A stretch of 60,841 nt of DNA, filler included. It is 4 parts of 4 records of this genome, joined end to end, with 100 filler letters (N's around TTAATTAATTAA, not from the genome) between each part and the next. Parts side by side here need not be neighbours in the genome. Positions count along the whole stretch, not along the records: positions 1 to 16,887 come from DRR723986_17197; 3 more parts are not named here. One strand, written 5' to 3'. The notes beneath the pieces were generated by a model. It had not been told where the DNA came from and searched no databases. It was given only the letters and a program-made list of their open reading frames with translations. Position 1 is the first letter of the stretch. Each line of letters opens with the position of its first letter. A program made the position numbers and the translations under genes. Of the stretch, positions 1 to 60,841 are shown piece by piece.

Positions 1-1
1 A

Positions 2-21
2 GTAGGCACACTCCGTGTGCC
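2..21 (+). repeat. GTAG-type REP-like palindrome (copy 1)
   Basis: GTAG overlapping stem GGCACAC (5-11), loop TCC, GTGTGCC (15-21); at the contig start. Confidence 0.7.
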
Positions 22-57
22 GTTCAAGCGTGCCATCCAACCTGCCGCCCAAACAAA

Positions 58-80
58 GTAGTAAGCACGCTCCGCGTGCC
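58..80 (+). repeat. GTAG-type REP-like palindrome (copy 2)
   Basis: GTAGTAA then GCACGC-TCC-GCGTGC (65-79); same loop as copy 1, with a compensatory A:T to G:C change in the stem. Confidence 0.65.
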
Positions 81-311
81 GTCCGCATGTCAAACACCCC
101 CGATAACGAACCGTAACGCATTCAAAGTCTGCTTCCTGCCAAAGAACCGTTGATGCCAAATGACTTACGAAATCTGTCGGTTGCCTTCACGGGGACTCGG
201 CACAATTTCAGACTTTGTCGTACCCTGGGTTGGCTTCGCGTTTGCTAGGCATTAGATTCATTTCAAGCCAAGCGGCACGGGTACGAAGATTCTCGTAGAT
301 TGAATTTCGAA

Positions 312-1268
312 ATGGGCGATAGCGGAAAAGTAACCATCGATGGTGTTGAGCTGACGCTTGCATCCGAGATGAACAACGAAGCAGAGTGGATTGGCCAGCG
401 CGAGGTGCTTAAGCAGCTACTAGCCTGCTGGTTGGTCGTCGACGAGAGTGATTCGCCGCTAACACCACGTTTGGTCGGGGTTCCGGGCATCGGTAAGACG
501 GCACTTGCGATGAGCGCCGCGCGGCTACGCGAGCAAGATTTGTATGTCTTTCAATGCACCGCGGACACACGTCCGGAAGACTTGTTGGTGACTCCGGTGC
601 TCAGCAGCGGCGGTAACATCTCTTACCATGCGTCGCCACTAGTGACGGCGATGCTGAAAGGGGCGGTTTGCATTCTTGATGAAGGCAACCGCATGAACGA
701 AAAGTCATGGGCAAGCCTGGCGCCTTTGTTTGACCAACGACGTTACGTTGAGTCGATTGTTGCCGGGATTGTGATCAAGGCACATCCAGACTTTAGATGT
801 GCCGTGACCATGAACCAGGATGATTCGACCTACGAGATTCCGGACTACATCCTCAGTCGACTTCAGCCGACCTTGCAACTTGGATTCCCGAACCGACAAG
901 ACGAGTTGGCGATCCTGCAGTACCACCTGCCGTTTGCCGAGCCCGAAATGCTGGCCATGACCGTTGAGTTTCTGCAGCGGTCTCACGAGCTGAATCTTGA
1001 TTTTTCGGCCCGCGACGGACTCAACCTACTTCGTTTTGCGGTCAAGCGGATGGCGCAGGATCCGGAACATCCGGTCAGCAAGGATGACGCCTGGCGTGAG
1101 GCGCTTGAGAAATGCTTGGGAGAGGACGCGGTTAATCTCGATGCGCTGGCGAAGCGAAAGTCATCGGGCGGTCAGGGTGGTATGCCACTTGGTTTGGGAG
1201 ATTTCTTCTTCGACCCTGACGATCCGTTGCACCCAGACTTCGATGGCGACGACGATGACGACTCATGA
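312..1268 (+). CDS. MoxR/AAA_5-type AAA+ ATPase
   Basis: Walker A GVPGIGKT, Walker B ILDEGNR, HPDFR..TMN sensor region, LSRL Arg finger; acidic C-terminal tail; ATG at 312 preferred to TTG at 300; stop overlaps next start (ATGA). Confidence 0.85.
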
Positions 1269-3247
1269 TTGAGCGTCACGACAGCGTGTCCTCCAGCCGT
1301 GTTGACTCGCTTGAGCATCGCCTGACAGTAGCACTCAAGGACGCTTGCAGGTTCCTTGACGCAGAGCGGACTCCTCTGGGACACTGGACCGGGGAGCTTT
1401 CAACGTCCGCACTTTCGACCGCGACGGCCGTTAGCGCGATTTCACAGGTTCTCCAGGCGCATCGCCAAGTTCCAAGTCTAAGCGAATCAGAAGTCGCCAG
1501 CCTGGAGCGGATCGTCCACGCCGGCTGTGCTTGGCTGCTTGAGCACCAGAACGCTGACGGTGGTTTTGGCGATACAAACAAGAGCCACTCAAACATCGCG
1601 ACAACCTTTCTGGTCTTAGCCGCTTGGAGGCTCGCGGGATTTTCCGATGCGGGGCAACCAAGCGATGTCGATTCCCCCGTTTGTGCAGCACAGCGGTATG
1701 TTGACGAACAAGGCAGTTGGGACGGACTGCGGCGTCGATATGGCAAGGACAAGACGTTTGTTGTTCCCATCCTCAGCAACTGTGCCCTGGCTGGGATGGT
1801 AGAGTGGAAGCGGGTGCCACACCTGCCCTTCGAAGCAGCATGGCTACCACAAAAGTACTATCGATTGGCTCGCATGCCAGTCGTCAGCTATGCGGTCCCA
1901 GCACTTGTCGCCATTGGACAGGCAACGTTCTTCCATAACACACCGTTCAATCCTTTGGTTCGTTGCGTCCGTACTGCGGCGAAGAAACCAACTCTCCGTG
2001 TGCTCGACGCGATGCAGCCTGACAGCGGTGGCTATCTAGAAGCAACGCCGCTTACGAGCTTCGTGCTGATGAATCTTGCCAGCATCGAACTCGCCAATCA
2101 CCCCGTTGCAAAGCGATGTTTGAGCTTTCTGGTGGATAGTGTCTTGGAAGATGGTAGTTGGCCGATCGACACAAACCTTGCCACTTGGGTGACCAGTCTC
2201 GGTACGCTCGCCCGCAGCAAAGCTCAAAAGGCCCTAGCGCTTGACGAGCCGAGATGCAGTGACGCTGGAGTCGAGACAACCGAGGCCAGGGAAGAGGTGT
2301 TGCCTGTTGGCGGTCTGGACTGGCTGCTGAGTTGCCAACACTTGACGCGGCATCCCTTCACTGGCGCTGATCCGGGCGGTTGGGGGTGGACCGATTTAAG
2401 TGGCGCTGTTCCCGATTCGGACGACACTCCCGGCGCCATTCTTGCACTCCTTAGTCTCGGGAGTTTGTCGACCCGGCCGATTTTGAATGATCGAAGATTG
2501 CGCGCGACCGCCCGAGGACTAAACTGGCTGGTGCGACTTCAGAATCGCGATGGCGGCATGCCGACTTTCTGCAAAGGCTGGGGGAAACTGCCCTTTGATA
2601 GAAGCGGGACCGACCTGACAGCACATGCCTTGAGAGCGATGAGAGCCGCGAGTGGTCAGCTCGATTCGATGCGACAGCTCGCGGAAGTCCCGACGGATCG
2701 GCAAATCCAGCGTTTCGTTGAGCGGAGCTTTCAATTTATCGCCAAACGCCAACTTGCCGACGGGTCCTGGCTACCACTGTGGTTTGGAAATCAAGATCGA
2801 GAAGATGAAGAGAACCCGGTTTACGGAACCAGCAAGGTACTCCTGGCTTACGCCTCCTACGGACTCAGCCGCAGTCGCGAGGCCCAGCGAGGCATCAAAT
2901 ACCTGAAGAAATGCCAGAACGCAGACGGCGGCTGGGGGGGCGGACCGAGCGTCCGTTACCTTACGAATTCGCCACAATCCTCCGACCTTACCAGCACGAT
3001 CGAAGAAACGGCACTTGCCATCGAGGCACTGTGTGAGTGTGGTGGTCAGCCAGCGACGGATGCAAGTATAATGCGAGGAGTCGAGTGGTTGATTGACCAT
3101 TCGACGCCGGAGGTCCTGGCGAATTCGCAACCGATCGGTTTCTACTTCGCAAAGCTCTGGTACCACGAACGACTTTACCCCGCGATCTTCAGCGTCGCCG
3201 CACTTGCGTCGGCATTGAGTCGATTATGCGCGCACGATGACGCTTGA
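1265..3247 (+). CDS. Squalene-hopene-cyclase-like class II terpene cyclase (divergent)
   Basis: Multiple QW repeats ([35 protein letters not shown]) and catalytic DxDD motif PDSDDT at about 2411-2428; 660 aa, two-domain size. Confidence 0.88.
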
Positions 3248-3331
3248 TCGTTTCGCAAAAAACTCCATGCAGCAGTGATTCCGTCAAGCGCTGCTGGATT
3301 TTCATATACGTAGATTGTCAGGAGCGACAGC

Positions 3332-5251
3332 TTGTCCACTGTACCTACCCAGGCTGGCAAAAATGCCGCCGGCGAAAGTGATGCCGGGACCAACGGTGCG
3401 ACCAATGCCAAAGCGGAGGGAGAACAACCCAAACGCCGGAGCCGTCGTCGAAAGACAAGCCACCTTAAGCTGGTTCCGGAAACGCTTGAGCTGCGAGAGC
3501 GGTTAAAGCAACGATGTGCCGAAGTTGCGAGCAAGCTTGATAGATCGATTCCGATGACCAAGGATGAGATGGAATCGGTCTCTCGCCGCTTGCTCGACGA
3601 GGAGGGGCTGGGCGAGGGCTACGTTGGCTGGATCATGGTGATGCTCAGCGGGGAGTTCTATCGCGATCAAGTCGCTGCAACTGATCCGCGACGCCGACTC
3701 TTTCTCCTGCCACACTGCCTGAAGCACGCAGAAGGCTGCCCCGCAGACTATGACGAATTCGGCATGAACTGCCGCGAATGCGGAGCGTGTAGCATCGCCG
3801 ACTTCCGAACGCTGGCCGAAGACATGGGCTATCGAGTCCTAGTGGCCGAGGGCTCTCCGGTTGTGATGAAAATCATTGTTTCCGGTTACGTGGACGCGAT
3901 TGTCGGTGTCGCCTGTTTGAACGTGCTAGAGAAAGCGATCGACAAGATCCTGCTGGCCGGGATTCCCTGCATGGCCGTGCCGCTGCTATCGAGCGACTGC
4001 CGCAATACGAAGGTTGACGAGCACTGGGTGAGCGAGATGATCCGCACCGAGTCATCTGGCTCAACGCCGAAGACTCGCAGCTACGTCCACTTGCTCCGCG
4101 CGGCGAATGACCTATTCCAAGGTGAGACGTTTAAGCGCCTCGCCCCACGAACAAGAGCTTCTTCTGAGGAAGCTGTCGATCCTGCCGACGACACGGATCT
4201 GATCAGCGGCATTGATCCGATTGCTTCCACCGAAACGCTTGCTCTCGACTTTGCGGCTCGCGGAGGCAAGTACTCACGTCCGTTCATTACGCTGGCTACC
4301 TACGACGCCCTCAGCGGTGGACAGGCAACGGCAGAGAATGGCGACGAAGTGACCTCATCCTACTCCGATGCTGTCCTCCGTTCGGCCATGAGCATCGAGA
4401 TGTTCCACAAGGCCAGCTTGGTCCACGACGATATCGAAGACGACGATCAGTATCGTTACGGCCAACAAACCATGCACCGCAAGTACGGACTTGCGACGGC
4501 GATTAATGTGGGCGACTACATGATTGGTCTGGGATACCGCTTGGTCAGCCGTCACACTGGCGACCTCGGCGCGGACTGTGCTGCTGACATTATGGATTGC
4601 CTGGCCAACGCCCACACCCGATTGGCCGAAGGGCAAGGGGCTGAACTGCTCTGGCGAGACCGTGGCGACCGAGCGCTGACACCGCTGGATGCACTTAAGA
4701 TCTACGCTCTCAAGACGTCACCAGCGTTCGAGGCGGCTCTGTTGACCGGCGCACGCTTGGCTGGCGAGATCGACACTCTGCAAGGGCCACTTCGCGCATA
4801 CGCCCGCAACATTGGAGTCGCTTTCCAGATACTTAACGACCTGGGCGACTGGGATGGTGATGATCACAATAAGCTCTCCGCTGGTGGCGACGTTCTCGGT
4901 GGTCGACCCACACTCCTTTGGGCCCTAGCTTTGCACTCCCTTGCACCCGAGCAGCGGCAGGAGCTGCTCGATTTGGCGGATGACAATACACAGCCAGCAA
5001 GTGAGAAGATTCGCAAGGTACGCAAGCTCTACGAAGCGGCTGGGGCATTCGAGCAAGCTCGACGATTGGTCGACAAACACGAAGCACGTGCACTCGAGGC
5101 CGCCGCCGAAATCGAATCGCCTGCCATGCAGCGATTGCTGATGTACTTGGTCGACACGGTTCTCGAGCGCAGTGAGCCGGCGAGTCCAACGGTGGTGTCT
5201 GTGTCCGGCGTGGGAAGCTTGCCCATCGTTGCCGGCAACAAGACCGCTTAG
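3332..5251 (+). CDS. Fusion of a Cys-rich DUF116-like domain and a trans-polyprenyl diphosphate synthase
   Basis: N-terminal part LPHCL..C..CRECGAC..GVAC..DC; C-terminal part GGKYSRP, FARM HDDIEDDD-RYG, GQGAEL, KTS, SARM-variant FQILNDLGD; start codon uncertain (TTG). Confidence 0.85.
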   Translation: MSTVPTQAGKNAAGESDAGTNGATNAKAEGEQPKRRSRRRKTSHLKLVPETLELRERLKQRCAEVASKLDRSIPMTKDEMESVSRRLLDEEGLGEGYVGWIMVMLSGEFYRDQVAATDPRRRLFLLPHCLKHAEGCPADYDEFGMNCRECGACSIADFRTLAEDMGYRVLVAEGSPVVMKIIVSGYVDAIVGVACLNVLEKAIDKILLAGIPCMAVPLLSSDCRNTKVDEHWVSEMIRTESSGSTPKTRSYVHLLRAANDLFQGETFKRLAPRTRASSEEAVDPADDTDLISGIDPIASTETLALDFAARGGKYSRPFITLATYDALSGGQATAENGDEVTSSYSDAVLRSAMSIEMFHKASLVHDDIEDDDQYRYGQQTMHRKYGLATAINVGDYMIGLGYRLVSRHTGDLGADCAADIMDCLANAHTRLAEGQGAELLWRDRGDRALTPLDALKIYALKTSPAFEAALLTGARLAGEIDTLQGPLRAYARNIGVAFQILNDLGDWDGDDHNKLSAGGDVLGGRPTLLWALALHSLAPEQRQELLDLADDNTQPASEKIRKVRKLYEAAGAFEQARRLVDKHEARALEAAAEIESPAMQRLLMYLVDTVLERSEPASPTVVSVSGVGSLPIVAGNKTA

Positions 5252-5289
5252 CAGCGAATCATTTTCTCCGATTTCCCTTAGCGGTTTCC

Positions 5290-5850
5290 GTGATGAACGA
5301 AAAGCAGCAAGCAGTCGAGCTGGATCTTCTGTTGTCACTCTTCTATGACGATGCATCAGAGCTGGCAAGCTTCACCGCTCGCAATGCGGAAGACTGCCCA
5401 GACGCTTACCGTGAATTACTTGCCCACGAAGCCCACATGACCGTCACGGTCGAGCGCCGCCACGGCTGCGAGGTCGACGTTGAAGTAGTTAGATCCCGCA
5501 CTGAGGGCCAACACTACCTTCGCGAGATTCTGCTGCGACGAAAATCAGATCGACGCGTTGTTCAGTATGGAATCGTCCGCCTAGCACTCGATACTCTGGA
5601 GCCAGTTGTACGAGATGAGATCCTTTCGGGGGAAATACCCCTAGGCCGCGTCTTGATCAATCACGATGTACTCCGCGATGTCCAGTTGCAAGGACTCTGG
5701 CAAACCACCATCGGTCCCGCCTTGGCTTCCTTGATGGAGATTCCCGCGGAAGGCGACACGTACGGCCGAACCGCGCTCATTTTCTGCAACGGTCGCCCAG
5801 GGGTTGAGCTACTGGAGGTCGTTGCGCCGGAGAGCAGCTTCGACGGTTGA
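5290..5850 (+). CDS. Chorismate-lyase (UbiC/UTRA)-fold protein, putative 4-hydroxybenzoate synthase-like
   Basis: MTVTVE..YLREILL..VVQYGIVR..EIPLGRVL..YGRT..ELLEV pattern resembles the UbiC/DUF98 motifs (T..LE, REV.L, PLG..L, R.S, E.F). Confidence 0.6.
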   Translation: MMNEKQQAVELDLLLSLFYDDASELASFTARNAEDCPDAYRELLAHEAHMTVTVERRHGCEVDVEVVRSRTEGQHYLREILLRRKSDRRVVQYGIVRLALDTLEPVVRDEILSGEIPLGRVLINHDVLRDVQLQGLWQTTIGPALASLMEIPAEGDTYGRTALIFCNGRPGVELLEVVAPESSFDG

Positions 5851-5916
5851 TCGCTCGCCATACTAACAACAGCGGGCTGCCTATCATTTCCCCACACCAG
5901 ATGCCTGAGGCGACAG

Positions 5917-6978
5917 TTGGCTGAGATCCCTGCCATTGAGACGGTCGGATTGACAAAGCGTTTCGGTGATTTCACGTCGCTGCTGGACTGTGATCTGACG
6001 ATTCGCCAAGGGCAAATATTTGGTCTACTTGGGCCGAATGGAGCTGGAAAATCGACTCTAATTCGCCTGATCGTCGGCATGTTAACGCCAACTGCCGGGA
6101 CAGGAACGGTTCTCGGCGCGGATATCGTTACTCAGTCACTCTTGGTGAAAAACCGAACTGCCTATCTGCCAGGCGATGCACGGCTTTACAAAGCGATGCG
6201 AGGTCGTCAAGTTACTGAGCTGTTTGCCGGGCTGCGTGGACTGCCCGATTCCAAGCGATCGAATGCGATCGCAGACGCCCTTGAACTCGATCTGTCGCGA
6301 CGCGTCGGCTTGATGTCGACTGGTATGAAACAGAAGCTCGCAATTGCAATAACTCTTGGCAGCAACGCGCCGGTTATGATCTTGGATGAACCCACGGCAA
6401 ATCTAGATCCCGAAATACGACGTGAGACTCTCAATCAAGTTGTTCGGGCACGAGATGAAGGAAGCACCATCCTCCTTTCGTCACATCTGTTTAGCGACAT
6501 TGACGGCACCTGCGATGAAGTGGCGGTGCTGAGAGCTGGGCAGATCATCGCGCGTGAACAACTTCGCGGCGACAACACGACCCGCGTGGTTAACTTCACA
6601 GCCAAGTCCGAAGGCGCGATCACTAAATTGATCGAGTTGTGCGGCTTCGATTCCGCCGGTTCGGCAATTAAAGAGTCGGCTGATGCGTTACCTGACAACT
6701 CTTCTGGTACACAGTCTCGAGAGTTGACTCTCGCCCCGAGCGTTACGGGCATTGTGCGAGCCGAGGAAAATGGCCGACTTCGCGTCACTCTCTACTGTGA
6801 ATCGGAAAGCTACCGCGTCGTTCAGTCGATTTGCCAATTAGGTGAAGATGGAACGATCGATGAATTGAGCGTTCGGACCGTAGGCGTCGAAGCGATCTAC
6901 GATCGTGCAATCCAGGCCGCTGTCCTGTCTGATAGCTCAGACGTCATCGACACCCCGAGCTCGGCGGCAGCACAATGA
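5917..6978 (+). CDS. ABC-2-type exporter ATP-binding protein
   Basis: GPNGAGKS, signature variant MSTGMKQK, ILDEPT, SSH switch. Confidence 0.9.
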   Translation: MAEIPAIETVGLTKRFGDFTSLLDCDLTIRQGQIFGLLGPNGAGKSTLIRLIVGMLTPTAGTGTVLGADIVTQSLLVKNRTAYLPGDARLYKAMRGRQVTELFAGLRGLPDSKRSNAIADALELDLSRRVGLMSTGMKQKLAIAITLGSNAPVMILDEPTANLDPEIRRETLNQVVRARDEGSTILLSSHLFSDIDGTCDEVAVLRAGQIIAREQLRGDNTTRVVNFTAKSEGAITKLIELCGFDSAGSAIKESADALPDNSSGTQSRELTLAPSVTGIVRAEENGRLRVTLYCESESYRVVQSICQLGEDGTIDELSVRTVGVEAIYDRAIQAAVLSDSSDVIDTPSSAAAQ

Positions 6979-7943
6979 CGCGACTCCTTGTTCAGAAGTT
7001 CATTCTCGAATCCAGGTGGTTGCTCGTTGGATGCACTGCCTTGATTTCAACGTTCTTCCTTGCCCGCATTTGGGTTCTCTGCCAGTTTGACCTGGAGCAG
7101 TTTAGGCCGCTTGTTGATCAACTAGATGCATTTAAGCAGTTCCTGCCGTTCCCACTTGAGCAAGTCCTGACTTATCCTGGCAGCCTAGCCGTTTCGTTCA
7201 ATGATCCGGTCGTGATCCTATCAGTACTCGTGTGGTCTGTGGCTCGCGGCACCGACGTGGTCGCTGGGGAACTTGGGCGGGGAACGCTGGAAATACTGCT
7301 AACCCAGCCGGTATCACGCTTACGATTGGTGCTTGTGCATTGGTTGATGTCTGTTCTAGGCCTTGCGATCATCTGCTTCGCTGCGTGGCTGAGTATTTTC
7401 GTGGCCGTGGAAATGAACAGCGTCACTGAAACAGTCAGCAGCTCGGCGACCGTCCGACTTCCACTGATCCCGCTGAACATTCCGATACCGCTGGGCGAGA
7501 CAAGCGAAATTGAAGTTCCGCTTGCCGATAAAGTGGATGCCTACCACTTCATTCAACCTTGCTTGAACCTATTCGGTTTCGGATTCATTGTGCTGTCCGC
7601 AAGTGTTTTCTTCAGTTGCATTGAGCGATTCAGGTGGCGAGCCATCGGGCTGACACTCAGCCTTTACATCGTTCAACTGTTAATTTTCATGCTCAGTCGC
7701 ATTGGTGAAGCGACCAACTGGCTTGGCAACTTGAGCATCCTTGGGTATTACCAACCAGACTGGATCGCTTGGCGTTCTGGGCGAGAGGGTGTATCGTGGA
7801 ATCTTGTTACCGAGACGACGTCGGCCTGGCCCAATTCGATGAGTCCGGTTGTGATGATAGCGACGCTCGTCGTGGTGGGATGTTTGCTCGCGGCATCCGG
7901 AATATTCCTGTTCAAGCGCCGCGACTTACCGGCTCCGTTGTAG
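6975..7943 (+). CDS. ABC-2-type exporter permease
   Basis: Multiple TM segments, AGELGRGTLEILLTQPVSR motif, C-terminal FKRRDL; ATGA overlap with the ATPase. Confidence 0.88.
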   Translation: MTRLLVQKFILESRWLLVGCTALISTFFLARIWVLCQFDLEQFRPLVDQLDAFKQFLPFPLEQVLTYPGSLAVSFNDPVVILSVLVWSVARGTDVVAGELGRGTLEILLTQPVSRLRLVLVHWLMSVLGLAIICFAAWLSIFVAVEMNSVTETVSSSATVRLPLIPLNIPIPLGETSEIEVPLADKVDAYHFIQPCLNLFGFGFIVLSASVFFSCIERFRWRAIGLTLSLYIVQLLIFMLSRIGEATNWLGNLSILGYYQPDWIAWRSGREGVSWNLVTETTSAWPNSMSPVVMIATLVVVGCLLAASGIFLFKRRDLPAPL

Positions 7944-8075
7944 TCTTGTGCCTGGATATCACTCAAATCCCAACGTGTAGGGAGTGAGGTTCCAGCCTTC
8001 GGCGGCGTCCGACAGTTCGTATAGTTCGCCCGCTGTTTCCAATCCATCAAAACCACCTTCGAAAAGTTTAGAACC

Positions 8076-8525
8076 ATGAAGGGCACGTACGGCATCATTG
8101 CTGCAATTTGTTTCTTTGCGGCATCTGGATGTTCCAGCCAACTTGAGACCTATCCCGTGAAGGGGATGGTGGAGTTTGAAAACGGGCGACCAGTTGTGCT
8201 GGGCACGGTCGAATTCTTGTCGTTGGATCACAAACTGAACGCCAGCGGCACTATTCAGGAAGACGGTACGTTTGAGCTAACGACGTTTGAAGAGGGCGAC
8301 GGTGCAGTCGCAGGAAAGCACAAGTGTGTGGTCATTCAAATGGTGATTGGAGAAGACATCACTCGGAGTCATCGAGCAAGTACCGTTGGCGTAGTGGATC
8401 CGCGCTATGGTTCCTACGACACCTCTGGTTTAGACGCCACCATTACCGAAGGCAAGAACGAAGTAAAACTCATCGTCCGCGGCATGAAACGCCAACCCGC
8501 CCCTGGTGAATCACACTCCCACTGA
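8076..8525 (+). CDS. Planctomycete-type lipoprotein (carboxypeptidase-regulatory-like beta domain)
   Basis: Lipobox ASGC; YPVKG.V, G.I..DG.F.L.T..GDGAV.G.HK, P.Y....SGL pattern typical of planctomycete lipoproteins. Confidence 0.75.
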   Translation: MKGTYGIIAAICFFAASGCSSQLETYPVKGMVEFENGRPVVLGTVEFLSLDHKLNASGTIQEDGTFELTTFEEGDGAVAGKHKCVVIQMVIGEDITRSHRASTVGVVDPRYGSYDTSGLDATITEGKNEVKLIVRGMKRQPAPGESHSH

Positions 8526-8572
8526 GGTCATCATTTTCCGAATGGTATCGACATCGTTGCCGAATCGAATCG

Positions 8573-9496
8573 TTACGGAATGAAGTTCTTGAGGTAGCGG
8601 TAGCTTTGTCGAAGGGAGTCTTTCCTGGATTCAAGGGAACCTTCGTAGGCTCTATCTTCAACTTCGACGCAGACTGCTCCGGTGTATCCGTTATCAAGTA
8701 ACACCGAGAAGAACTTGCCCCAATTCACTTCGCCCAGGCCAGGCAACTTGGGCGTGTGATACTCCAGCGGATGTGCCAAGATCCCCACGTCGTTCAGCTT
8801 CTCACGGTCTAGCCGAACGTCTTTTGCATGAGCATGAAAGATCCTGTCCGAGAAATCTCGGAGAGGTGCGAGGTAGTCCATTTGCTGCCAAACAAGATGC
8901 GATGGGTCGTAGTTCAGGCCAACGTTCACGGACCCCAGGTCATTGAACAGACGTCTCCAAATCTTTGGTGAAGTGGCAATGTTCTTGCCGCCCGGCCATT
9001 CATCTTCACTGAATAGCATTGGGCAATTTTCAATACCGAGTTTCAGGTCGAGCGAATCAACTTTCTCCACAATCGGACGCCATGAATCCAACAGACGCGG
9101 CCAGTTGTCTTCGACGCTCTTTGTGAAATCGCGACCGATGAAAGTATTCAGATTGGCGACACCGAGCGCCTTTGCAGAGTCGCATAGCCGCAATAGATGC
9201 TCTCGCGCGATTCTGGCCTCTTCAGCTACTGGTGAGAGTGGGTTAGGGTAGTAGCCCAACGCGCTAATCGCTACACCGGTGTCGGCTACAGTTTTCTGAA
9301 TTCCGGCCAACCCCTTTTCATCGAGTTTGTCTGCATCGATGTGCGTTACACCTGCGTAGCGTCGTTCGGCCTTGCTTGGCGGCCAACACATAACTTCGAC
9401 GCAATCAAATCCGACTTCAGCGGCAAAGGTGAAAAGCTCGTCAAAACTGAGCTCAGGAAGGATAGCGCTTGCAAATCCAAGTTGAATCACTGACAT
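8573..9496 (-). CDS. Sugar phosphate isomerase/epimerase (AP-endonuclease-2 TIM barrel)
   Basis: [26 protein letters not shown] and VEVED metal-binding motifs. Confidence 0.85.
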
Positions 9497-9559
9497 CTCC
9501 GATGCGGGTTCTCGAGTATCGCGTCTCTTGGCACGTGCAGCCTAGCTGTGCCAGAAGAC

Positions 9560-10417
9560 TTAAGTCCGTAGGTGGCTGATGGGTACGTAGAATTTACGGT
9601 ACCGTTTCCCATCGTCATAGAGCTGACCGGTTTCGTCGAGCACCAAGATCGTCGCTCGGCGCGTAATACGATTAACCGTTCCAATACGCTCAACTCCCTC
9701 GTGAGTGAATCGCACTCTCGTGCCAACTCGAATGTTGAACTTGCGTTCGGCCCGCTCCTGCTGAGTGATTAGATCATGTTTGTGTTCGGTGTGTCCGAAC
9801 AAGCGGCCAGCGATGGACTGGAACCGAGGAGCGGCACAGCAGCTATCGTCCCACACGAGCATTTCGCACAGATGAATCAGCTCGTGCTCCATAATACGCT
9901 GCATCGCTTGCATTCGATTCGTGCACAGCATGCCAGTCACACGAATGGGACGCTGGAGGTCGCTGAATGTTTGGAACAGTAGTGTGGCTGAAAGGACGAT
10001 TTCATATTGCCAGGTCTTCTGGCCAGTCTGTCGATCAGTGTGCGTGGTTCGGACAGTCTTGCCACCCGCACTCGTCATTCGTTTTGACCAACGGAATTGC
10101 ATTCCAAAATGGCCCGCAACCGAGAGCAAGTTACCGCCGAAGAAATAGCGATCGTAGAGCTGCGCCATGTTTTTTAGGTCGCGGCCGGTAACCGACGAAA
10201 AATTTGTCGATTCCATCGAACGCGAAGTTGAAAGAACTGACCGACCGATGCGGTAGCACTGCTCACGCCGGCGAGTGTCAGCGATGCGCCCGTGAGAGAC
10301 CCATTCCTCGAGTTCCGTTATTTGCCGAGCGATTTCGGCAGGGAGTGTATCCCTACGCCTCGGCGCTTGCTTTGAAACTCTACCCCGTCCTGGGTGCCCA
10401 ACTGTGCCTGCCATCAC
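9560..10417 (-). CDS. SprT-like zinc metalloprotease with C-terminal SH3/KOW-like beta domain
   Basis: WSKRMTSAGG, YEIVLS, HELIH; C-terminal VGTRVRF..GTVNRITRRATI. Confidence 0.7.
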   Translation of the reverse strand: MMAGTVGHPGRGRVSKQAPRRRDTLPAEIARQITELEEWVSHGRIADTRRREQCYRIGRSVLSTSRSMESTNFSSVTGRDLKNMAQLYDRYFFGGNLLSVAGHFGMQFRWSKRMTSAGGKTVRTTHTDRQTGQKTWQYEIVLSATLLFQTFSDLQRPIRVTGMLCTNRMQAMQRIMEHELIHLCEMLVWDDSCCAAPRFQSIAGRLFGHTEHKHDLITQQERAERKFNIRVGTRVRFTHEGVERIGTVNRITRRATILVLDETGQLYDDGKRYRKFYVPISHLRT

Positions 10418-11106
10418 TTCTCCAAGTATTTGGCCATCGTACTAGCAGCGATCGTCGCACGACGAAGCAAGATAAGATCCACGCCAGCTAGCACCGGTGC
10501 AGCCAACTGATCCAGTACAGATTAGAAAAGTCTACTGGGGCAGTTGTCGCGCATTCCATTCTACGAAAAATCGTCAGCACATTTCCAGGCGATAGTTCGC
10601 CTTATAGCTGTTTTCCGAAAAGCCCACGGCGGGCGGCGTCCCATTGTTGACTTCCGTCATGCCAGTCGTTAGCAAGCCGACAGGCCAAACCGCGTGGGTT
10701 CCTAGTTTGCGCAGCTTCGCTCACTACTCGCCGGGGATTATTGTGACGCGGCGAAACGGAACTTCTTCCCTCATCTGGCAGTTGCTTCTGTTGACAGCGG
10801 CAGCCAATCTCTAATGCTTTTAATGATGCGGACACCGCTGGAGAATATCGCCTCGCCGAGGCGATAATGTAAATGCACCAGGTCCAGCGTAAGGGCTGGC
10901 GGAAATTCGCGGGCTGGCGGATGTTCGCCACCACGCAAGAAATTACGAGGCCTGAAGATCGCGACCAGCATAAAGTGTTCGGACTTTGGTCGTTTGCTGA
11001 CACCTGAAAGCCCCTTGTTGGCAGACGTTTGCCGATCTTGAAATTTGTCGGCTTCGTTTCATTGAGTCCCCACGCCACACACAACTCAGCACGGAAAGTT
11101 TTACCT

Positions 11107-12495
11107 GTGGATTCGCAACATTTTGACGTTATTGTCATCGGTACAGGTCCTGGCGGTGAAGGTGCCGCAATGCAAGCTGCTAAAGAGGGCAAGCGGGTTG
11201 CAATCTTCGAACGGCACACACGAATCGGTGGCGGTTGCACTCACTGGGGAACTATACCGAGTAAGGCACTTCGATTTTCGATCTACTCGATTATGGAGGC
11301 CATCAACAACCCAGTCGTCAAATCTTTGGGTGTCCGACCGAGCCCCTCACTCCGCCAACTTCGCCAAAGTAGTCAGTCCATTATTTCCAAGCAGGAGACG
11401 ATGCGGCAGACGTTCTACGAACGTAATCATGTACCGGTGATCAATGGCGAAGCGAAGTTCTTGGATGCAAACACGGTCCAGATTGACGATGGGACGAAGT
11501 ATACCGCTGAGAAGTTTGTTATCGCCGCTGGCTCTCGCCCCTTCCGCCCGCCCCATGTCGATTTCGACCACCCGTGTATCTACGACAGCGACACGATTCT
11601 TGATCTCGTCGATCGTCCGCAGTCGATTACCGTCTACGGTGCAGGTGTCATAGGTTGTGAATACGCGTCCATGTTTCGCAACTTAGGGATCAAGGTAAAC
11701 CTGGTCAACACACGCAGCAAGCTGCTTGAGTTCCTGGACGACGAGATTATTGACGCACTTAGCTATCACTTGCGTGACCAAGGTGTCCTCATTCGGCACA
11801 ACGAGCAGTTTGATCGAATCGAGGGCCGAGATGATGGAGCGGTCTTGTACCTTCAAAGCGGTAAACAGATTAAGACCGACATCGTCCTTTGGGCCAATGG
11901 CCGAAGCGGCAATACGGAGAACCTGGGGCTAGAGAATATTGGTGTTGAACCGACCAGCCGCGGTCACTTGAAAGTCAACGAACACTTCCAAACAGAGTGC
12001 GAGAACGTTTACGCGGTCGGCGATATCATTGGCTTCCCATCGCTCGCCAGTGCAGCTTACATGCAAGGTCGCTCGGCAGCCCTGCATTTGACCAACAGCA
12101 GCACCGAGCGTTGCATGCAGTTGGCCGACATTCCTGCTGGGATCTACACCAGTCCTGAGATCTCTTGTATTGGACAGACGGAACGAGAACTGACCGAAAA
12201 GAAAATTCCCTACGAAGTGGGCCACTCGCAGTTCAAGAGTCTTGCGCGAGCACAGATCATTGGCCGAACGGTCGGCATGCTGAAACTGCTTTTTCACCGA
12301 GAAACCTTGGAAATTCTCGGCGTCCACTGCTTCGGAAATAACGCATCCGAGATCGTGCACATTGGACAGGCGATCATGAAACAGCCAGCTCCGTACAACA
12401 CGATCGAGTACTTTATCAACACGACGTTCAACTATCCAACAATGGCTGAGGCCTACCGAGTCGCGGCTCTCAACGGATACAACCGATTGTTCTAA
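11107..12495 (+). CDS. sthA: Soluble pyridine nucleotide transhydrogenase
   Basis: [54 protein letters not shown] at 11107 is the likely start. Confidence 0.93.
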
Positions 12496-13889
12496 CCTTG
12501 TAGCGTGTTGCCATTATTCGGACCACGAATTGCCTCGCGAATGCAGGCGGCAGTCGTGAGTGCAGCATTGACGGCATAGCCCGCAGTCATCGCGTAGGCG
12601 ATACGCAACAAGGTGGTCTCGACGGGGATTGTGAAACTGCACACCAGCATGACGATAGCTGCAGCAACTCGCGTCCAAACGCCATAACTTGCTCGGTCAA
12701 TGCCTCGCAAGAAGCCGTCGCCGACCAGTGCGCAACCGTTTGCTGCCATGGCGAACATTAGCACCCGGGATATGCCGAGGATGCCTTTGAATTCTTCGCC
12801 GAACAGAAAGTGCAACAGCTCGGGCAGCACAAGCAAGATTGCCGCCAACGACACTGCCTGAAATGCGATGACCGCGAACGTCAGCCCTGCAATCTTGCGA
12901 GCTCCGGCAGAACACAACTCCCGGGCGCTACGGAAAGAGTAGAGAGCAAACGTGTGCGGTGCTACCAGCAACATCGTTGCCGCGGGAACGGCTGTGACGT
13001 AGAAACCATAGTCTTCGAAAGAGACCATCCACAGCAGCAAGAAATTGCCAAGCCGGTCAAAGAGATCTCCTGCCAGAACCGCAATTGCATCAGAACGACC
13101 GTCGCGTATTAGTGCCTTCGCACTTGGACTGCCGGATCCGAACCAAACGCGGTTGTCACTGATGTAAAGGAAGAACAGCAGAGCGATGCCGGACGACACC
13201 ACGGTCAGCAGCGCGATCAAGCCAAGAGACCTGATTCCACCCAGCGTCAGCATGGCGACGAAGATTGGAAATACGGCCGCAGCGAACACGCGACTGAGGT
13301 TGTACCGATTGAATGCTCCGCGTCCGTGGTCCACCGCCTGCGAAGCGAGACGCATGTGCTCAAGTGGTAGCATGCAAGCACACAGGCAGCACCACGGCAG
13401 AACATGAGTTTTATCGGCAGGCACGCCCAACACACTCATTGCAATAGCGGCTAACAGTGAGAAGCAACCTGTGATCACTCCGCATCGAATCGCCGATCTC
13501 TGTAACCCTCCATAGTCGGCCGACTGAGTCGCAGCAGCTCTCGCGATCGAATAGAGTGTCCCAAGCAAACCGGTGTAAAGCATCGTTTGCGTATAGAACA
13601 TGGCCGTCGCGTACTCTCCGCGTCCAGTTGGCCCCAGCAGACGGGCCAGCAGGATGGCGTGAAGTGCTTGCAAGCCGAAGACCGCAAACGAGCTACCTAC
13701 GCTGGAGCCCAGTCCTAGTAAACGCCCCCTCAAGCTCGGTGGTTGCAACTTGCCAGACGGCATTACCTGCGCAGCAGCTTTGGACTCGTTCGTAGTTTCC
13801 TCGTTTTCGTCCATTGGGATCATCTGAGGAGGACAGTCGTTGCTGCGTTGCCAAAGTTGCGTAGTGTGAGCCGCAGGCGGGTTGTACAC
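12492..13889 (-). CDS. Wzx/MATE-like polysaccharide flippase
   Basis: [15 protein letters not shown] motif and about 12 hydrophobic segments; true start probably downstream of 13889. Confidence 0.75.
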
Positions 13890-14146
13890 ATCGTGGTTAG
13901 CAAGCCGATACGAGTCGATTGTGTTGGGAGCAAACAGCCCCTAAACCACCAAGCGAATAGTGCGATGTCCTGACAACCGGCATAACCACTCCGCGCCGAA
14001 CGCAGCGACTGACGATTATCACGGGATTGCCAACGCGTAACATGACAATTCCAGCCCAGCGTAGCCCAACTCTGTTCGAGATGTTCGGCGCGTGCCGATC
14101 TAAAGGGTAGCTGGAAATTGTCAAAATCAAAGTGTTGGTGCTGAGT

Positions 14147-14893
14147 ATGTCCGAATCCATCTTACGAAAACCCATTACTGGCCTACTCTTGCTTGGCGGT
14201 GCGATCGGTGGGCCATACGTGGTTTATGAAACCGACATTGGACGCTCTGCTCAGCAAGCACTGACGCCTGGTGAGGTCCAGTCGACAGGGGTTGCACCCG
14301 CTGGGCGGTTCACATCGACTACATCTACGCAGAATTTGCCAGGTCCCTCTGCCCAGCTTCAACCCAATCACGTGCTCAACGGCGGAGGCGTACCGACTGC
14401 AAACGCTCCAGTCAGCTCGCTAGGGGAAGTTGCCCGATTCGATATCACGCCTGGATGGATAACATCACGCTTTCCCAGAGTGTCGACTGTGGTTGGCAAT
14501 GAGTACTTGGATGGCATGCGAGTGCCGCTGGTAACGGGCACCACACCATCGGACTTGGCTGGCACATTGACCTACTATTTCGACCGTTACCAAAGACTGC
14601 AACGGATCACCATCCACGGTGTCACCGGTGATCCAAGTCGGTTTATCGGAGAAGTCCAGCAAGGCTACAAGCTTGAGCAACAGCCTTCGCTCGGCGGGAA
14701 TCTCTATCTTCTTAATTGGAACGGTAAAGCGACGAGTGTTCTTCGAGTTGCACCGGCGGCAATTATTCGCGCCGATGCACCTTATTCAAGATTTGATCTC
14801 TTCCTGGAGCTGAACCAGCCGGGTTTGCAGTTTGGGTTGAGTCCGGAAGCTCAGGGCATGCTTAATGCCGGTCGTGCCGCTCGACGCTGGTAG
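14147..14893 (+). CDS. Planctomycete conserved hypothetical protein (DUF6690-like)
   Basis: N-terminal anchor, low-complexity linker, then RFDITPGWI..RVPLVTGT..DLAGTLTYYFD. Confidence 0.6.
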   Translation: MSESILRKPITGLLLLGGAIGGPYVVYETDIGRSAQQALTPGEVQSTGVAPAGRFTSTTSTQNLPGPSAQLQPNHVLNGGGVPTANAPVSSLGEVARFDITPGWITSRFPRVSTVVGNEYLDGMRVPLVTGTTPSDLAGTLTYYFDRYQRLQRITIHGVTGDPSRFIGEVQQGYKLEQQPSLGGNLYLLNWNGKATSVLRVAPAAIIRADAPYSRFDLFLELNQPGLQFGLSPEAQGMLNAGRAARRW

Positions 14894-14930
14894 ACAATTC
14901 GCCTTCCAATGGGCGGCAAGCGGTAGGCAT

Positions 14931-15710
14931 CTAGTTGCGTCGGAAAGCGAATTGCCCGGCATCAATGAGACTCCCGTCGTCTCGGTGTGGAAGATAAAAA
15001 TCGACCTGGCTGTCACCAAAGATGCGGAACTTCACACCGTGCCGCCAAAGTTCGAAGTACGCCGCAACCGCTTCGTCTCCACCAACTTCTAGTTCTTCAC
15101 TGTTTGCCCTTGCGAGCGGCCAGCGAACAAACTCACGCAGCCAACCATCGCAGGCGAGGTAATACAGCGGTTCGGCCAGTTGGTATCCGAGGGAGGCGTC
15201 GGCGTGTCGTGACGCCAACACCTCAGGAACGGAATTGGTTAGCAGACGCATCAACAGTGACTGCTCCTCAACGCGCCGCGGGTGCTTTGGAGCCTTGCCT
15301 TCTAGAATTCGCACCTTGGGCTCACCGATACCGCTCGCCTGCTCAGCAATCAACTCAAACGCCTGATCCTGCATGCTTGAACTCGCAGCTCGCAGCAGCG
15401 CCAGAGCGCTGCTGACGAACTTCTCGGCATACGTCTGGGCCGCGGAAGCGAGAAATGTTGGTGGACTCCTGACGATGAAGTAGGCGTCTTTCATTCCGTC
15501 GGATCGTCGACCTGCCCCGGTTGCCCGGAAGACGCGTTCAAGTCGGTGCCGCAGCTCAGCCCCACCCTCGACAGCATCAAGAAACTCGCACTTACCAAGA
15601 CCATCTTGCCGAAACGCCTGAAACAATCCCATCGGCGACTCCTCCAGTGCCGCACGCTCCGCTTCGCTGCTTGAGGCGGCATCCAACAACTGGTCGAAAA
15701 TTTGGGTCAT
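14931..15710 (-). CDS. Hypothetical protein
   Basis: 259-aa ORF with protein-like composition; no recognised motif. Confidence 0.6.
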   Translation of the reverse strand: MTQIFDQLLDAASSSEAERAALEESPMGLFQAFRQDGLGKCEFLDAVEGGAELRHRLERVFRATGAGRRSDGMKDAYFIVRSPPTFLASAAQTYAEKFVSSALALLRAASSSMQDQAFELIAEQASGIGEPKVRILEGKAPKHPRRVEEQSLLMRLLTNSVPEVLASRHADASLGYQLAEPLYYLACDGWLREFVRWPLARANSEELEVGGDEAVAAYFELWRHGVKFRIFGDSQVDFYLPHRDDGSLIDAGQFAFRRN

Positions 15711-15930
15711 CGTTGCAGATTTCAGGTAAGAGTTAATTCTTCGAAGGCGTCAGCTCTAGCAGCCTCCGTGACATTGTATGAAGCTGGCGATTGGCCTTTT
15801 GGCTTTGAAGTTGCGGTTTCACAGGTGCACTCGCAGCCGAAAAGCGGTATGATTTCGGGCCGAAGCCGGTCTTAGTCAGTACTCGGTGACCATTCGGAAA
15901 CGGTAACCATTCAGTAACAAAGTAAACTGC

Positions 15931-16476
15931 ATGCGTTCTTTGACAGTAACACTGCTTATCAGCCTGATGATGACATCGCCAGCACTTGCTGACGACAAAC
16001 CAGAAGCGGTCGTTGGCAAGCCAGCGCCAGACTTCGAAGTCACCGGCATTGATGGCAAGAAATTTAAACTTTCCGACCGTATTGGCAAGAAGAACATCGT
16101 CGTGATGTTCAGCAGAGCCTATTGGTGACCGTTCTGCATGCGGCAGCTGGTCGAGCTGCAATCGAATGCGGAAGAGTTTAAAGCGGCGGATGCCGAGCTG
16201 ATCTTCGTTTTCCGCGAAGAAAGCAACGGCGTTGAAGCCCTGAAGAACATTAAACGAAAGTACAAGACGACGTACACTTTGTCCCTGGACTTGGATAAGA
16301 AGTCCTCCGGTGCATACAGCCCGAAACGCGGCACCTTCGACAACTACGTGATCGACAAGAAGGGCGTTGTGCGCAAGGTCGTCGACGGATCTTTGAGAAC
16401 ACGTGCCAAGTCAAAGCAATTGCTTGATACGCTCAAAGCCATCAACGCTGAAGAGAAGAAGAAAGCCGCGAAGTAA
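15931..16476 (+). CDS. Secreted AhpC/TSA (peroxiredoxin-like, thioredoxin-fold) selenoprotein with UxxC
   Basis: ORFs 15931-16128 and 16138-16476 are in the same frame; TGA 16126-16128 reads ..FSRAYW-U-PFC-MRQLVELQ; signal peptide and VGKPAPDFEV..DGKKFKLSD redoxin N-terminus. Confidence 0.9.
16143..16159 (+). promoter_or_regulatory. Putative bacterial SECIS hairpin
   Basis: GCAGCT-GGTCG-AGCTGC; the apical loop starts with G, 21 nt after the UGA. Confidence 0.75.
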
Positions 16477-16858
16477 TCCGCTGCCACTTACTCTGCGGCT
16501 GTGTTGTCTTTGACGTTACGCGCTTGTTCTTTGAAGGGCTCAAGCTCCTCTCGTGAACGCTCCGCGACTACCGTGGAGTTGACAGGGCCAGTCTTGGCCC
16601 GCGACGTTAATCGCCATCATCTAAACACACGTCACCGCTCGCTTTGGGAGAGGGCGGGCGTCAGCTCGGGAGAGTGTAGAGCGTGCAGGCGACGGCGTCA
16701 GTGTCTCAGGCAGTTTTACTGCTTAACCGTTGGCAATCTCCTAGCACCTAGATTCGGCTGAACGCGATCCTCCGATCAATGGCCACAAAGATGAAAATAT
16801 TTCTTTGCCGAGAGCCTTCGGTGAATACGAGACGATTCAGAGTTTCGGCCTACATTAA

Positions 16859-16881
16859 GTAGCACGGCTCTCCGAGCCGTG
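16859..16881 (+). repeat. GTAG-type REP-like palindrome at contig end
   Basis: GTAG-CACGGCTC-TCC-GAGCCGTG, perfect 8-bp stem with the same TCC loop as the copies at 1-80. Confidence 0.72.
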
Positions 16882-16887
16882 GGGCTG

Positions 16888-16987
16888 NNNNNNNNNNNNN
16901 NNNNNNNNNNNNNNNNNNNNNNNNNNNNNNNTTAATTAATTAANNNNNNNNNNNNNNNNNNNNNNNNNNNNNNNNNNNNNNNNNNNN
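16888..16987. other. Artificial contig spacer
   Basis: N-run, TTAATTAATTAA (stops in all six frames), N-run; base composition changes across it. Confidence 0.98.
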
Positions 16988-17191
16988 TCACGTCCCCCAA
17001 CATTTTCACTGTTCTGCAACCGGCCAGATGAGCTACCGGACAGTTATAAGCGATATTTGGAGAACGAGTTAAGGCGGGATTTTGATTTGCCTGGTGTTCC
17101 ACTACGCATTTATCTTCGTAAAGGCGCGAACCCTTATGAGGGACGTAGGAACAAGCCTAAAAACAGCAAGCGCGGGAAAAGGTTTTCTTAA
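16988..17191 (+). CDS. der: Ribosome biogenesis GTPase Der, 3' fragment
   Basis: Translates [50 protein letters not shown], the KH-like C-terminus of Der; not in the ORF track. Confidence 0.9.
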
Positions 17192-17215
17192 GCTCTTTAT
17201 CTTGAAAGGAAGATT

Positions 17216-18085
17216 GTGAAGGACGCCTTTATATTCTTAACGCGTCAGCCTGAAAAACTGCAAAAATTGCTGCTAAAGTTTTATCGCGGCACGCAGAGCT
17301 CTAAGCAAGACTTTGATTTCCATATTTGCAGTTATGAGGAGAATGCTGAGCCATCTGTTAAACAGGTAGAGCTAAATGGTCACGTTTTTCAACATTGGAT
17401 TTTTGGTCGAAAGTCAGCATTTTCCTTAGGGTATGAGCAAAAAGTTAATGAGCGCAATTGGGTACTCATTCCCGGTAACTGTGATGTGCCTGTTTTGGCC
17501 TTTTTTCGAGAAAACAACCAGTATCGACGATATTGGTTAGTTGAGGATGATGTTGATTACAGCGGCGATGTTAAGACCTTAATTGATGACGTTGCACAGC
17601 ATGAAGCTGATTTACAATGCAGCCACCTTCAGCAGGGTTGGGAACAGTGGGTTAATAATAAAATGCTCAAAATTAATTCTGAGAAAGAAATTGAATTCTC
17701 AGAAACCTTCATTTGTTTTTTGCCGTTTTTTTCAATTAGCCATAAAGGCTTAAAGTTAATCGATGATGCATACCGAAATGGCTGGGCGGGACATCATGAG
17801 CAAATTTGGCCAACCGTTTTGTTAAGGTCTGGGCTGAAGGTGCGTGACATTGGCGGAACAGGTAATTTTGTCGCAGAAGAAGATATAAATCGCCATTATT
17901 TCGGCGTTGCATCTGTTGGTATTAACAAAGTCGGCAGTTTTATTCCAACGCCACCCCGACTATTTATGGGCCGAAAACCTAATACACTTTGGCATCCCGT
18001 AAAGCCTGTTGATCAATGGTTTAGTGGAAAAATAAGACGGTTAAAATCTATTATGTCTTATTACCGCGATCAGGTGAAGTCTTGA
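17216..18085 (+). CDS. Hypothetical glycosyltransferase-like protein (DUF3405-like)
   Basis: YWLVEDDVDYSG (DxD-like), W.GH.EQ.WPT, LWHPVK; AT-rich. Confidence 0.55.
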   Translation: MKDAFIFLTRQPEKLQKLLLKFYRGTQSSKQDFDFHICSYEENAEPSVKQVELNGHVFQHWIFGRKSAFSLGYEQKVNERNWVLIPGNCDVPVLAFFRENNQYRRYWLVEDDVDYSGDVKTLIDDVAQHEADLQCSHLQQGWEQWVNNKMLKINSEKEIEFSETFICFLPFFSISHKGLKLIDDAYRNGWAGHHEQIWPTVLLRSGLKVRDIGGTGNFVAEEDINRHYFGVASVGINKVGSFIPTPPRLFMGRKPNTLWHPVKPVDQWFSGKIRRLKSIMSYYRDQVKS

Positions 18086-18137
18086 GCGTCCTGCATGGTA
18101 TTATTGACCTAGAAACTTTGTGATTTATAATTTTGTC

Positions 18138-19106
18138 ATGAAAAAAATAACCCTCTTTATCATTGTTGCGCTTTTTTCAGTTTCTGTCAGTGCGCAGACC
18201 AAAACCAAAATTACATTTGCTACCGACTGGAAAGCTCAAGCTGAACATGGCGGGTTTTACCAGGCATTGGCTCGCGGCTTTTATGCCGATGCGGGGTTGG
18301 ATGTAACCATTCGCCCCGGTGGTCCGCAGTCAGATAACCCAAGGCTTCTAGCAGCTGGCGCGCTTGATGTTGCGATGGCCTCAAACAGCTTCCAGCCGGT
18401 GAATATGTTGGCTGCGGGGGCTGATGTTAAAGTTGTGATGGCATCTTTCCAGAAAGACCCGCAGGTTTTGATGGTACATCCGCATGTAAACGCAAAGTCT
18501 ATTGCTGATTTAAAGGGCCGACCGATTTTCCTGTCGGATGCTGCTACCGCGGCTTTTTGGCCTTGGTTAAAGACGAAGTTTAATTTCGAAGACAGGCAGA
18601 TAAGAAAATATAATTACTCATTGGCTCCCTGGTTGGTGAACAAGGAAACTGTGCAGGAGGGGTATCTTTCTTCCGAACCATACACCGCAACCCAGCAAGG
18701 GATTACACCAAAAGTATTTCTTTTTGCTGACGCGGGCTACCCTGGTTATGCCGGTATGGTAATGGTGCGAGGCGAATACCTTAGAGCCAATGGCGATGTG
18801 ATAAAAGCGTTTGTCGCAGCAACGATAAAGGGCTGGCAAGACTATTTGTGGCAAGATGCAAACCCAGGTAACACTCTGATCTTAAAAGATAATCCTGAAA
18901 TGACAGCTGAACTTTTATCATACGCAATAAACGCTATTAAAACTAATGGCATGGTTGGCAAAAATGAGAATGTTGGCATCATGGAGCAGGCCCGCTGGAG
19001 TAGATTTTACCAGGAAATGAGCCGCCTTGGTGCTCTGCCATCCGGCCTTGATGTTAAAAACATATATAGTCTTGATTATTTACCCAAAACTGCGAGCAGT
19101 CGTTAA
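18138..19106 (+). CDS. ABC substrate-binding protein, NMT1/THI5 family
   Basis: Signal peptide; TDWKAQAEHGGFYQA..GLDVTIRPGGP. Confidence 0.88.
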   Translation: MKKITLFIIVALFSVSVSAQTKTKITFATDWKAQAEHGGFYQALARGFYADAGLDVTIRPGGPQSDNPRLLAAGALDVAMASNSFQPVNMLAAGADVKVVMASFQKDPQVLMVHPHVNAKSIADLKGRPIFLSDAATAAFWPWLKTKFNFEDRQIRKYNYSLAPWLVNKETVQEGYLSSEPYTATQQGITPKVFLFADAGYPGYAGMVMVRGEYLRANGDVIKAFVAATIKGWQDYLWQDANPGNTLILKDNPEMTAELLSYAINAIKTNGMVGKNENVGIMEQARWSRFYQEMSRLGALPSGLDVKNIYSLDYLPKTASSR

Positions 19107-19837
19107 TGCTTGAGATCACCGATTTATCATTCAGTTATGATGGTGATTCAGCCGTTTTAGATAAATTATCTTTGGAAATGGTAGAAAACGAAGTTGTCTC
19201 TTTGCTTGGACCAAGTGGTTGCGGCAAGTCAACAGTGCTACGCATTGTCGCCAAATTGCAGGAAGCAGACGAGGGCGAAATTGTTTGGCAAAACGATCCT
19301 GAGTTGGCCTTTGTTTTTCAAGATGCAGCCTTGATGCCATGGGCTACAGTTCAACAAAACGTCCAATTGCCAGGTCAACTTAAGGGGAATGTAAATCAAC
19401 AGGATATTGTGAGGGCGATGCAGGCTGTTGGGCTTGAAACAATGGAGGGGCGCTTTCCAGCAGAATTATCTGGTGGGCAACGCATGCGCACATCTGTGGC
19501 CCGCGCTCTAGTGGCAAACCCTACAGTGCTTCTAATGGACGAACCATTTGCAGCTCTTGATGAAATTTTGCGCTTTCAAATGAATGAACTCTTGTTGACG
19601 CTTAAAGGTAAGCGTGGCCTGAGTATATTGTTTGTAACCCATAGTCTTTATGAGGCGGCATACATATCGGACCGTGTTTTGGTTATGGACAAGGGGGCGA
19701 TCAAGGGTGAAGTCATCCCAAATCTAAATCGCAGCTTGAATGCGCGAGACCAAAGGGCTTCTTCAAATTTTACGACAGCTGTAACACAGATTAACACGTT
19801 GATGGCGGGTGTCGGGAAATTAGGAGAAGGGCAATGA
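19106..19837 (+). CDS. ABC ATP-binding protein (TauB/SsuB-like)
   Basis: GPSGCGKS, LSGGQ, LMDEPFAALD. Confidence 0.92.
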   Translation: MLEITDLSFSYDGDSAVLDKLSLEMVENEVVSLLGPSGCGKSTVLRIVAKLQEADEGEIVWQNDPELAFVFQDAALMPWATVQQNVQLPGQLKGNVNQQDIVRAMQAVGLETMEGRFPAELSGGQRMRTSVARALVANPTVLLMDEPFAALDEILRFQMNELLLTLKGKRGLSILFVTHSLYEAAYISDRVLVMDKGAIKGEVIPNLNRSLNARDQRASSNFTTAVTQINTLMAGVGKLGEGQ

Positions 19838-20589
19838 TGCGTGTCATATTGCCTGTCATTGCGTTCACTTTCATGCTGGTGTTCTGGCATTATTACGTAT
19901 TCGTGAATGATGTTCCTAAGTTTGTTTTACCGTCTCCTTTACTAATCTGGAGTGCTCTACTCGAAAATGGCCCCCAGTGGATTGATGCATCTACGGCCAC
20001 CCTGTGGGTGACACTAAAAGCACTTGTAGCCGCGATTATTAGCGGTATTTTACTAGCATTAGCATTTAGTTTAAGCCGGACATTTGAAGCGACCATATAC
20101 CCCTTCGCTGTAGTTTTACAGGTTACACCCGTTGTCGCAATTGCACCACTTGTGCTGATTTGGGTGGGTATAGACAATGTTGATCGAGCGCAGGTTATTA
20201 TTGCGTGGCTGGTGGCATTTTTTCCAATACTCTCCAATATGTCTGCGGGTTTGAAGTCAGTTGATGCGAATTTAAGTGACCTTTTTAAACTATACGGCGC
20301 TAGCCCAATGCAACGGTTTCGGTATTTATTGTGGCCAACTGCGCTGCCCTACTTGCTGGCAAGCCTCAAAGTAAGCGGTGGGTTAGCGCTCATTGGCGGT
20401 GTTGTGGCAGAATTTGTAGCCGGGTCTGGCGCTTCGTCTGGCCTTGCATGGCGAATTATTGAAGCTGGAAACAGGCTACAGATAGAAAAAATGTTTGCTG
20501 GATTGTTATTGCTTGCAGTAATGGGCATGGCATTGTTCTACAGTTTTACATTGCTGGAATGGATGATTACAAAGCGTCGCAAGACATAA
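19834..20589 (+). CDS. ABC permease (TauC/SsuC-like)
   Basis: LPSP, QVTPVVAIAPL, VVAEF motifs; TM segments. Confidence 0.9.
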   Translation: MMRVILPVIAFTFMLVFWHYYVFVNDVPKFVLPSPLLIWSALLENGPQWIDASTATLWVTLKALVAAIISGILLALAFSLSRTFEATIYPFAVVLQVTPVVAIAPLVLIWVGIDNVDRAQVIIAWLVAFFPILSNMSAGLKSVDANLSDLFKLYGASPMQRFRYLLWPTALPYLLASLKVSGGLALIGGVVAEFVAGSGASSGLAWRIIEAGNRLQIEKMFAGLLLLAVMGMALFYSFTLLEWMITKRRKT

Positions 20590-20648
20590 CAGTACTATGC
20601 GACAGATTGTAGCTTGCCGCAGACTGCAATCATCGCTACCTAATCGCT

Positions 20649-21680
20649 ATGGAATTTCAAACGCAAAATGCAGACCGCCGCGCCGTAGGCTACTGGCTTC
20701 TATTTATGACACTCATGGTTTTCCTGATGGTTATGGTGGGCGGTGCCACGCGCCTAACGGAATCAGGCTTGTCAATGGTTGACTGGAGGCCTGTTACCGG
20801 CACATTGCCGCCACTAAGCACGGGTGCGTGGCAGGAAGAATTTGGCAAATATCAACAAAGCCCTGAATACCGCCTGCGTAACCAGGGTATGACTCTGGCA
20901 GAATTTAAAGGCATTTTTTATTGGGAATGGGGACACCGGTTGCTTGGCCGGTTAATTGGACTGTTTTTTGCGCTCCCGCTAGCCTGGTTCTGGTATAAAG
21001 GCCGAATTCCTGTCGGCTATAAACCTACTTTGTTGGTTTTGTTGTTGCTAGGTGGCTCTCAGGGTGTGCTTGGTTGGTATATGGTTATGTCTGGCCTTGT
21101 TGATGAGCCTGCCGTTAGCCATTACCGTCTGGCAGCCCATTTAAGTTTGGCGCTTTTTATCATGGCAGCGCTTTTATGGACGGCGCTTTCGCTTCTGTGT
21201 CCTGAACCAGAAAACAGCACGCCAAGACTAAAAAAATTAACGCACACAGCAATGCTCGCCCTTATATTGCAAATTGTTATGGGTGCCTTTGTGGCCGGCT
21301 TGAAAGCGGGTTTGGTTTATAATCAATGGCCGATGATGGGCGAAGGATTTGTCCCACCTGAACTTTTGGCGCTTGAACCGGTATGGCGCAATTTTGTTGA
21401 TAACGCTGTAACTGTGCAGTTTGATCATCGCATTGGAGCCTATATTTTACTCGCCGTTACAGTGCTGATATTTTGGCAAGCCAGAACCGAAGCACCGAGG
21501 GTAAAGGCGGCTGCGTTGATTTTTTTGTTGGCGGTTACCTTTCAAATGTTGTTGGGAATAATTACATTGTTGTTTGAAGTGCCTGTATTTTGGGGCACAG
21601 CGCATCAAGGAGGAGGGGCTGTAGTTTTGATGGCTCTTGTTTATTTGATGCATATTCAGCGCAAAAGGACAGCGATATGA
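20649..21680 (+). CDS. ctaA: Heme A synthase (COX15/CtaA type 2)
   Basis: GGATRLTESGLS, EWGHR, SHYRLAAH, QFDHR, HQ. Confidence 0.93.
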   Translation: MEFQTQNADRRAVGYWLLFMTLMVFLMVMVGGATRLTESGLSMVDWRPVTGTLPPLSTGAWQEEFGKYQQSPEYRLRNQGMTLAEFKGIFYWEWGHRLLGRLIGLFFALPLAWFWYKGRIPVGYKPTLLVLLLLGGSQGVLGWYMVMSGLVDEPAVSHYRLAAHLSLALFIMAALLWTALSLLCPEPENSTPRLKKLTHTAMLALILQIVMGAFVAGLKAGLVYNQWPMMGEGFVPPELLALEPVWRNFVDNAVTVQFDHRIGAYILLAVTVLIFWQARTEAPRVKAAALIFLLAVTFQMLLGIITLLFEVPVFWGTAHQGGGAVVLMALVYLMHIQRKRTAI

Positions 21681-22030
21681 TAGAAAAACAAGAAGCCAGC
21701 GCCAAACCAAAAGAATTTGTGGCGATATATGTAACCGTAGATAATGAAGATGGTGCCGTGCATTTGGCAACCGCTCTCGTGATTGAAAAGTTGGTTGCTT
21801 ATGTGAATGTAAAAACTGGCGCCCGTTCCATCTACGAGTCAGATGGCATCATTCAACTGGAAAATGAAGTTGTTGTGGTGATGTTTGCAAAGAGAAACAA
21901 TGTGGAACGCATTATTGAACGCGTTAAGGAAATTCACAGTTACGCAGTGCCGTGTATTAATGTGATGCCTATCATTGAAGGCAATAAGGATTTTCTTGAA
22001 TGGGTAGATATGCAAACGCTTGATAATTAA
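21677..22030 (+). CDS. cutA: Divalent-cation tolerance protein CutA (divergent)
   Basis: HSYAVPCI..PIIEGN.DFLEWV; ATG at 21677 overlaps the ctaA stop. Confidence 0.8.
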   Translation: MIEKQEASAKPKEFVAIYVTVDNEDGAVHLATALVIEKLVAYVNVKTGARSIYESDGIIQLENEVVVVMFAKRNNVERIIERVKEIHSYAVPCINVMPIIEGNKDFLEWVDMQTLDN

Positions 22031-23073
22031 TCAGGCGAAACCCACAAGTTGTATAGTCGAGCGACTTTATCATCACTTTGAATGCTTATTGGCTCTCCGT
22101 TCACTACGATGGCGGCGCTACCGCGGGCTTCAATGCCCCATCCGTCTCCAGTCATTGAAACGGCCATTCCCCATTTAATGCGAGGCGTAGGGCCAAAAGT
22201 AAAATTACTTGGTTTGTCGCGTTCATGAAATTGTGGTGACAAAACTATATCAACATTTTCGGCCAACAGATGGTCAATGGCTTCTGTAAGCTTGGCATCT
22301 GCGCCTATTAAGACGGCGTATTTGGTACTACCCGCTGTGAATGTAGGTATAAACTCCGCCAATGAAGGTTCTGTCACCAGCATTTCTGCCGCTGATGGTT
22401 CAACTTGACGAATAGCGTCAACCATTGGTTTTCCACTTGGTCCGAAAACAAAACTCGTATGGAAAATAGGGCCGTGCCCATAAGTAAGACTGTCTGGGTA
22501 AATACCTGGCGTCATCAGAAGGCCAGAGCCTGCAACAATCGTTACATTGTATTTTTTTGAAAGAGCGGAGAACGCAGAAAAAAGTGTATCGGCAGCAATT
22601 TTAGATTTTGCCCGAATTGTTGACGCCAGAAGTTTGTCCGGCTCATTAAAAATAAAGTAATTTTTGGCAAAGGCCATAAGGTCATAACTGATGATGGGGG
22701 TAATGGCATCCGCAATGCTATTTGCATTATAGACGCGGCTTTTCTGATGTGTAGCCAGCAACCCAGTGCCCATATGAGCTGGGAAAACCACTAGAGTGTT
22801 AGGGCGCAGCAGGCCTTGTTCACGCGCCACTTCCAGATAAGAAGATAGTTTAATTTCCAAGTGAGTGGCTGAGGCAAAGTCTTCCGTTTTTATGTGGGCC
22901 TCGACACCAAGAACATTTATTGTTGCGGTTTCTCTGGAGCCGAAACTTTCTACTCGTATATCTTCATAGCGGGGCAAAGGGTCCTGTACTGAAAAGCCCG
23001 GCCAAAACAGGTAAAGCGCTGCAACTATTAAAGCTGCTAGCGCTATTGTTTTTTTTGGGTGTCTTTTTATCAA
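22027..23073 (-). CDS. Membrane-anchored carbon-nitrogen-hydrolase (nitrilase)-fold protein, catalytic residues degenerate
   Basis: LVVFPAH, VTIVAGS, SFVFGPSG, YAVLIGAD, DIVLSP align to the nitrilase fold. Confidence 0.6.
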   Translation of the reverse strand: MIKRHPKKTIALAALIVAALYLFWPGFSVQDPLPRYEDIRVESFGSRETATINVLGVEAHIKTEDFASATHLEIKLSSYLEVAREQGLLRPNTLVVFPAHMGTGLLATHQKSRVYNANSIADAITPIISYDLMAFAKNYFIFNEPDKLLASTIRAKSKIAADTLFSAFSALSKKYNVTIVAGSGLLMTPGIYPDSLTYGHGPIFHTSFVFGPSGKPMVDAIRQVEPSAAEMLVTEPSLAEFIPTFTAGSTKYAVLIGADAKLTEAIDHLLAENVDIVLSPQFHERDKPSNFTFGPTPRIKWGMAVSMTGDGWGIEARGSAAIVVNGEPISIQSDDKVARLYNLWVSPD

Positions 23074-23076
23074 TGT

Positions 23077-24087
23077 TTATACATCTGACAGTTTAACAAC
23101 TTGTTTGCCAAAGTTTTTACCACTGAGGACGTCCATGAATGCTTGCGGTGCATTTTCAACACCTTCTGCAACACTTTCGCGGTATTGAAGTTTGCCTTCT
23201 TTCAACCATCCAGCACCAATGCCAACCCATTCACGGCAAAGCTCAGGGTAGTTTGAAACAATGAAGCCTTGCATGCGAACGCTACGACCAACCAAAACGG
23301 CCATATTGCGGGGTCCGGCAGGTAAGTCATCCATTTTGGCATTATACATTGAGATCATGCCACATAAGGCGATACGAGCGTTAAAATTCAGGTTGTTAAT
23401 GACTGCTTCTAGTACCGGCCCACCAACATTTTCAAAGTAGACATCAATGCCTTTGGGGTTGGTTGCCCGAACGGCTTTATAAACATCTTCCGTTTTGTAG
23501 TTAAAGGCGGCATCGAACCCCAGTTCGTCTGTCAAATAATCTACTTTGTCATCAGACCCAGCGCTCCCCGCTACATGGCAGCCCATATTTTTACCGATTT
23601 GGCCAACAACCTGGCCCACAGCACCAGATGCAGCCGAGACAAATAGATTTTCACCGTTTTTCATTTCCGCGACACCTTTTAGGCCCACGTAAGCTGTCAT
23701 TCCTGGCATGCCTAAAATACCTAAATAGTAGGAGAGGGGTGCGAGGTTGGGGTCAACGGCATTGTAGCCTGCGCCGTCAGTTACGGTGAAGTTTGCCCAG
23801 TCGCCCATACCAGTAACATAAGTACCTTCTTCGAATGCGCCTTCATTGGAGGCGACAACGTTGCCTACAATACCGGCTTGTAAAGGTTGGCCAATTTGAA
23901 AAGGAGGAACATAGCTTTTTACATCATTCATACGTCCACGCATGTATGGATCAACGGACATATAGTTTGTTTCAACAACAATCTGGCCTTTTTCTGGTTC
24001 TGGCACTGAAGCATCAGCGATCTCAAAATTATCGCTCGTGGGCCATCCATTTGGGCGGCTTTTTAAAAGTATCTGTTTGTTTGACAC
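23077..24087 (-). CDS. NADP-dependent oxidoreductase (CurA/YncB, PTGR-like)
   Basis: SVDPYMRGRM, GMPGMTAY, SAASGAVG, YFENVGG, GKNFGKQVV. Confidence 0.92.
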   Translation of the reverse strand: MSNKQILLKSRPNGWPTSDNFEIADASVPEPEKGQIVVETNYMSVDPYMRGRMNDVKSYVPPFQIGQPLQAGIVGNVVASNEGAFEEGTYVTGMGDWANFTVTDGAGYNAVDPNLAPLSYYLGILGMPGMTAYVGLKGVAEMKNGENLFVSAASGAVGQVVGQIGKNMGCHVAGSAGSDDKVDYLTDELGFDAAFNYKTEDVYKAVRATNPKGIDVYFENVGGPVLEAVINNLNFNARIALCGMISMYNAKMDDLPAGPRNMAVLVGRSVRMQGFIVSNYPELCREWVGIGAGWLKEGKLQYRESVAEGVENAPQAFMDVLSGKNFGKQVVKLSDV

Positions 24088-24277
24088 GGGAAACTCCTTA
24101 ATGACGCAGTAATTATGTGTGTATTTACGTTCTAAATTTCTGTCGATGATATGGGCTAAAATGCTTATTAAGCAAATAAAGCTTTGATTTGATGAAAATA
24201 TATGGGGTAAATAAATACCGTTATTTTAGTGCACTGTTTTAATTGAATAAATTAAGCTACATGTTCAATAATAAGCG

Positions 24278-24305
24278 TTGACACATCTCTCTACATGCCT
24301 ATATT
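24278..24305 (+). promoter_or_regulatory. Sigma70 promoter of rplM-rpsI
   Basis: TTGACA (24278-24283), 16-nt spacer, TATATT (24300-24305), followed by GC-rich discriminator GCGCGCC. Confidence 0.7.
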
Positions 24306-24405
24306 GCGCGCCTGAACCGAATTTAGGCTTAAGCATATCCTTCAGCCTTTAGATGTAGAAGCGGGCATTGAACAGTTTGATGCCCTAACCTGAGGTACCA
24401 TTGCG

Positions 24406-24864
24406 ATGAAAACTTATTCCGCAAAAGCTTCGGAGATTGAAAAGAAATGGCTGATTGTTGACGCTGAGGGTCTAATCCTTGGTCGCATGGCACAGGCTGT
24501 TGCTGTCGTTCTTCGTGGTAAGCACAAAACTACGTATACACCTCATATGGATTGCGGCGACAACGTTATCGTTATCAATGCTGACAAAGTGAAATTGACA
24601 GGCAAAAAACTTGCCGACAAGATTTATTATCGTCACACGGGTCACCCTGGCGGCATCAAATCTGCAACTGCTGGTGAAATTCTTTCTGGCCGCTTCCCTG
24701 AGCGTGTTGTTGAAAAAGCCATTGAACGCATGATCCCTAAAGGCCCGCTTGGCCGCCAACAGCTTCGCAATTTGCGCGTATATGCTGGCTCAGATCATCC
24801 TCATACAGCGCAAGAGCCTACAGTGCTCGATGTTGGCGCTATGAACCCAAAGAATAAGAGGTAA
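24406..24864 (+). CDS. rplM: 50S ribosomal protein L13
   Basis: [27 protein letters not shown]. Confidence 0.98.
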
Positions 24865-24868
24865 GCAC

Positions 24869-25348
24869 ATGGCCGACCTTCAAGACCTTAAAGAACTTAC
24901 TGGCGAAGCAACAGCTGCAGCAGAAGATGCACCTGTTGAACGCACCGCTGTTGTTGATGACATGGGCCGCTCGTACGCAACTGGTAAACGTAAAGATGCA
25001 GTTGCTCGCGTTTGGCTTAAGCCGGGCTCTGGTAAAATTACAGTGAACGGACGCGACCAAGACACTTATTTTGCACGTCCAACATTGCGTTTGATCGTTA
25101 ATCAGCCGTTTCAGGTTGCTGGTCGTGAAAACCAGTATGACGTAGTTGCTACCGTGAAAGGTGGCGGTTTGTCTGGTCAGGCTGGCGCGGTTAAGCACGG
25201 TATCTCTCAGTGTATTCAGCTTGCTGAACCTGAGCTTCGCGGTGCTCTTAAAGCTGCTGGCTTCCTGACACGCGATAGCCGTGTTGTAGAGCGGAAGAAA
25301 TACGGTCGCGCAAAAGCACGTCGTTCATTCCAGTTCTCAAAGCGTTAA
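24869..25348 (+). CDS. rpsI: 30S ribosomal protein S9
   Basis: [32 protein letters not shown]. Confidence 0.98.
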
Positions 25349-25433
25349 GAACCAGTATTTATCTGGTATCAAGCCGACAAAGTTTCTGTTTCGAGTATCT
25401 GTTACGAGTAGATGTAAATTTTGTGTTGAGTTC

Positions 25434-25463
25434 AAAAGGTCGCCCTCAGGGGCGGCCTTTTTT
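25434..25463 (+). terminator. Intrinsic terminator (probably bidirectional)
   Basis: AAAAGGTCGCCC-TCAG-GGGCGGCCTTTTTT between convergent genes. Confidence 0.85.
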
Positions 25464-25475
25464 GTGCTTGGTTTC

Positions 25476-26024
25476 TTAAGGAAGGTTGTTTTCGCAACTT
25501 GGGTCGCTACAACAGGAGCTGGTTTGCTTCATGCCTTTGAGCATTTTTTTCATCAAACGCTCTCGTTTCAGCTTTGATAAATTATCAAGAAACGTCTTAC
25601 CGTCCAGATATTCCATTTCATGAAGAATAACCGTAGCCAACCAGCCTTCAGCTTCAAGGGTTTGCGGTTTACCATTTGTGTCTAAATAGCTCAATTCCAA
25701 ACTGTTTGAGCGCTCAATTTCAGCACGTATGCCTGGAAAACAGAGCGATGCTTCTTCATGTTTTTGTGTTTCAGTTGATGTAATCTGCACAGTTGGATTA
25801 ATGCAAACCAAAGGTGATCTCACACCGTCTTCTTGAAGGTCAATAACAATAACGCGCTTTAACACTCCTACCATGGGTGCAGCGATGCCGATGCCTCGTT
25901 CTTCATACAAGGTATCAAGCATGTCATTGCATAAGGCGCAAACATCGTCATTGACAACTTCAACCGGATGCGCATGTTGCTTAAAAATTGGATTGGGGGC
26001 CATGACCAGATTAAGTGCTGCCAT
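25476..26024 (-). CDS. Peptide deformylase-like protein (non-canonical motifs)
   Basis: GIGIAAPMVG; EASLC in place of EGCLS; HEMEY in place of HExDH. Confidence 0.8.
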   Translation of the reverse strand: MAALNLVMAPNPIFKQHAHPVEVVNDDVCALCNDMLDTLYEERGIGIAAPMVGVLKRVIVIDLQEDGVRSPLVCINPTVQITSTETQKHEEASLCFPGIRAEIERSNSLELSYLDTNGKPQTLEAEGWLATVILHEMEYLDGKTFLDNLSKLKRERLMKKMLKGMKQTSSCCSDPSCENNLP

Positions 26025-26144
26025 CGTAACTTTCTTCTTTTTACAACAGTCGTATAAGGTTAGGTTTAACCGGGGTGAGTATACACGAGTAAACGTTGAT
26101 ACTTAAAGCGCTCAGTAAGCAAAAAAAAGAGTTTATCAAGAACA

Positions 26145-27002
26145 ATGGCTCAAGGCTATCTCACACTTGCCACAGGAGATGCGCAGTTTTTTGGTGCAGC
26201 CGTTAATCTCGCTATCAGTATTCGATTGAATGACACCAAACGACCAGTCTCGCTGTTGTGCGACGATATTTCCAAATTAAGCAATGAAGAAAAAGCGTTG
26301 TTTGACCGTATTATCGTTACAATCCCGGGCACTATAGGTGTTGGCTGTGCGGGAAAACTGGATTTACCAAGTTTTCTTCCTTACGACGAAACCATGTTTT
26401 TAGACTCTGACTGTTTGGTGATGAAGCCAGATATGGATTTTCACTGGAACAAGCTGGCGACCCAGTGTTTTAATGTTACAGGCACGGTTTTAGAGAAAGG
26501 CCTGTGGTATAACTTTGATGTGGCAGATGTATGTGAGGCATTATTCCTATCCTATATGGTACGCATGAACAGCGGTGTTATGTATTTTAAAAAAGGCGCA
26601 GAGCTTGAGCGATTTTTGGAAATAGCTGATGATTTTCGACGCAATGCGCGGGATGTACTTTTTGTTCAGCATCGAGACATGGCTGCTCAATTTGCCGATG
26701 AACCTTTTTGGAGTGCTGCAATGGGGCGTTTAAAACTGATGCCCGCCCATTATTCCTCGAATGACAGCTTAATGATGGAAACAACATATATGGCGCGTGA
26801 CTTTAAGTTTAATCCCATGACGCACGTTAGTGAAATTCACAAAAGTCGAGGATATTGGATATTAGACCGCTTTATCTCCAAAGGTTGGGACAAGCGCTCT
26901 CCAACAATTGCGCATTTTATTTGCTTTCGCCCACAATCATTATATCAAGAATGCGCTAACCAGCTGCGATCTTGGGCAAATATTGAGAAACGTAATATAT
27001 GA
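26145..27002 (+). CDS. GT8-like glycosyltransferase-fold protein
   Basis: A.NLA.SIR, PYDETMFLDSD, NSGVMYF, DEP motifs. Confidence 0.65.
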   Translation: MAQGYLTLATGDAQFFGAAVNLAISIRLNDTKRPVSLLCDDISKLSNEEKALFDRIIVTIPGTIGVGCAGKLDLPSFLPYDETMFLDSDCLVMKPDMDFHWNKLATQCFNVTGTVLEKGLWYNFDVADVCEALFLSYMVRMNSGVMYFKKGAELERFLEIADDFRRNARDVLFVQHRDMAAQFADEPFWSAAMGRLKLMPAHYSSNDSLMMETTYMARDFKFNPMTHVSEIHKSRGYWILDRFISKGWDKRSPTIAHFICFRPQSLYQECANQLRSWANIEKRNI

Positions 27003-27070
27003 ATTGCCTTACCTGTTTTCATGTCTCAAAACAGATATTATAAATTAAATTAAAAAAACGGTATAACTAA

Positions 27071-27505
27071 ATGAAAATAAATAAAATTTTTATAAAGTTT
27101 CTATTCACAGTTTTATTCTCATTTTCTGCCAGTAGTAGTGATGAGTATAAAACCCCATCCACACCAGATGCGGCAGTTTATTTTATTCAACCGTTGAATA
27201 ACGCCGTCATTCAAAACCCGGTTACAGTAAAATTTGGTTTGCGGGGTATGGGCATTGCCCCTGCCGGTGTTGAAATACCCGGAACAGGGCATCATCATTT
27301 AATTATTGATGCGGCGTTACCGCCAATGGATGAAAATATCCCTGCTGACGAAAATCATATTCATTTTGGGGGCGGGCAGACCGAAACAACTATTTCGCTC
27401 GCACCCGGTAAACATACTCTACAGTTACTTCTGGGGGATCAAAATCATTTGCCGCACAAGCCGCCAGTTGCCTCAGAGGTGATCACGATTACTGTGACTG
27501 AATAA
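27071..27505 (+). CDS. DUF4399 periplasmic protein
   Basis: Signal peptide; TGHHHLIID, HFGGGQTET, PGKHTLQL. Confidence 0.85.
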   Translation: MKINKIFIKFLFTVLFSFSASSSDEYKTPSTPDAAVYFIQPLNNAVIQNPVTVKFGLRGMGIAPAGVEIPGTGHHHLIIDAALPPMDENIPADENHIHFGGGQTETTISLAPGKHTLQLLLGDQNHLPHKPPVASEVITITVTE

Positions 27506-27517
27506 AGGAAACAGCGC

Positions 27518-27868
27518 ATGCCCCATTTGGTGATTGAATATACACCTAACGCGGAAACCACTATAACAGACGAGGACCTAATGGCTGCTATGCACTGGGC
27601 TGCGGTTTCGACAGGAATATTTGATGAAAATGCGATTAAAGTGAGGGTTCAGCAATATACATCTGCTTTTGTTGCTGGTCGCACCGATACCTTTGTCCAT
27701 GTCACGATTTATTTAATTGACGGCAGAGATAATGAAATCAAAAAGAGATTGACACAAACAGTGCATGACAGGCTGGCATCGCTGTTTCCAAACTTTGCGT
27801 CCGTGAGCGTGGATGCTCGAGACTTAGACAGAGAGGTTTATACCAAGAGTAAACCGCGAGATGAATAG
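27518..27868 (+). CDS. 5-carboxymethyl-2-hydroxymuconate isomerase family tautomerase
   Basis: N-terminal Pro (MPHLVIEY), IKVR, FVHV, GR..E.KK. Confidence 0.8.
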   Translation: MPHLVIEYTPNAETTITDEDLMAAMHWAAVSTGIFDENAIKVRVQQYTSAFVAGRTDTFVHVTIYLIDGRDNEIKKRLTQTVHDRLASLFPNFASVSVDARDLDREVYTKSKPRDE

Positions 27869-27874
27869 GCCAAG

Positions 27875-29299
27875 TTGGCCGTTGGGGAAGGGACTATCGT
27901 GAAAATAGCAATGAAAATTTTATCCGTTGCATCAAGCTGCATGATTGCAGGCAGTGCAATGGCCGACCATCACAAGAATGCGGCGATCGAAGTTGAGCGC
28001 TTGCATGGGTTTGTTGCAAATGTTTCGGCAGAGCGAATTGAAGCTGACATTCGAAAACTCGCCGGGTTTGGCACACGTCATACATTGTCAGATACAAAAT
28101 CAGACACACGGGGCATTGGTGCAGCAAGGCGCTGGATTGAAGCCGAGTTTAAAAATATAGCCGAAACATGTGTTGCTGATGTTGATGTTTACACAGTTTC
28201 TGATGTTGTAAGCGGCAACCGCATACCGGAACCAACTGAAGTGGTGAATGTATTAGCGGTTCAGCGCGGTATACTTGACCCTGAGCGGGTTGTCTTAATG
28301 TCTGGCGATATTGATAGCCGGGTTACTGACCCTTTAAATTTCACAGACGACTCTCCGGGGGCCAATGACAATGCTTCTGGCATGGCCGGCACAATAGAAG
28401 CATTGCGGGTTTTATGCCAAACCAAGTTTCCTGGGACCATTGTTTATGCGGGCTTGTCTGGGGAAGAGCAAGGCCTGTTCGGCGGTGAGATATTAACCCG
28501 TCATGCCGTTGAACAAGGCTGGCGAGTCATGGGTGTGCTAAACAATGACATGATCGGCAATATTGAGGGCGTGAACGGTGTCATTAATAACACAACGGCC
28601 CGCGTTTTCTCTGAAGGTACACGAAAAACTGAAACAGAGCGCGAAGGGCGTATGCGCCGGTTTATGGGCGGTGAAGTTGATAGCCCTAGCCGCAACATTG
28701 CGCGCCTTGTTGACCGGCTCGCTGATCAATACATTCCGAACCTTGATGTAATGATGATTTACCGGCTTGATCGCTTCGGGCGTGGAGGGCACCACCGCCC
28801 TTTTAATGAGGCTGGTATGCCAGGTGTGCGCATCATGGAAACCAATGAAAACTATAACCGGCAACACCAAGATATCCGTACAGAAAACGGTATTGAATAC
28901 GGTGATGTTATAGAAGGCGTGGATTTCGATTACGCTAGAAAATTAACCGCATTAAATGTTGTCACATTGGCATCTATGGCCGGTGCGCCGCCTTTCCCTG
29001 CTGATGTGACTTTGCAGGGTGCAGTTCGGCCTTCAACCACTATTAAATGGCAGATACGCGGCGATGAGCGTGAAACAGCAAACTTGCGTGCCTTCAAGGT
29101 GTATTGGCGATTAACAACAGATTCTCAGTGGCAGTGGAGCCGCACGGTTAGCAAAGATGCCCGCGAACTGACGCTTGAGAATATTGTTATTGATAACTAT
29201 TTCTTTGGCGTGGCTTCTGTTGCAAATGATGGGCTAGAGAGCCCGGTTGTGTTTCCAGGGCCAATGGGGGCTTTTGAAGCGACATCTCCTAGCCAGTAA
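27875..29299 (+). CDS. M28 family metallopeptidase, secreted
   Basis: GDIDS, GANDNASG, GEEQGL, NNDMIG, GGHH.PF; start probably somewhat downstream. Confidence 0.88.
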   Translation: MAVGEGTIVKIAMKILSVASSCMIAGSAMADHHKNAAIEVERLHGFVANVSAERIEADIRKLAGFGTRHTLSDTKSDTRGIGAARRWIEAEFKNIAETCVADVDVYTVSDVVSGNRIPEPTEVVNVLAVQRGILDPERVVLMSGDIDSRVTDPLNFTDDSPGANDNASGMAGTIEALRVLCQTKFPGTIVYAGLSGEEQGLFGGEILTRHAVEQGWRVMGVLNNDMIGNIEGVNGVINNTTARVFSEGTRKTETEREGRMRRFMGGEVDSPSRNIARLVDRLADQYIPNLDVMMIYRLDRFGRGGHHRPFNEAGMPGVRIMETNENYNRQHQDIRTENGIEYGDVIEGVDFDYARKLTALNVVTLASMAGAPPFPADVTLQGAVRPSTTIKWQIRGDERETANLRAFKVYWRLTTDSQWQWSRTVSKDARELTLENIVIDNYFFGVASVANDGLESPVVFPGPMGAFEATSPSQ

Positions 29300-29431
29300 A
29301 TATATAACAACCTAAGGCATAGAGGACACTGCGGTGTCCTTTAACATATATGTGATATGCAAATCGCCTGACTTTCCTATAGGAAACCGCATTAGAGATT
29401 AATCTGTAACTTACCGCACCTTTTATTTTGG

Positions 29432-31570
29432 TTGAGGGTAAGTCGTTTTAGCTGGGGATACGGCGTGTACAAAGCTCATACATGGCTTAATAGAATGGTT
29501 ATGCAGACAGTATTCTCTGTTGCCCTCATATTGGCATATACAGTTGGTGCCTCAGCCGATCTGGGCCGTGTCGATGTTAGCCACAGCAGTGCTACTTTGC
29601 ATGCAGAACATACGGTTGCTGAAGCTGGCGAAATAATATGGCTTGGCCTTGAGTTAGCACCAAACCCTGGTTGGCATTCCTATTGGAAAAATTACGGTGA
29701 CAGCGGCGCAGCACCTTTATTTTACTGGACACTGCCAGACGGTGTAACTGCCGGAGAGCCGCTATATCCAACGCCTCACCGCATGCCCATAGGCCCATTA
29801 ATGAACTATGGCTATGAAGAGCCTTCTGTTCTGTTGATTCCCCTGTCTATCGCCGATAATTATGAAGGCCAAAGCCTTCCGATTAGCCTTGAAGTGGAAT
29901 GGTTGGTTTGTGAAATCGAATGTGTACCTCAAGTTGGCAAATGGAATGCAGAAATTCCTGTTGGGCAATTAAAATATGATGATGCTGCAAAAGAGATTTT
30001 CCGGAATGCGAGAACCGCGCTACCGGAAATGGCGATTTGGGCTGCTGATTTAACGCTCTATCCCGCTCAGTCACGCCTAAAAATTTATGCGAGCGAAACG
30101 GAAGTGTCAGGCATTACAGATGCTTATTTCTTCCCCGCAAGTGACGGCGTAACTCAATATGCTGCACCGCAGCAATGGTCGCTTACTAGCGATGGTCTAT
30201 TTGTTGATATGAAACGCCTTGAGGGCGGCATTGACGCTTTGAGTGGTAACGGTGTGCTCGTTATCTCATACGACGATCAATCCACCCGTGCGATTGAAGT
30301 TGAAGCGGACTTGATCATAGAAACAGCGATTGCTGGAGGCTCTAGTTCTGCGCCAAGCGTGAAAGCTTCTCTGCCCTTGTGGCAAGCGCTTGTGTTTGCT
30401 TTGCTTGGCGGCATGGTTTTGAACTTAATGCCATGTGTGTTTCCGGTGCTGTCTTTGAAGGCTTTTTCATTTATTGCAGCCAACAGCAAAACAGAATCTG
30501 GACGAAAACAAGAAGGCTGGGCCTATACCGCCGGCATATGGATCAGTTTCATGATTATTGTTGGCATTTTGCTGATCATTAAATCTGGTGGTGCTGCAAT
30601 TGGGTGGGGTTTTCAGCTTCAAGAGCCCGCATTCGTTGGTTCATTGGTATTGTTGATGGTGCTGGTTGCTCTGTCTTTGTCTGGCATGTTCAATATAACA
30701 GTTGGTATCGAGGGTGCAGGGCAGGGCCTTGCATCAAAAGAAGGCAACACAGGTGCATTTTTTCAAGGCGTGCTGGCAGCACTGGTTGCAACACCTTGTA
30801 CCGCACCACTAATGGCCCCTGCAATTGGGTACGCTTTAACGCAACCTGCGCCTATTGTTTTTCTAATTTTCAGCATGTTGGCTTTTGGCTTGGCCCTGCC
30901 ATTCCTTGCTTTGTCATATAGCCCCGCGCTTGCCAGGCTAATGCCCAGGCCCGGAATGTGGATGGAAAAGCTAAAAGAAGCCTTGGCATTCCCCATGTAT
31001 TTAACAGCTGCATGGTTGTTATATGTTTTCAATTTACAGGCGGGTGCAACTGCAACGCTTGCTCTATTGGTAGCTCTCATTGTTGCTATCTTCGGCGTGT
31101 GGGTTTGGCAGTCTTTTAATGGACGTGTGCCTAAGGGCCTTGCCGTCCTATTAATGGTTGGAGCTGTTGTGGGGATAATATATCAGCCATTCAGTAGCCC
31201 TGCTGGCACTACCTCTGAAAGCAGCGGTGAAATCCAAGCATACAGTGAAGAAAACCTTGCAGCCTTGCTTGGTGAAGGGGAAACTGTTTTTGCCTATTTC
31301 ACGGCAGAGTGGTGCATTACCTGTAAAGTGAACGAGCAGGTTGCGCTTTTTACAGATGAAACGCAGGCATTGATGGCAACTAAGGGCATTAAGTTGATGA
31401 AAGGTGATTGGACCAACCGAAATGAAGAAATAGCGGGTTTGCTGGCTGATTACGGCCGGGCAGGTGTTCCTTTATATTTGTTGTTTCCGAAGGGGCAATC
31501 AGAGGCGATTATTTTGCCGGAAATCCTAACACCGGGCATTATTGCTGATGCGATCAATGGCATTGAATGA
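29432..31570 (+). CDS. DsbD-family thiol:disulfide interchange protein
   Basis: WHSYWKN.GDSG, CEIEC, NLMPCVFPVL, ATPCTAP, C-terminal WCITC thioredoxin. Confidence 0.9.
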   Translation: MRVSRFSWGYGVYKAHTWLNRMVMQTVFSVALILAYTVGASADLGRVDVSHSSATLHAEHTVAEAGEIIWLGLELAPNPGWHSYWKNYGDSGAAPLFYWTLPDGVTAGEPLYPTPHRMPIGPLMNYGYEEPSVLLIPLSIADNYEGQSLPISLEVEWLVCEIECVPQVGKWNAEIPVGQLKYDDAAKEIFRNARTALPEMAIWAADLTLYPAQSRLKIYASETEVSGITDAYFFPASDGVTQYAAPQQWSLTSDGLFVDMKRLEGGIDALSGNGVLVISYDDQSTRAIEVEADLIIETAIAGGSSSAPSVKASLPLWQALVFALLGGMVLNLMPCVFPVLSLKAFSFIAANSKTESGRKQEGWAYTAGIWISFMIIVGILLIIKSGGAAIGWGFQLQEPAFVGSLVLLMVLVALSLSGMFNITVGIEGAGQGLASKEGNTGAFFQGVLAALVATPCTAPLMAPAIGYALTQPAPIVFLIFSMLAFGLALPFLALSYSPALARLMPRPGMWMEKLKEALAFPMYLTAAWLLYVFNLQAGATATLALLVALIVAIFGVWVWQSFNGRVPKGLAVLLMVGAVVGIIYQPFSSPAGTTSESSGEIQAYSEENLAALLGEGETVFAYFTAEWCITCKVNEQVALFTDETQALMATKGIKLMKGDWTNRNEEIAGLLADYGRAGVPLYLLFPKGQSEAIILPEILTPGIIADAINGIE

Positions 31571-32214
31571 ATAGGTTGAAAATGCGCAACACTTCATTTT
31601 TGGCAAAAATATTTTCAGTTTTTTTGGTAGTTTTCACATTTGCAATTCCTACAAACGCAGAGCCTGTTAATGGACAGCCCGCGCCAAATTTTACGGGGTT
31701 AACGGCTGAAGGTGAGCATATTAATTTGTCTGACTTTCAAGGTAAGCCTGTTGTTTTGGAATGGACCAATCATCAATGCCCTTATGTTCGAAAGCATTAC
31801 AATAGTGGTAACATGCAAAAAACACAGCGCGCACTTACCGAAGATGGTACCATATGGATATCAATCATATCGTCTGCGCCAGGGGAGCAAGGACATGTTA
31901 CAGCTAGTGAAGCGCAACATCTAACTGTCTCACGGGGGTCATATGCCAATTACGTTGTGTTAGATCCGGAAGGCCTTATTGGCCGAAAATATAGTGCTAA
32001 AACAACGCCGCATATGTTCCTTATCAATGAAAATGGCATTCTTGTATATCAGGGTGCCATTGACGATATTCCATCTGCTTCACAGCGTACTTTAAAGGAC
32101 GCAAAAAATCTGGTCCTTGCTGCATGGTCTGATTTTCAAACAGGTAAAACCATAGAAATTGCGCAAACCAAACCCTATGGCTGTAGTGTTAAATACAGCA
32201 GCACTGATAATTAA
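31567..32214 (+). CDS. Periplasmic redoxin (AhpC/TSA-like)
   Basis: LEWTNHQCPYV, AKTTPHMF, YQGAIDD, PYGCSVKY. Confidence 0.88.
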   Translation: MNRLKMRNTSFLAKIFSVFLVVFTFAIPTNAEPVNGQPAPNFTGLTAEGEHINLSDFQGKPVVLEWTNHQCPYVRKHYNSGNMQKTQRALTEDGTIWISIISSAPGEQGHVTASEAQHLTVSRGSYANYVVLDPEGLIGRKYSAKTTPHMFLINENGILVYQGAIDDIPSASQRTLKDAKNLVLAAWSDFQTGKTIEIAQTKPYGCSVKYSSTDN

Positions 32215-32277
32215 AAGCCACGGTATTGCACCAAGGCTTTTATCTCTTTCTCGCGCTGCATGATTTTCTCATTTGTC

Positions 32278-32292
32278 TTAACAGCTTATTAA
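32278..32292. promoter_or_regulatory. CtrA-like binding box upstream of motA
   Basis: TTAA-CAGCTTA-TTAA (TTAA-N7-TTAA), about 70 nt before the motA start. Confidence 0.65.
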
Positions 32293-32360
32293 GTCTATTC
32301 GCCGACACTTACCCAAGTTTTTAAAAGTCTGTTTTAAATTTACACGGGTTTGCATAGGCA

Positions 32361-33230
32361 ATGTTTTTAATCATTGGACTTATAGTCGTTCTGATCATGG
32401 TGTTTGGTGGGTTTTGGCTTGCTGGTGGTAGTTTTGGTATCATCTTAAAAGCACTGCCTTACGAGTTAATGATTATTTTTGGCGGGTCGCTTGGTGCTTT
32501 TATTAGCGCAAATTCAACTGGCGTCATGGGCGGCGCTTTAAAAGGCTTAGGTAAGGTGATGAAAGGTCCGAAATGGCGGGCTGATGATTACCGCGACATA
32601 TTATGCCTTATGTTTCTTCTTATCAAAACTATACGAACCAAAGGCGTCGTAGCAATCGAGGCACATGTTGAGAACCCCGAAGAATCCAAGATTTTTCAAC
32701 AGTTCCCAAGGCTTGTTGAAGACCATCATGTGATTGAGTTTATCTGCGATTATATTCGTATGCTGACCATGAACTTTGATGACCCCAACCAGATGGAAGA
32801 TGCCATGAATGCTGACCTGGAGCGGCACCATAAAGAAGAGCACGAGCCTCAGCACGCTTTGCAAACTATGGCAGACGGATTGCCTGCGGTTGGAATTGTG
32901 GCTGCGGTGCTTGGTATTGTTAAGACCATGGGTGCGATTGCAGAGCCCGTAGAGGTATTGGGGGGCATGGTAGGCGGTGCGCTTGTTGGTACATTTTTAG
33001 GTATTTTCCTTTCATACCTTATGGTTGCCCCAATTGCAGGAAGACTAGATCAAATTTTATCTGAAGAAGGCCGATTGTTTGAGATTATCAAAGTTGTGCT
33101 TGTTGCACATTTGCAAGGTAATGCACCGCAAATATCTGTTGAACTTGGGCGCAGAAATGTGCCGGGACCATTAATGCCAACATTCATTGAGTTAGAAGAG
33201 GCCATTGCGGAATTGCCGCCGGATATTTAA
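32361..33230 (+). CDS. motA: Flagellar stator protein MotA
   Basis: ADGLPAVGIVAAVLGIVKTM, GGALVGTFLGI, P.ISVE.GR. Confidence 0.93.
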   Translation: MFLIIGLIVVLIMVFGGFWLAGGSFGIILKALPYELMIIFGGSLGAFISANSTGVMGGALKGLGKVMKGPKWRADDYRDILCLMFLLIKTIRTKGVVAIEAHVENPEESKIFQQFPRLVEDHHVIEFICDYIRMLTMNFDDPNQMEDAMNADLERHHKEEHEPQHALQTMADGLPAVGIVAAVLGIVKTMGAIAEPVEVLGGMVGGALVGTFLGIFLSYLMVAPIAGRLDQILSEEGRLFEIIKVVLVAHLQGNAPQISVELGRRNVPGPLMPTFIELEEAIAELPPDI

Positions 33231-33258
33231 TTTTTTTGGCTTTGCATATATTAATAAT

Positions 33259-33296
33259 AAAAACGCGGCTTATAGTATTATAAGTCGCGTTTTTTT
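33259..33296 (+). terminator. Intrinsic terminator after motA
   Basis: AAAAACGCGGCTTATA-GTAT-TATAAGTCGCGTTTTTTT. Confidence 0.8.
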
Positions 33297-33319
33297 ATGT
33301 TTTCGATTGGGTATTAGAG

Positions 33320-34447
33320 ATGGCTCAAAGCAAAAAAATCAGAGTGGGTATTTTAGGTGCCAGTGGATATACAGGTGCTGATTTGATCCGCCTGTTAGTT
33401 GCTCACCCAAACGTTGAAATTGTATTGATGACTGCAGAGCGCAAGGCCGGGCAGTCTATAGACAGTGTTTTTCCGCAATTGGGTGGTTACGGCCTACCTG
33501 ATCTAATAAGTATTGACGATGTGGAATGGCCTGCGGTTGCGCTGGACGTTGTTTTTTGTGCGTTGCCCCATGCTACCAGCCAGCAAGTTATTTCAGGTTT
33601 AATGCACGATACAGGTCATAGCATTCTTAATGAGCTTATTGCGGAAACCCCTGCTGAGCTTGCTTCACAAGTTTCTGACGAAGTGCGAGTAATAGACCTT
33701 TCTGCTGACTTTCGGTTAAGGGATGTAAACACATATGCTGACTGGTATGGTCTTAGTCACACAGCAACAGAGCTTCAAACTAAAGCCGTTTATGGCTTAA
33801 CCGAATGGAATCGCGGGGCTATACGAAGTGCACATTTAGTGGCATGTCCCGGATGTTATCCAACCGCAGCATTGTTGGCTTTGCTGCCTCTGTTAAAGGA
33901 CAGCGTAATTTTAAGCGATGATATTATTATCGATGCAAAATCAGGTGTGTCGGGGGCAGGGCGCTCGCTGAAGGAAGCAAACCTATATGTTGAGGTAGCC
34001 GAGGCCATGCATCCATATGGGCTTGGAGCGCACCGACATATGCCTGAGATTGAGCAGGAATTGTCTTTAGTGGCCGGTGAAAATGTAATCATTAGCTTTA
34101 CACCGCACCTTGTACCTATGAATCGGGGCGAACTTGAAACCATTTATATAAAAATGGCTGAGGGGCAAGATGTTGCTACTTTGAAAGCATCTCTTGTGCG
34201 TGCCTATGCGGATGAACCTTTTGTTACGGTTCTAAAAGGCGATGTCGCGCCTGCAACGCGCATGGTACGTGGTTCTAACCAGTGCGTGTTAAATGTATTT
34301 GAAGATCGACAGCCCGGACGCGCTATTATAGTGGCCGCCATAGATAACTTGGTGAAAGGCTCATCAGGGCAGGCGGTGCAAAACATGAATGTAATGCTTG
34401 GCCTTGAAGAAACGACTGGCTTGATGCAAGCACCTTTGTTCCCCTAA
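33320..34447 (+). CDS. argC: N-acetyl-gamma-glutamyl-phosphate reductase
   Basis: GASGYTG, DLSADFRL, PGCYPT, SGVSGAGR, DNLVKGSSGQAVQN. Confidence 0.96.
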   Translation: MAQSKKIRVGILGASGYTGADLIRLLVAHPNVEIVLMTAERKAGQSIDSVFPQLGGYGLPDLISIDDVEWPAVALDVVFCALPHATSQQVISGLMHDTGHSILNELIAETPAELASQVSDEVRVIDLSADFRLRDVNTYADWYGLSHTATELQTKAVYGLTEWNRGAIRSAHLVACPGCYPTAALLALLPLLKDSVILSDDIIIDAKSGVSGAGRSLKEANLYVEVAEAMHPYGLGAHRHMPEIEQELSLVAGENVIISFTPHLVPMNRGELETIYIKMAEGQDVATLKASLVRAYADEPFVTVLKGDVAPATRMVRGSNQCVLNVFEDRQPGRAIIVAAIDNLVKGSSGQAVQNMNVMLGLEETTGLMQAPLFP

Positions 34448-34463
34448 TAGGCTTATTGACGTT

Positions 34464-35078
34464 ATGAATAATTTTCCGTTGTCAAAAACAACAAAGCATG
34501 GCGGTACGGTGACGCCGTTTCAGAAAATCTGGCCCACGGTACCCGATAGCGCCTTTGTTTTTCACGGCGCGCAATTGGTTGGCTCGGTTACGTTAGGTGA
34601 GGGCGTTAGCATTTGGCATAATTGTGTGCTGCGCGGTGATGTAAATCATATTGTCATTGGAAACCGGTCTAACATTCAAGACGGCACGATGATTCATGTG
34701 AGCACCCGCACATACCCAACGACCATTGGCGATGATGTTTTGGTTGCGCATAAAGCCATGCTTCACGGTTGTAGCCTTGAGAGTAACAGTTTCGTTGGTA
34801 TGTGCGGTATTGTCATGGATAATGCGGTGATTGAACCAGATGGCATGTTAGCAGCCGGCGGCATGCTAACGCCAGGTAAAACCATTAAGCGCGGTGAGTT
34901 ATGGGCTGGTAGCCCGGCAAAGTTTGTTCGTTTCGTTAAAGATAGTGAACTTGAGAAAAATCGTAGTATGGCCGAACATTATAGATTGTTGGCTGTGCAA
35001 CACGACCTTGATAGTCGGGGTGAAATTACTGACACCGTTTATCCTTTTCCATTGTCGAAATACCAGACATCAGACTAA
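34464..35078 (+). CDS. Gamma carbonic anhydrase family protein
   Basis: Hexapeptide repeats, LRGDVN, NIQDGTMIH, H..MLHGC. Confidence 0.9.
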   Translation: MNNFPLSKTTKHGGTVTPFQKIWPTVPDSAFVFHGAQLVGSVTLGEGVSIWHNCVLRGDVNHIVIGNRSNIQDGTMIHVSTRTYPTTIGDDVLVAHKAMLHGCSLESNSFVGMCGIVMDNAVIEPDGMLAAGGMLTPGKTIKRGELWAGSPAKFVRFVKDSELEKNRSMAEHYRLLAVQHDLDSRGEITDTVYPFPLSKYQTSD

Positions 35079-35164
35079 ATTTTACATGTAAATACTTGAA
35101 AAACAGCAGTGGACTACCACCTGTTGTGCTGAACCCTACCTGTTCACAAACTCAAGGATTTGTT

Positions 35165-35764
35165 ATGACTTTTCAATTACCGGACCTGCCATACGCGCAG
35201 GACGGTTTGGCTCCATTTATATCATCAGATACTATCTCTTATCATTATGGCAAGCACCATAACGGCTATGTCAGCAAATTAAATGCGGCAATTGAGGGAA
35301 CAGATCTGACGGATTTATCATTGGAAGAGATTATACGCCGTTCTGCTGATGACCCAGAGAAAGTTGGCATTTTTAATAATGCAGCCCAAGTGTGGAATCA
35401 TACATTTTACTGGAATTCTATGAAACCAGCGGGCGGCGGGAAGCCACGTGGTAACCTTGCAGAGCAAATCACTGCTGACTTTGGTGGTTATGATGTATGT
35501 ATTGCTGAATTTAAAAAAGCCGCTTCAACGCAATTTGGCTCGGGGTGGGCATGGCTTGTATTTGATGGAGAGCGTCTATCTGTGATTAACACCGGTAACG
35601 CCGAAACCCCGATTGTTGAAGGTTATACACCGCTTTTGACCATCGATGTATGGGAGCATGCTTATTACCTGGATTACCAAAATAAGCGCCCTGATTATAT
35701 CAATGCTTATTTTGAGCATCTGGTGAACTGGCAGTTTGCGGAAGAGAATTTTCAGAGAAGATAA
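35165..35764 (+). CDS. sodB: Fe superoxide dismutase
   Basis: HYGKHH, FNNAAQVWNH (Fe-type), DVWEHAYY; ATG at 35165. Confidence 0.95.
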   Translation: MTFQLPDLPYAQDGLAPFISSDTISYHYGKHHNGYVSKLNAAIEGTDLTDLSLEEIIRRSADDPEKVGIFNNAAQVWNHTFYWNSMKPAGGGKPRGNLAEQITADFGGYDVCIAEFKKAASTQFGSGWAWLVFDGERLSVINTGNAETPIVEGYTPLLTIDVWEHAYYLDYQNKRPDYINAYFEHLVNWQFAEENFQRR

Positions 35765-35765
35765 C

Positions 35766-35796
35766 AAAAAAGGGCCGGTTAACCGGCCCTTTTTTT
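35766..35796. terminator. Bidirectional intrinsic terminator
   Basis: Perfect palindrome AAAAAAGGGCCGGTTAACCGGCCCTTTTTT between convergent genes. Confidence 0.9.
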
Positions 35797-35816
35797 ATCA
35801 CTATTTAAGCACAGGC

Positions 35817-36389
35817 TTACATGCCCATTTCTGCGCCAACCATGCAGTAAAGCATTGGGATGGACAGGAGGGTATTTGTGCGACTAAACAGCATGGCCTT
35901 GCGTGCAGCAGCAGGCTTCGCATCTGCATCAGCTTCAACAATGCCCAGCGCAATTTTCTGGTTTGGCCAGATAACGAACCAAACATTGAACCACATAATG
36001 ATAGCCATCCACATACCAATACCAATCAAGCGCGTACCTTCACGGATAGTTAAGGCGTCAACAAGATAATTGCTCAAGTAGGCTACAGCCAAGCCACTCA
36101 CCAATGTGAACATGGCACCCCAGCGGAACCACCACAAAGCTTTTGGCGCAATATGCTTACCGATAGCTGGTTTCATTTCGTCTGGAATAGATGGCATTGT
36201 TGGTATTTGTACAAAATTGAAATACCACAATAGGCCAATCCACATCACACCTGACACAACGTGAATATAACGCGCGATATAACCAATGTCATACGTGCCT
36301 GTTGCCTGGCCAACCAAAGCCAGCAGAATTAGCATCAGTACAAAACCAGCAATAACTGTATTGTTAATTGATTCTAGAATTTTACTCAT
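35817..36389 (-). CDS. PuuD/urate-oxidase N-terminal-like membrane protein (no cytochrome c domain)
   Basis: RYIHVVSGVMWIGLLWYFN, WWFRW, NVWFVIWPNQK, SRTNTLLSIPML. Confidence 0.8.
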   Translation of the reverse strand: MSKILESINNTVIAGFVLMLILLALVGQATGTYDIGYIARYIHVVSGVMWIGLLWYFNFVQIPTMPSIPDEMKPAIGKHIAPKALWWFRWGAMFTLVSGLAVAYLSNYLVDALTIREGTRLIGIGMWMAIIMWFNVWFVIWPNQKIALGIVEADADAKPAAARKAMLFSRTNTLLSIPMLYCMVGAEMGM

Positions 36390-36589
36390 AGTTAGGTCCC
36401 CTAGATACTCTGTAATAAACTCAGCCGCGACATTACTGGCGTTATTTCAATATCACAAGCAAAACCGGACTTTTTGAAAGTGAAAATTCACTAATTAAAG
36501 GCGCCTTCATTACTAATAATATGTGGCGTTATTAACCCGGATATATCATACAATAAGTTGAATTTTACATGACTTGAAGAGAAACATCT

Positions 36590-37429
36590 GTGACGGAGTT
36601 AGAGAAAAATATAACTTTTTGCCGGGATATGGTGCAACAGGATGACCGTGCGCGTTATGAAACGGTTTTGTTTGCCCCGCGATCACAACAAGCATCCTTA
36701 TGGGCCTTGTATGCTTTCAATCAGGAAGTGGCTAAAACCCGAGAAAATGTTACTGAGGCAGCTTTGGGCGAAATCAGGTTGCAGTGGTGGCGAGATGTTG
36801 TTGAGGAACTACGCTCTGGCAATGTGCGTGAGCACCCTGTTGTAGCGGCTCTTGCAGAAATTAACCCCTCTGAGCCGGTGTTTAAGTTGATGGATAACTT
36901 AATTGATGCCAGAGGGCGTGATTTATACGACGAAGGTCCTGCAGATCAGACCGCATTAGAAGATTATGCTGATTCTGTAGGGGGCACATTATGCGAGGCC
37001 GCATTTAGGTTGTGTTATAATGATGAACCAACGAATCAGCACATAAACCTGCTGAGGAAATGCGGTAGTGCTTGGGCTATGTTAGGGTTGGTAAGAGCTA
37101 TTCCATTCCATTGGGCCAGTAACCGCAATTATGTGCCAGGTGATAAGGGCAAGGCCTCTTTGGCGACGACCGACGCTGAAAAAATGTACGCTCTAGCAAA
37201 AGACTCAATTGATCAGATGATCAGTTTCTCTATTGCGCAGCTTGCTGAAATGAAAAGTACATCAAGCTCATTACCAAAAAACAGTCAGCATCTGTTACTA
37301 CTTAATGTGCAGCTAGAGTTATACATTGCTGCGCTAGACCGGGCAGGGAATAACCCATTCAAAGTAAAAGAACCATCTACCTTAAGGCGCTTGTTAAAGC
37401 TAATGAAGGCGACCGTTTTGGGGCATTAG
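36590..37429 (+). CDS. Squalene/phytoene synthase family protein (NDUFAF6-like)
   Basis: ALYAFNQEVA, GEIRLQWWRD, HPVV.AL; lacks canonical DDxxD motifs. Confidence 0.85.
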   Translation: MTELEKNITFCRDMVQQDDRARYETVLFAPRSQQASLWALYAFNQEVAKTRENVTEAALGEIRLQWWRDVVEELRSGNVREHPVVAALAEINPSEPVFKLMDNLIDARGRDLYDEGPADQTALEDYADSVGGTLCEAAFRLCYNDEPTNQHINLLRKCGSAWAMLGLVRAIPFHWASNRNYVPGDKGKASLATTDAEKMYALAKDSIDQMISFSIAQLAEMKSTSSSLPKNSQHLLLLNVQLELYIAALDRAGNNPFKVKEPSTLRRLLKLMKATVLGH

Positions 37430-37495
37430 TGACTATATATGTATATTTAATTCTTATGTCTTAAGTATTGGCCAAACGCTATAAGCGCATTACAT

Positions 37496-37678
37496 TTAGG
37501 CTTGGACGTCAACCTTTTCACCAACACCACGACCCGTGGAGGATGGTTCGGCTTCTTTGCGCTCTACACTGCTATCTTCAGCAGCTTTTCGTTCTTGTGC
37601 TGCTGACTCTATCGACCCTGACCGACCTGAATTGCTAACTGATTCTGCGCTAGCTGCTGTAGTGCTTTGAATATCCAT
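37496..37678 (-). CDS. Small protein, YjfB/motility-protein-like C-terminus
   Basis: GGAG SD upstream; C-terminal GRGVGEKVDVQA. Confidence 0.55.
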   Translation of the reverse strand: MDIQSTTAASAESVSNSGRSGSIESAAQERKAAEDSSVERKEAEPSSTGRGVGEKVDVQA

Positions 37679-37844
37679 TTTTAATCTCCAACTAAATGCG
37701 AATATAGATCACACAATCTCTTTCACTAATTGCAAGTATATTCAAAAAAAGGGTAGCCTTCTATTAGATACGGCTTTTTCCTTTGTTTTTCATGGGGTTC
37801 CGGCAATAATTGCCTAGTAGACACCGCTTTTTTGGCAAATTTTT

Positions 37845-38723
37845 ATGTATAAATTACCTAAAATTTTATCGTTTCGAATCAATTTGTTGATCTTTTCATT
37901 GTCTCTAATTGGCTGTGCAGCCTCTGGAGACAAGCGTGCAACGGAAGATATCGGGCCTGTAACTGCATATGCGCGCAATAATTTGGCACAGCAAAACCCT
38001 GCAGGTCTTATTCGTATTGGTGAGGGGTTTGAGCGCGCGGGCGACTTCGTTGGCGCCCGCAAGCTATATGGCCAGGCAAAAGCGGCAGACCCCAGCTTAC
38101 AAGAAGCTGAAATTGCTTATGCACGTGTGAGCGGCAAACTTGGGCTGACAGATGAAGCATCTGCCATTTTAACGCTATTACTGACAAAATCACCAAACAA
38201 TCGAATGGCTAAAGTAACTTTGGCGGAGATTCATGCCACAGCAACTCGCTACGATTCAGCACTGCGCGTTCTGGAAACGCTTAACAACCCAACGGCAAAA
38301 GAATTAATGCTTATGGGCAAGTTGTCTCATGTTTCAGGAGATGCAAACAAAGGCAAAGCGCTATTAACACAAGCTTTAGATCGTGCGCCCACTGATGCCT
38401 CAATACTTGAGGCAACGGCAATGTCATTTGCATTGGCGGAAGATTATCCGGCGGCAGTGGGCTTGCTACGCCGTGCCATGGACCAGCGATCTGCGGCAAA
38501 AGCAGCCCAAAAAAGCCTTGCCATGATTTATGCCTTGTCTGGTCAACGTCAAGCTGCACTTCGATTAGCGCGAGATGTTATGGCTGTTGAAGAAGTTCAA
38601 AGGCTGGAAGCTTTTTATCAGTTTTTGCCCAGGTTTTCTAAGCAAGAACAAGCCGCTGCTTTATTTTTCAATCGTGTTCCTACTGATACGCTGAACAGAT
38701 TATCAGGCGATGCGACGAATTGA
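37845..38723 (+). CDS. TPR lipoprotein (TadD-like)
   Basis: Lipobox LIGC; Ala/Leu-rich TPR helices; LAMIYALSG. Confidence 0.7.
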   Translation: MYKLPKILSFRINLLIFSLSLIGCAASGDKRATEDIGPVTAYARNNLAQQNPAGLIRIGEGFERAGDFVGARKLYGQAKAADPSLQEAEIAYARVSGKLGLTDEASAILTLLLTKSPNNRMAKVTLAEIHATATRYDSALRVLETLNNPTAKELMLMGKLSHVSGDANKGKALLTQALDRAPTDASILEATAMSFALAEDYPAAVGLLRRAMDQRSAAKAAQKSLAMIYALSGQRQAALRLARDVMAVEEVQRLEAFYQFLPRFSKQEQAAALFFNRVPTDTLNRLSGDATN

Positions 38724-38799
38724 CTCTTGATCACGCTGTACCGGCAGTCTAAGCAGACCATAGTAAATGCTTTGCCTCAACTTTAGTTGGAATTGGTTT

Positions 38800-39111
38800 T
38801 TGAAAACTTGCAAAAACATGGACGAATTACGTGCTGAAATTGACCGGGTTGACCGTTTGATTGTCCCGCTGTTGATTGAACGTATTGCGTTGATTGCTCA
38901 AGCTGGCCATATAAAAACTGACCGCGATTCTGTGCGCGATAATTGGCGTGTTGAAGATGTCGTATCAAAAGCCAGAGCAGAAGCAATGAAATTGGGCGGC
39001 GATGCGGATTACATTGAAATTATTTACCGCCATTTAATTGAATATAGCATCAACCATGAATTTGATGTCTGGGATGATGTTTACGGCACGGACGCCAAGC
39101 GCAAAGCCTAA
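38800..39111 (+). CDS. Chorismate mutase type II / isochorismate-pyruvate lyase family
   Basis: MDELRAEIDRVD..ER..AGHIK..VRD..RVEDV; start uncertain. Confidence 0.82.
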   Translation: MKTCKNMDELRAEIDRVDRLIVPLLIERIALIAQAGHIKTDRDSVRDNWRVEDVVSKARAEAMKLGGDADYIEIIYRHLIEYSINHEFDVWDDVYGTDAKRKA

Positions 39112-39124
39112 TTGTAGCTTAGTT

Positions 39125-39451
39125 TTATTTTGAGCACTGCAAACAAAGGGCAACAGTTGGGTCTAGCTCTAGTCTTTTGAGTGAAATTTCATCGCCGCAT
39201 TTCAAACAATATCCGAATTCATCTTCCGTCAAACGCTCAAGTGCAGCTTCAACAGCCAATAATTTATTGTTTCTGCGTGCCGCTATCGCATTATTCATGG
39301 CCTGGCCTTGCATGGCATCTATTCGGGAAAGCCTGCCCACACGAGATTGATCTAATTCAACCGTTTCGCGACTGCTTGAAGAATCTTGGTTTAACGCCTC
39401 AAGTTCGCGTCTAAGGTCTTGCAGTAATGTTTCCCAGTGTGGTTTGGTCAT
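39125..39451 (-). CDS. TraR/DksA C4 zinc-finger protein
   Basis: GRLSRIDAMQ, FGYCLKCG..RL..P..LCLQC. Confidence 0.88.
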   Translation of the reverse strand: MTKPHWETLLQDLRRELEALNQDSSSSRETVELDQSRVGRLSRIDAMQGQAMNNAIAARRNNKLLAVEAALERLTEDEFGYCLKCGDEISLKRLELDPTVALCLQCSK

Positions 39452-39533
39452 ACATACAGTGTGTCATGGTAACGGTGTGTGTGGCAATCTATTCTCTGTT
39501 CTATCATCTAATACTGCATGTGATGGGCGCATG

Positions 39534-39574
39534 AAAAAAAACAGCCGTACCAATTTTAACATCGGAAACGGCTG
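39534..39574 (-). terminator. Probable terminator of glnK-amtB
   Basis: Minus strand CAGCCGT..ACGGCTG followed by a T-run. Confidence 0.55.
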
Positions 39575-39624
39575 CAAGGTTGGGAAGAGAAGACCCATGG
39601 GCCTCTCCAGTTAGTAGCTGTAGG

Positions 39625-40965
39625 TTAGAACTTCTGTGAGCCCTTACCAAACTCTGGGTATGCTTCCATACCTAACTCGGAAATGTCTGCGCCTTTGGCT
39701 TCGTCTTCAGGCGAAAGACGAATACCGATGGATAATTTCAAGGCAAACCAAACAATTGCGCTGGAAATAGAGACAAATGCACCCACTGAAATTACACCTA
39801 TGATTTGAGGCAAAAATGAAACTTCAGTGTTTGTTATGGGCACTGCTAATGTTCCCCATATGCCGCAGACTAAATGAACTGAAATCGCACCCACAACGTC
39901 GTCAATCTTCAGCTTATCAAAAAGAGGAACAGCGAACACAACAAGCACGCCGCCAACAGCACCAATTAAGGTTGCTGAAATGGGAAGCGGGGTTAGCGGT
40001 TCTGCTGTAATAGACACGAGGCCAGCCAAAGCGCCATTTAATACCATTGACAGATCTACCTTTTTGTAAACCAAGTTTGTTGCAATGAAAGCCGCAATTG
40101 CGCCGCCAGCAGCGGCCATGTTGGTATTTACGAAAATGTTGGACACAGAAACTGCGTCACTAATTGTTCCCAGTGCTAATTGTGATGCTCCATTAAAGCC
40201 AAACCACCCAAACCAAAGGATAAAGGTGCCAAGGGTTGCAAGTGGCATGCTTGAGCCAGGTATGGGCCTTACTTTGCCGTCGATATAACGCCCGGCGCGC
40301 GGCCCTAAAATAATAGCCCCTACTAGGGCGGCCCATCCACCAGTGGAGTGAACAAGGGTTGAGCCTGCGAAATCCGAGAAACCCATTTGATCAAGCCAAC
40401 CTTCGCCCCATTCCCACGAGCCTTGAATTGGGTAAATAACACCAGCGAGAACAACGGTGAATATGAGAAAGGGCACAAGCTTAATGCGTTCTGCAACAGT
40501 TCCGGAAACAATCGAAGCTGTTGTTGCTACGAAAACCATTTGAAAAAAGAAATCGGAACCTGATGCGTAGCTGGCGGCGTCAGAACCGGCGGGCGATAAG
40601 CCTTCAGAGGCGATCAGCTCAACATCGTTAGGTGACCATAGAGAGAAGAAAGTGCCAAAATAGTTTTCAACGTCCATATACATAACGTTGTAACCCATAA
40701 GCATCCACATCAGGCTGGCAACCGCATACAGAGAGATGTTTTTCAGGCAAATGTCCGCAACGTTTTTTGAACGAACCAAACCAGCTTCCAGCATGGCAAA
40801 GCCAGCCGCCATCCACATCACCAAAAAGCCACCTATTAAGAAAAGGAGTGTATTAAAGATTACGGATGAATCCGTGGCAGGCGCCGCCGCCATAGTGGGG
40901 TTTGAGACCAAAAGTACACAGGCGCCTATAAGAGCACCCTTTGTTATAATATTCTTGTTTAACAT
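39625..40965 (-). CDS. amtB: Ammonium transporter
   Basis: FFQMVF, SGTVAER, DFAGSTLVH, WFGWFGFN, DDVVGAISVH. Confidence 0.96.
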   Translation of the reverse strand: MLNKNIITKGALIGACVLLVSNPTMAAAPATDSSVIFNTLLFLIGGFLVMWMAAGFAMLEAGLVRSKNVADICLKNISLYAVASLMWMLMGYNVMYMDVENYFGTFFSLWSPNDVELIASEGLSPAGSDAASYASGSDFFFQMVFVATTASIVSGTVAERIKLVPFLIFTVVLAGVIYPIQGSWEWGEGWLDQMGFSDFAGSTLVHSTGGWAALVGAIILGPRAGRYIDGKVRPIPGSSMPLATLGTFILWFGWFGFNGASQLALGTISDAVSVSNIFVNTNMAAAGGAIAAFIATNLVYKKVDLSMVLNGALAGLVSITAEPLTPLPISATLIGAVGGVLVVFAVPLFDKLKIDDVVGAISVHLVCGIWGTLAVPITNTEVSFLPQIIGVISVGAFVSISSAIVWFALKLSIGIRLSPEDEAKGADISELGMEAYPEFGKGSQKF

Positions 40966-40989
40966 TGCCTGTTAACCCTTTGAAATAAA

Positions 40990-41328
40990 TTAAAGTGCAT
41001 CGACATCAGTTTCACCGGTACGAATGCGAATAGCCTGAGAAAGATCGAGAACGAATATCTTCCCATCGCCGATTTGGCCGGTTTGGGCTGTGCTTTGAAC
41101 TGCCTCTATGGCCTGGTCAGCCAAATCGTCGTCAGTGGCAATTTCAAGTTTTACTTTGGGCAAAAAATGCACTTCATATTCGGCACCACGGTAAATTTCT
41201 TTTTGACCACGTTGACGGCCGTAGCCTTGAACCTCCGACACTGTCATGCCGGTTACGCCTATTTCAGCTAATGCGTCTCTTACAGGGTCTAGGCGATGCG
41301 GTTTAATAATTGCGATGATGTATTTCAT
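40990..41328 (-). CDS. glnK: PII nitrogen regulatory protein
   Basis: GYGRQRG..EIYRGAEY, GQIGDGKIFV, RIRTGE; directly upstream of amtB. Confidence 0.95.
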   Translation of the reverse strand: MKYIIAIIKPHRLDPVRDALAEIGVTGMTVSEVQGYGRQRGQKEIYRGAEYEVHFLPKVKLEIATDDDLADQAIEAVQSTAQTGQIGDGKIFVLDLSQAIRIRTGETDVDAL

Positions 41329-41397
41329 GTGCGCTTCCTGACTTACGCGTGATTAGAACTTGGCTTGCCCGCAAGCATCGCCTGTTTAAGCGCATAG

Positions 41398-41413
41398 AGC
41401 AGAAACCGTGCCA
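41398..41413 (-). promoter_or_regulatory. Sigma54 (-24/-12) promoter of glnK-amtB
   Basis: Minus strand TGGCACGGTTTCTGCT, GG-N10-GC. Confidence 0.85.
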
Positions 41414-41475
41414 GAAATTTTCTTGTTTTAATACAGTGGCTTGCGGACATTGTGGGAAGTTTGAATTCTCTATAT

Positions 41476-41510
41476 TGCCTAAATTTTATCTCTTGCTTAA
41501 TTTATAGGCA
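41476..41510. promoter_or_regulatory. NtrC-like enhancer site(s)
   Basis: TGCTTAATTTATAGGCA (TGC-N11-GCA, 41494-41510) plus a weaker TGCCTAAATTTT site at 41476, 60-100 nt upstream of the sigma54 motif. Confidence 0.6.
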
Positions 41511-41588
41511 GTTAAGAATTTCGTAATTGGCTCATCAGATTAAATCGCGCGCCTACCGTTGGTTTTGATGGTAGTTCTGCCGTGATTA

Positions 41589-42197
41589 ATGTACTCGCAG
41601 ACAAGGGGAATGGTTATGAAAGTATACGGGGATATAGTTTCAGGGAACTGCCTGAAGGTTAAATATGTAGCTGATTACCTGAGTCTTGATTATGAGTGGA
41701 TGCCGGTTGACGTTGTGGGCGGCGAGGCGCGCAAACCAGCGATGTTGGAGAAGAACCCAGTCGGTCAAGTTCCGTTTATCGAGTTAGACGACGGTAGGAC
41801 ATTGTCTCAGTCAAATGCTATTGTGCGTTATCTCGCAGAGGGCACTGCACTCATTCCATGTGATGCATATGAGCGAGCGAAAATGGACCAATGGCTATTT
41901 TGGGAGCAATATAGTCATGAAACAGCAATTGCTGTGGCACGCTTTCGGGTTTTGTTTTTGGGGCAGGCGATAAATGAACTGGACCCCGCATTAGTCGACA
42001 AAGGCAATGCAGCTTTAGATGTTATGGAAAATCACTTAAGTGATCACAAATGGTTTTCTGGAGAGGCGCTATCGTTAGCCGATGTTGCCCTTTATGCGTA
42101 CACACAATTTGCAGAGCAACCCGGATTTTCATTTGAAAATCGTCCAAACACAACGCTTTGGTTAGCTGAAACCAAGGCCTTTTTGAGTATTACTTAG
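41589..42197 (+). CDS. Glutathione S-transferase family protein
   Basis: SGNCLKV, NPVGQVP, SNAIVRYL, WLFWEQYSHE, SLADVALY. Confidence 0.92.
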   Translation: MYSQTRGMVMKVYGDIVSGNCLKVKYVADYLSLDYEWMPVDVVGGEARKPAMLEKNPVGQVPFIELDDGRTLSQSNAIVRYLAEGTALIPCDAYERAKMDQWLFWEQYSHETAIAVARFRVLFLGQAINELDPALVDKGNAALDVMENHLSDHKWFSGEALSLADVALYAYTQFAEQPGFSFENRPNTTLWLAETKAFLSIT

Positions 42198-42615
42198 TCT
42201 TGGATAGAGCTACTAAAGCTTTCATGGCATCTTCAACTCTATTTTCAGGGACAAATAGATGATCGTGGTGGAAAGCTGCAACCGGATTAACGCCCATGCC
42301 TATTTCAGTTAGCTTTGTTGCAATGGCTGCGATAAAGCCAACGGCTTCCAAAGATGAATGAATATTCAAAGTGATCATCCGGCTGGGAAATTCATGGTCA
42401 ATACCATGTGAAACTGCTGTCTCCCGCAGTAAAATAAGAGTTTTTCCCTCTATTTCTTCAAAAGTCATGATAGGCGCAAGGTGGTTTGTGTCCATGTCAA
42501 GCGCAACGGTTGCAAAGACATATGTTCCAGGCCGCAAAACCGGCTGCATTGATTGCAGAAGGGTTTCTAAGTTCAATTCTCCGGACATAACGCACTCCGT
42601 TAGGAAAATAACCAT
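42190..42615 (-). CDS. ACT-domain protein (DUF2241-like)
   Basis: MSGE.NL..LL.SM.P, HSSLEAVG, NPVAAFHHDHLFV. Confidence 0.85.
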   Translation of the reverse strand: MVIFLTECVMSGELNLETLLQSMQPVLRPGTYVFATVALDMDTNHLAPIMTFEEIEGKTLILLRETAVSHGIDHEFPSRMITLNIHSSLEAVGFIAAIATKLTEIGMGVNPVAAFHHDHLFVPENRVEDAMKALVALSKTK

Positions 42616-42695
42616 TTGAATGGAAAAAGCTTACACTAAACCAGCAAGCTAGTTTAACGAAAACAGCGCATTTCAAAACTGTAGAAATTGCATAG

Positions 42696-42785
42696 TGGCG
42701 GGCGGGGTGGGATTCGAACCCACGAAGGGCTTGCACCCTTGCTGGTTTTCAAGACCAGTGCATTCAACCGCTCTGCCACCCGCCC
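42696..42785 (-). tRNA. tRNA-Ser(TGA)
   Basis: GGGCGGG acceptor stem, anticodon arm CTGGT-CTTGAAA-ACCAG, long variable arm, GGTTCGAATCC T-arm, encoded CCA; 90 nt. Confidence 0.96.
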
Positions 42786-43040
42786 GGATAAGAAGATTGA
42801 CTGAATCTGGAGCGGTTTTTAACGGCTGAAATTGTCCCCGTCCAGCTTAAAGTGATGGTCAAGCGAATTTGGTGAAAAAAAGACCGCAAAAAGCTGTTCA
42901 TTCGTCTTGCTTGTGGGCTTGGGAATTGCTAGAAACTTATAAGCATAGCCACAACATCTCGGGGTTTCCAGATCGGCAGGGGCTATATGTTTGTTTAAGC
43001 GCACGCGGGCATGCCCCGCACACGAGAGGGGCCGCACCCG

Positions 43041-45809
43041 GTGAGCGATAATACACCAATTCCGCCACAAGAGCGTGATATCCACCCAATAAAAATTGAA
43101 GATGAGATGAAGACATCGTACCTCGATTATGCCATGAGCGTAATTGTTTCGAGGGCGTTGCCTGATGTGCGAGATGGTCTCAAGCCTGTTCATCGCCGCA
43201 TTCTCTATTCCATGCATGAAAATGGGTATGAGTGGAATAAGCCGTTTCGCAAGTCTGCACGTATTGTCGGTGACGTTATGGGTAAGTATCACCCGCACGG
43301 TGATAGTGCCATTTATGACGCGCTTGTGCGTATGGCACAGGACTTTTCCATGCGCGCGCCACTGGTGGACGGGCAGGGCAACTTTGGCTCGATGGACGGC
43401 GATAATGCCGCTGCTATGCGTTACACCGAAGCGCGAATGGCTAAAGTGTCATCAGTTCTGTTGGCTGACATTGACAAAGATACCGTTAACTTTAGGCCTA
43501 ACTATGATGAAAGCGAGCATGAGCCGGTTGTCCTGCCTGCGCGCTTCCCGAATTTGTTGGTTAACGGCGGTACGGGTATCGCGGTTGGTATGGCGACAAA
43601 TATCCCGCCGCACAGCCTGCGTGAGGTAATTGACGGTGTTTTTGCGCTCATCGACAATCCGGATATTGATGTCGAAGGCTTGATGGAACATGTCAAGGGT
43701 CCTGACTTGCCAACAGGCGCAAGCATCCTTGGGCTTAGCGGCATTCGCCAAGCCTATGAAACCGGCAAAGGCTCCATAACAATCCGAAGTAAAACGCATA
43801 TTGAAGAAGTGCGTAAAGATCGAAGTGCGATCATCATCACTGAAGTACCGTTTCAGGTAAATAAGGCCTCGATGATCGAGAAGATCGCTGAATGTGTTCA
43901 AACCAAACGGATTGAAGGCATTTCTGACCTGCGGGATGAAAGCGACCGCGACGGTGTACGCGTAGTTATTGAGCTCAAGCGCGATGCTGTGCCTGAGGTT
44001 GTTCTTAACCAGCTTTATCGCTTCACGCAGGTGCAAACCAGCTTCGGCATAAATATGCTGGCGATTAATGGCGGCAAGCCTGAGCAGTTAACACTTAAAG
44101 CTGTGTTGCAGGCGTTTATTGATTTCCGCGAAGAAGTGATTACCCGCAGAACAAAGTTCGAGCTTAACAAAGCGCGCGACCGTGCCCACTTAATGGTTGG
44201 TTTGGTTACAGCGGTTGCCAATATTGATGAAGTTGTCGCGATTATCCGCGGGGCAACTTCGCCCGCCGCAGCAAGAGAAGCCCTGGCCGCAAAAAGATGG
44301 GACACCACAGATATCCTGTCTTATCTGGAGCTTATCAATGAGGCAGGCCGTATCAATGATGATGGTACCTATCAGCTTTCCGAGCTGCAGATTAAAGCCA
44401 TTCTGGATTTGCGCTTGCACCGCCTAACGGCGCTTGGTCGGGATGAGATCGGCGGCGAATTGGAAACTTTGGCGCAGAAAATTCGGGAATATCTGGAAAT
44501 TTTACAGTCTAGAGAGCGTTTGTTTGAAGTTTTGCGCGAAGAGCTTGTTGAAGTTCAGGCAGAGTTTGGTAATGACCGCCGCACAGAAATTGACACGACA
44601 ACAATAAACTCGTTTGAAGACGAAGACCTGATTGCCCGTGAAGACATGGTCGTAACGGTAACACATTCTGGCTACATCAAGCGTGTGCCGCTATCCACAT
44701 ACCGTGCCCAGCGCCGGGGTGGTAAAGGCCGATCAGGCATGCAGACCAAAGACGAAGACTTTTTGTCCACGCTGTTTGTGGCTGACACTCATACGCCGGT
44801 ATTATTCTTCTCCAATTTGGGGCAGGTCTATAAAATGAAGGTGTGGAAACTGCCGATAGGTAGCCCACAGTCAAAAGGTAAGGCAGTCATTAACATGTTG
44901 CCGCTTCAGCAAGGCGAAACCATCGCCACTATCTTGCCGTTACCGGAAGATGAGGAAACCTGGGGTGACTTGCATGTCATGTTTGCTACAGCCAAGGGTA
45001 ATGTACGCCGCAATCTGCTCTCTGACTTCTCAAATGTTATGGCTAACGGCAAAATCGCCATTCGGTTCTCTGACGAGGATGATAAGCTTATTGGCGTCGA
45101 TGTTTGTACCGAAGATGATGACATTCTGCTCGCGGCGAGCGGGGGCAGGGCTATTCGTTTCAAGGCGACAGATGTTCGTTTGTTCGTTGGTCGCACATCA
45201 ACCGGTGTTCGCGGGATGAAGTTTGGCAAAGACGAATCTGTTGTTTCTATGTGCGTTATTAACAGCACCAATGCCACAGCAGATGAACGCACCGCTTACC
45301 TCAAGGCTGCCGCTTGGAAGTCTGAACCAGGTGAGCAAACACTTTCAGACGAGCGTATGGCTGAACTCGCGGCGCCAGAACAGTTTATTTTAACTGTGAC
45401 GAACGCCGGCTTCGGTAAGCGCACCAGCAGCCATGAATACCGGGTAACGGGTCGTGGCGGGCAGGGCATATGGAATGTGCCTTCCAATGACAGCCTACGG
45501 GCAGATATTGGGCCAGTTGTCGGTGTATTCCCAATCACCGTTGATGAACAGCTTATGATGGTGACCGATCAAGGCAAGCTTATCCGCACCCCAGTGCATG
45601 ATGTGCGCATTGCTAGCCGAAATACCAAAGGTGTGACTTTGTTTAAAGTTGCAGACAATGAAAAAATCGTCTCCGTTGCCAAACTTCATGAGGCAGATGA
45701 CGACGAAGATGATGAAGACAATGTGTCCGAAGCCGGTGAAGGCAATGCAGAAGGTGCTGCTGATGCAACACCTGATAATGGGGAAATTGCGGAATCCACT
45801 GAAGAATAA
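43041..45809 (+). CDS. gyrA: DNA gyrase subunit A
   Basis: [45 protein letters not shown], GyrA-box QRRGGKG; GTG start at 43041. Confidence 0.98.
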
Positions 45810-45860
45810 TAACCAACTAAAACAATATTTTAGGGCTGGCTGTTTATGTGATAGCTGGCC

Positions 45861-46490
45861 CTAGTTATTTATAAACAATAACAAAGTTGCGCCAGCGGCT
45901 AGCACCCCTCCCGATATTTTGTTTGCCAAAGAAAGCTTGTCTTTTTGTGTCAGGAAGTTTTTGGCTTTGGTTGCTGTAAAAACCCAACCCATGTCCATGA
46001 TAAAGGCAATGAGTAAAAAGGTAATGGATAGTGTTATAAGCTGCGGTGTTACCGGCAGGTTTTCCGTGATAAATTGTGGAAAAAAGGCTGCGAAAAACAA
46101 AATTGTTTTTGGACTTGTGGCACAAATAAAAATCGCCTTCAGGTAACTGGCATATACCGGCGCTTCTCTAGGAGGTAAAATGTTTGCTTCTGTTGCCTCA
46201 ATTGGGCGCTTGAAAGCTTGATAAGCCAAAAAATATAAATAGAGCGCGCCAGCATAGCGCACAGTCTCAAGGATAATGTCGGGCAGTGCAGCCACAGTGG
46301 CAAAACCAAACAGGTTAATAGCTAAATAGATGAAAGAGGCTGTAGTCGCGCCGACCACAACAGCAAGTCCATGACGCGCACCATCACGCAGTGTTTCTGC
46401 AACAATCAAGCTAACGATTGGACCTGGCGAGAATATGAACCCCGCTGTTGCGGCAATAAAAAGCCCAAATAAAACTGGATCTATAGGCAT
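45861..46490 (-). CDS. LysE/RhtB family exporter
   Basis: SPGP, GALYL, SPKTILFF.AFFPQF. Confidence 0.88.
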   Translation of the reverse strand: MPIDPVLFGLFIAATAGFIFSPGPIVSLIVAETLRDGARHGLAVVVGATTASFIYLAINLFGFATVAALPDIILETVRYAGALYLYFLAYQAFKRPIEATEANILPPREAPVYASYLKAIFICATSPKTILFFAAFFPQFITENLPVTPQLITLSITFLLIAFIMDMGWVFTATKAKNFLTQKDKLSLANKISGGVLAAGATLLLFINN

Positions 46491-46627
46491 GATTTGTCCT
46501 GGCTTTTGTCCTGACGACGAAGATTAGCGTTATGATTGGCACCGTTTACACTTGTCTTTTTAGACATATTCGGGAATGTTGCCGCTATGCAATTAAAATG
46601 ATCGTATCCCACTAAGAGAGGCAGGCC

Positions 46628-47140
46628 ATGGTAAAAAAGCGCGTTGGTGTGTACCCGGGAACTTTTGACCCCATTACAAATGGGCATATGGATATTATTA
46701 AACGTGGACTTGGACTGGTTGATAAATTGGTCATTGGGGTGGCAACTAACCCCAGTAAAAACCCATTGTTCAGCTTACAGGAGCGTGTTGATATTGTAAC
46801 CAGAGAAACTGCGGTGTTGGCTGAAAACTCTGGGACAACGATAGAGGTTGCTCAATTTGATGAGCTATTGATGAAGTTTGCGGAACGTGTCGGCGCAGAT
46901 TTCATCATAAGGGGATTGCGAGCGGTCGCTGACTTTGAATATGAATTTCAAATGACCGGCATGAATTACCAAATTAACCCGAATATCGAAACTGTGTTTT
47001 TGATGGCAGACCCGAAATATCAAACTATTGCTTCGCGCTTGGTGAAAGAAGTTGCCATGTACGGCGGTAACATTACGGCTTTTGTTCCACCTAGAGTTGG
47101 TTTAGAAGTCGTCGCCAAAGTTGACGGCATGGTGAAGTAA
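46628..47140 (+). CDS. coaD: Phosphopantetheine adenylyltransferase
   Basis: YPGTFDPITNGHMDII, RGLRAVADFEYE. Confidence 0.97.
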   Translation: MVKKRVGVYPGTFDPITNGHMDIIKRGLGLVDKLVIGVATNPSKNPLFSLQERVDIVTRETAVLAENSGTTIEVAQFDELLMKFAERVGADFIIRGLRAVADFEYEFQMTGMNYQINPNIETVFLMADPKYQTIASRLVKEVAMYGGNITAFVPPRVGLEVVAKVDGMVK

Positions 47141-47170
47141 GTAGTTCAACAGTAATATAACTCAAAACCG

Positions 47171-47734
47171 ATGGATCACATGACTATGATGCGTTTCCTG
47201 ACAATATTTTTTCTAGCGATGGGCATTTTTATGACTAATCAAACTGACGAAGTACAAGCTCAGCAAGACGGGCCTGACTTGGAAAACACTCTGTATATGG
47301 ACCTTGAATTTGGGCGTGTTGTAATTTCTATGCGTCCTGATATTGCGCCGAAGCATGTTGCCAGAATAAAGCAGCTCGCTCGTGAAGGTTTTTACGACGG
47401 CCTTATTTTCCACCGAGTTATTCCGGGCTTCATGGCACAGGGCGGCGACCCAGACGGCAATGGTAGAGGGGGGTCTGGCCAAAATATTCCGGCAGAGTTT
47501 AATAATGTTCCGCATTTACGAGGCACGCTTTCAATGGCACGTGCCTCTGACCCCGATAGCGCTGACAGTCAATTCTTCATTTGTTTTACGCGCTGTGCTG
47601 CGCTTGATTACGAATATACTGTCTGGGGTCGTGTTGCTGCGGGTATGGAATTTGTTGACCAAATTGCGGTAGGTGAACCCCCGCGAAACCCAAGTAAAAT
47701 AATTAAAATGCAGGTTGCAGCAGACGCGAAGTAA
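47171..47734 (+). CDS. Cyclophilin-type peptidyl-prolyl isomerase
   Basis: FHRVIPGFMAQGGDP, SMARA, SQFFI. Confidence 0.93.
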   Translation: MDHMTMMRFLTIFFLAMGIFMTNQTDEVQAQQDGPDLENTLYMDLEFGRVVISMRPDIAPKHVARIKQLAREGFYDGLIFHRVIPGFMAQGGDPDGNGRGGSGQNIPAEFNNVPHLRGTLSMARASDPDSADSQFFICFTRCAALDYEYTVWGRVAAGMEFVDQIAVGEPPRNPSKIIKMQVAADAK

Positions 47735-47875
47735 GTGCTGGACCTGCGTTTTCTTATGAGCTGACTTAGTTTTCAACACTCCCATTTTATCTGGCGAATA
47801 TTGGATAGCGGCATTTTGCACATCAGTGCATGATGCCGCTTGTCCTTTGAGGCCGCTTCAGCTAAAAGCCGCGCC

Positions 47876-48488
47876 ATGAATATTGAATTGTTTAATTTTG
47901 ATCTGCCGCGCGAAAATATCGCGTTGAGACCAGCAAGCCCGCGGGATAGTGCTCGTATGCTTGTCGTATCACAGACGGGGCTCACAGATGATTGTGTGGC
48001 CAATTTATGCGATCAATTAACCTCGCAAGATGTTTTGGTATTCAATGACACGCGAGTTATCCCCGGTCGTTTGATCGGCAAACGCGGCGAAGCCAATATA
48101 GAAGTAACCCTGCACAAGCGGGAGAGCGATTATGTTTGGCGCGCATTCGCGAAACCTGCAAAAAAAGCACGGCTAGGCGATACACTAGACTTTAGTGGCC
48201 TATTGGCGCATGTGGTTGCAGTCGGTGATGAAGGTGAACGCACCCTCAAGTTTATTGTTGAAGACGGAGACATGACAGCCGCGCTTGAAGGCCACGGTGT
48301 TATGCCATTGCCGCCGTATATTGCCTCACAGCGTCTAGTGGACGAGCAAGACAGGCGTGACTATCAAACAATATATGCCAAAGAAGACGGCGCGGTTGCG
48401 GCGCCAACTGCCGGACTGCATTTCACCCCCGAAATGATGGATGGCCTGAAGGCGAAGGGGGTCGGGTTCGCAACTGTTACGTTACATG
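47876..48488 (+). CDS. queA: S-adenosylmethionine:tRNA ribosyltransferase-isomerase, truncated by contig end
   Basis: FDLP..IA.RP, VFNDTRVIP, PLPPYI, YQT.YA, AAPTAGLHFT, VTLH. Confidence 0.95.
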
Positions 48489-48588
48489 NNNNNNNNNNNN
48501 NNNNNNNNNNNNNNNNNNNNNNNNNNNNNNNNTTAATTAATTAANNNNNNNNNNNNNNNNNNNNNNNNNNNNNNNNNNNNNNNNNNNN
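48489..48588. other. Artificial contig spacer
   Basis: N-run, TTAATTAATTAA, N-run. Confidence 0.98.
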
Positions 48589-48589
48589 T

Positions 48590-49102
48590 CTGTCCGAAGA
48601 CCGCAAGGGTGACGGCATTTTTCTTGATCTCCCGATATCGTCCAATGTCTCGGCGCTCAAACTGGAGCAGGTCGCGGGACGCTTTGGGTTGATAAGCAAG
48701 TCCGCCGAGGAGACCCAGGCAAGTGAACTGGGTTTTAAGCTGAACCTGAAATACGGCGCGCTGGAAAATCCGGTCTCCTCCCTCTCAGGCGGCAATCAGC
48801 AAAAGGTGGCACTGGCCAAGATGTTGTCCATCAGTCCGCGATTGATCTTTCTGGATGAACCAACGCGCGGTGTGGATGTGGGTGCAAAATCGGAGATTCA
48901 TCGAATCCTGCGTGATCTCGCAAATGAAGGCGTGGGCATTGTCGTGATATCGTCGGAATTGCCCGAGTTAATCGGCGTCTGTGACAGGGTTTTGGTGGTG
49001 CGCGAAGGGCGCATCAGCGGCGCTGTCACGGGTGACGCGATGACCGAAGAAAACATCATGTGCCTGGCGTCTGTCATGAAGGCGGAGGCGGTAACGCAAT
49101 GA
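48590..49102 (+). CDS. Sugar ABC ATP-binding protein (RbsA-like), 3' fragment
   Basis: [36 protein letters not shown]. Confidence 0.92.
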
Positions 49103-50118
49103 ACGGGAATTACGACATGTCAAACTCAGAGGCCCTTGTCGATCCGGCCAGCGCGGATCGCGCGCGTTCTTCTCTGATCGGGCGAATGCTCAGGATGCGG
49201 GAAACGGGCCTTGTGGTCATCATCCTGCTGTTGTTCGTGATCATGACCTTCGCCTCGCCCTATTTTCTGACCTGGGCCAATATGCGGGCGATGTCGATGG
49301 CTTTTGCCGTGGATGGGCTCCTGGTTATCGGGATGACGATCCTCCTGATTTCAGGCGGCATCGACCTTTCGGTCGGGTCGGTGACTGCTCTGGCCATGGT
49401 TGTCGCTGGATGGTTGTTCCTGAGTGGGGTCGATCCATGGCTCGCCTCAGCAATATCAATTGCGATGTGCACGGGCATCGGCGCCTTCATGGGCTTTTTC
49501 GTGACCCGCGTCGGACTTCACCATTTCATTGTTTCGCTGGCGGTGATGGTCATTGCACGGGGCGCCTGCCTCTTGTTCACCGGAGGGCGACCACTAGGGC
49601 TTTTCACTCTACCGCCCGAGTTCAAGTTCATCGGACAGGGAACAATCGGTCCTGTCCCGATTGTTATCGTCATCTTTCTGGTCTTCGTGGTCGCCTTTGA
49701 TTTCATGTTGCGCCACACGACGATGTTCCGGAAGGTCTTCTATACCGGCAGCAACGAAAAGGCCGCCGCCTATTCCGGCATTCGGACCAAGAAGGTGATC
49801 TTTCTGACCACCACACTGTGTTCTACGCTCTGTGGTGTCGCCGGTATCATATATATGGCGCGTTTCGGGTCAGCGCAGCCCACGTTTGGTCTGGGGCTGG
49901 AACTGACAATCATTGCAGCGGCTGTCATTGGTGGCGCCAGCCTGAACGGTGGATCGGGGTCGATCCTAGGGGCAATTCTGGGTGTTATCCTTTTGTCATT
50001 GGTTTCTAGCTCGCTCGCATTGCTGGATGTGTCGGTCTATTGGCAGGACATCATACGTGGATCCATTCTGCTGGCTGCCGTGACAATCGATCACTACCTG
50101 AACAAGCGGCGGAGATAG
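49099..50118 (+). CDS. Sugar ABC permease (RbsC-like)
   Basis: [33 protein letters not shown]. Confidence 0.92.
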
Positions 50119-50121
50119 ATC

Positions 50122-51102
50122 ATGGCCAATAACCAGAAAGATTTCGAACAAATTCGCCAGATCCACACGGTCCTGATGCTTCATTTTCTCGAAGGTCAGA
50201 AACAATCCGACATCGCCAAGAGGCTCAACCTGTCGACATCCAAGGTCAATCGCCTGATCACTCAGGGCCGCAAGCTTGGCATGGTCAAGATCGATATTGA
50301 AAGCCCGTTTCAGATGTTGATGGATCTGGAGCGCGAACTTGCCGCGGCAACTGGGCTCTCTGATGCGGTGGTCACACCCTCGATCCACGGCAGTGCAGAG
50401 ACGACACTCCAACAGGTCGGACGCGTTGCGGCCCATCATCTAATGGAAACCTTGCGCGATGGCGACGTGATCGCGATAACAGGTGGTAAAGCCATTAGCG
50501 CGGTTGTTGATGGGCTGACCCCGGATCAGGACATCGACGTGACCGTGGTGCCATTGACCGGCGGAGTACAGGGCAAGTTCTACACAGATGTGAACCATCT
50601 GGCCAATCGTATGGCTGACCGTCTGGGTGGAAAGACGCTGTTGATGCACGCGCCTCTCTTTGCAGAAACGCGTGAACAACGCGATATGCTGATGGAAGTT
50701 GCCTCTATCCGGGAGGTTCTTGATTTGGCCCGTCGCGCGACGGTGGCCCTGGTCGGGGTCGGATCCATCGAACCTGAAGGATCAAGTTACTACGATTTAC
50801 ACCCGGTTCCTGAGGCAGACCGCAAGATGTTGGTTGGAATGGGTGTCGTAGGTGAATTCCTCGCCCATCTCCTGCACGGGAACGGGGCGATATCGAATTA
50901 CTCGTTGAACTCGCGCCTCGTCGCTTTGCCCCCCGCAGATTTGAAGCAATGCGCCCGTGTTATCGGCGTCGCATCAGGGGCAGAAAAGATTCTGCCCATC
51001 ACGGCAGCACTGAACGGCGGCTTTCTCAATTCGCTCATCGCGGATGAAGAAACCGTCAAAGGTATTCTGGAGAGAATGAAAGGTTCGCAAAATGTCGCAT
51101 GA
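50122..51102 (+). CDS. SorC/LsrR-family sugar-binding transcriptional regulator
   Basis: N-terminal HTH (QSDIAKRLNLSTSKVNRL) plus sugar-binding domain (VASGAEK, LIADE). Confidence 0.9.
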   Translation: MANNQKDFEQIRQIHTVLMLHFLEGQKQSDIAKRLNLSTSKVNRLITQGRKLGMVKIDIESPFQMLMDLERELAAATGLSDAVVTPSIHGSAETTLQQVGRVAAHHLMETLRDGDVIAITGGKAISAVVDGLTPDQDIDVTVVPLTGGVQGKFYTDVNHLANRMADRLGGKTLLMHAPLFAETREQRDMLMEVASIREVLDLARRATVALVGVGSIEPEGSSYYDLHPVPEADRKMLVGMGVVGEFLAHLLHGNGAISNYSLNSRLVALPPADLKQCARVIGVASGAEKILPITAALNGGFLNSLIADEETVKGILERMKGSQNVA

Positions 51103-52087
51103 TATGCTTACGCGCGAAATTGGGAAGTCAGGTATTGAGGCGTCCGTCATCGGACTGGGAACCTGGGCCATTGGCGGATGGATGTGGGGCGGCACGGACG
51201 AGCCGCGTTCGATTGCGGCAATTCAGGCCAGTATCGATGAAGGTGTGACGCTGATCGATACGGCTCCAGCCTACGGTCAAGGCGTGGCTGAGGAGATTGT
51301 TGGCAAGGCGATAAAGTACCATCGTGACAAGGTCGTTCTGGCGACCAAATGCGGATTGGTCTGGCACACGCAAAAAGGCAACCATTTCTTCGATTACGAC
51401 GACAAACCAGTACACCGTTATCTTGGCCGTGACGCAATCATACACGAAGTCGAACAAAGCTTGAGGCGTTTGGGAACCGATTACATCGATCACTACATCA
51501 CCCATTGGCAAGACCCCACGACGCCTGTCGATGAAACCATGGAGGCGCTTGAAACGTTGAAGTCACAAGGGAAAATCAGATCCATCGGGGCAAGCAACAC
51601 CAGCGCAGTCGATGTGCAGGTCTACGATGCCGCGGGGCAACTGGACGCGGTGCAGGAAGAATATTCGATGGTCAAACGCGACATCGAAGACAGCCACATC
51701 GGATTGTGCCAGAAGAAGGGCGTTTCGGTTCTAAGCTATTCATCTCTGGCGCTTGGCCTGCTGACCGGGAAAATCGGCCCGGACAGGGTTTTTGAAGGTG
51801 ATGACCAACGCAAAAACAATCCGCGGTTTTCCCAGTCCAATCGGCAGAAAGTTGCAGCGCTGATGGCGGGTATTGCACCAATTGCGGAGGCCCATGGTGC
51901 GACGCTGCCCCAGACGGTCATTGCCTGGACCGTGCAACAACCGGGGATCACCTTTTCGCTTTGCGGCGCGCGGGACCCCGAGCAAGCCATCGACAACGCA
52001 CGCGCAGGCCAATTGCGCCTTTCCGTAGACGACATTTCTGAAATGAACGCTTTGGCAAGAACACATCTCATCGACATGGACGCCTGA
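51092..52087 (+). CDS. Aldo/keto reductase
   Basis: GLGTWAIGG, DTAPAYG, ATKCG, SLRRLGTDYID, HW. Confidence 0.93.
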   Translation: MSHDMLTREIGKSGIEASVIGLGTWAIGGWMWGGTDEPRSIAAIQASIDEGVTLIDTAPAYGQGVAEEIVGKAIKYHRDKVVLATKCGLVWHTQKGNHFFDYDDKPVHRYLGRDAIIHEVEQSLRRLGTDYIDHYITHWQDPTTPVDETMEALETLKSQGKIRSIGASNTSAVDVQVYDAAGQLDAVQEEYSMVKRDIEDSHIGLCQKKGVSVLSYSSLALGLLTGKIGPDRVFEGDDQRKNNPRFSQSNRQKVAALMAGIAPIAEAHGATLPQTVIAWTVQQPGITFSLCGARDPEQAIDNARAGQLRLSVDDISEMNALARTHLIDMDA

Positions 52088-52147
52088 GCGACCAGTCGAA
52101 TTCATCACGACACCTAAAGAAACACCGATTGAGTGAACAGGAGAGCT

Positions 52148-53866
52148 ATGTCCGGGCAACGGCAAGACAATCTGGTAAGGTTGCGCAAAACCGCGGACTT
52201 CGACGCCGTCGTGATCGGGGGCGGTGTCAATGGGATCGGCGTTTACCGAGACCTTGCCTTGCAGGGTCTGCGGGTTCTGCTGATAGAGCGCAACGACTAT
52301 TGCTCTGGCTGCAGTGCTGCGCCGTCCCGGATGATCCACGGTGGGTTGCGGTATCTGGAAAACGGTGAGTTCGGGTTAGTGCGTGAATCTCTTGCCGAAC
52401 GCGACGCCCTGCTGCGCAACGCGCCGCATTTGGTTCATCCCCTTCCGACCCTAGTCCCGATTACTTCGATCTGGTCTGGAATGCTTAACTCTGCCGCTGG
52501 ATTTCTTGGTAAGAAGGGTAAGCCCGCAAATCGTGGTGCTGTACCGATCAAGTTGGGGCTCACCCTATACGATTGGGTGACACGCAAGCGCCGCGTCCTG
52601 CCAAAGCATGAGTTCCTGAGCCTGCGCGCAACACGCCGGCTTTGGCCCGCGCTAACCCCCGTCGCAAAGCGATCGGCGATCTATCATGATGCCTGGATCA
52701 GCCACCCGGAAAGGCTGTGCATTGAGTTGTTGCGCGATGTGGTACGGGACACCCCCGATTGTATCGCTTTGAATTATGCTGAATTGCGCCAGACTGCCGG
52801 TGGATACGAGGTGTCAGACAAGTTTACTGGTACCGCGTATCCTGTTTCTGCGCGTGTCATTGTAAATGCCACCGGTGCTTGGGTCGATGATACGGCTCAA
52901 GGGTTAGGAGGCATCGCAAAGGAACGCATGGTGTCAGGCACCAAAGGATCGCACTTGATCTTGGACCACGCCCAATTGCATGAGACGCTTGCCGGGCACA
53001 TGGTTTATTTCGAAAACACAGATGGCCGAATTTGCATTGTTTTTCCATACTTAGGAAAGGTTTTGGCGGGTTCGACCGATATCCGCGTGGATACCGCAGG
53101 ACGTGTCCGCTGCGAACCTGAAGAGCTTGACTATATACTGGAATCCTTGCGCCTTGTGTTCCCTGACATCCCCGTTAGTGAAAAGAATGTCGTGTTCAGC
53201 TACAGTGGTATTCGACCGCTCCCCCAAAGCGATCATAACTTCACGGGCCGCATTTCTCGCGGGCATGATGTAAAACGGCTGGACGGCGAAATTCCACAAT
53301 TTTGCATGATCGGTGGCAAGTGGACGACGTTCCGCGCATTTGCCGAACAAACCGCAGATGCAGTTTTGGCGGAATTGGGGCATTCGCGCAAAGTATCCAC
53401 CAAGACCAGACCCATCGGCGGTGGCGCTGACTATGACGCGTCACCAGTGGCAAAGGACACCCTGGTGGCACGTTTCGGGATCGATCACCGCCGAGCTGCG
53501 CATCTATTGGGCCATTATGGTAGCAATGCTTCGGCTGTGGCCGAGTATTGCGAGCGCCACGGGAGCGATGCTCTCGGGCCGGGATTCGACATGGCGTTGG
53601 GTGAGGCGCGTTGGGCAATCGAACAAGAATTTGCCCAAACCCTGTCTGACGTCCTTCTCAGACGCGGGTCACTGACGATCACCGGACAGATCTCCATGGA
53701 AGCGATTGATCGGATTGCAGAGGTTTCGGCGAAGGTGCTTGACCTGTCTGCCGCTGAAATTGAGCGGCAGAAACGGACGCTGATTGATGAATTGAAAAGT
53801 TACCACGGCGTCGGCCCTGACGTGCTGATCGCAAGAGATAAAAAACGGAGAGACACATGCCTATGA
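52148..53866 (+). CDS. FAD-dependent polyol-phosphate dehydrogenase (GlpD/EryB-like)
   Basis: GGGVNG, SRMIHGGLRYLE, KGSHL, GIRPL, GGKWTTFR; AGGAGA SD before ATG 52148. Confidence 0.9.
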   Translation: MSGQRQDNLVRLRKTADFDAVVIGGGVNGIGVYRDLALQGLRVLLIERNDYCSGCSAAPSRMIHGGLRYLENGEFGLVRESLAERDALLRNAPHLVHPLPTLVPITSIWSGMLNSAAGFLGKKGKPANRGAVPIKLGLTLYDWVTRKRRVLPKHEFLSLRATRRLWPALTPVAKRSAIYHDAWISHPERLCIELLRDVVRDTPDCIALNYAELRQTAGGYEVSDKFTGTAYPVSARVIVNATGAWVDDTAQGLGGIAKERMVSGTKGSHLILDHAQLHETLAGHMVYFENTDGRICIVFPYLGKVLAGSTDIRVDTAGRVRCEPEELDYILESLRLVFPDIPVSEKNVVFSYSGIRPLPQSDHNFTGRISRGHDVKRLDGEIPQFCMIGGKWTTFRAFAEQTADAVLAELGHSRKVSTKTRPIGGGADYDASPVAKDTLVARFGIDHRRAAHLLGHYGSNASAVAEYCERHGSDALGPGFDMALGEARWAIEQEFAQTLSDVLLRRGSLTITGQISMEAIDRIAEVSAKVLDLSAAEIERQKRTLIDELKSYHGVGPDVLIARDKKRRDTCL

Positions 53867-54699
53867 ACACCAAAGCCCGGATGAACCGGATGTTTTCCAA
53901 CGGCGGTTGCCTGGATGTTGCAATCGACCACGGCGTTTGCAACGAACCCAGTTTCATGGTGGGGCTAGAGGATATGCCAGCGGTCATGAACGCGCTGATC
54001 GCGGCAAAACCCGACGCGATCCAATGCGCCTATGGGCAGGCAGACCTGTTGCAGTCGCGGCCCGAAAAAGACAAGCCGGCGTTGGTCATGCGTATTGACA
54101 TGGGCAATCCCTATAACGATCAGCGGCACCGTGTGATGTGGTCCATGTTGCAAAACGCGGATGAGCCAATCATCGGTGCGCTAGAGATGGATGCAGCTGC
54201 GGTTGTGGTCAACCTGTTCATGCTGCCCGATGAACCGGAACTTTTCCGTCAATGCATCAAGAATATCGGCCGCGTTCGTGCGGCATGCACCAAATACGGT
54301 ATGCCGCTGATGATTGAACCGCTCGTGATGCTGCCCAATGACGTGCGCGGCGGATATCAGGTTGACGGCAATGCGGAAAAGATCGTGACGCTGACAAGAT
54401 TGGCAAGCGAGATGGGCGCCGATATCATCAAGGCGGATCCGACCGAGAACCCAGAAGATTTTCATCGGGTTGTTGAGGCGGCACGCGTGCCGGTTCTTGT
54501 CCGCGGTGGCGGCAAGGAAGACCTCAAGACCGTGCTGGAGAAATCGGCTCGCATTTTTGCGCAGGGAGCCAAGGGGATGGTGTATGGCCGCAATATCTAT
54601 CAGCACAACAATCCAAAGGCGGTCGTAGCGGCTTTGATGGCGATCATCCATGACGGCGCGGATGGGCAAGACGCGTGGGATATCTATAACCGTGGCTGA
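53857..54699 (+). CDS. Class I (DhnA/LsrF-like) aldolase
   Basis: AIDHG, ADIIK Schiff-base Lys, RGG, YGRNIYQ. Confidence 0.88.
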   Translation: MPMNTKARMNRMFSNGGCLDVAIDHGVCNEPSFMVGLEDMPAVMNALIAAKPDAIQCAYGQADLLQSRPEKDKPALVMRIDMGNPYNDQRHRVMWSMLQNADEPIIGALEMDAAAVVVNLFMLPDEPELFRQCIKNIGRVRAACTKYGMPLMIEPLVMLPNDVRGGYQVDGNAEKIVTLTRLASEMGADIIKADPTENPEDFHRVVEAARVPVLVRGGGKEDLKTVLEKSARIFAQGAKGMVYGRNIYQHNNPKAVVAALMAIIHDGADGQDAWDIYNRG

Positions 54700-55102
54700 G
54701 ACAGGAAAATACTATCTAGGTCTCGATGCGGGCAACACGGTCATAAAGGCGGTTCTTTTTGACACAGAAGGCCGTCAGGTCGCCATCCACGCGCTCGACG
54801 GGCAATCAGCAACGCCCCAACCCGGCCATGTGGAGCGCGACTTGAACGAGCTTTGGGCCAATGCTCGTGCCGCTATTTCGGGATGTCTTGCGTCGGCAGG
54901 GGTGGCTTCCAAGGATATTGCGGCTGTCGGCTGCGCCGGACATGGTAACGGGCTTTATCTGCTGGACCGGAAAGGTGCACCTCTGATCGGGATTCAATCG
55001 CTGGACACGCGTGCTGCGACTTTGGCAGATGAGTTGTCGACGGCTCAGGGCACGGGCATTCACGCGATTTGCCTGCAAAAACCATGGCCATCGCAGACAC
55101 CA
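54692..55102 (+). CDS. FGGY-family carbohydrate kinase, truncated by contig end
   Basis: LGLDAGNTVIKA, PGHVERD, GHGNGLYLLD, D.RA. Confidence 0.88.
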
Positions 55103-55202
55103 NNNNNNNNNNNNNNNNNNNNNNNNNNNNNNNNNNNNNNNNNNNNTTAATTAATTAANNNNNNNNNNNNNNNNNNNNNNNNNNNNNNNNNNNNNNNNNN
55201 NN
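55103..55202. other. Artificial contig spacer
   Basis: N-run, TTAATTAATTAA, N-run. Confidence 0.98.
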
Positions 55203-55812
55203 CCCGGCGCCGGGCGTCGTGATGCTGACCGCCGCCCATCGCAGGGCCGGCACGTCGACCACCGTTCTCGGGTTGGCGCGGGCCATGGCGGCGATCGGGC
55301 GGACCGTGGTCATTCTGGATGCCAACTTTCGCCAGCCCGGTCAGGCGAAGCTCTTGGCGCAGAACCGCAGAGGGCCCCGGATCGAGCATTACCTCGCGGG
55401 CTCGGCGAGGGTGGAGCAGATCACCCTGTCCGAGGTCGAGACACGCCTGAGCCTCGTGCCCGCCAGCAGCGGCAGCATCCCCATCGCGGATATCCTGTCG
55501 GCCCCCCAGTTCCGCGCCTTGATCGAAGACCTGCGCGCGCGGCATGACGTGGTGCTGATCGACGCGCCCCATGTGCTGGAGCACGCCGATGCGATGATCC
55601 TTGCCGGCATGGCGGATGCGATCGTCATGCTGGTGCGGGCGGGGAAATCGAAGAGGGACACGGTCACCGCCGCGATAGACGCGCTGGAAAAGGCGGAGGG
55701 GCTGGTGGTCGGCACGGTGCTGACCCACGCAAGGACCACATCCCAACAGGCCGTCGCCCCGCCCAATCCCTACGGAGGAGCGGCGCCAAGGCCGTGGCAC
55801 GCCAATGCCTGA
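55203..55812 (+). CDS. CpsD/CapB (Wzc C-terminal) BY-kinase-like domain, 5'-truncated
   Basis: Walker A variant AGTST, ILDANFRQP, VVLIDAP, V.LV; sits upstream of a glycosyltransferase. Confidence 0.75.
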
Positions 55813-56989
55813 TCCCTCCCGCGACGGCGCCCCCGGCATCGACCCGCCCGCACAGCCCGCCCCGGCGCGCGTCGCCCTGATCCACTACTGGCTGGTCGGG
55901 ATGCGGGGCGGAGAGCGGGTGCTGGAAGAGATGCTGCGCCTGTACCCCGACGCCGACATCTTTACCCATGTGGTCGACCGCGACGCCCTCAGCCCGGCGC
56001 TTGCCGCGCGCCGGATCACGCAGACCCGCATCGGCAGGCTGCCGGGGGCAAGGCGGCACTACCAGAAATACCTCGGCCTGATGCCGCGCGCGCTGGAAGA
56101 GCTGGACCTGAGCGCCTACGACCTTGTCCTGTCCTCCGAATCCGGACCGGCCAAGGGCGTCATTGCCCGGCCCGACGCCACGCATCTGTGCTATTGCCAC
56201 TCGCCCATGCGCTACATCTGGGATCACTACCCGGCCTACCGGGCGGGCCTTGCCGGGCCGCTGGGGGGGCTCAAGCGGCAATACTTCTCGCATCTCGCCC
56301 ACAGGCTGCGGCAATGGGATGTCACCTCGGCCGCACGCGTGGATCATTTCGTCGCCAACTCGCGGTTCGTGGCCGCCCGCATTCACCGCACCTATGGGCG
56401 CGAGGCCTCTGTCGTGCATCCTCCCGTCGATCTGGACAGATATTCCCTGGCAAAGACCCCGGTGCCGCGAGGCTACTATCTCTTCGTGTCGGAACTGGTG
56501 CCCTACAAGCGCGCCGATCTGGCCGTTCAGGCCTTTGCCAGGCTGGGCCTGCCGCTCAAGGTGGTGGGCCGGGGCGAGGAACTGTGCCGGCTGAGCGCCA
56601 TGGCCTCTTCGAATGTCGAAATGCTGGGACGGGTCGAGGATCTGACCGCCCTCTACCAAGGCGCGCGGGCCCTGATCTTTCCCGGCGAGGAGGATTTCGG
56701 CATCGTGCCGCTGGAGGCGATGGCCTGCGGCACGCCGGTGATCGCCTACGGTCGCGGTGGCGCTTTGGAGACGGTGCGCCCCGGCGTGACGGGCATGTTC
56801 TTCGCGGAACAGACCGTGGCGGCCCTGCGCGCGGCGGTCGAGGCGTTCGAGGCGCAACGGGACAGCTTCGATCCGGAGGTCATCGCGGCGCATGCCCAAG
56901 GCTTCGGCGCGGCGCGGTTCCGGCGCGAGCTGTCGGCCCGGATCGAGGCGGCGCGCGCGCGTCAGTCCGCGCGGCTCACCGGGGCATGA
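55805..56989 (+). CDS. Glycosyltransferase family 4
   Basis: HYWLVGMRGGERVL, YCHSPMRY.WD, YKR.DL, EDFGIVPLEAMACG. Confidence 0.93.
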   Translation: MPDPSRDGAPGIDPPAQPAPARVALIHYWLVGMRGGERVLEEMLRLYPDADIFTHVVDRDALSPALAARRITQTRIGRLPGARRHYQKYLGLMPRALEELDLSAYDLVLSSESGPAKGVIARPDATHLCYCHSPMRYIWDHYPAYRAGLAGPLGGLKRQYFSHLAHRLRQWDVTSAARVDHFVANSRFVAARIHRTYGREASVVHPPVDLDRYSLAKTPVPRGYYLFVSELVPYKRADLAVQAFARLGLPLKVVGRGEELCRLSAMASSNVEMLGRVEDLTALYQGARALIFPGEEDFGIVPLEAMACGTPVIAYGRGGALETVRPGVTGMFFAEQTVAALRAAVEAFEAQRDSFDPEVIAAHAQGFGAARFRRELSARIEAARARQSARLTGA

Positions 56990-58782
56990 GGGTCGGATTG
57001 CACGGGCAGCACCAGCGCGGAGCCGGAGGCGCCGCCGAAATGGACGGTGACGGTGGCGACCTGTGCCTCGGTCGCCAGATGGTTGGTGCCCCCGGTGTTG
57101 AGATTCCGCTCGAGGCGCGGGAAGCTGGCAGAACTCAGATGCAGGCCGATCCGATGGCCGGGGGCGAGCTGATAGGCGATGGGCGCGAAAGCGACATGCG
57201 CCTGCACGACCTCGCCGGGCCTCATCCGCTCCGGCGCGTCGAACCCGCCCCGATACCGCAACCGCAAGGCGCCCTGTGTGATCGTGATCTGTTTGCCGTC
57301 GGGCCGGATATCGACAAGGACGGCCACGAGATCCGTATCCGGCGCATCCACCGACAGGGCGATATCGGCGCCCGCGTCCCCCACGATGGTCATCGGCTCG
57401 GACAGCGGTTCCGACGCGAAGGCCAGCACATCCGCGCGCGTGGCATTGGCGCTTTGGTCAAGGGGGCCTGCAGGCAGATCGAGCCCCCCGGTGCAGCAGA
57501 TCGGGCCACCGATGGAGGGCGTCGGCGCGGTCGGGTCGTATCGGTACGAAGCCGCCCCGGCGGGCGCGGCGTCCGGCGCCAGCGTCCCGGTCCGCTCCCA
57601 TCCCAGATGCCAGCGTTGCGGCGTCGTGCCGGCGGGCGGCCATGTGTCGGCCCTGTCCCAACGGTCGGCGCCCATGACGAAATAGGTGTATTGCGCCAGC
57701 GTCGGTTCGGGCCCGTCGCGCAACCAGTGATCCAGCCACTGCGCATAGATGGCGTCGAAGTCGAGGCCTGCGTCGCGCTCGACCGGCAGATCGCCCACAC
57801 GGCCATGGTGGAACGGCGCATCGGGGGCGCAGTGCAATCCCGGACCGATCAGGACATGCTGATGCTTGCGTGCCGCCTCTTCGGTGGCATTGGCGCGCAT
57901 CAACGCGGCGACCTCGAGCGTCCCGCGCACGGCGATGTCGTGCCATGTGTTCACATGCAGGGCGGGGACGGCGAAACGATCCTCTGCCGTCAGATAGCCA
58001 AGGTCGTCCCAATAGGCCCGGTCCTCGAACCGGGCCATGACGTCCTCGTAATCGGTTGGGTCCGCCCGGTGGCGCGACACCAGCGTACCCGAGGGAAGCT
58101 GGTGGATCACATCGGCGGGGTCGGCGGCGCTCGATTGCATCCGATCGGGCGTCTTGCCCCCCGCCGCCGAGAACCACCCATAGGCCGCCGCGAGGTTCGG
58201 AATCCCGCCCTCGAACAGGCCGAAGTATCCGCGCGAGGCCCCGCCCGTGCCGATGGCGCCGCCCGCACCCTCGGCGATCAGGGCGCGCAGATGCGGGTTG
58301 CCCGTCGCGGCCTGAATCACCTGGATCTCGCCGAGGGCGGAGCATCCCGCCGTTGCGATGGCGCCATTGCTCCAGGGTTGCGCGGCGATCCAGTCCATCG
58401 TGGCGGCGCCATCATCCGCGCCGTGTGCATAGGGCGCGAAGACCCCCTCGGACCCATGACGGCCGCGCAGATCCTGTATGACGACCGCATAGCCGCGGGG
58501 CGTATAGGCGCGCGCCCACCAAAGCGCGCCCTCGAAATCGTCCTTGCCGTAGGGCAGCCGGATCAGAAGGGCCGGCACCCGGTCGGGCCGGGCATCGGGC
58601 AAATGCACATCGGTCGCCAAGCGGATGCCGTCCGGCATCTCGACCATGATATCGCGCTGGACAGGGTGACCGAGCGCGAGGATCCGCACCTGAAGGGCGC
58701 GCAGATGGTCACGCTGGCCGATCGCGACCAGAATGCAGAGGCCCGTCAGGGCGGCGAGGAGGAAGGCCGTTCCCCGCCTCAT
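56962..58782 (-). CDS. CocE/NonD family hydrolase, probably exported or membrane-anchored
   Basis: MPDGIRLATDV, RLPYGK, QDLRGRHGSEG, GCSALG, WHD, GPGLH, YDP..PTP, FPRLERNLNTG. Confidence 0.9.
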   Translation of the reverse strand: MRRGTAFLLAALTGLCILVAIGQRDHLRALQVRILALGHPVQRDIMVEMPDGIRLATDVHLPDARPDRVPALLIRLPYGKDDFEGALWWARAYTPRGYAVVIQDLRGRHGSEGVFAPYAHGADDGAATMDWIAAQPWSNGAIATAGCSALGEIQVIQAATGNPHLRALIAEGAGGAIGTGGASRGYFGLFEGGIPNLAAAYGWFSAAGGKTPDRMQSSAADPADVIHQLPSGTLVSRHRADPTDYEDVMARFEDRAYWDDLGYLTAEDRFAVPALHVNTWHDIAVRGTLEVAALMRANATEEAARKHQHVLIGPGLHCAPDAPFHHGRVGDLPVERDAGLDFDAIYAQWLDHWLRDGPEPTLAQYTYFVMGADRWDRADTWPPAGTTPQRWHLGWERTGTLAPDAAPAGAASYRYDPTAPTPSIGGPICCTGGLDLPAGPLDQSANATRADVLAFASEPLSEPMTIVGDAGADIALSVDAPDTDLVAVLVDIRPDGKQITITQGALRLRYRGGFDAPERMRPGEVVQAHVAFAPIAYQLAPGHRIGLHLSSASFPRLERNLNTGGTNHLATEAQVATVTVHFGGASGSALVLPVQSDPHAPVSRAD

Positions 58783-58796
58783 GGGGCGCGCCCCCG

Positions 58797-59444
58797 ATGA
58801 CGATCGCCGTGGACCTTTGGCAATGGCCGCTCGATGCTCCCGACCCCGGCGATTTGTCGGCGGATGAAATGGCGCGCGCCGACCGGTTCGTCTTTGCCCG
58901 CGACCGGGACCGTTTCATCGCGGGCCGGGCCCGTCTGCGGCGCATTCTGGGGCGCTACCTTGGGCAATCGCCCCGCCGGATCGCCTTTTCCTACGGCGCG
59001 TTCGGGCGTCCAAAGGTCCCGGGGCTCAGCTTCAACCTCAGCCACAGCGGCGACCGGGCGATGCTGGCGGTCACGAAAGACGCGCCGCTGGGTGTCGACA
59101 TCGAAGCGGTGCGCCCCATCGACCCGGACGTCGCCAGAACGCATTTCGCCCCCGTCGAGGTGAGGACGCTGATGGCGCTGCCGGCGGCGGAACAGGTCGC
59201 CGCCTTCTACCGCTGCTGGACCCGGAAAGAGGCCTATCTGAAGGCGGTCGGCACGGGGCTTTCCACGGATCTGAGCAGCTTCACGGTGACGCTCGATGCC
59301 CGCCCAAGGCTTGTGACCTGCAGCAGCGGGGATGCCTTCCTGTGGAGCCTGCACGACATTGCCCTCGACCGCGACATGGCCGGCGCCTTGGCGGTCCGCA
59401 CGAAAGGCGAGGCGATCGCGGTGACCGGGAAGGGCGCGGGCTAG
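58797..59444 (+). CDS. Sfp-type 4'-phosphopantetheinyl transferase
   Basis: GRP, FNLSHSG, LGVDIE, WTRKEAYLKAVGTG. Confidence 0.93.
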   Translation: MTIAVDLWQWPLDAPDPGDLSADEMARADRFVFARDRDRFIAGRARLRRILGRYLGQSPRRIAFSYGAFGRPKVPGLSFNLSHSGDRAMLAVTKDAPLGVDIEAVRPIDPDVARTHFAPVEVRTLMALPAAEQVAAFYRCWTRKEAYLKAVGTGLSTDLSSFTVTLDARPRLVTCSSGDAFLWSLHDIALDRDMAGALAVRTKGEAIAVTGKGAG

Positions 59445-60841
59445 ACCGCGCATAGAAAGAGGTCGGCCACCTCGACGGTGCCCTCCAGCCGGGAGAGGTC
59501 CAGCATCAGGGCAACCTCGCCGTAGCCCTCCGGCACGCGCCCGTCGTTCGATGACGCCGGGTGGGTGTCGCCGGTGTTCTTCAGGACGGTCTGCCAGTCC
59601 GCCGTCACCTCCACCGGCCAACCGGGATCGCCCACCACCGCGCGGACATCCCCGTCGAAGGCCTGCAGCGTGACGACGGCCCGGCCCGGCGTGTCACTCC
59701 GCATCCGGAACGAAATGCCCAGTTCCGCGCCGGGATGGGCGCGACCAAAGAGCCAGACATGCCGAAAGGCGGGCGAAATGCGGAAAGAGGTCACATCCGT
59801 CGGAAACCGCTGGAATGGGCCCATCGGGCCGTCGCTGGTCCTGAGGTCCAGCGGCAAGCCCCCGAACAGGTTGCGCGAGGGATGGAATTGCACGATCGGC
59901 GCCGTGTGACGCGGCCTCCGCCCGCGCATCAGCGCGGTATCGAGGCGCCCCGGTCCGCCCGCCAAGGCGCCGCTTTGGCTGCGCAGGTTGTAGGTGGACA
60001 CCTCGCGCATGGAGGCCGTGGCCGCGCGCGCGCGCAGCTCGAAGATGTGATCGCACAGATTGCCGGCCTCGAAGCCAGAGCCCGTCACGCCGAACGAGCC
60101 GCCGATCAGGGCGACGTTGCCCCAGCTGAGGTCGATCAGGGGCTTGTCGGCGGCCTTGGGGCGGTTGATCTCCAGATGGCAGCCGTGGAAGGTGGCCCGC
60201 CCCGCCCCCACAAAGACCTGATCGGTGAAGTCTATGGCCGTTCCGAACAGCGCCACCTCTGCATCGTTGTTCAAGATGGCGATCTTGCCGCCGTCGATCA
60301 CCGAGCCGTAGAGGGAGATCAACTCTCCCGCGTCGCGCAGCCCGCCGAGGAAGTGCAAGCCCACCTCGCAGGCGCAGCGCAGGCCGGTGGCGCGGATCAG
60401 GTAGGCGCGGTGCGAAAAGACAAGGCCGGTCTGAAAGCCCCGCACGGTCACGTCGCGCATCTCGACCCGGGAAGAGCGCGCCTCGGCATCGGTTTCGAAC
60501 CGCAGGCCATGCAGCGCCGTGCCCTCGCCGGGGCCGACGATGTCGATCCCTTCGATCCACTTGTGGCCGTATTGCGGGCTGGCCTCGCCCGATCCCACCA
60601 GCAGGCATTCGCGCCACCCCTGCGCGGCAATGCTCAGGGTGTCGATGCGGACGCTGGCGGTTGTCCCAAGCGACAGGTTCGCGGCGCTTTGCGGGCCCTC
60701 GACCTCGAAGTCGTAGCGCCCCGGCGCAATGGCCGTGACGCCGCCCAGCCGGGTGCGGTCCGCCCCGAAGACGGCAACCTCGAGCGCCGGGAAATCGCTG
60801 TCGCCCTCCAACGCGCCGATGACGAGCGTCACGCGGTATCG
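59441..60841 (-). CDS. Right-handed beta-helix protein (tailspike/pectin-lyase-like), 5'-truncated
   Basis: Beta-helix periodicity (VTVRGFQTGL, AGELISLYGSVI, LFGTAIDF, FHGCHLE); frame is open to the window end. Confidence 0.55.
   Translation of the reverse strand, partial: RYRVTLVIGALEGDSDFPALEVAVFGADRTRLGGVTAIAPGRYDFEVEGPQSAANLSLGTTASVRIDTLSIAAQGWRECLLVGSGEASPQYGHKWIEGIDIVGPGEGTALHGLRFETDAEARSSRVEMRDVTVRGFQTGLVFSHRAYLIRATGLRCACEVGLHFLGGLRDAGELISLYGSVIDGGKIAILNNDAEVALFGTAIDFTDQVFVGAGRATFHGCHLEINRPKAADKPLIDLSWGNVALIGGSFGVTGSGFEAGNLCDHIFELRARAATASMREVSTYNLRSQSGALAGGPGRLDTALMRGRRPRHTAPIVQFHPSRNLFGGLPLDLRTSDGPMGPFQRFPTDVTSFRISPAFRHVWLFGRAHPGAELGISFRMRSDTPGRAVVTLQAFDGDVRAVVGDPGWPVEVTADWQTVLKNTGDTHPASSNDGRVPEGYGEVALMLDLSRLEGTVEVADLFLCAV

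Follow-up and report, generated by a model that had tools for sequence, protein, structure and literature searches.

Squalene-hopene cyclases (SHC; TIGR01507), e.g., that of A. acidocaldarius (PDB 1gsz/2sqc), are two-domain alpha/alpha toroids that carry QW-type repeats and have DxDD as the proton donor. In the Bacillus sesquarterpene route (HepS/HepT, YtpB, SqhC), an SHC-family cyclase receives a head-to-tail chain from a dedicated trans-prenyl synthase and forms a non-hopanoid polycycle. The MstE merosterol pathway and the epoxy-polyprenyl cyclases Lon15 and AtoE also cyclise a head-to-tail prenyl chain by class II chemistry, sometimes a benzoate-linked one. MstE itself has a single domain and a DxD motif (McShea 2025, PMC12324236). 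In the literature, MstE, Lon15 and AtoE-type cyclases are the sister clade of a group labelled "SHC-like" or "unknown function", which lies outside SHC in both published trees (Santana-Molina 2020, PMC7306690; McShea 2025, PMC12324236). This group consists of divergent SHC homologues of Planctomycetota, Verrucomicrobiota and Bacteroidota that keep the catalytic residues; the polyprenyl synthase near the cyclase genes and the proposal of a non-squalene precursor are already in Santana-Molina 2020 (PMC7306690). The cyclase described here fits this clade, as judged by shared features rather than by tree placement, and the locus shows no difference in kind from it. The initial annotation had called the system undescribed. 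That is too strong, since the clade, the nearby synthase and the non-squalene idea were published in 2020, and a fusion of DUF116 to a prenyl synthase was recorded by Makarova 2015.

The window, i.e., the whole stretch of DNA analysed, is 60,841 nt long and consists of four contigs joined by artificial linkers, with a GC content of 0.55, 0.457, 0.557 and 0.692, in that order. The cluster lies on the first contig (1-16887, 16.9 kb) as six same-direction ORFs (Table 1). Our ORF calls agree with the initial annotation on the orientation, order and packing of these genes: there are two ATGA overlaps (1265-1268 and 6975-6978), and the remaining gaps of 84, 38 and 66 nt, counted from mechanical start codons, are all under 90 nt. 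Pfam likewise backs its labels for the AAA+ ATPase, the cyclase, the DUF116-prenyl synthase and the ABC pair. The 149-aa ORF that follows, with a lipoprotein-signal-like N-terminus (AASGC), had no match in Pfam and NCBIfam searches and could be where the local operon ends. The contig had also been described as lacking squalene synthesis genes. This holds for positions 1-16887, where a Pfam search found neither SQS_PSY nor UbiA genes, but the second contig carries a gene of the squalene/phytoene synthase family. The absence weighs little because the cluster contig spans no more than 16.9 kb and a gene of this family is present on the second contig.

Table 1. Positions of the genes and linkers discussed, counted along the whole window.
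Feature	Position	Strand	Evidence
MoxR/GvpN-like AAA_5 ATPase	300-1268	+	Pfam AAA_5, 69.9 bits
Divergent class II (SHC-like) terpenoid cyclase, 660 aa	1265-3247	+	Pfam SQHop_cyclase_N, 54.4 bits; SQHop_cyclase_C, 111.8 bits
DUF116 fused to trans-isoprenyl diphosphate synthase (IDS)	3332-5251	+	Pfam DUF116, 135.5 bits; polyprenyl_synt, 152.5 bits; one protein
UbiC-like (chorismate-lyase/DUF98 fold) protein, 186 aa	5290-5850	+	AF2 model, Foldseek, hhalign
ABC transporter ATPase (DrrA-like)	5917-6978	+	Pfam ABC_tran, 91.4 bits; TIGR01188, 170.5 (cut-off 312.45)
ABC-2 type permease	6975-7943	+	Pfam ABC2_membrane_2, 40.1 bits
149-aa ORF	8076-8525	+	Translation; same place in L001, 68% identical
Artificial linker, end of cluster-bearing contig	16888-16987	.	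N44-TTAATTAATTAA-N44
Squalene/phytoene synthase family gene, second contig	36590-37429		Pfam, 120.4 bits; HpnD, 69.5 (cut-off 278.6)
Further artificial linkers	48489-48588 and 55103-55202		N44-TTAATTAATTAA-N44

On sequence grounds, the cyclase is a paralogue of SHC and not a true SHC, as had been suggested. It shares the toroid architecture and the QW-type repeats. Its motif PDSDDT starts at residue 382, and DSDD (residues 384-387) lines up with the DxDD of the A. acidocaldarius enzyme; SHC is also the best PDB relative, at only 50.7 bits. The protein falls below every SHC, OSC and tetrahymanol synthase cut-off by a wide margin, scoring 113.5 against 431.1 for TIGR01507, 126.5 against 322.7 for TIGR01787 and 36.4 against 500 for TIGR04277 ("tetrahymanol synthase"). 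We take the last of these to be the former SqhC/tetraprenyl-beta-curcumene cyclase model. There are 590 relatives of the cyclase in genome_contigs, and PDxDDT is kept without exception in 73/73 cyclase-family sequences. Cyclases of this type differ from SHC further in being paired with their own prenyl synthase, in co-existing with a true SHC (656.8 bits in a Bremerella genome that also holds the divergent paralogue) and in being present where no squalene synthase was found. The locus resembles the Bacillus route in its dedicated synthase and its proposed product, but we saw no YtpB-like gene, and the module has a DUF116-fused synthase and a radical SAM partner. Unlike MstE, the cyclase has two domains and DxDD, and the module is without a linked UbiA prenyltransferase or epoxidase.

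The fusion protein carries a Cys-rich DUF116 domain at about residues 94-237 and the IDS at about residues 307-563. Seven Cys are unvarying in the fusion alignment (A2), and the domain is a probable binding site for a metal or Fe-S centre; a role of DUF116 in electron transfer was predicted earlier (Makarova 2015). The first Asp-rich motif of the IDS is intact (DDIED). The second is NDLGD in the window and NDLxD, not DDxxD, in 21/21 planctomycete orthologues, and the usual RRG is RYG throughout the family. Because of these deviations the fusion may be no standard chain-elongating enzyme. Its profile scores are closer to those of C15-C25 synthases than to those of C35-C45 synthases.

The initial annotation proposed that the locus makes its own polyprenyl chain, and the genetic linkage of the cyclase to its own prenyl synthase across Planctomycetota, Verrucomicrobiota and Bacteroidales supports this. 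Counting only loci whose two flanks each reach 4.5 kb or more, the cyclase is linked to the fusion in 15/17 planctomycete, 1/2 verrucomicrobial and 21/23 other (mostly Bacteroidales) loci. Only one of the ten verrucomicrobial/Kiritimatiellae loci shows the fusion, eight of the ten being too short to judge. We also examined co-occurrence in samples of 151 Planctomycetota, 151 Bacteroidales and 150 other Bacteroidota genomes, in which relatives are not independent. In Planctomycetota the cyclase is found in 39 genomes and the fusion in 30, 29 of which also have the cyclase; at E ≤ 1e-60 the fusion was not found in 10 of the 39. Strong matches to a SPASM-like radical SAM enzyme (E ≤ 1e-94, a threshold chosen after the scores were seen) occur in 30/151 Planctomycetota, all 30 with the cyclase, and are missing from 9 of the 39 cyclase-bearing genomes. 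Cyclase, fusion and radical SAM are found in the identical 9/151 Bacteroidales genomes and in 0/150 other Bacteroidota. The window has no SPASM-like radical SAM gene, and this partner was therefore out of reach of the initial annotation. In five genomes with the window-like order of cyclase, IDS and UbiC-like gene, this enzyme and a HemN-like radical SAM each lie on other contigs.

The conserved unit across phyla is the cyclase and DUF116-IDS pair, not the six-gene system that had been proposed. Of 80 related loci, just one, that of the closest relative (L001), repeats the full arrangement. It is also the only one in which the AAA+ ATPase and the ABC transporter accompany the cyclase (1/17 planctomycete loci with both flanks); likewise, a close homologue of the DrrA-like ATPase adjoins the cluster only in L001, and the permease is found in no other of the 80 loci. 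Orthologues of the AAA+ ATPase occur in 24/151 genomes. The cyclase is present in 13 of these, and in no case does an orthologue lie near it. The ATPase and the transporter are recent local neighbours outside the conserved system, and may be co-transcribed here.

The 186-aa protein has no Pfam match, including to PF04345 and PF01947, but its AF2 model (pLDDT 91.2) has a chorismate-lyase/UTRA fold, and the original fold assignment was right. Foldseek retrieved DUF98 (2nwi, E 1.5e-8) and chorismate lyase (1jd3/1fw9/1g1b, E 4e-5 to 2e-4). An hhalign comparison with E. coli UbiC gave a weak match (E 6e-4, probability 28%); it lines up LREILL, PLGR and GR..L..G.P, and the Arg aligned with UbiC R76 is unvarying. 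Unlike UbiC, the window gene has no adjoining ubiA, and a HemN-like radical SAM gene is its commonest neighbour. The gene comes after the synthase in 14/17 planctomycete loci with both flanks. Adjacency to the synthase is confined to the window's own lineage, the neighbour elsewhere being the HemN-like gene; it was seen in only 1/17 genomes of the genome sample, and adjacency to the module in 0/25 Bacteroidales/Verrucomicrobiota loci with both flanks. The UbiC-like gene is probably a member of the wider pathway, tied to the cyclase by a chain of conserved adjacencies that runs from the UbiC-like gene and HemN-like radical SAM to a GcvH-like and a Fer4 protein, and then to the cyclase.

We consider it reasonably probable that the cyclase and the fusion are the functional core of the locus, as one instance of a widespread, uncharacterised terpenoid module with a non-hopanoid product. 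Gene content, motifs and fold were observed, as were linkage and co-occurrence, whereas every catalytic step and the nature of the product are our inference, as follows. The fusion would use its trans-prenyl diphosphate synthase half to make a head-to-tail prenyl chain. The middle Asp of DxDD in the SHC-like two-domain cyclase would then protonate a terminal double bond, and the enzyme would fold the chain, or some derivative, into a polycycle other than hopene or a sterol. In most genomes the SPASM-like radical SAM and a 4Fe-4S protein would act with the pair; in the window's lineage both would be encoded elsewhere in the genome.

Could all six genes instead form one meroterpenoid system, in which the UbiC-like protein supplies 4-hydroxybenzoate for prenylation with the chain from the fusion protein and for MstE-like cyclisation, followed by ABC-2 export aided by the AAA+ ATPase? 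The fold, motifs and unvarying Arg of the UbiC-like protein are consistent with this, as are the IMG label of its relatives ("chorismate-pyruvate lyase"), the close packing of the genes in the window and L001, and the meroterpenoid cyclases of the published sister clade. In other genomes the UbiC-like gene adjoins a gene for a flavin enzyme of the CmlS/QhpG-like type, whose substrates are aromatic rings. We nevertheless regard such a system as unlikely. L001 is the only related locus that keeps the AAA and ABC genes beside the cyclase, and the UbiC-like gene adjoins the synthase in just 1/17 genomes of the genome sample and the module in none of the 25 Bacteroidales/Verrucomicrobiota loci with both flanks. 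The search for co-occurring UbiA genes suggested at the outset yielded no linked gene, whether on the cluster contig, in 80 clustered loci or, for two genomes, close to the genes of the system. Those two genomes have only unlinked UbiA matches, among them heme O synthase and an EboC-like protein. The aromatic link stays speculative because no linked UbiA gene was found. The comparison of gene neighbourhoods proposed with it upheld the cyclase-fusion pair and left the AAA, ABC and UbiC-like genes outside it.

A squalene or squalene-derived substrate, with the fused synthase merely feeding FPP to HpnCDE-type synthesis elsewhere and the cyclase acting as a second squalene cyclase, strikes us as very improbable. 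DxDD and alkene protonation are SHC-type chemistry, another contig of the same assembly carries a weakly HpnD-like gene, and module-bearing planctomycetes do have SQS_PSY genes (three matches in G001 and two in G002). However, SQS_PSY genes were found in none of three module-bearing Bacteroidales genomes, which speaks for a substrate other than squalene, and the low model scores, the true SHC beside the paralogue in Bremerella and the position of the clade in the published trees also argue against it. The module might also be part of a redox or cofactor pathway with radical SAMs, ferredoxins, a GcvH-like carrier and PQQ-like beta-propellers, yielding no membrane or secreted terpenoid lipid, in which the role of the toroid protein is to bind or modify a prenylated cofactor, e.g., a quinone-like molecule. 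The conserved neighbours are indeed mostly redox proteins: a radical SAM (c4), a Fer4 protein (c5), the GcvH-like protein and the HemN-like radical SAM, together with a NapH-like polyferredoxin, a NuoEF-like protein and beta-propellers. The electron-transfer prediction for DUF116 points the same way (Makarova 2015). The unbroken PDxDDT and the intact first Asp-rich motif point to real cyclase and prenyl-transfer chemistry, however, and no cofactor is identified by any evidence; we hold this account to be quite unlikely.

The proposed terpenoid module centred on the cyclase and the fusion adds to the published picture of the SHC-like clade. The synthase of these loci is a DUF116 fusion, and a specific radical SAM enzyme co-occurs with the cyclase. 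In some lineages the UbiC-like gene adjoins the pair, to which the AAA and ABC genes are incidental.

The six genes listed by the initial annotation are real and tightly packed, with two ATGA overlaps and remaining gaps of 84, 38, and 66 nt (see table). They had been read as part of a single contig, and this part does not stand. The window consists of four contigs, with the cluster on the first (1–16887), as artificial linkers (N44-TTAATTAATTAA-N44) join the pieces and genes are cut at the joins: a QueA profile match covers only about the first 208 of 346 positions, and an ABC ATPase match starts only at profile position 376. The GC contents of the four pieces, in order, are 0.55, 0.457, 0.557, and 0.692, which suggests that perhaps not all of them come from one organism. 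The 149-aa ORF with a lipoprotein-like N-terminus that follows the cluster keeps the same position in L001, the locus of the closest relative, and is without a family match. No squalene synthase or UbiA genes were found on the cluster contig (Pfam; no PF01040 match). A squalene/phytoene synthase family gene (SQS_PSY; Pfam 120.4 bits; HpnD model 69.5, under its cut-off) and a chorismate mutase gene are both located on the second contig (45.7% GC).

Features of the cyclase locus and other features placed along the window
Feature	Position	Strand	Remarks
AAA_5 ATPase ORF	300–1268	+	Pfam AAA_5
SHC-like cyclase ORF	1265–3247	+	Pfam SQHop_cyclase_N and C
DUF116-prenyl synthase fusion, 639 aa	3332–5251	+	Pfam DUF116 and polyprenyl_synt in one protein
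186-aa UbiC-like protein	5290–5850	+	No Pfam match
ABC transporter ATPase	5917–6978	+	Pfam ABC_tran
ABC-2 permease	6975–7943	+	Pfam ABC2_membrane_2
149-aa ORF	8076–8525	+	132 nt past the ABC permease; co-oriented with the cluster
SQS_PSY gene	36590–37429	+	Second contig
Chorismate mutase gene	38767–39111		Second contig
Artificial linkers	16888–16987, 48489–48588, 55103–55202		Join the four pieces

The cyclase is a paralog of squalene-hopene cyclase (SHC) and not an SHC ortholog. The curated squalene and oxidosqualene cyclase cut-offs all lie far above its scores: 113.5 bits against 431.1 for the squalene-hopene cyclase equivalog (TIGR01507), 126.5 against 322.7 for TIGR01787, 86.9 against 851 for TIGR03463, and 36.4 against 500 for TIGR04277. 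Among solved structures, the SHC of A. acidocaldarius comes closest, with no more than 50.7 bits. Residues 384–387 (DSDD) align with the DxDD proton donor of SHC (DVDD in SHC), and the PDxDDT motif does not vary in 73/73 aligned family sequences. The family is large, with all 8000 scored candidates passing E 1e−5, and 590 relatives were confirmed among species-representative genomes. The best 80 loci belong to Planctomycetota, Verrucomicrobiota and Kiritimatiellia, Bacteroidales, and one Abditibacteriaceae MAG. Genomes of Rubripirellula, two Parabacteroides, and Labilibaculum carry the paralog alone, without a true SHC. Neither SHC orthology nor a supply of squalene appears to hold, because a true SHC co-exists in Bremerella, ~20 kb from the paralog, and no SQS_PSY genes were found in any of the three Bacteroidales carrier genomes searched (two Parabacteroides, Labilibaculum). 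The proposal that the module is for a terpenoid other than a hopanoid and brings along a prenyl synthase of its own is thus borne out by the SHC scores below cut-off, the linkage to the DUF116 fusion, and these three genomes. The SHC-scoring gene of Bremerella sp. JC770 (Pirellulales; G002:C30:225603-227600; equivalog score for SHC, 656.8 bits) stands against a statement in the accessible text of a 2026 hopanoid preprint that SHC was not seen in Pirellulales; the same text notes that SHC profiles also pick up other cyclases.

Of the best 80 loci, the neighborhood counts take in those where each flank of the cyclase extends for 4.5 kb or more. ORFs of the 80 loci were called by a simple script and clustered with BLASTP, and the window proteins were also run by tblastn. 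The DUF116-prenyl synthase fusion lies beside the cyclase in 15/17 planctomycete, 1/2 verrucomicrobial, and 21/23 other (mostly Bacteroidales) loci. The gene for the 186-aa protein is found near the cyclase in 14/17 planctomycete loci and 0/25 others. For the AAA ATPase, as for the ABC permease, a single one of the 17 planctomycete loci has the gene near the cyclase, in both cases L001, from an uncultured Pirellulaceae MAG; no other locus counted has either. AAA orthologs (50–74% identical) occur in 24 of 151 sampled Planctomycetota, of which 13 have the cyclase, and are near it in none. The ABC-2 permease is present in 1/80 loci (L001) and is therefore not a conserved component, while ABC ATPase matches in other loci are generic ABC proteins (25–40% identical). 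The neighborhood conservation that the initial annotation proposed to check is found across phyla for the cyclase and fusion, within planctomycete loci for the UbiC-like gene, and not for the AAA and ABC genes. By these counts, the six-gene operon arose recently and locally around the cyclase-fusion pair, which is the conserved part, and we no longer regard the six genes as one system.

The fusion protein belongs to both of its Pfam families, polyprenyl_synt (PF00348; 152.5 bits, gathering cut-off 27) and DUF116 (PF01976; 135.5 bits, cut-off 25). The first Asp-rich motif of the synthase is intact (FHKASLVHDDIED) and kept across the family, and its surroundings, FHKASLVHDDIxD, are common to synthases of all phyla aligned. 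The second Asp-rich motif, at residues 502–506 (window 4835–4849), departs from the canonical DDxxD and reads NDLxD in the window and in 21/21 planctomycete orthologs. DDxxD is kept in 30/31 Bacteroidales/other and verrucomicrobial orthologs (one verrucomicrobial sequence), the remaining one being DDLEE. Most family members have RYG instead of RRG, with two exceptions (RHG, RNG). The window and all 21 planctomycete synthases have GK[YH]SRP in place of GKRWRP. In these alignments, the metal- and diphosphate-binding motifs of planctomycete synthases are changed lineage-wide. No NCBIfam equivalog cut-off is reached by the synthase (best 145.2 vs. 450); short- and medium-chain models score 145–95 bits versus 80–64 for octaprenyl, solanesyl, and heptaprenyl models, all under cut-off. 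The small residues Ala and Ser precede the first Asp-rich motif. Long-chain synthases and type III GGPP synthases both have such residues, which therefore leave the chain length unfixed.

Seven Cys of the DUF116 domain are invariant among 53 aligned sequences. In its model, the N-terminal part is helical and the remainder forms a generic Rossmann/receiver-like domain (best Z 7.5). A search for a specific solved relative of this model returned none: Foldseek gave nothing at E ≤ 1e−3, and a wide VIA search gave only generic Rossmann/receiver folds. This agrees with the HHpred remark in the accessible part of Makarova et al. (2015). Selenocysteine was considered for DUF116, as one TGA falls within the fusion match in seven genomes, and was rejected; the TGA is a true C-terminal stop in 5/5 genes checked.

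The 186-aa protein is predicted to adopt the chorismate-lyase/DUF98 fold. The protein draws no Pfam match even at an E value of 10, none of its 19 family members matches UbiC (PF04345) or DUF98 (PF01947) at E values up to 10, and 38 columns are invariant in the 19-sequence alignment. The AlphaFold model (pLDDT 91.2) matches the DUF98 protein AF1396 (2nwi) with an E value of 1.5e−8 and a TM score of 0.79 on the target, and E. coli chorismate lyase (1jd3, 1fw9, 1g1b) with E values of 4e−5 to 2e−4; UTRA effector domains match too. A profile comparison with E. coli UbiC (hhalign) is weak (E 6e−4, probability 28%) and aligns LREILL, PLGR, and GR..L..G.P. In this weak match the invariant R78 of the 186-aa protein is aligned with the Arg of E. 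coli LREILL, which we take to be R76, a substrate-binding residue of UbiC. Relatives are labeled 'chorismate-pyruvate lyase' by IMG and 'hypothetical' by NCBI. Among the 151 sampled Planctomycetota, 17 carry the gene; the cyclase is present in 13 of these, and a HemN-like radical SAM enzyme in every one. The UbiC-like gene adjoins the HemN-like gene in 11/17 genomes and the synthase in 1/17, so that its tie to the cyclase runs through a chain of adjacency and is not universal. In three genomes, genes for a CmlS/QhpG-like flavin enzyme and for an Fe-ADH lie beside the UbiC-like gene (G100, G075, and G013; the ORF order is the same in the first two), with an aldehyde dehydrogenase gene there too in G013.

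The cyclase and fusion co-occur with a second radical SAM gene, encoding a SPASM-like partner. In one even sample of 151 Planctomycetota used for phyletic profiles, the cyclase was found in 39 genomes and the fusion in 30, 29 of these with the cyclase. Strong matches to the radical SAM partner (E ≤ 1e−94, a threshold chosen post hoc at a clear score gap) occur in 30/151 genomes, every one of which also has the cyclase. A further ten, weaker matches (33–37% identity), which seem to be to a different paralog, come from genomes that lack the cyclase. The radical SAM partner gene often adjoins the synthase and cyclase in Planctomycetota. Among 151 Bacteroidales, the cyclase, fusion, and radical SAM genes are found in the identical nine genomes, one of which has them 55 kb apart. 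None of the three was found in 150 other Bacteroidota (random sample, query's own genome excluded), which shows rarity and little more.

The usual order in Bacteroidales is Fer4, radical SAM (SPASM/NirJ-like), DUF116-synthase, a small alpha/alpha-toroid, cyclase, and PQQ/BamB-like beta-propellers, often followed by an NHL-like protein, a ferredoxin, a NapH-like polyferredoxin, and a NuoEF-like protein. None of these partner proteins reaches a curated NCBIfam cut-off. The small toroid (cluster c3) was tried as a second cyclase and rejected, since the D.DD motif is present in 0/32 sequences. In L031 (5559–21062) and ~20 more Bacteroidales loci (Parabacteroides, Alistipes, Tannerella, Prevotella, Labilibaculum) the cyclase sits within a cluster of at least 10 genes. 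These large clusters carry several beta-propellers, an NHL/ScyF-like protein, a NapH-like polyferredoxin, and a NuoEF-like flavoprotein.

No homologs of the radical SAM and extended partner genes were found within the window. In five genomes with a window-like order, including that of L001, the radical SAM gene is on another contig and the HemN-like gene is elsewhere. The HemN-like operon of the L001 genome encodes an Fe-ADH, a beta-propeller, the HemN-like radical SAM enzyme, a GcvH-like protein, and a Fer4 protein. In Bremerella this operon directly adjoins the cyclase. GcvH-like and Fer4 genes are found immediately upstream of the cyclase in Gemmataceae and Schlesneria. The operon, with a PQQ/BamB-like propeller, is conserved in planctomycetes (e.g., L097 [G156:C70] 5083–10460; L053 1958–7374; L087 6873–12633). 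In G100, G075, and G013, UbiC-like and CmlS/QhpG-like genes come after the HemN-like gene, replacing the GcvH-like and Fer4 genes. No protein of this operon reaches a curated family cut-off.

The initial annotation also raised a link to an aromatic ring, which stays speculative. A gene for a UbiA-type aromatic prenyltransferase, to be expected with the cyclase in an MstE-type merosterol system, is neither present on the cluster contig nor linked in the carriers examined. The UbiA matches of carrier genomes either lie apart from the system or belong to heme O synthase or EboC-like proteins. Five UbiA loci examined in two carrier genomes have no genes of the system beside them, bar one ORF. This unannotated ORF, beside an EboC-like UbiA gene (138 bits, under cut-off) at L100 (G001:C242) 5319–7560, resembles the 300-aa protein encoded between Fer4 and radical SAM in Bremerella, a tenuous link; the 300-aa protein has a weak, sub-threshold cytochrome c′ match. 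In G013, the second gene downstream of the UbiC-like one is of the UbiA family and is a heme O synthase (292 bits).

The system was initially called undescribed, which the literature contradicts. In their accessible parts, Santana-Molina et al. (2020; PMC7306690) define 'SHC-like' proteins, McShea et al. (2025) present characterization of the clade as a step to constrain triterpenoid cyclase evolution, and Makarova et al. (2015) already note a DUF116-polyprenyl synthetase fusion (Psta_0175). The 'SHC-like / unknown function' clade, as described there, shares with our locus its occurrence in PVC and FCB phyla, the retained catalytic residues, and a nearby polyprenyl synthase. By this published description, the locus fits a clade that is described and uncharacterized. 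Our literature search found no paper assigning a product to the clade, and none linking a radical SAM or chorismate-lyase gene to it. 'Radical SAM' and 'chorismate' are absent from the supplement text of PMC7306690, of which figure S10, an image, may show more of the neighborhood. The present analysis adds the triad of cyclase, synthase, and radical SAM genes, with the wider network of adjacencies around it, and the UbiC-like gene as a lineage-specific element. It also adds the replacement of D by N in the planctomycete synthase and takes the AAA and ABC genes out of the system.

The likeliest mechanism, which we hold to be somewhat better than an even bet, is that the fusion would make a head-to-tail prenyl diphosphate, the DxDD cyclase would cyclize it or a derivative, and the radical SAM and Fe-S partners, encoded elsewhere, would tailor it without oxygen. 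A far more speculative and improbable extension is that the triad is an oxygen- and squalene-independent route to tricyclopolyprenol-type regular (head-to-tail) polycyclic polyprenoids in PVC bacteria and anaerobic Bacteroidales. Under this tricyclopolyprenol reading, Pirellulaceae may add a chorismate-derived head group. The accessible texts describe the source of tricyclic terpanes as not known (PMC9247107) and cheilanthanes as without a characterized pathway (bioRxiv 10.64898/2026.01.29.702649); if the extension is true, the triad would be the missing biological source of tricyclic terpanes (cheilanthanes) in sediments and oils.

The gene set is now narrowed to those for the cyclase and the DUF116-prenyl synthase plus the co-occurring radical SAM enzyme and its Fer4 protein, leaving out the AAA+ and ABC genes, and cultured carriers of the module include Rubripirellula, Bremerella, Labilibaculum, and Parabacteroides. 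The clade is among the largest terpenoid cyclase groups without a known substrate or product. Its product could be a new bacterial membrane polycycle, and might be a source of 'orphan' sedimentary biomarkers.

Follow-up and report, generated by a model that had tools for sequence, protein, structure and literature searches.

A DUF116–polyprenyl synthase fusion gene linked to an 'SHC-like' terpene cyclase gene in planctomycetes

A planctomycete gene that joins a cysteine-rich DUF116 module to a trans-polyprenyl diphosphate synthase domain is strongly linked to the gene of a class II terpene cyclase. We describe one copy of this fusion, found in a window of 60,841 nucleotides (the whole stretch of DNA that was analysed), together with its neighbours and relatives. 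Its domain identities, the conservation of its cysteines and motifs, its gene linkage and the occurrence of other synthase paralogues are shown below. With slightly more confidence than doubt, we infer its activity, chain length, metal content and product and the role of DUF116 as follows: the protein would be a dedicated polyprenyl diphosphate synthase that feeds the neighbouring cyclase, with DUF116 as its metal or Fe-S accessory.

Results

The fusion gene and its family

The gene reads from a TTG start codon, the sole in-frame ATG, GTG or TTG ahead of codon 75, and is preceded by a Shine-Dalgarno-like AGGAG (Table 1). Both domains proposed in the initial annotation hold in Pfam: DUF116 with an E-value of 1.4e-39 (135.5 bits against a cut-off of 25) and polyprenyl_synt with 1.5e-44 (152.5 bits against 27). 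The best 120 database relatives, at 64-88% identity and including proteins named from Aureliella helgolandensis, Pirellulaceae and Blastopirellula, carry PF01976 and PF00348 without exception (120/120).

We counted residue conservation over 67 diverse full-length fusions. The cysteines and motifs described below recur in relatives down to ~30% identity, and are therefore not due to chance. Scanning positions 1-8600 gave promoter-like and terminator-like sites at background level (3 against 3.8 expected, and 10 against 8.8, respectively).

Table 1. Features of the fusion locus, in positions of the window
Feature	Position (residues)	Strand	Basis or remark
MoxR/dynein-type AAA ATPase gene	300-1268	+	322 aa; Pfam AAA_5, E 2.8e-19
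'SHC-like' class II terpene cyclase gene	1265-3247	+	660 aa; Pfam
DSDDT, DxDD(T) general-acid motif	2414-2428 (cyclase 384-388)	+	class II cyclase motif
AGGAG, Shine-Dalgarno-like	3320-3324	+	upstream sequence; 7 nt 5' of the fusion TTG
DUF116::polyprenyl synthase fusion gene	3332-5251	+	639 aa; Pfam PF01976 + PF00348
DUF116 module as modelled	3455-4120 (42-263)	+	AlphaFold2 model
DUF116 Pfam match	3611-4042 (94-237)	+	PF01976
Span of the seven conserved cysteines	3716-4000	+	C129, C136, C147, C150, C153, C195, C223
trans-Polyprenyl diphosphate synthase domain	4250-5020 (307-563)	+	PF00348
First Asp-rich motif, DDIED	4427-4441 (366-370)	+	uninserted; A361/S362 at -5/-4, F358 at -8
RYG where RRG is usual	4454-4462	+	Y376 in 61/67 fusions
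Second Asp-rich motif, variant NDLGD	4835-4849 (502-506)	+	N502 at the first Asp of DDxxD (7my6)
p186, DUF98/chorismate-lyase-fold protein	5290-5850	+	186 aa; 38 nt 3' of the fusion

Linkage to a terpene cyclase

We compared gene order in 80 related Pirellulaceae loci and in 20 fusion loci from more distant members of the phylum. In 74 of the 80 Pirellulaceae loci the cyclase is the gene immediately upstream of the fusion; four of the six misses fall at contig starts. The gene immediately downstream is p186 in 71 of the 80. Among the distant loci, a cyclase is present within the retrieved stretch in 15 and was not seen there in the other five. The AAA ATPase gene, whose stop overlaps the cyclase start by 4 nt, is a lineage-specific neighbour outside this conserved core: a homologue occurs in only two of the 80 loci, upstream of the cyclase in the nearest relative alone (93% identity) and elsewhere in the other (L001 and L074, respectively). 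No UbiA-type aromatic prenyltransferase was found in the cluster.

The cyclase matches both squalene-hopene cyclase (SHC) domains in Pfam, SQHop_cyclase_C (PF13243, E 4.4e-32) and SQHop_cyclase_N (PF13249, E 1.4e-14). Its scores stay below the cut-offs of the canonical SHC models, with 126.5 bits against 322.7 for TIGR01787 and 113.5 against 431.1 for TIGR01507; its best solved relative is the SHC 1gsz (E 8.3e-13). D384, D386, D387 and T388 of the general-acid motif are invariant in all 63 aligned orthologues. In five related genomes no cyclase exceeds the TIGR01787 cut-off, and the best match in each is the cyclase next to the fusion. By taxon, motif and genomic context, we would assign it to the 'SHC-like' clade.

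Motifs and catalytic residues of the synthase domain

At E ≤ 1e-5 the fusion matches 143 synthases of solved structure, the best at 5.6e-24; octaprenyl and hexaprenyl synthases rank near the top of these, with E-values from 8e-23 to 4e-20. None of the NCBIfam equivalogs, taken over all chain-length classes, reaches its cut-off (best score 145.2 bits against 450). Among the solved structures, FPP, GGPP, hexaprenyl and octaprenyl synthases have similar scores, so that any chain length assigned to the fusion is a guess.

The first Asp-rich motif, with its small residues at -5/-4, was confirmed on the translated ORF as initially annotated. D366, D367 and D370 are each found in 66 of the 67 fusions, as are A361 and S362, while F358 is present in 52. 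In phmmer alignment with the solved FPP synthase 7my6, the two-residue insertion that this enzyme carries in its first motif (FARM) is absent from the fusion, and Y376 falls opposite the second arginine of FRRG. In FPP synthase structures, the second arginine of RRG contacts the diphosphate of IPP. From the aligned sequences, RYG in place of RRG is a family-wide oddity of the fusions.

The second motif was likewise read correctly as NDLGD in place of DDxxD, with N502 aligned to the first aspartate. The initial annotation had seen in this NDxxD a reminder of class I terpene synthases. We reject it as a defining feature of that kind: the motif opens with N in 40 fusions, D in 24, E in two and T in one, so N and D interchange among orthologues, and the other synthase motifs are kept. 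Asparagine occurs mostly in the closer subclade, and aspartate marks the more distant one.

The catalytic set is largely retained and comprises GGK..RP (K in 64/67, R in 66/67), H359 (67/67), DDIED, GQ (Q435, 67/67), KT (K461, 66/67) and FQ..(N/D)D..D. The fusion has neither the canonical second motif DDxxD nor RRG after the first one. N502 and Y376 thus deviate at diphosphate-binding positions, which makes ordinary IPP condensation less than certain: judged on its residues, the homology to PF00348 stands, but canonical catalysis by the fusion is not assured.

Other synthases in related genomes

Five related genomes, reached through their fusion loci, were surveyed for paralogues. Each has two or three further, unfused PF00348 genes. 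One complete chromosome encodes an FPP synthase (309.4 bits against a cut-off of 275), a long-chain-type synthase whose nearest models are those for solanesyl, heptaprenyl and octaprenyl synthases, and a third paralogue. Since these genomes carry separate FPP-type and long-chain-type synthases, the fusion does not appear to be the housekeeping enzyme.

The DUF116 module

AlphaFold2 predicts the module with high confidence (mean pLDDT 94.6, pTM 0.91) as three N-terminal helices followed by a four-strand Rossmann/flavodoxin-like alpha/beta core. No hydrophobic stretch was found outside the core. Seven cysteines follow the pattern C-x6-C-x10-C-x2-C-x2-C ... C ... C and lie, in the model, in loops that follow strands 1, 3 and 4. 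The initial annotation had put the whole string HC..C..CRECGAC at 3770-3790; CRECGAC is indeed there (residues 147-153), but HC..C lies further upstream, at 3713-3739 (residues 128-136). Conservation in homologues, on which the annotation had staked its metal proposal, is borne out: the seven cysteines are kept in 63-65 of the 67 fusions and in all of 25 stand-alone DUF116 proteins sampled from the phylum. C62, C213, C416 and C423 are not conserved among the 67 fusions.

Because the seven cysteines are conserved in fused and stand-alone proteins alike, metal binding by the module is plausible. Makarova et al. (2015, PMC5898192) describe DUF116 by at least six conserved cysteines including CxxCxxC, note that CxxCxxC with remote cysteines is a classic [4Fe-4S] pattern, and predict a role in electron transfer; the module studied here has seven. 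Beyond that prediction, the searchable literature yielded no assigned function for DUF116.

Fold searches tied no known Fe-S or Zn protein to the module. Foldseek found no match in the PDB at E ≤ 1e-3, and phmmer returned nothing from the PDB below E 0.5. A wider structure search gave a best Z-score of 5.6, all matches being generic Rossmann, receiver or periplasmic-binding folds. The ESM Atlas offered sub-threshold leads only, a hypothetical protein (0.83) and a Prismane/CO-dehydrogenase domain (0.75). An in-frame TGA occurs in two DUF116 homologues; for one of them (L144) we rejected selenocysteine, as the TGA is upstream of the domain and all cysteines are present.

In 14 distant loci the fusion has radical SAM genes (9), ferredoxin-like genes with two [4Fe-4S] motifs (5) and CobW-type GTPase genes (4) as neighbours, a setting consistent with DUF116 having a metal or Fe-S role. 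Short-form stand-alone DUF116 genes adjoin fmt in 10 of 17 loci, seven of these ten also adjoining rsmB; other stand-alone copies in the phylum neighbour IspH, ThiDE/MurJ or Rce1-like genes. Given such unrelated contexts, DUF116 is not specific to isoprenoids.

The downstream protein p186

The copy of p186 in the window matches no Pfam family even at E ≤ 10. Its model (pLDDT 90.1) is most similar to AF1396, a DUF98 protein (2nwi), with a Foldseek E-value of 1.4e-8 and a structural alignment of Z 16.9 and rmsd 2.0 over 144 residues; UTRA domains follow at Z ~12 and E. coli UbiC at 10.6. On this model, p186 has a predicted chorismate-lyase/UTRA fold. Twelve of its 29 orthologues weakly match DUF4388, and one matches PF01947 (Rv2949c-like, E 0.018). 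R78 and E176 are invariant in all 29; they may correspond to product-binding residues of UbiC.

A profile search (E ≤ 10, filters off) found a p186 homologue within 7 kb of the fusion in one of the 20 distant loci, so the link between the two genes is lineage-specific. In three of five other genomes, the homologue lies between genes for a HemN/ChuW-like radical SAM enzyme and for a flavin halogenase/monooxygenase-like protein.

Discussion

Proposed function

We propose that the fusion is a specialised trans-polyprenyl diphosphate synthase, additional to the housekeeping ones. It would most likely build an all-trans, head-to-tail polyprenyl diphosphate, whose length may exceed C20, perhaps C25-C35, given the small residues at -5/-4 and the aromatic one at -8. 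This chain would be the substrate of the DxDD 'SHC-like' cyclase, either directly or after joining an aromatic head; such a head could be derived from chorismate and made with the help of the DUF98-like p186. The product would then be a cyclic terpenoid or meroterpenoid, reached by a route without squalene. DUF116, with its flavodoxin/Rossmann-like core, most probably contains an Fe-S or Zn centre and serves as an electron-transfer or redox/metal-sensing accessory, for example for the radical SAM enzyme that neighbours it in other lineages. A second catalytic activity of DUF116 on the prenyl chain, also envisaged initially, seems less likely.

A bolder version of the proposal would see in the Pirellulaceae trio the smallest gene set for making, independently of oxygen, a new class of membrane lipids, cyclised polyprenyl-aromatics that take the place of hopanoids or sterols. 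Here the synthase, with a tyrosine for the IPP-binding arginine, would join its chain to a chorismate-derived ring, and DUF116 would be a new Fe-S flavodoxin-like carrier for a radical SAM enzyme. We regard this combination as a long shot.

Alternative readings

The module could be less than a cofactor-bearing accessory: DUF116 may merely bind structural zinc or promote oligomerisation, leaving an ordinary synthase. Seven cysteines could make two Zn sites, the fold search revealed no Fe-S relative, and some of the CobW-family GTPases adjoining four of 14 distant loci are named as Zn chaperones in NCBIfam (ZigA model, 3.5e-11). The cysteine pattern itself argues for a cluster, as CxxCxxC with remote cysteines is the [4Fe-4S] signature invoked by Makarova et al. 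(2015, PMC5898192), and Fe-S and radical SAM proteins surround the fusion in other lineages. Moreover, stand-alone DUF116 proteins strictly keep all seven cysteines across very different contexts, which suggests a cofactor intrinsic to the domain. We therefore consider a purely structural module unlikely. Doubt about the chemistry of the synthase takes another form, in which the fold serves an irregular coupler or prenyltransferase acting on an acceptor other than IPP, such as the aromatic compound made by the DUF98-like neighbour or another allylic diphosphate, or a class I-like ionising and cyclising enzyme. Y376 stands for the second arginine of RRG in 61 of 67 fusions, N502 replaces the first aspartate of the second motif, the cluster has no UbiA-type transferase, and NDXXD is reported as significant for chrysanthemyl diphosphate synthases (bioRxiv 10.1101/169417). 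However, the interchange of N and D at this position (40 against 24) indicates that asparagine is not required, the fusions retain the IPP-site residues K313, R316 and H359 as well as the GQ, KT and FQ motifs, and any meaning read into their arginine-to-tyrosine change is conjecture. We find this reading distinctly unlikely.

The remaining alternative casts the fusion as the long-chain housekeeping enzyme that makes the menaquinone side chain, with DUF116 as a redox-sensing regulator and the DUF98-like protein in quinone head-group supply. Like medium- and long-chain synthases, the fusion does have small residues at -5/-4 and an uninserted first motif; octaprenyl and hexaprenyl enzymes rank near the top of its solved matches, and the neighbouring p186 has the predicted fold of a chorismate lyase. 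Against it, related genomes already contain separate long-chain-type and FPP synthases, the linkage is to a terpene cyclase and not to men or mqn genes, and DUF116 of any form occurs in just 122 of the 301 genomes sampled from the phylum. On the paralogue content of the related genomes we reject this role, which we hold to be highly improbable. The dedicated synthase that feeds the cyclase is the reading we retain.

The locus touches a question that studies of the 'SHC-like' clade state as open, namely the substrate and product of its cyclases (PMC7306690; PMC12414744). The supplementary text and Fig. S10 of the former treat the genomic context of SHC-like genes, and may already show the linkage. 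In Pirellulaceae the three genes are closely linked within ~4.6 kb, a compact set that could be expressed jointly in search of the lipid. Such a lipid would matter for bacterial membrane biology and for the question of which organisms left terpane fossils.

Comparison with known systems

The fusion described here adds no new kind of object: it is a copy of a widespread planctomycete gene. Makarova et al. (2015, PMC5898192, section 3.6) have already named a DUF116::polyprenyl synthetase fusion, Psta_0175 of Pirellula staleyi, and the same work already suggests that the fusion provides a biochemical context for DUF116. The two-domain architecture of such planctomycete fusions is identical to ours and nothing of substance differs, so that the present gene is one more orthologue; like its own subclade, it opens the second Asp-rich motif with N and not D.

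Stand-alone DUF116 proteins (arCOG02078/COG1852, e.g. MMP0162) have the same seven cysteines, including CxxCxxC. A flavodoxin-like core was predicted for them by HHpred in Makarova et al. (2015, PMC5898192), and our model of the fusion agrees. According to the same source, archaeal DUF116 proteins have two N-terminal transmembrane helices, whereas the fusion has three helices before the core.

On the synthase side, E. coli octaprenyl diphosphate synthase (3wjk/5ze6), a hexaprenyl diphosphate synthase (4jxy) and an archaeal GGPP synthase (1wy0) share with the fusion their fold, the order of motifs, an uninserted first DDxxD and small residues at -5/-4. The fusion differs from all of them by NDLGD for the second DDxxD, RYG for RRG and the N-terminal DUF116. 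The plant chrysanthemyl diphosphate synthase, derived from FPP synthase, has NDXXD at the second motif as the fusion does (bioRxiv 10.1101/169417); however, it belongs to an unrelated lineage and performs irregular c1'-2-3 coupling, whereas in the fusions N and D alternate among orthologues.

The cyclase resembles the published 'SHC-like' clade (Santana-Molina et al. 2020, PMC7306690; McShea et al. 2025, PMC12414744), which is planctomycete and has an intact DxDD. In the published operon, as in our locus, the cyclase is linked to a polyprenyl synthase and not to genes of squalene synthesis. Compared with other lineages, the Pirellulaceae operon is reduced to the cyclase, the fusion and the DUF98-like gene; the radical SAM and toroid-repeat genes that flank the fusion elsewhere in the phylum are located at other sites of the Pirellulaceae genome. 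PMC12414744 also presents Lon15 (longestin), AtoE and MstE, in whose pathways enzymes of the SHC family or related class II cyclases cyclise a dedicated polyprenyl chain of head-to-tail type, which sometimes carries a benzoate-type head. The likeness of our locus to these systems is one of principle, and it differs from them in having neither an epoxidase nor a UbiA-type transferase.

The fusion gene and its motifs

The gene that joins DUF116 to a polyprenyl synthase lies entirely within the first of the window's four stretches. Its start codon is the sole in-frame ATG, GTG or TTG before codon 75, with an AGGAG 7 nt on the 5' side. Because of this AGGAG, and because alignments of relatives begin at residues 1-36, the product is likely the long form initiated at the TTG. 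All the motifs named in the initial annotation were found, HC..C lying slightly upstream of the range that had been given for it.

Features of the fusion gene, its neighbours and the spacers joining the stretches
Feature	Position	Strand	Remarks
AAA ATPase gene (MoxR/dynein-type)	300-1268
SHC-like class II terpene cyclase gene	1265-3247	+
Fusion ORF	3332-5251	+	639 residues, TTG start
DUF116 (PF01976)	residues 94-237 of the fusion	+	Pfam E 1.4e-39, well over cut-off
polyprenyl_synt (PF00348)	residues 307-563 of the fusion	+	Pfam E 1.5e-44, well over cut-off
HC..C	3713-3739	+
CRECGAC	3770-3790	+
DDIED, first Asp-rich motif	4427-4441	+	Ala and Ser at -5/-4
NDLGD, second Asp-rich motif	4835-4849	+
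p186 gene	5290-5850	+	186 aa
Spacer	16888-16987		paired 44-N
Spacer	48489-48588		paired 44-N
Spacer	55103-55202		paired 44-N

When aligned with an FPP synthase of solved structure, the fusion lacks the bacterial two-residue insertion in its first Asp-rich motif, has N502 at the first Asp position of DDxxD, and has Y376 at the position of the second Arg of RRG. The synthase motifs GGKxxRP, GQ, KT and FQ are retained in the fusions. By chain-length rules for residues at -5/-4 and -8, the predicted product would be longer than C20, perhaps C25-C35.

The GC contents of the four stretches are about 0.55, 0.45, 0.55 and 0.69, and each carries ordinary chromosomal genes (GyrA, CtaA, Asd and AmtB, for example, in the 45% GC piece). 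The stretches may be separate contigs of a bin, not necessarily of one organism.

Conservation of the fusion family

A word-indexed search scored 8000 candidates, of which 6561 proteins matched at E <= 1e-3. The top 120, at 64-88% identity, all have both Pfam domains; their named sources are Pirellulaceae, Aureliella, Blastopirellula and unclassified Planctomycetota. With the DUF116 part alone as query (222 aa), an exhaustive search returned 1010 cluster representatives at E <= 1e-3; 66 of the best 150 measure at least 500 aa, and these were aligned with the window protein in 67 rows.

Seven cysteines (C129, C136, C147, C150, C153, C195 and C223) are conserved in 63-65 of the 67 rows, so that the conservation among homologues sought by the initial annotation is indeed present. 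C62, C213, C416 and C423 are not conserved across this alignment. The identical seven are invariant in all 25 stand-alone DUF116 proteins from the phylum.

On the synthase side, HKASL(V/I)HDDIEDxDxxRYG is almost invariant, the second Arg of RRG being replaced by Tyr in 61 of the 67 fusions; RYG is the family-wide deviation from the canon. The NDxxD second motif, described initially as reminiscent of class I terpene synthases, is not diagnostic: its first position is N in 40 rows, D in 24, E in 2 and T in 1. When the rows are sorted by identity, the subclade nearer the window is characterised by N and H128, the more distant one by D. Since N and D are split by subclade among orthologues, NDxxD is a derived, tolerated variant within one orthologous family.

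Structure of the DUF116 module

The AlphaFold2 model for residues 42-263 draws on 150 sequences and is confident (pLDDT 94.6); in it, three N-terminal helices lead into a four-strand alpha/beta core. According to the model's secondary-structure string, C129, C195 and C223 would stand immediately after strands 1, 3 and 4, and the C136-C153 cluster would occupy a loop inserted after strand 1. Compared with solved structures in Foldseek, the model has no match at E <= 1e-3; an all-against-representatives structural search gave only generic Rossmann, receiver and binding-protein folds (Z <= 5.6), the sequence has no match in the PDB, and the protein atlas holds sub-threshold leads only. The part of the initial reading that stands is that DUF116 in the fusion is plausibly a metal-binding accessory module.

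Neighbourhood in Pirellulaceae and beyond

We took 80 related fusion loci (60-88% identity) from genome contigs. The cyclase gene is directly adjacent upstream on the same strand in 74, the gene of p186, a DUF98/chorismate-lyase-fold protein, directly adjacent downstream on the same strand in 71, and both are present in 66; fewer than 300 bases of contig are left on the relevant side in four of the six cyclase misses and seven of the nine p186 misses. The window's AAA ATPase and ABC transporter genes are not conserved neighbours in these loci. The last 4 nt of the ATPase gene lie within the start of the cyclase gene, an arrangement suggestive of translational coupling; a homologue of the ATPase precedes the cyclase only in the nearest relative (L001, 93% identity). 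In one draft Rhodopirellula baltica record (L057/G003), the Pfam matches to the fusion fall in two pieces that differ in frame, a stop interrupts the reading frame of the p186 homologue, and the radical SAM orthologue is divided over two contigs; these breaks look like assembly or sequencing errors, or pathway decay in that record.

The cyclase matches both SQHop_cyclase domains but falls far short of the SHC models, and its DSDDT is kept in every one of 63 orthologues. No gene in five related genomes reaches the TIGR01787 cut-off, and the top match in each is the fusion-neighbouring cyclase. Each of the five has one DUF116 copy and two or three further, unfused polyprenyl synthase genes; in one complete chromosome, three such unfused genes code for an FPP synthase (309.4 bits, cut-off 275), a long-chain-type enzyme and a further paralogue.

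Of 20 fusion loci at greater distance within the phylum, 15 have the cyclase inside the fetched stretch. Same-strand neighbours were scanned in 14 of those distant loci over a subset of ORFs, so that the counts are lower bounds: a PF00432 toroid-repeat protein of about 300 aa adjoins the fusion in at least 11, and near it are a radical SAM enzyme (SPASM-like or B12-binding type) in at least 9, a ferredoxin-like protein in at least 5 and a CobW-type GTPase in at least 4. Pirellulaceae encode their SPASM-like radical SAM enzyme (54-57% identity) and their toroid protein (34-37% identity) elsewhere in the genome; the window has neither. At four distant loci (L176-L179) the stop-to-stop frame with the fusion, 723-1132 aa long, overlaps that of the cyclase upstream; these are probably high-GC open frames, not larger fusions.

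The downstream protein

Pfam matches no family in p186 of the window. Its model (pLDDT 90.1) superposes on the DUF98 protein AF1396 with Z 16.9 and rmsd 2.0 over 144 aligned residues, clearly exceeding UTRA effector domains (Z ~12) and E. coli chorismate lyase (Z 10.6). Weak profile matches among 29 orthologues are to DUF4388 (12), Rv2949c-like (1) and UTRA (1).

Five other fusion-bearing genomes each hold a single p186 homologue, adjoining the fusion in one, about 6 kb off in another and elsewhere in three. In three of the five (L193-L195, in genomes G205, G013 and G181) it is flanked on one side by a gene for a HemN/ChuW-like radical SAM enzyme and on the other by one for a flavin halogenase/monooxygenase-like protein, far from the fusion in two and about 6 kb away in one. 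This setting suggests aromatic-ring chemistry, lyase activity being only putative, and the same pathway may have a second, uncharacterised module in this trio.

Distribution and stand-alone forms of DUF116

DUF116 occurs in 122 of 301 sampled genomes of the phylum, and 78 of its 147 matches there fall within open frames of at least 480 aa. In a midpoint-rooted FastTree of 128 DUF116 domains, 92 fusion domains and one contig-end fragment form a single clade (support 0.68), whose sister is a group of 13 stand-alone forms of 200-370 aa (support 0.97); forms of 155-190 aa fall outside.

Short forms adjoin fmt in 10 of 17 loci scanned, with rsmB too in 7 of those 10. Short DUF116 genes (~155-190 aa) between fmt and rsmB were seen in many genomes (L120, L125, L127, L133-L135, L138 and others), with def just upstream in two loci of this type. 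This is a conserved translation-related context, unexplained by current ideas on DUF116. At ten mid-size stand-alone loci, adjacent genes are IspH (2), Rce1-like (3), ThiD2/ThiE (2), CNNM (2) and RsmB (1), with MurJ nearby in 3. Given these mixed contexts, DUF116 is not an isoprenoid-only domain; the branch closest to the fusion adjoins isoprenoid genes more than once. At L151 and L154, the IspH (LytB) frame directly adjoining a stand-alone DUF116 gene runs 584-599 aa stop to stop, with a sub-cut-off UbiA-type match in its C-terminal part at the one locus tested (L139/L151 genome); the frame may be a single fused gene or may span two separate genes. A preprint figure legend places DUF116 of a Bipolaricaulota isolate two genes away from ispH, in the vicinity of SHC, hpnH and a polyprenyl synthase.

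Comparison with known systems

Altogether, the most likely role of the fusion is to serve the orphan SHC-like cyclase as a polyprenyl diphosphate synthase dedicated to its pathway. The literature searched yielded no functional study of DUF116/COG1852/PF01976. The association of DUF116 with a polyprenyl synthase is already known: Makarova et al. 2015 (PMC5898192) record the fusion in Pirellula staleyi, describe DUF116 as probably a metal-binding domain of flavodoxin-like type that has at least six cysteines, CxxCxxC among them, and suggest electron transfer. The archaeal forms in that paper have two transmembrane helices, whereas no hydrophobic stretch was found outside the DUF116 core of the window fusion. 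As for the cyclase, planctomycete SHC-like proteins retain catalytic residues, and their substrates, judged by genomic context, are probably not squalene (Santana-Molina et al. 2020, PMC7306690).
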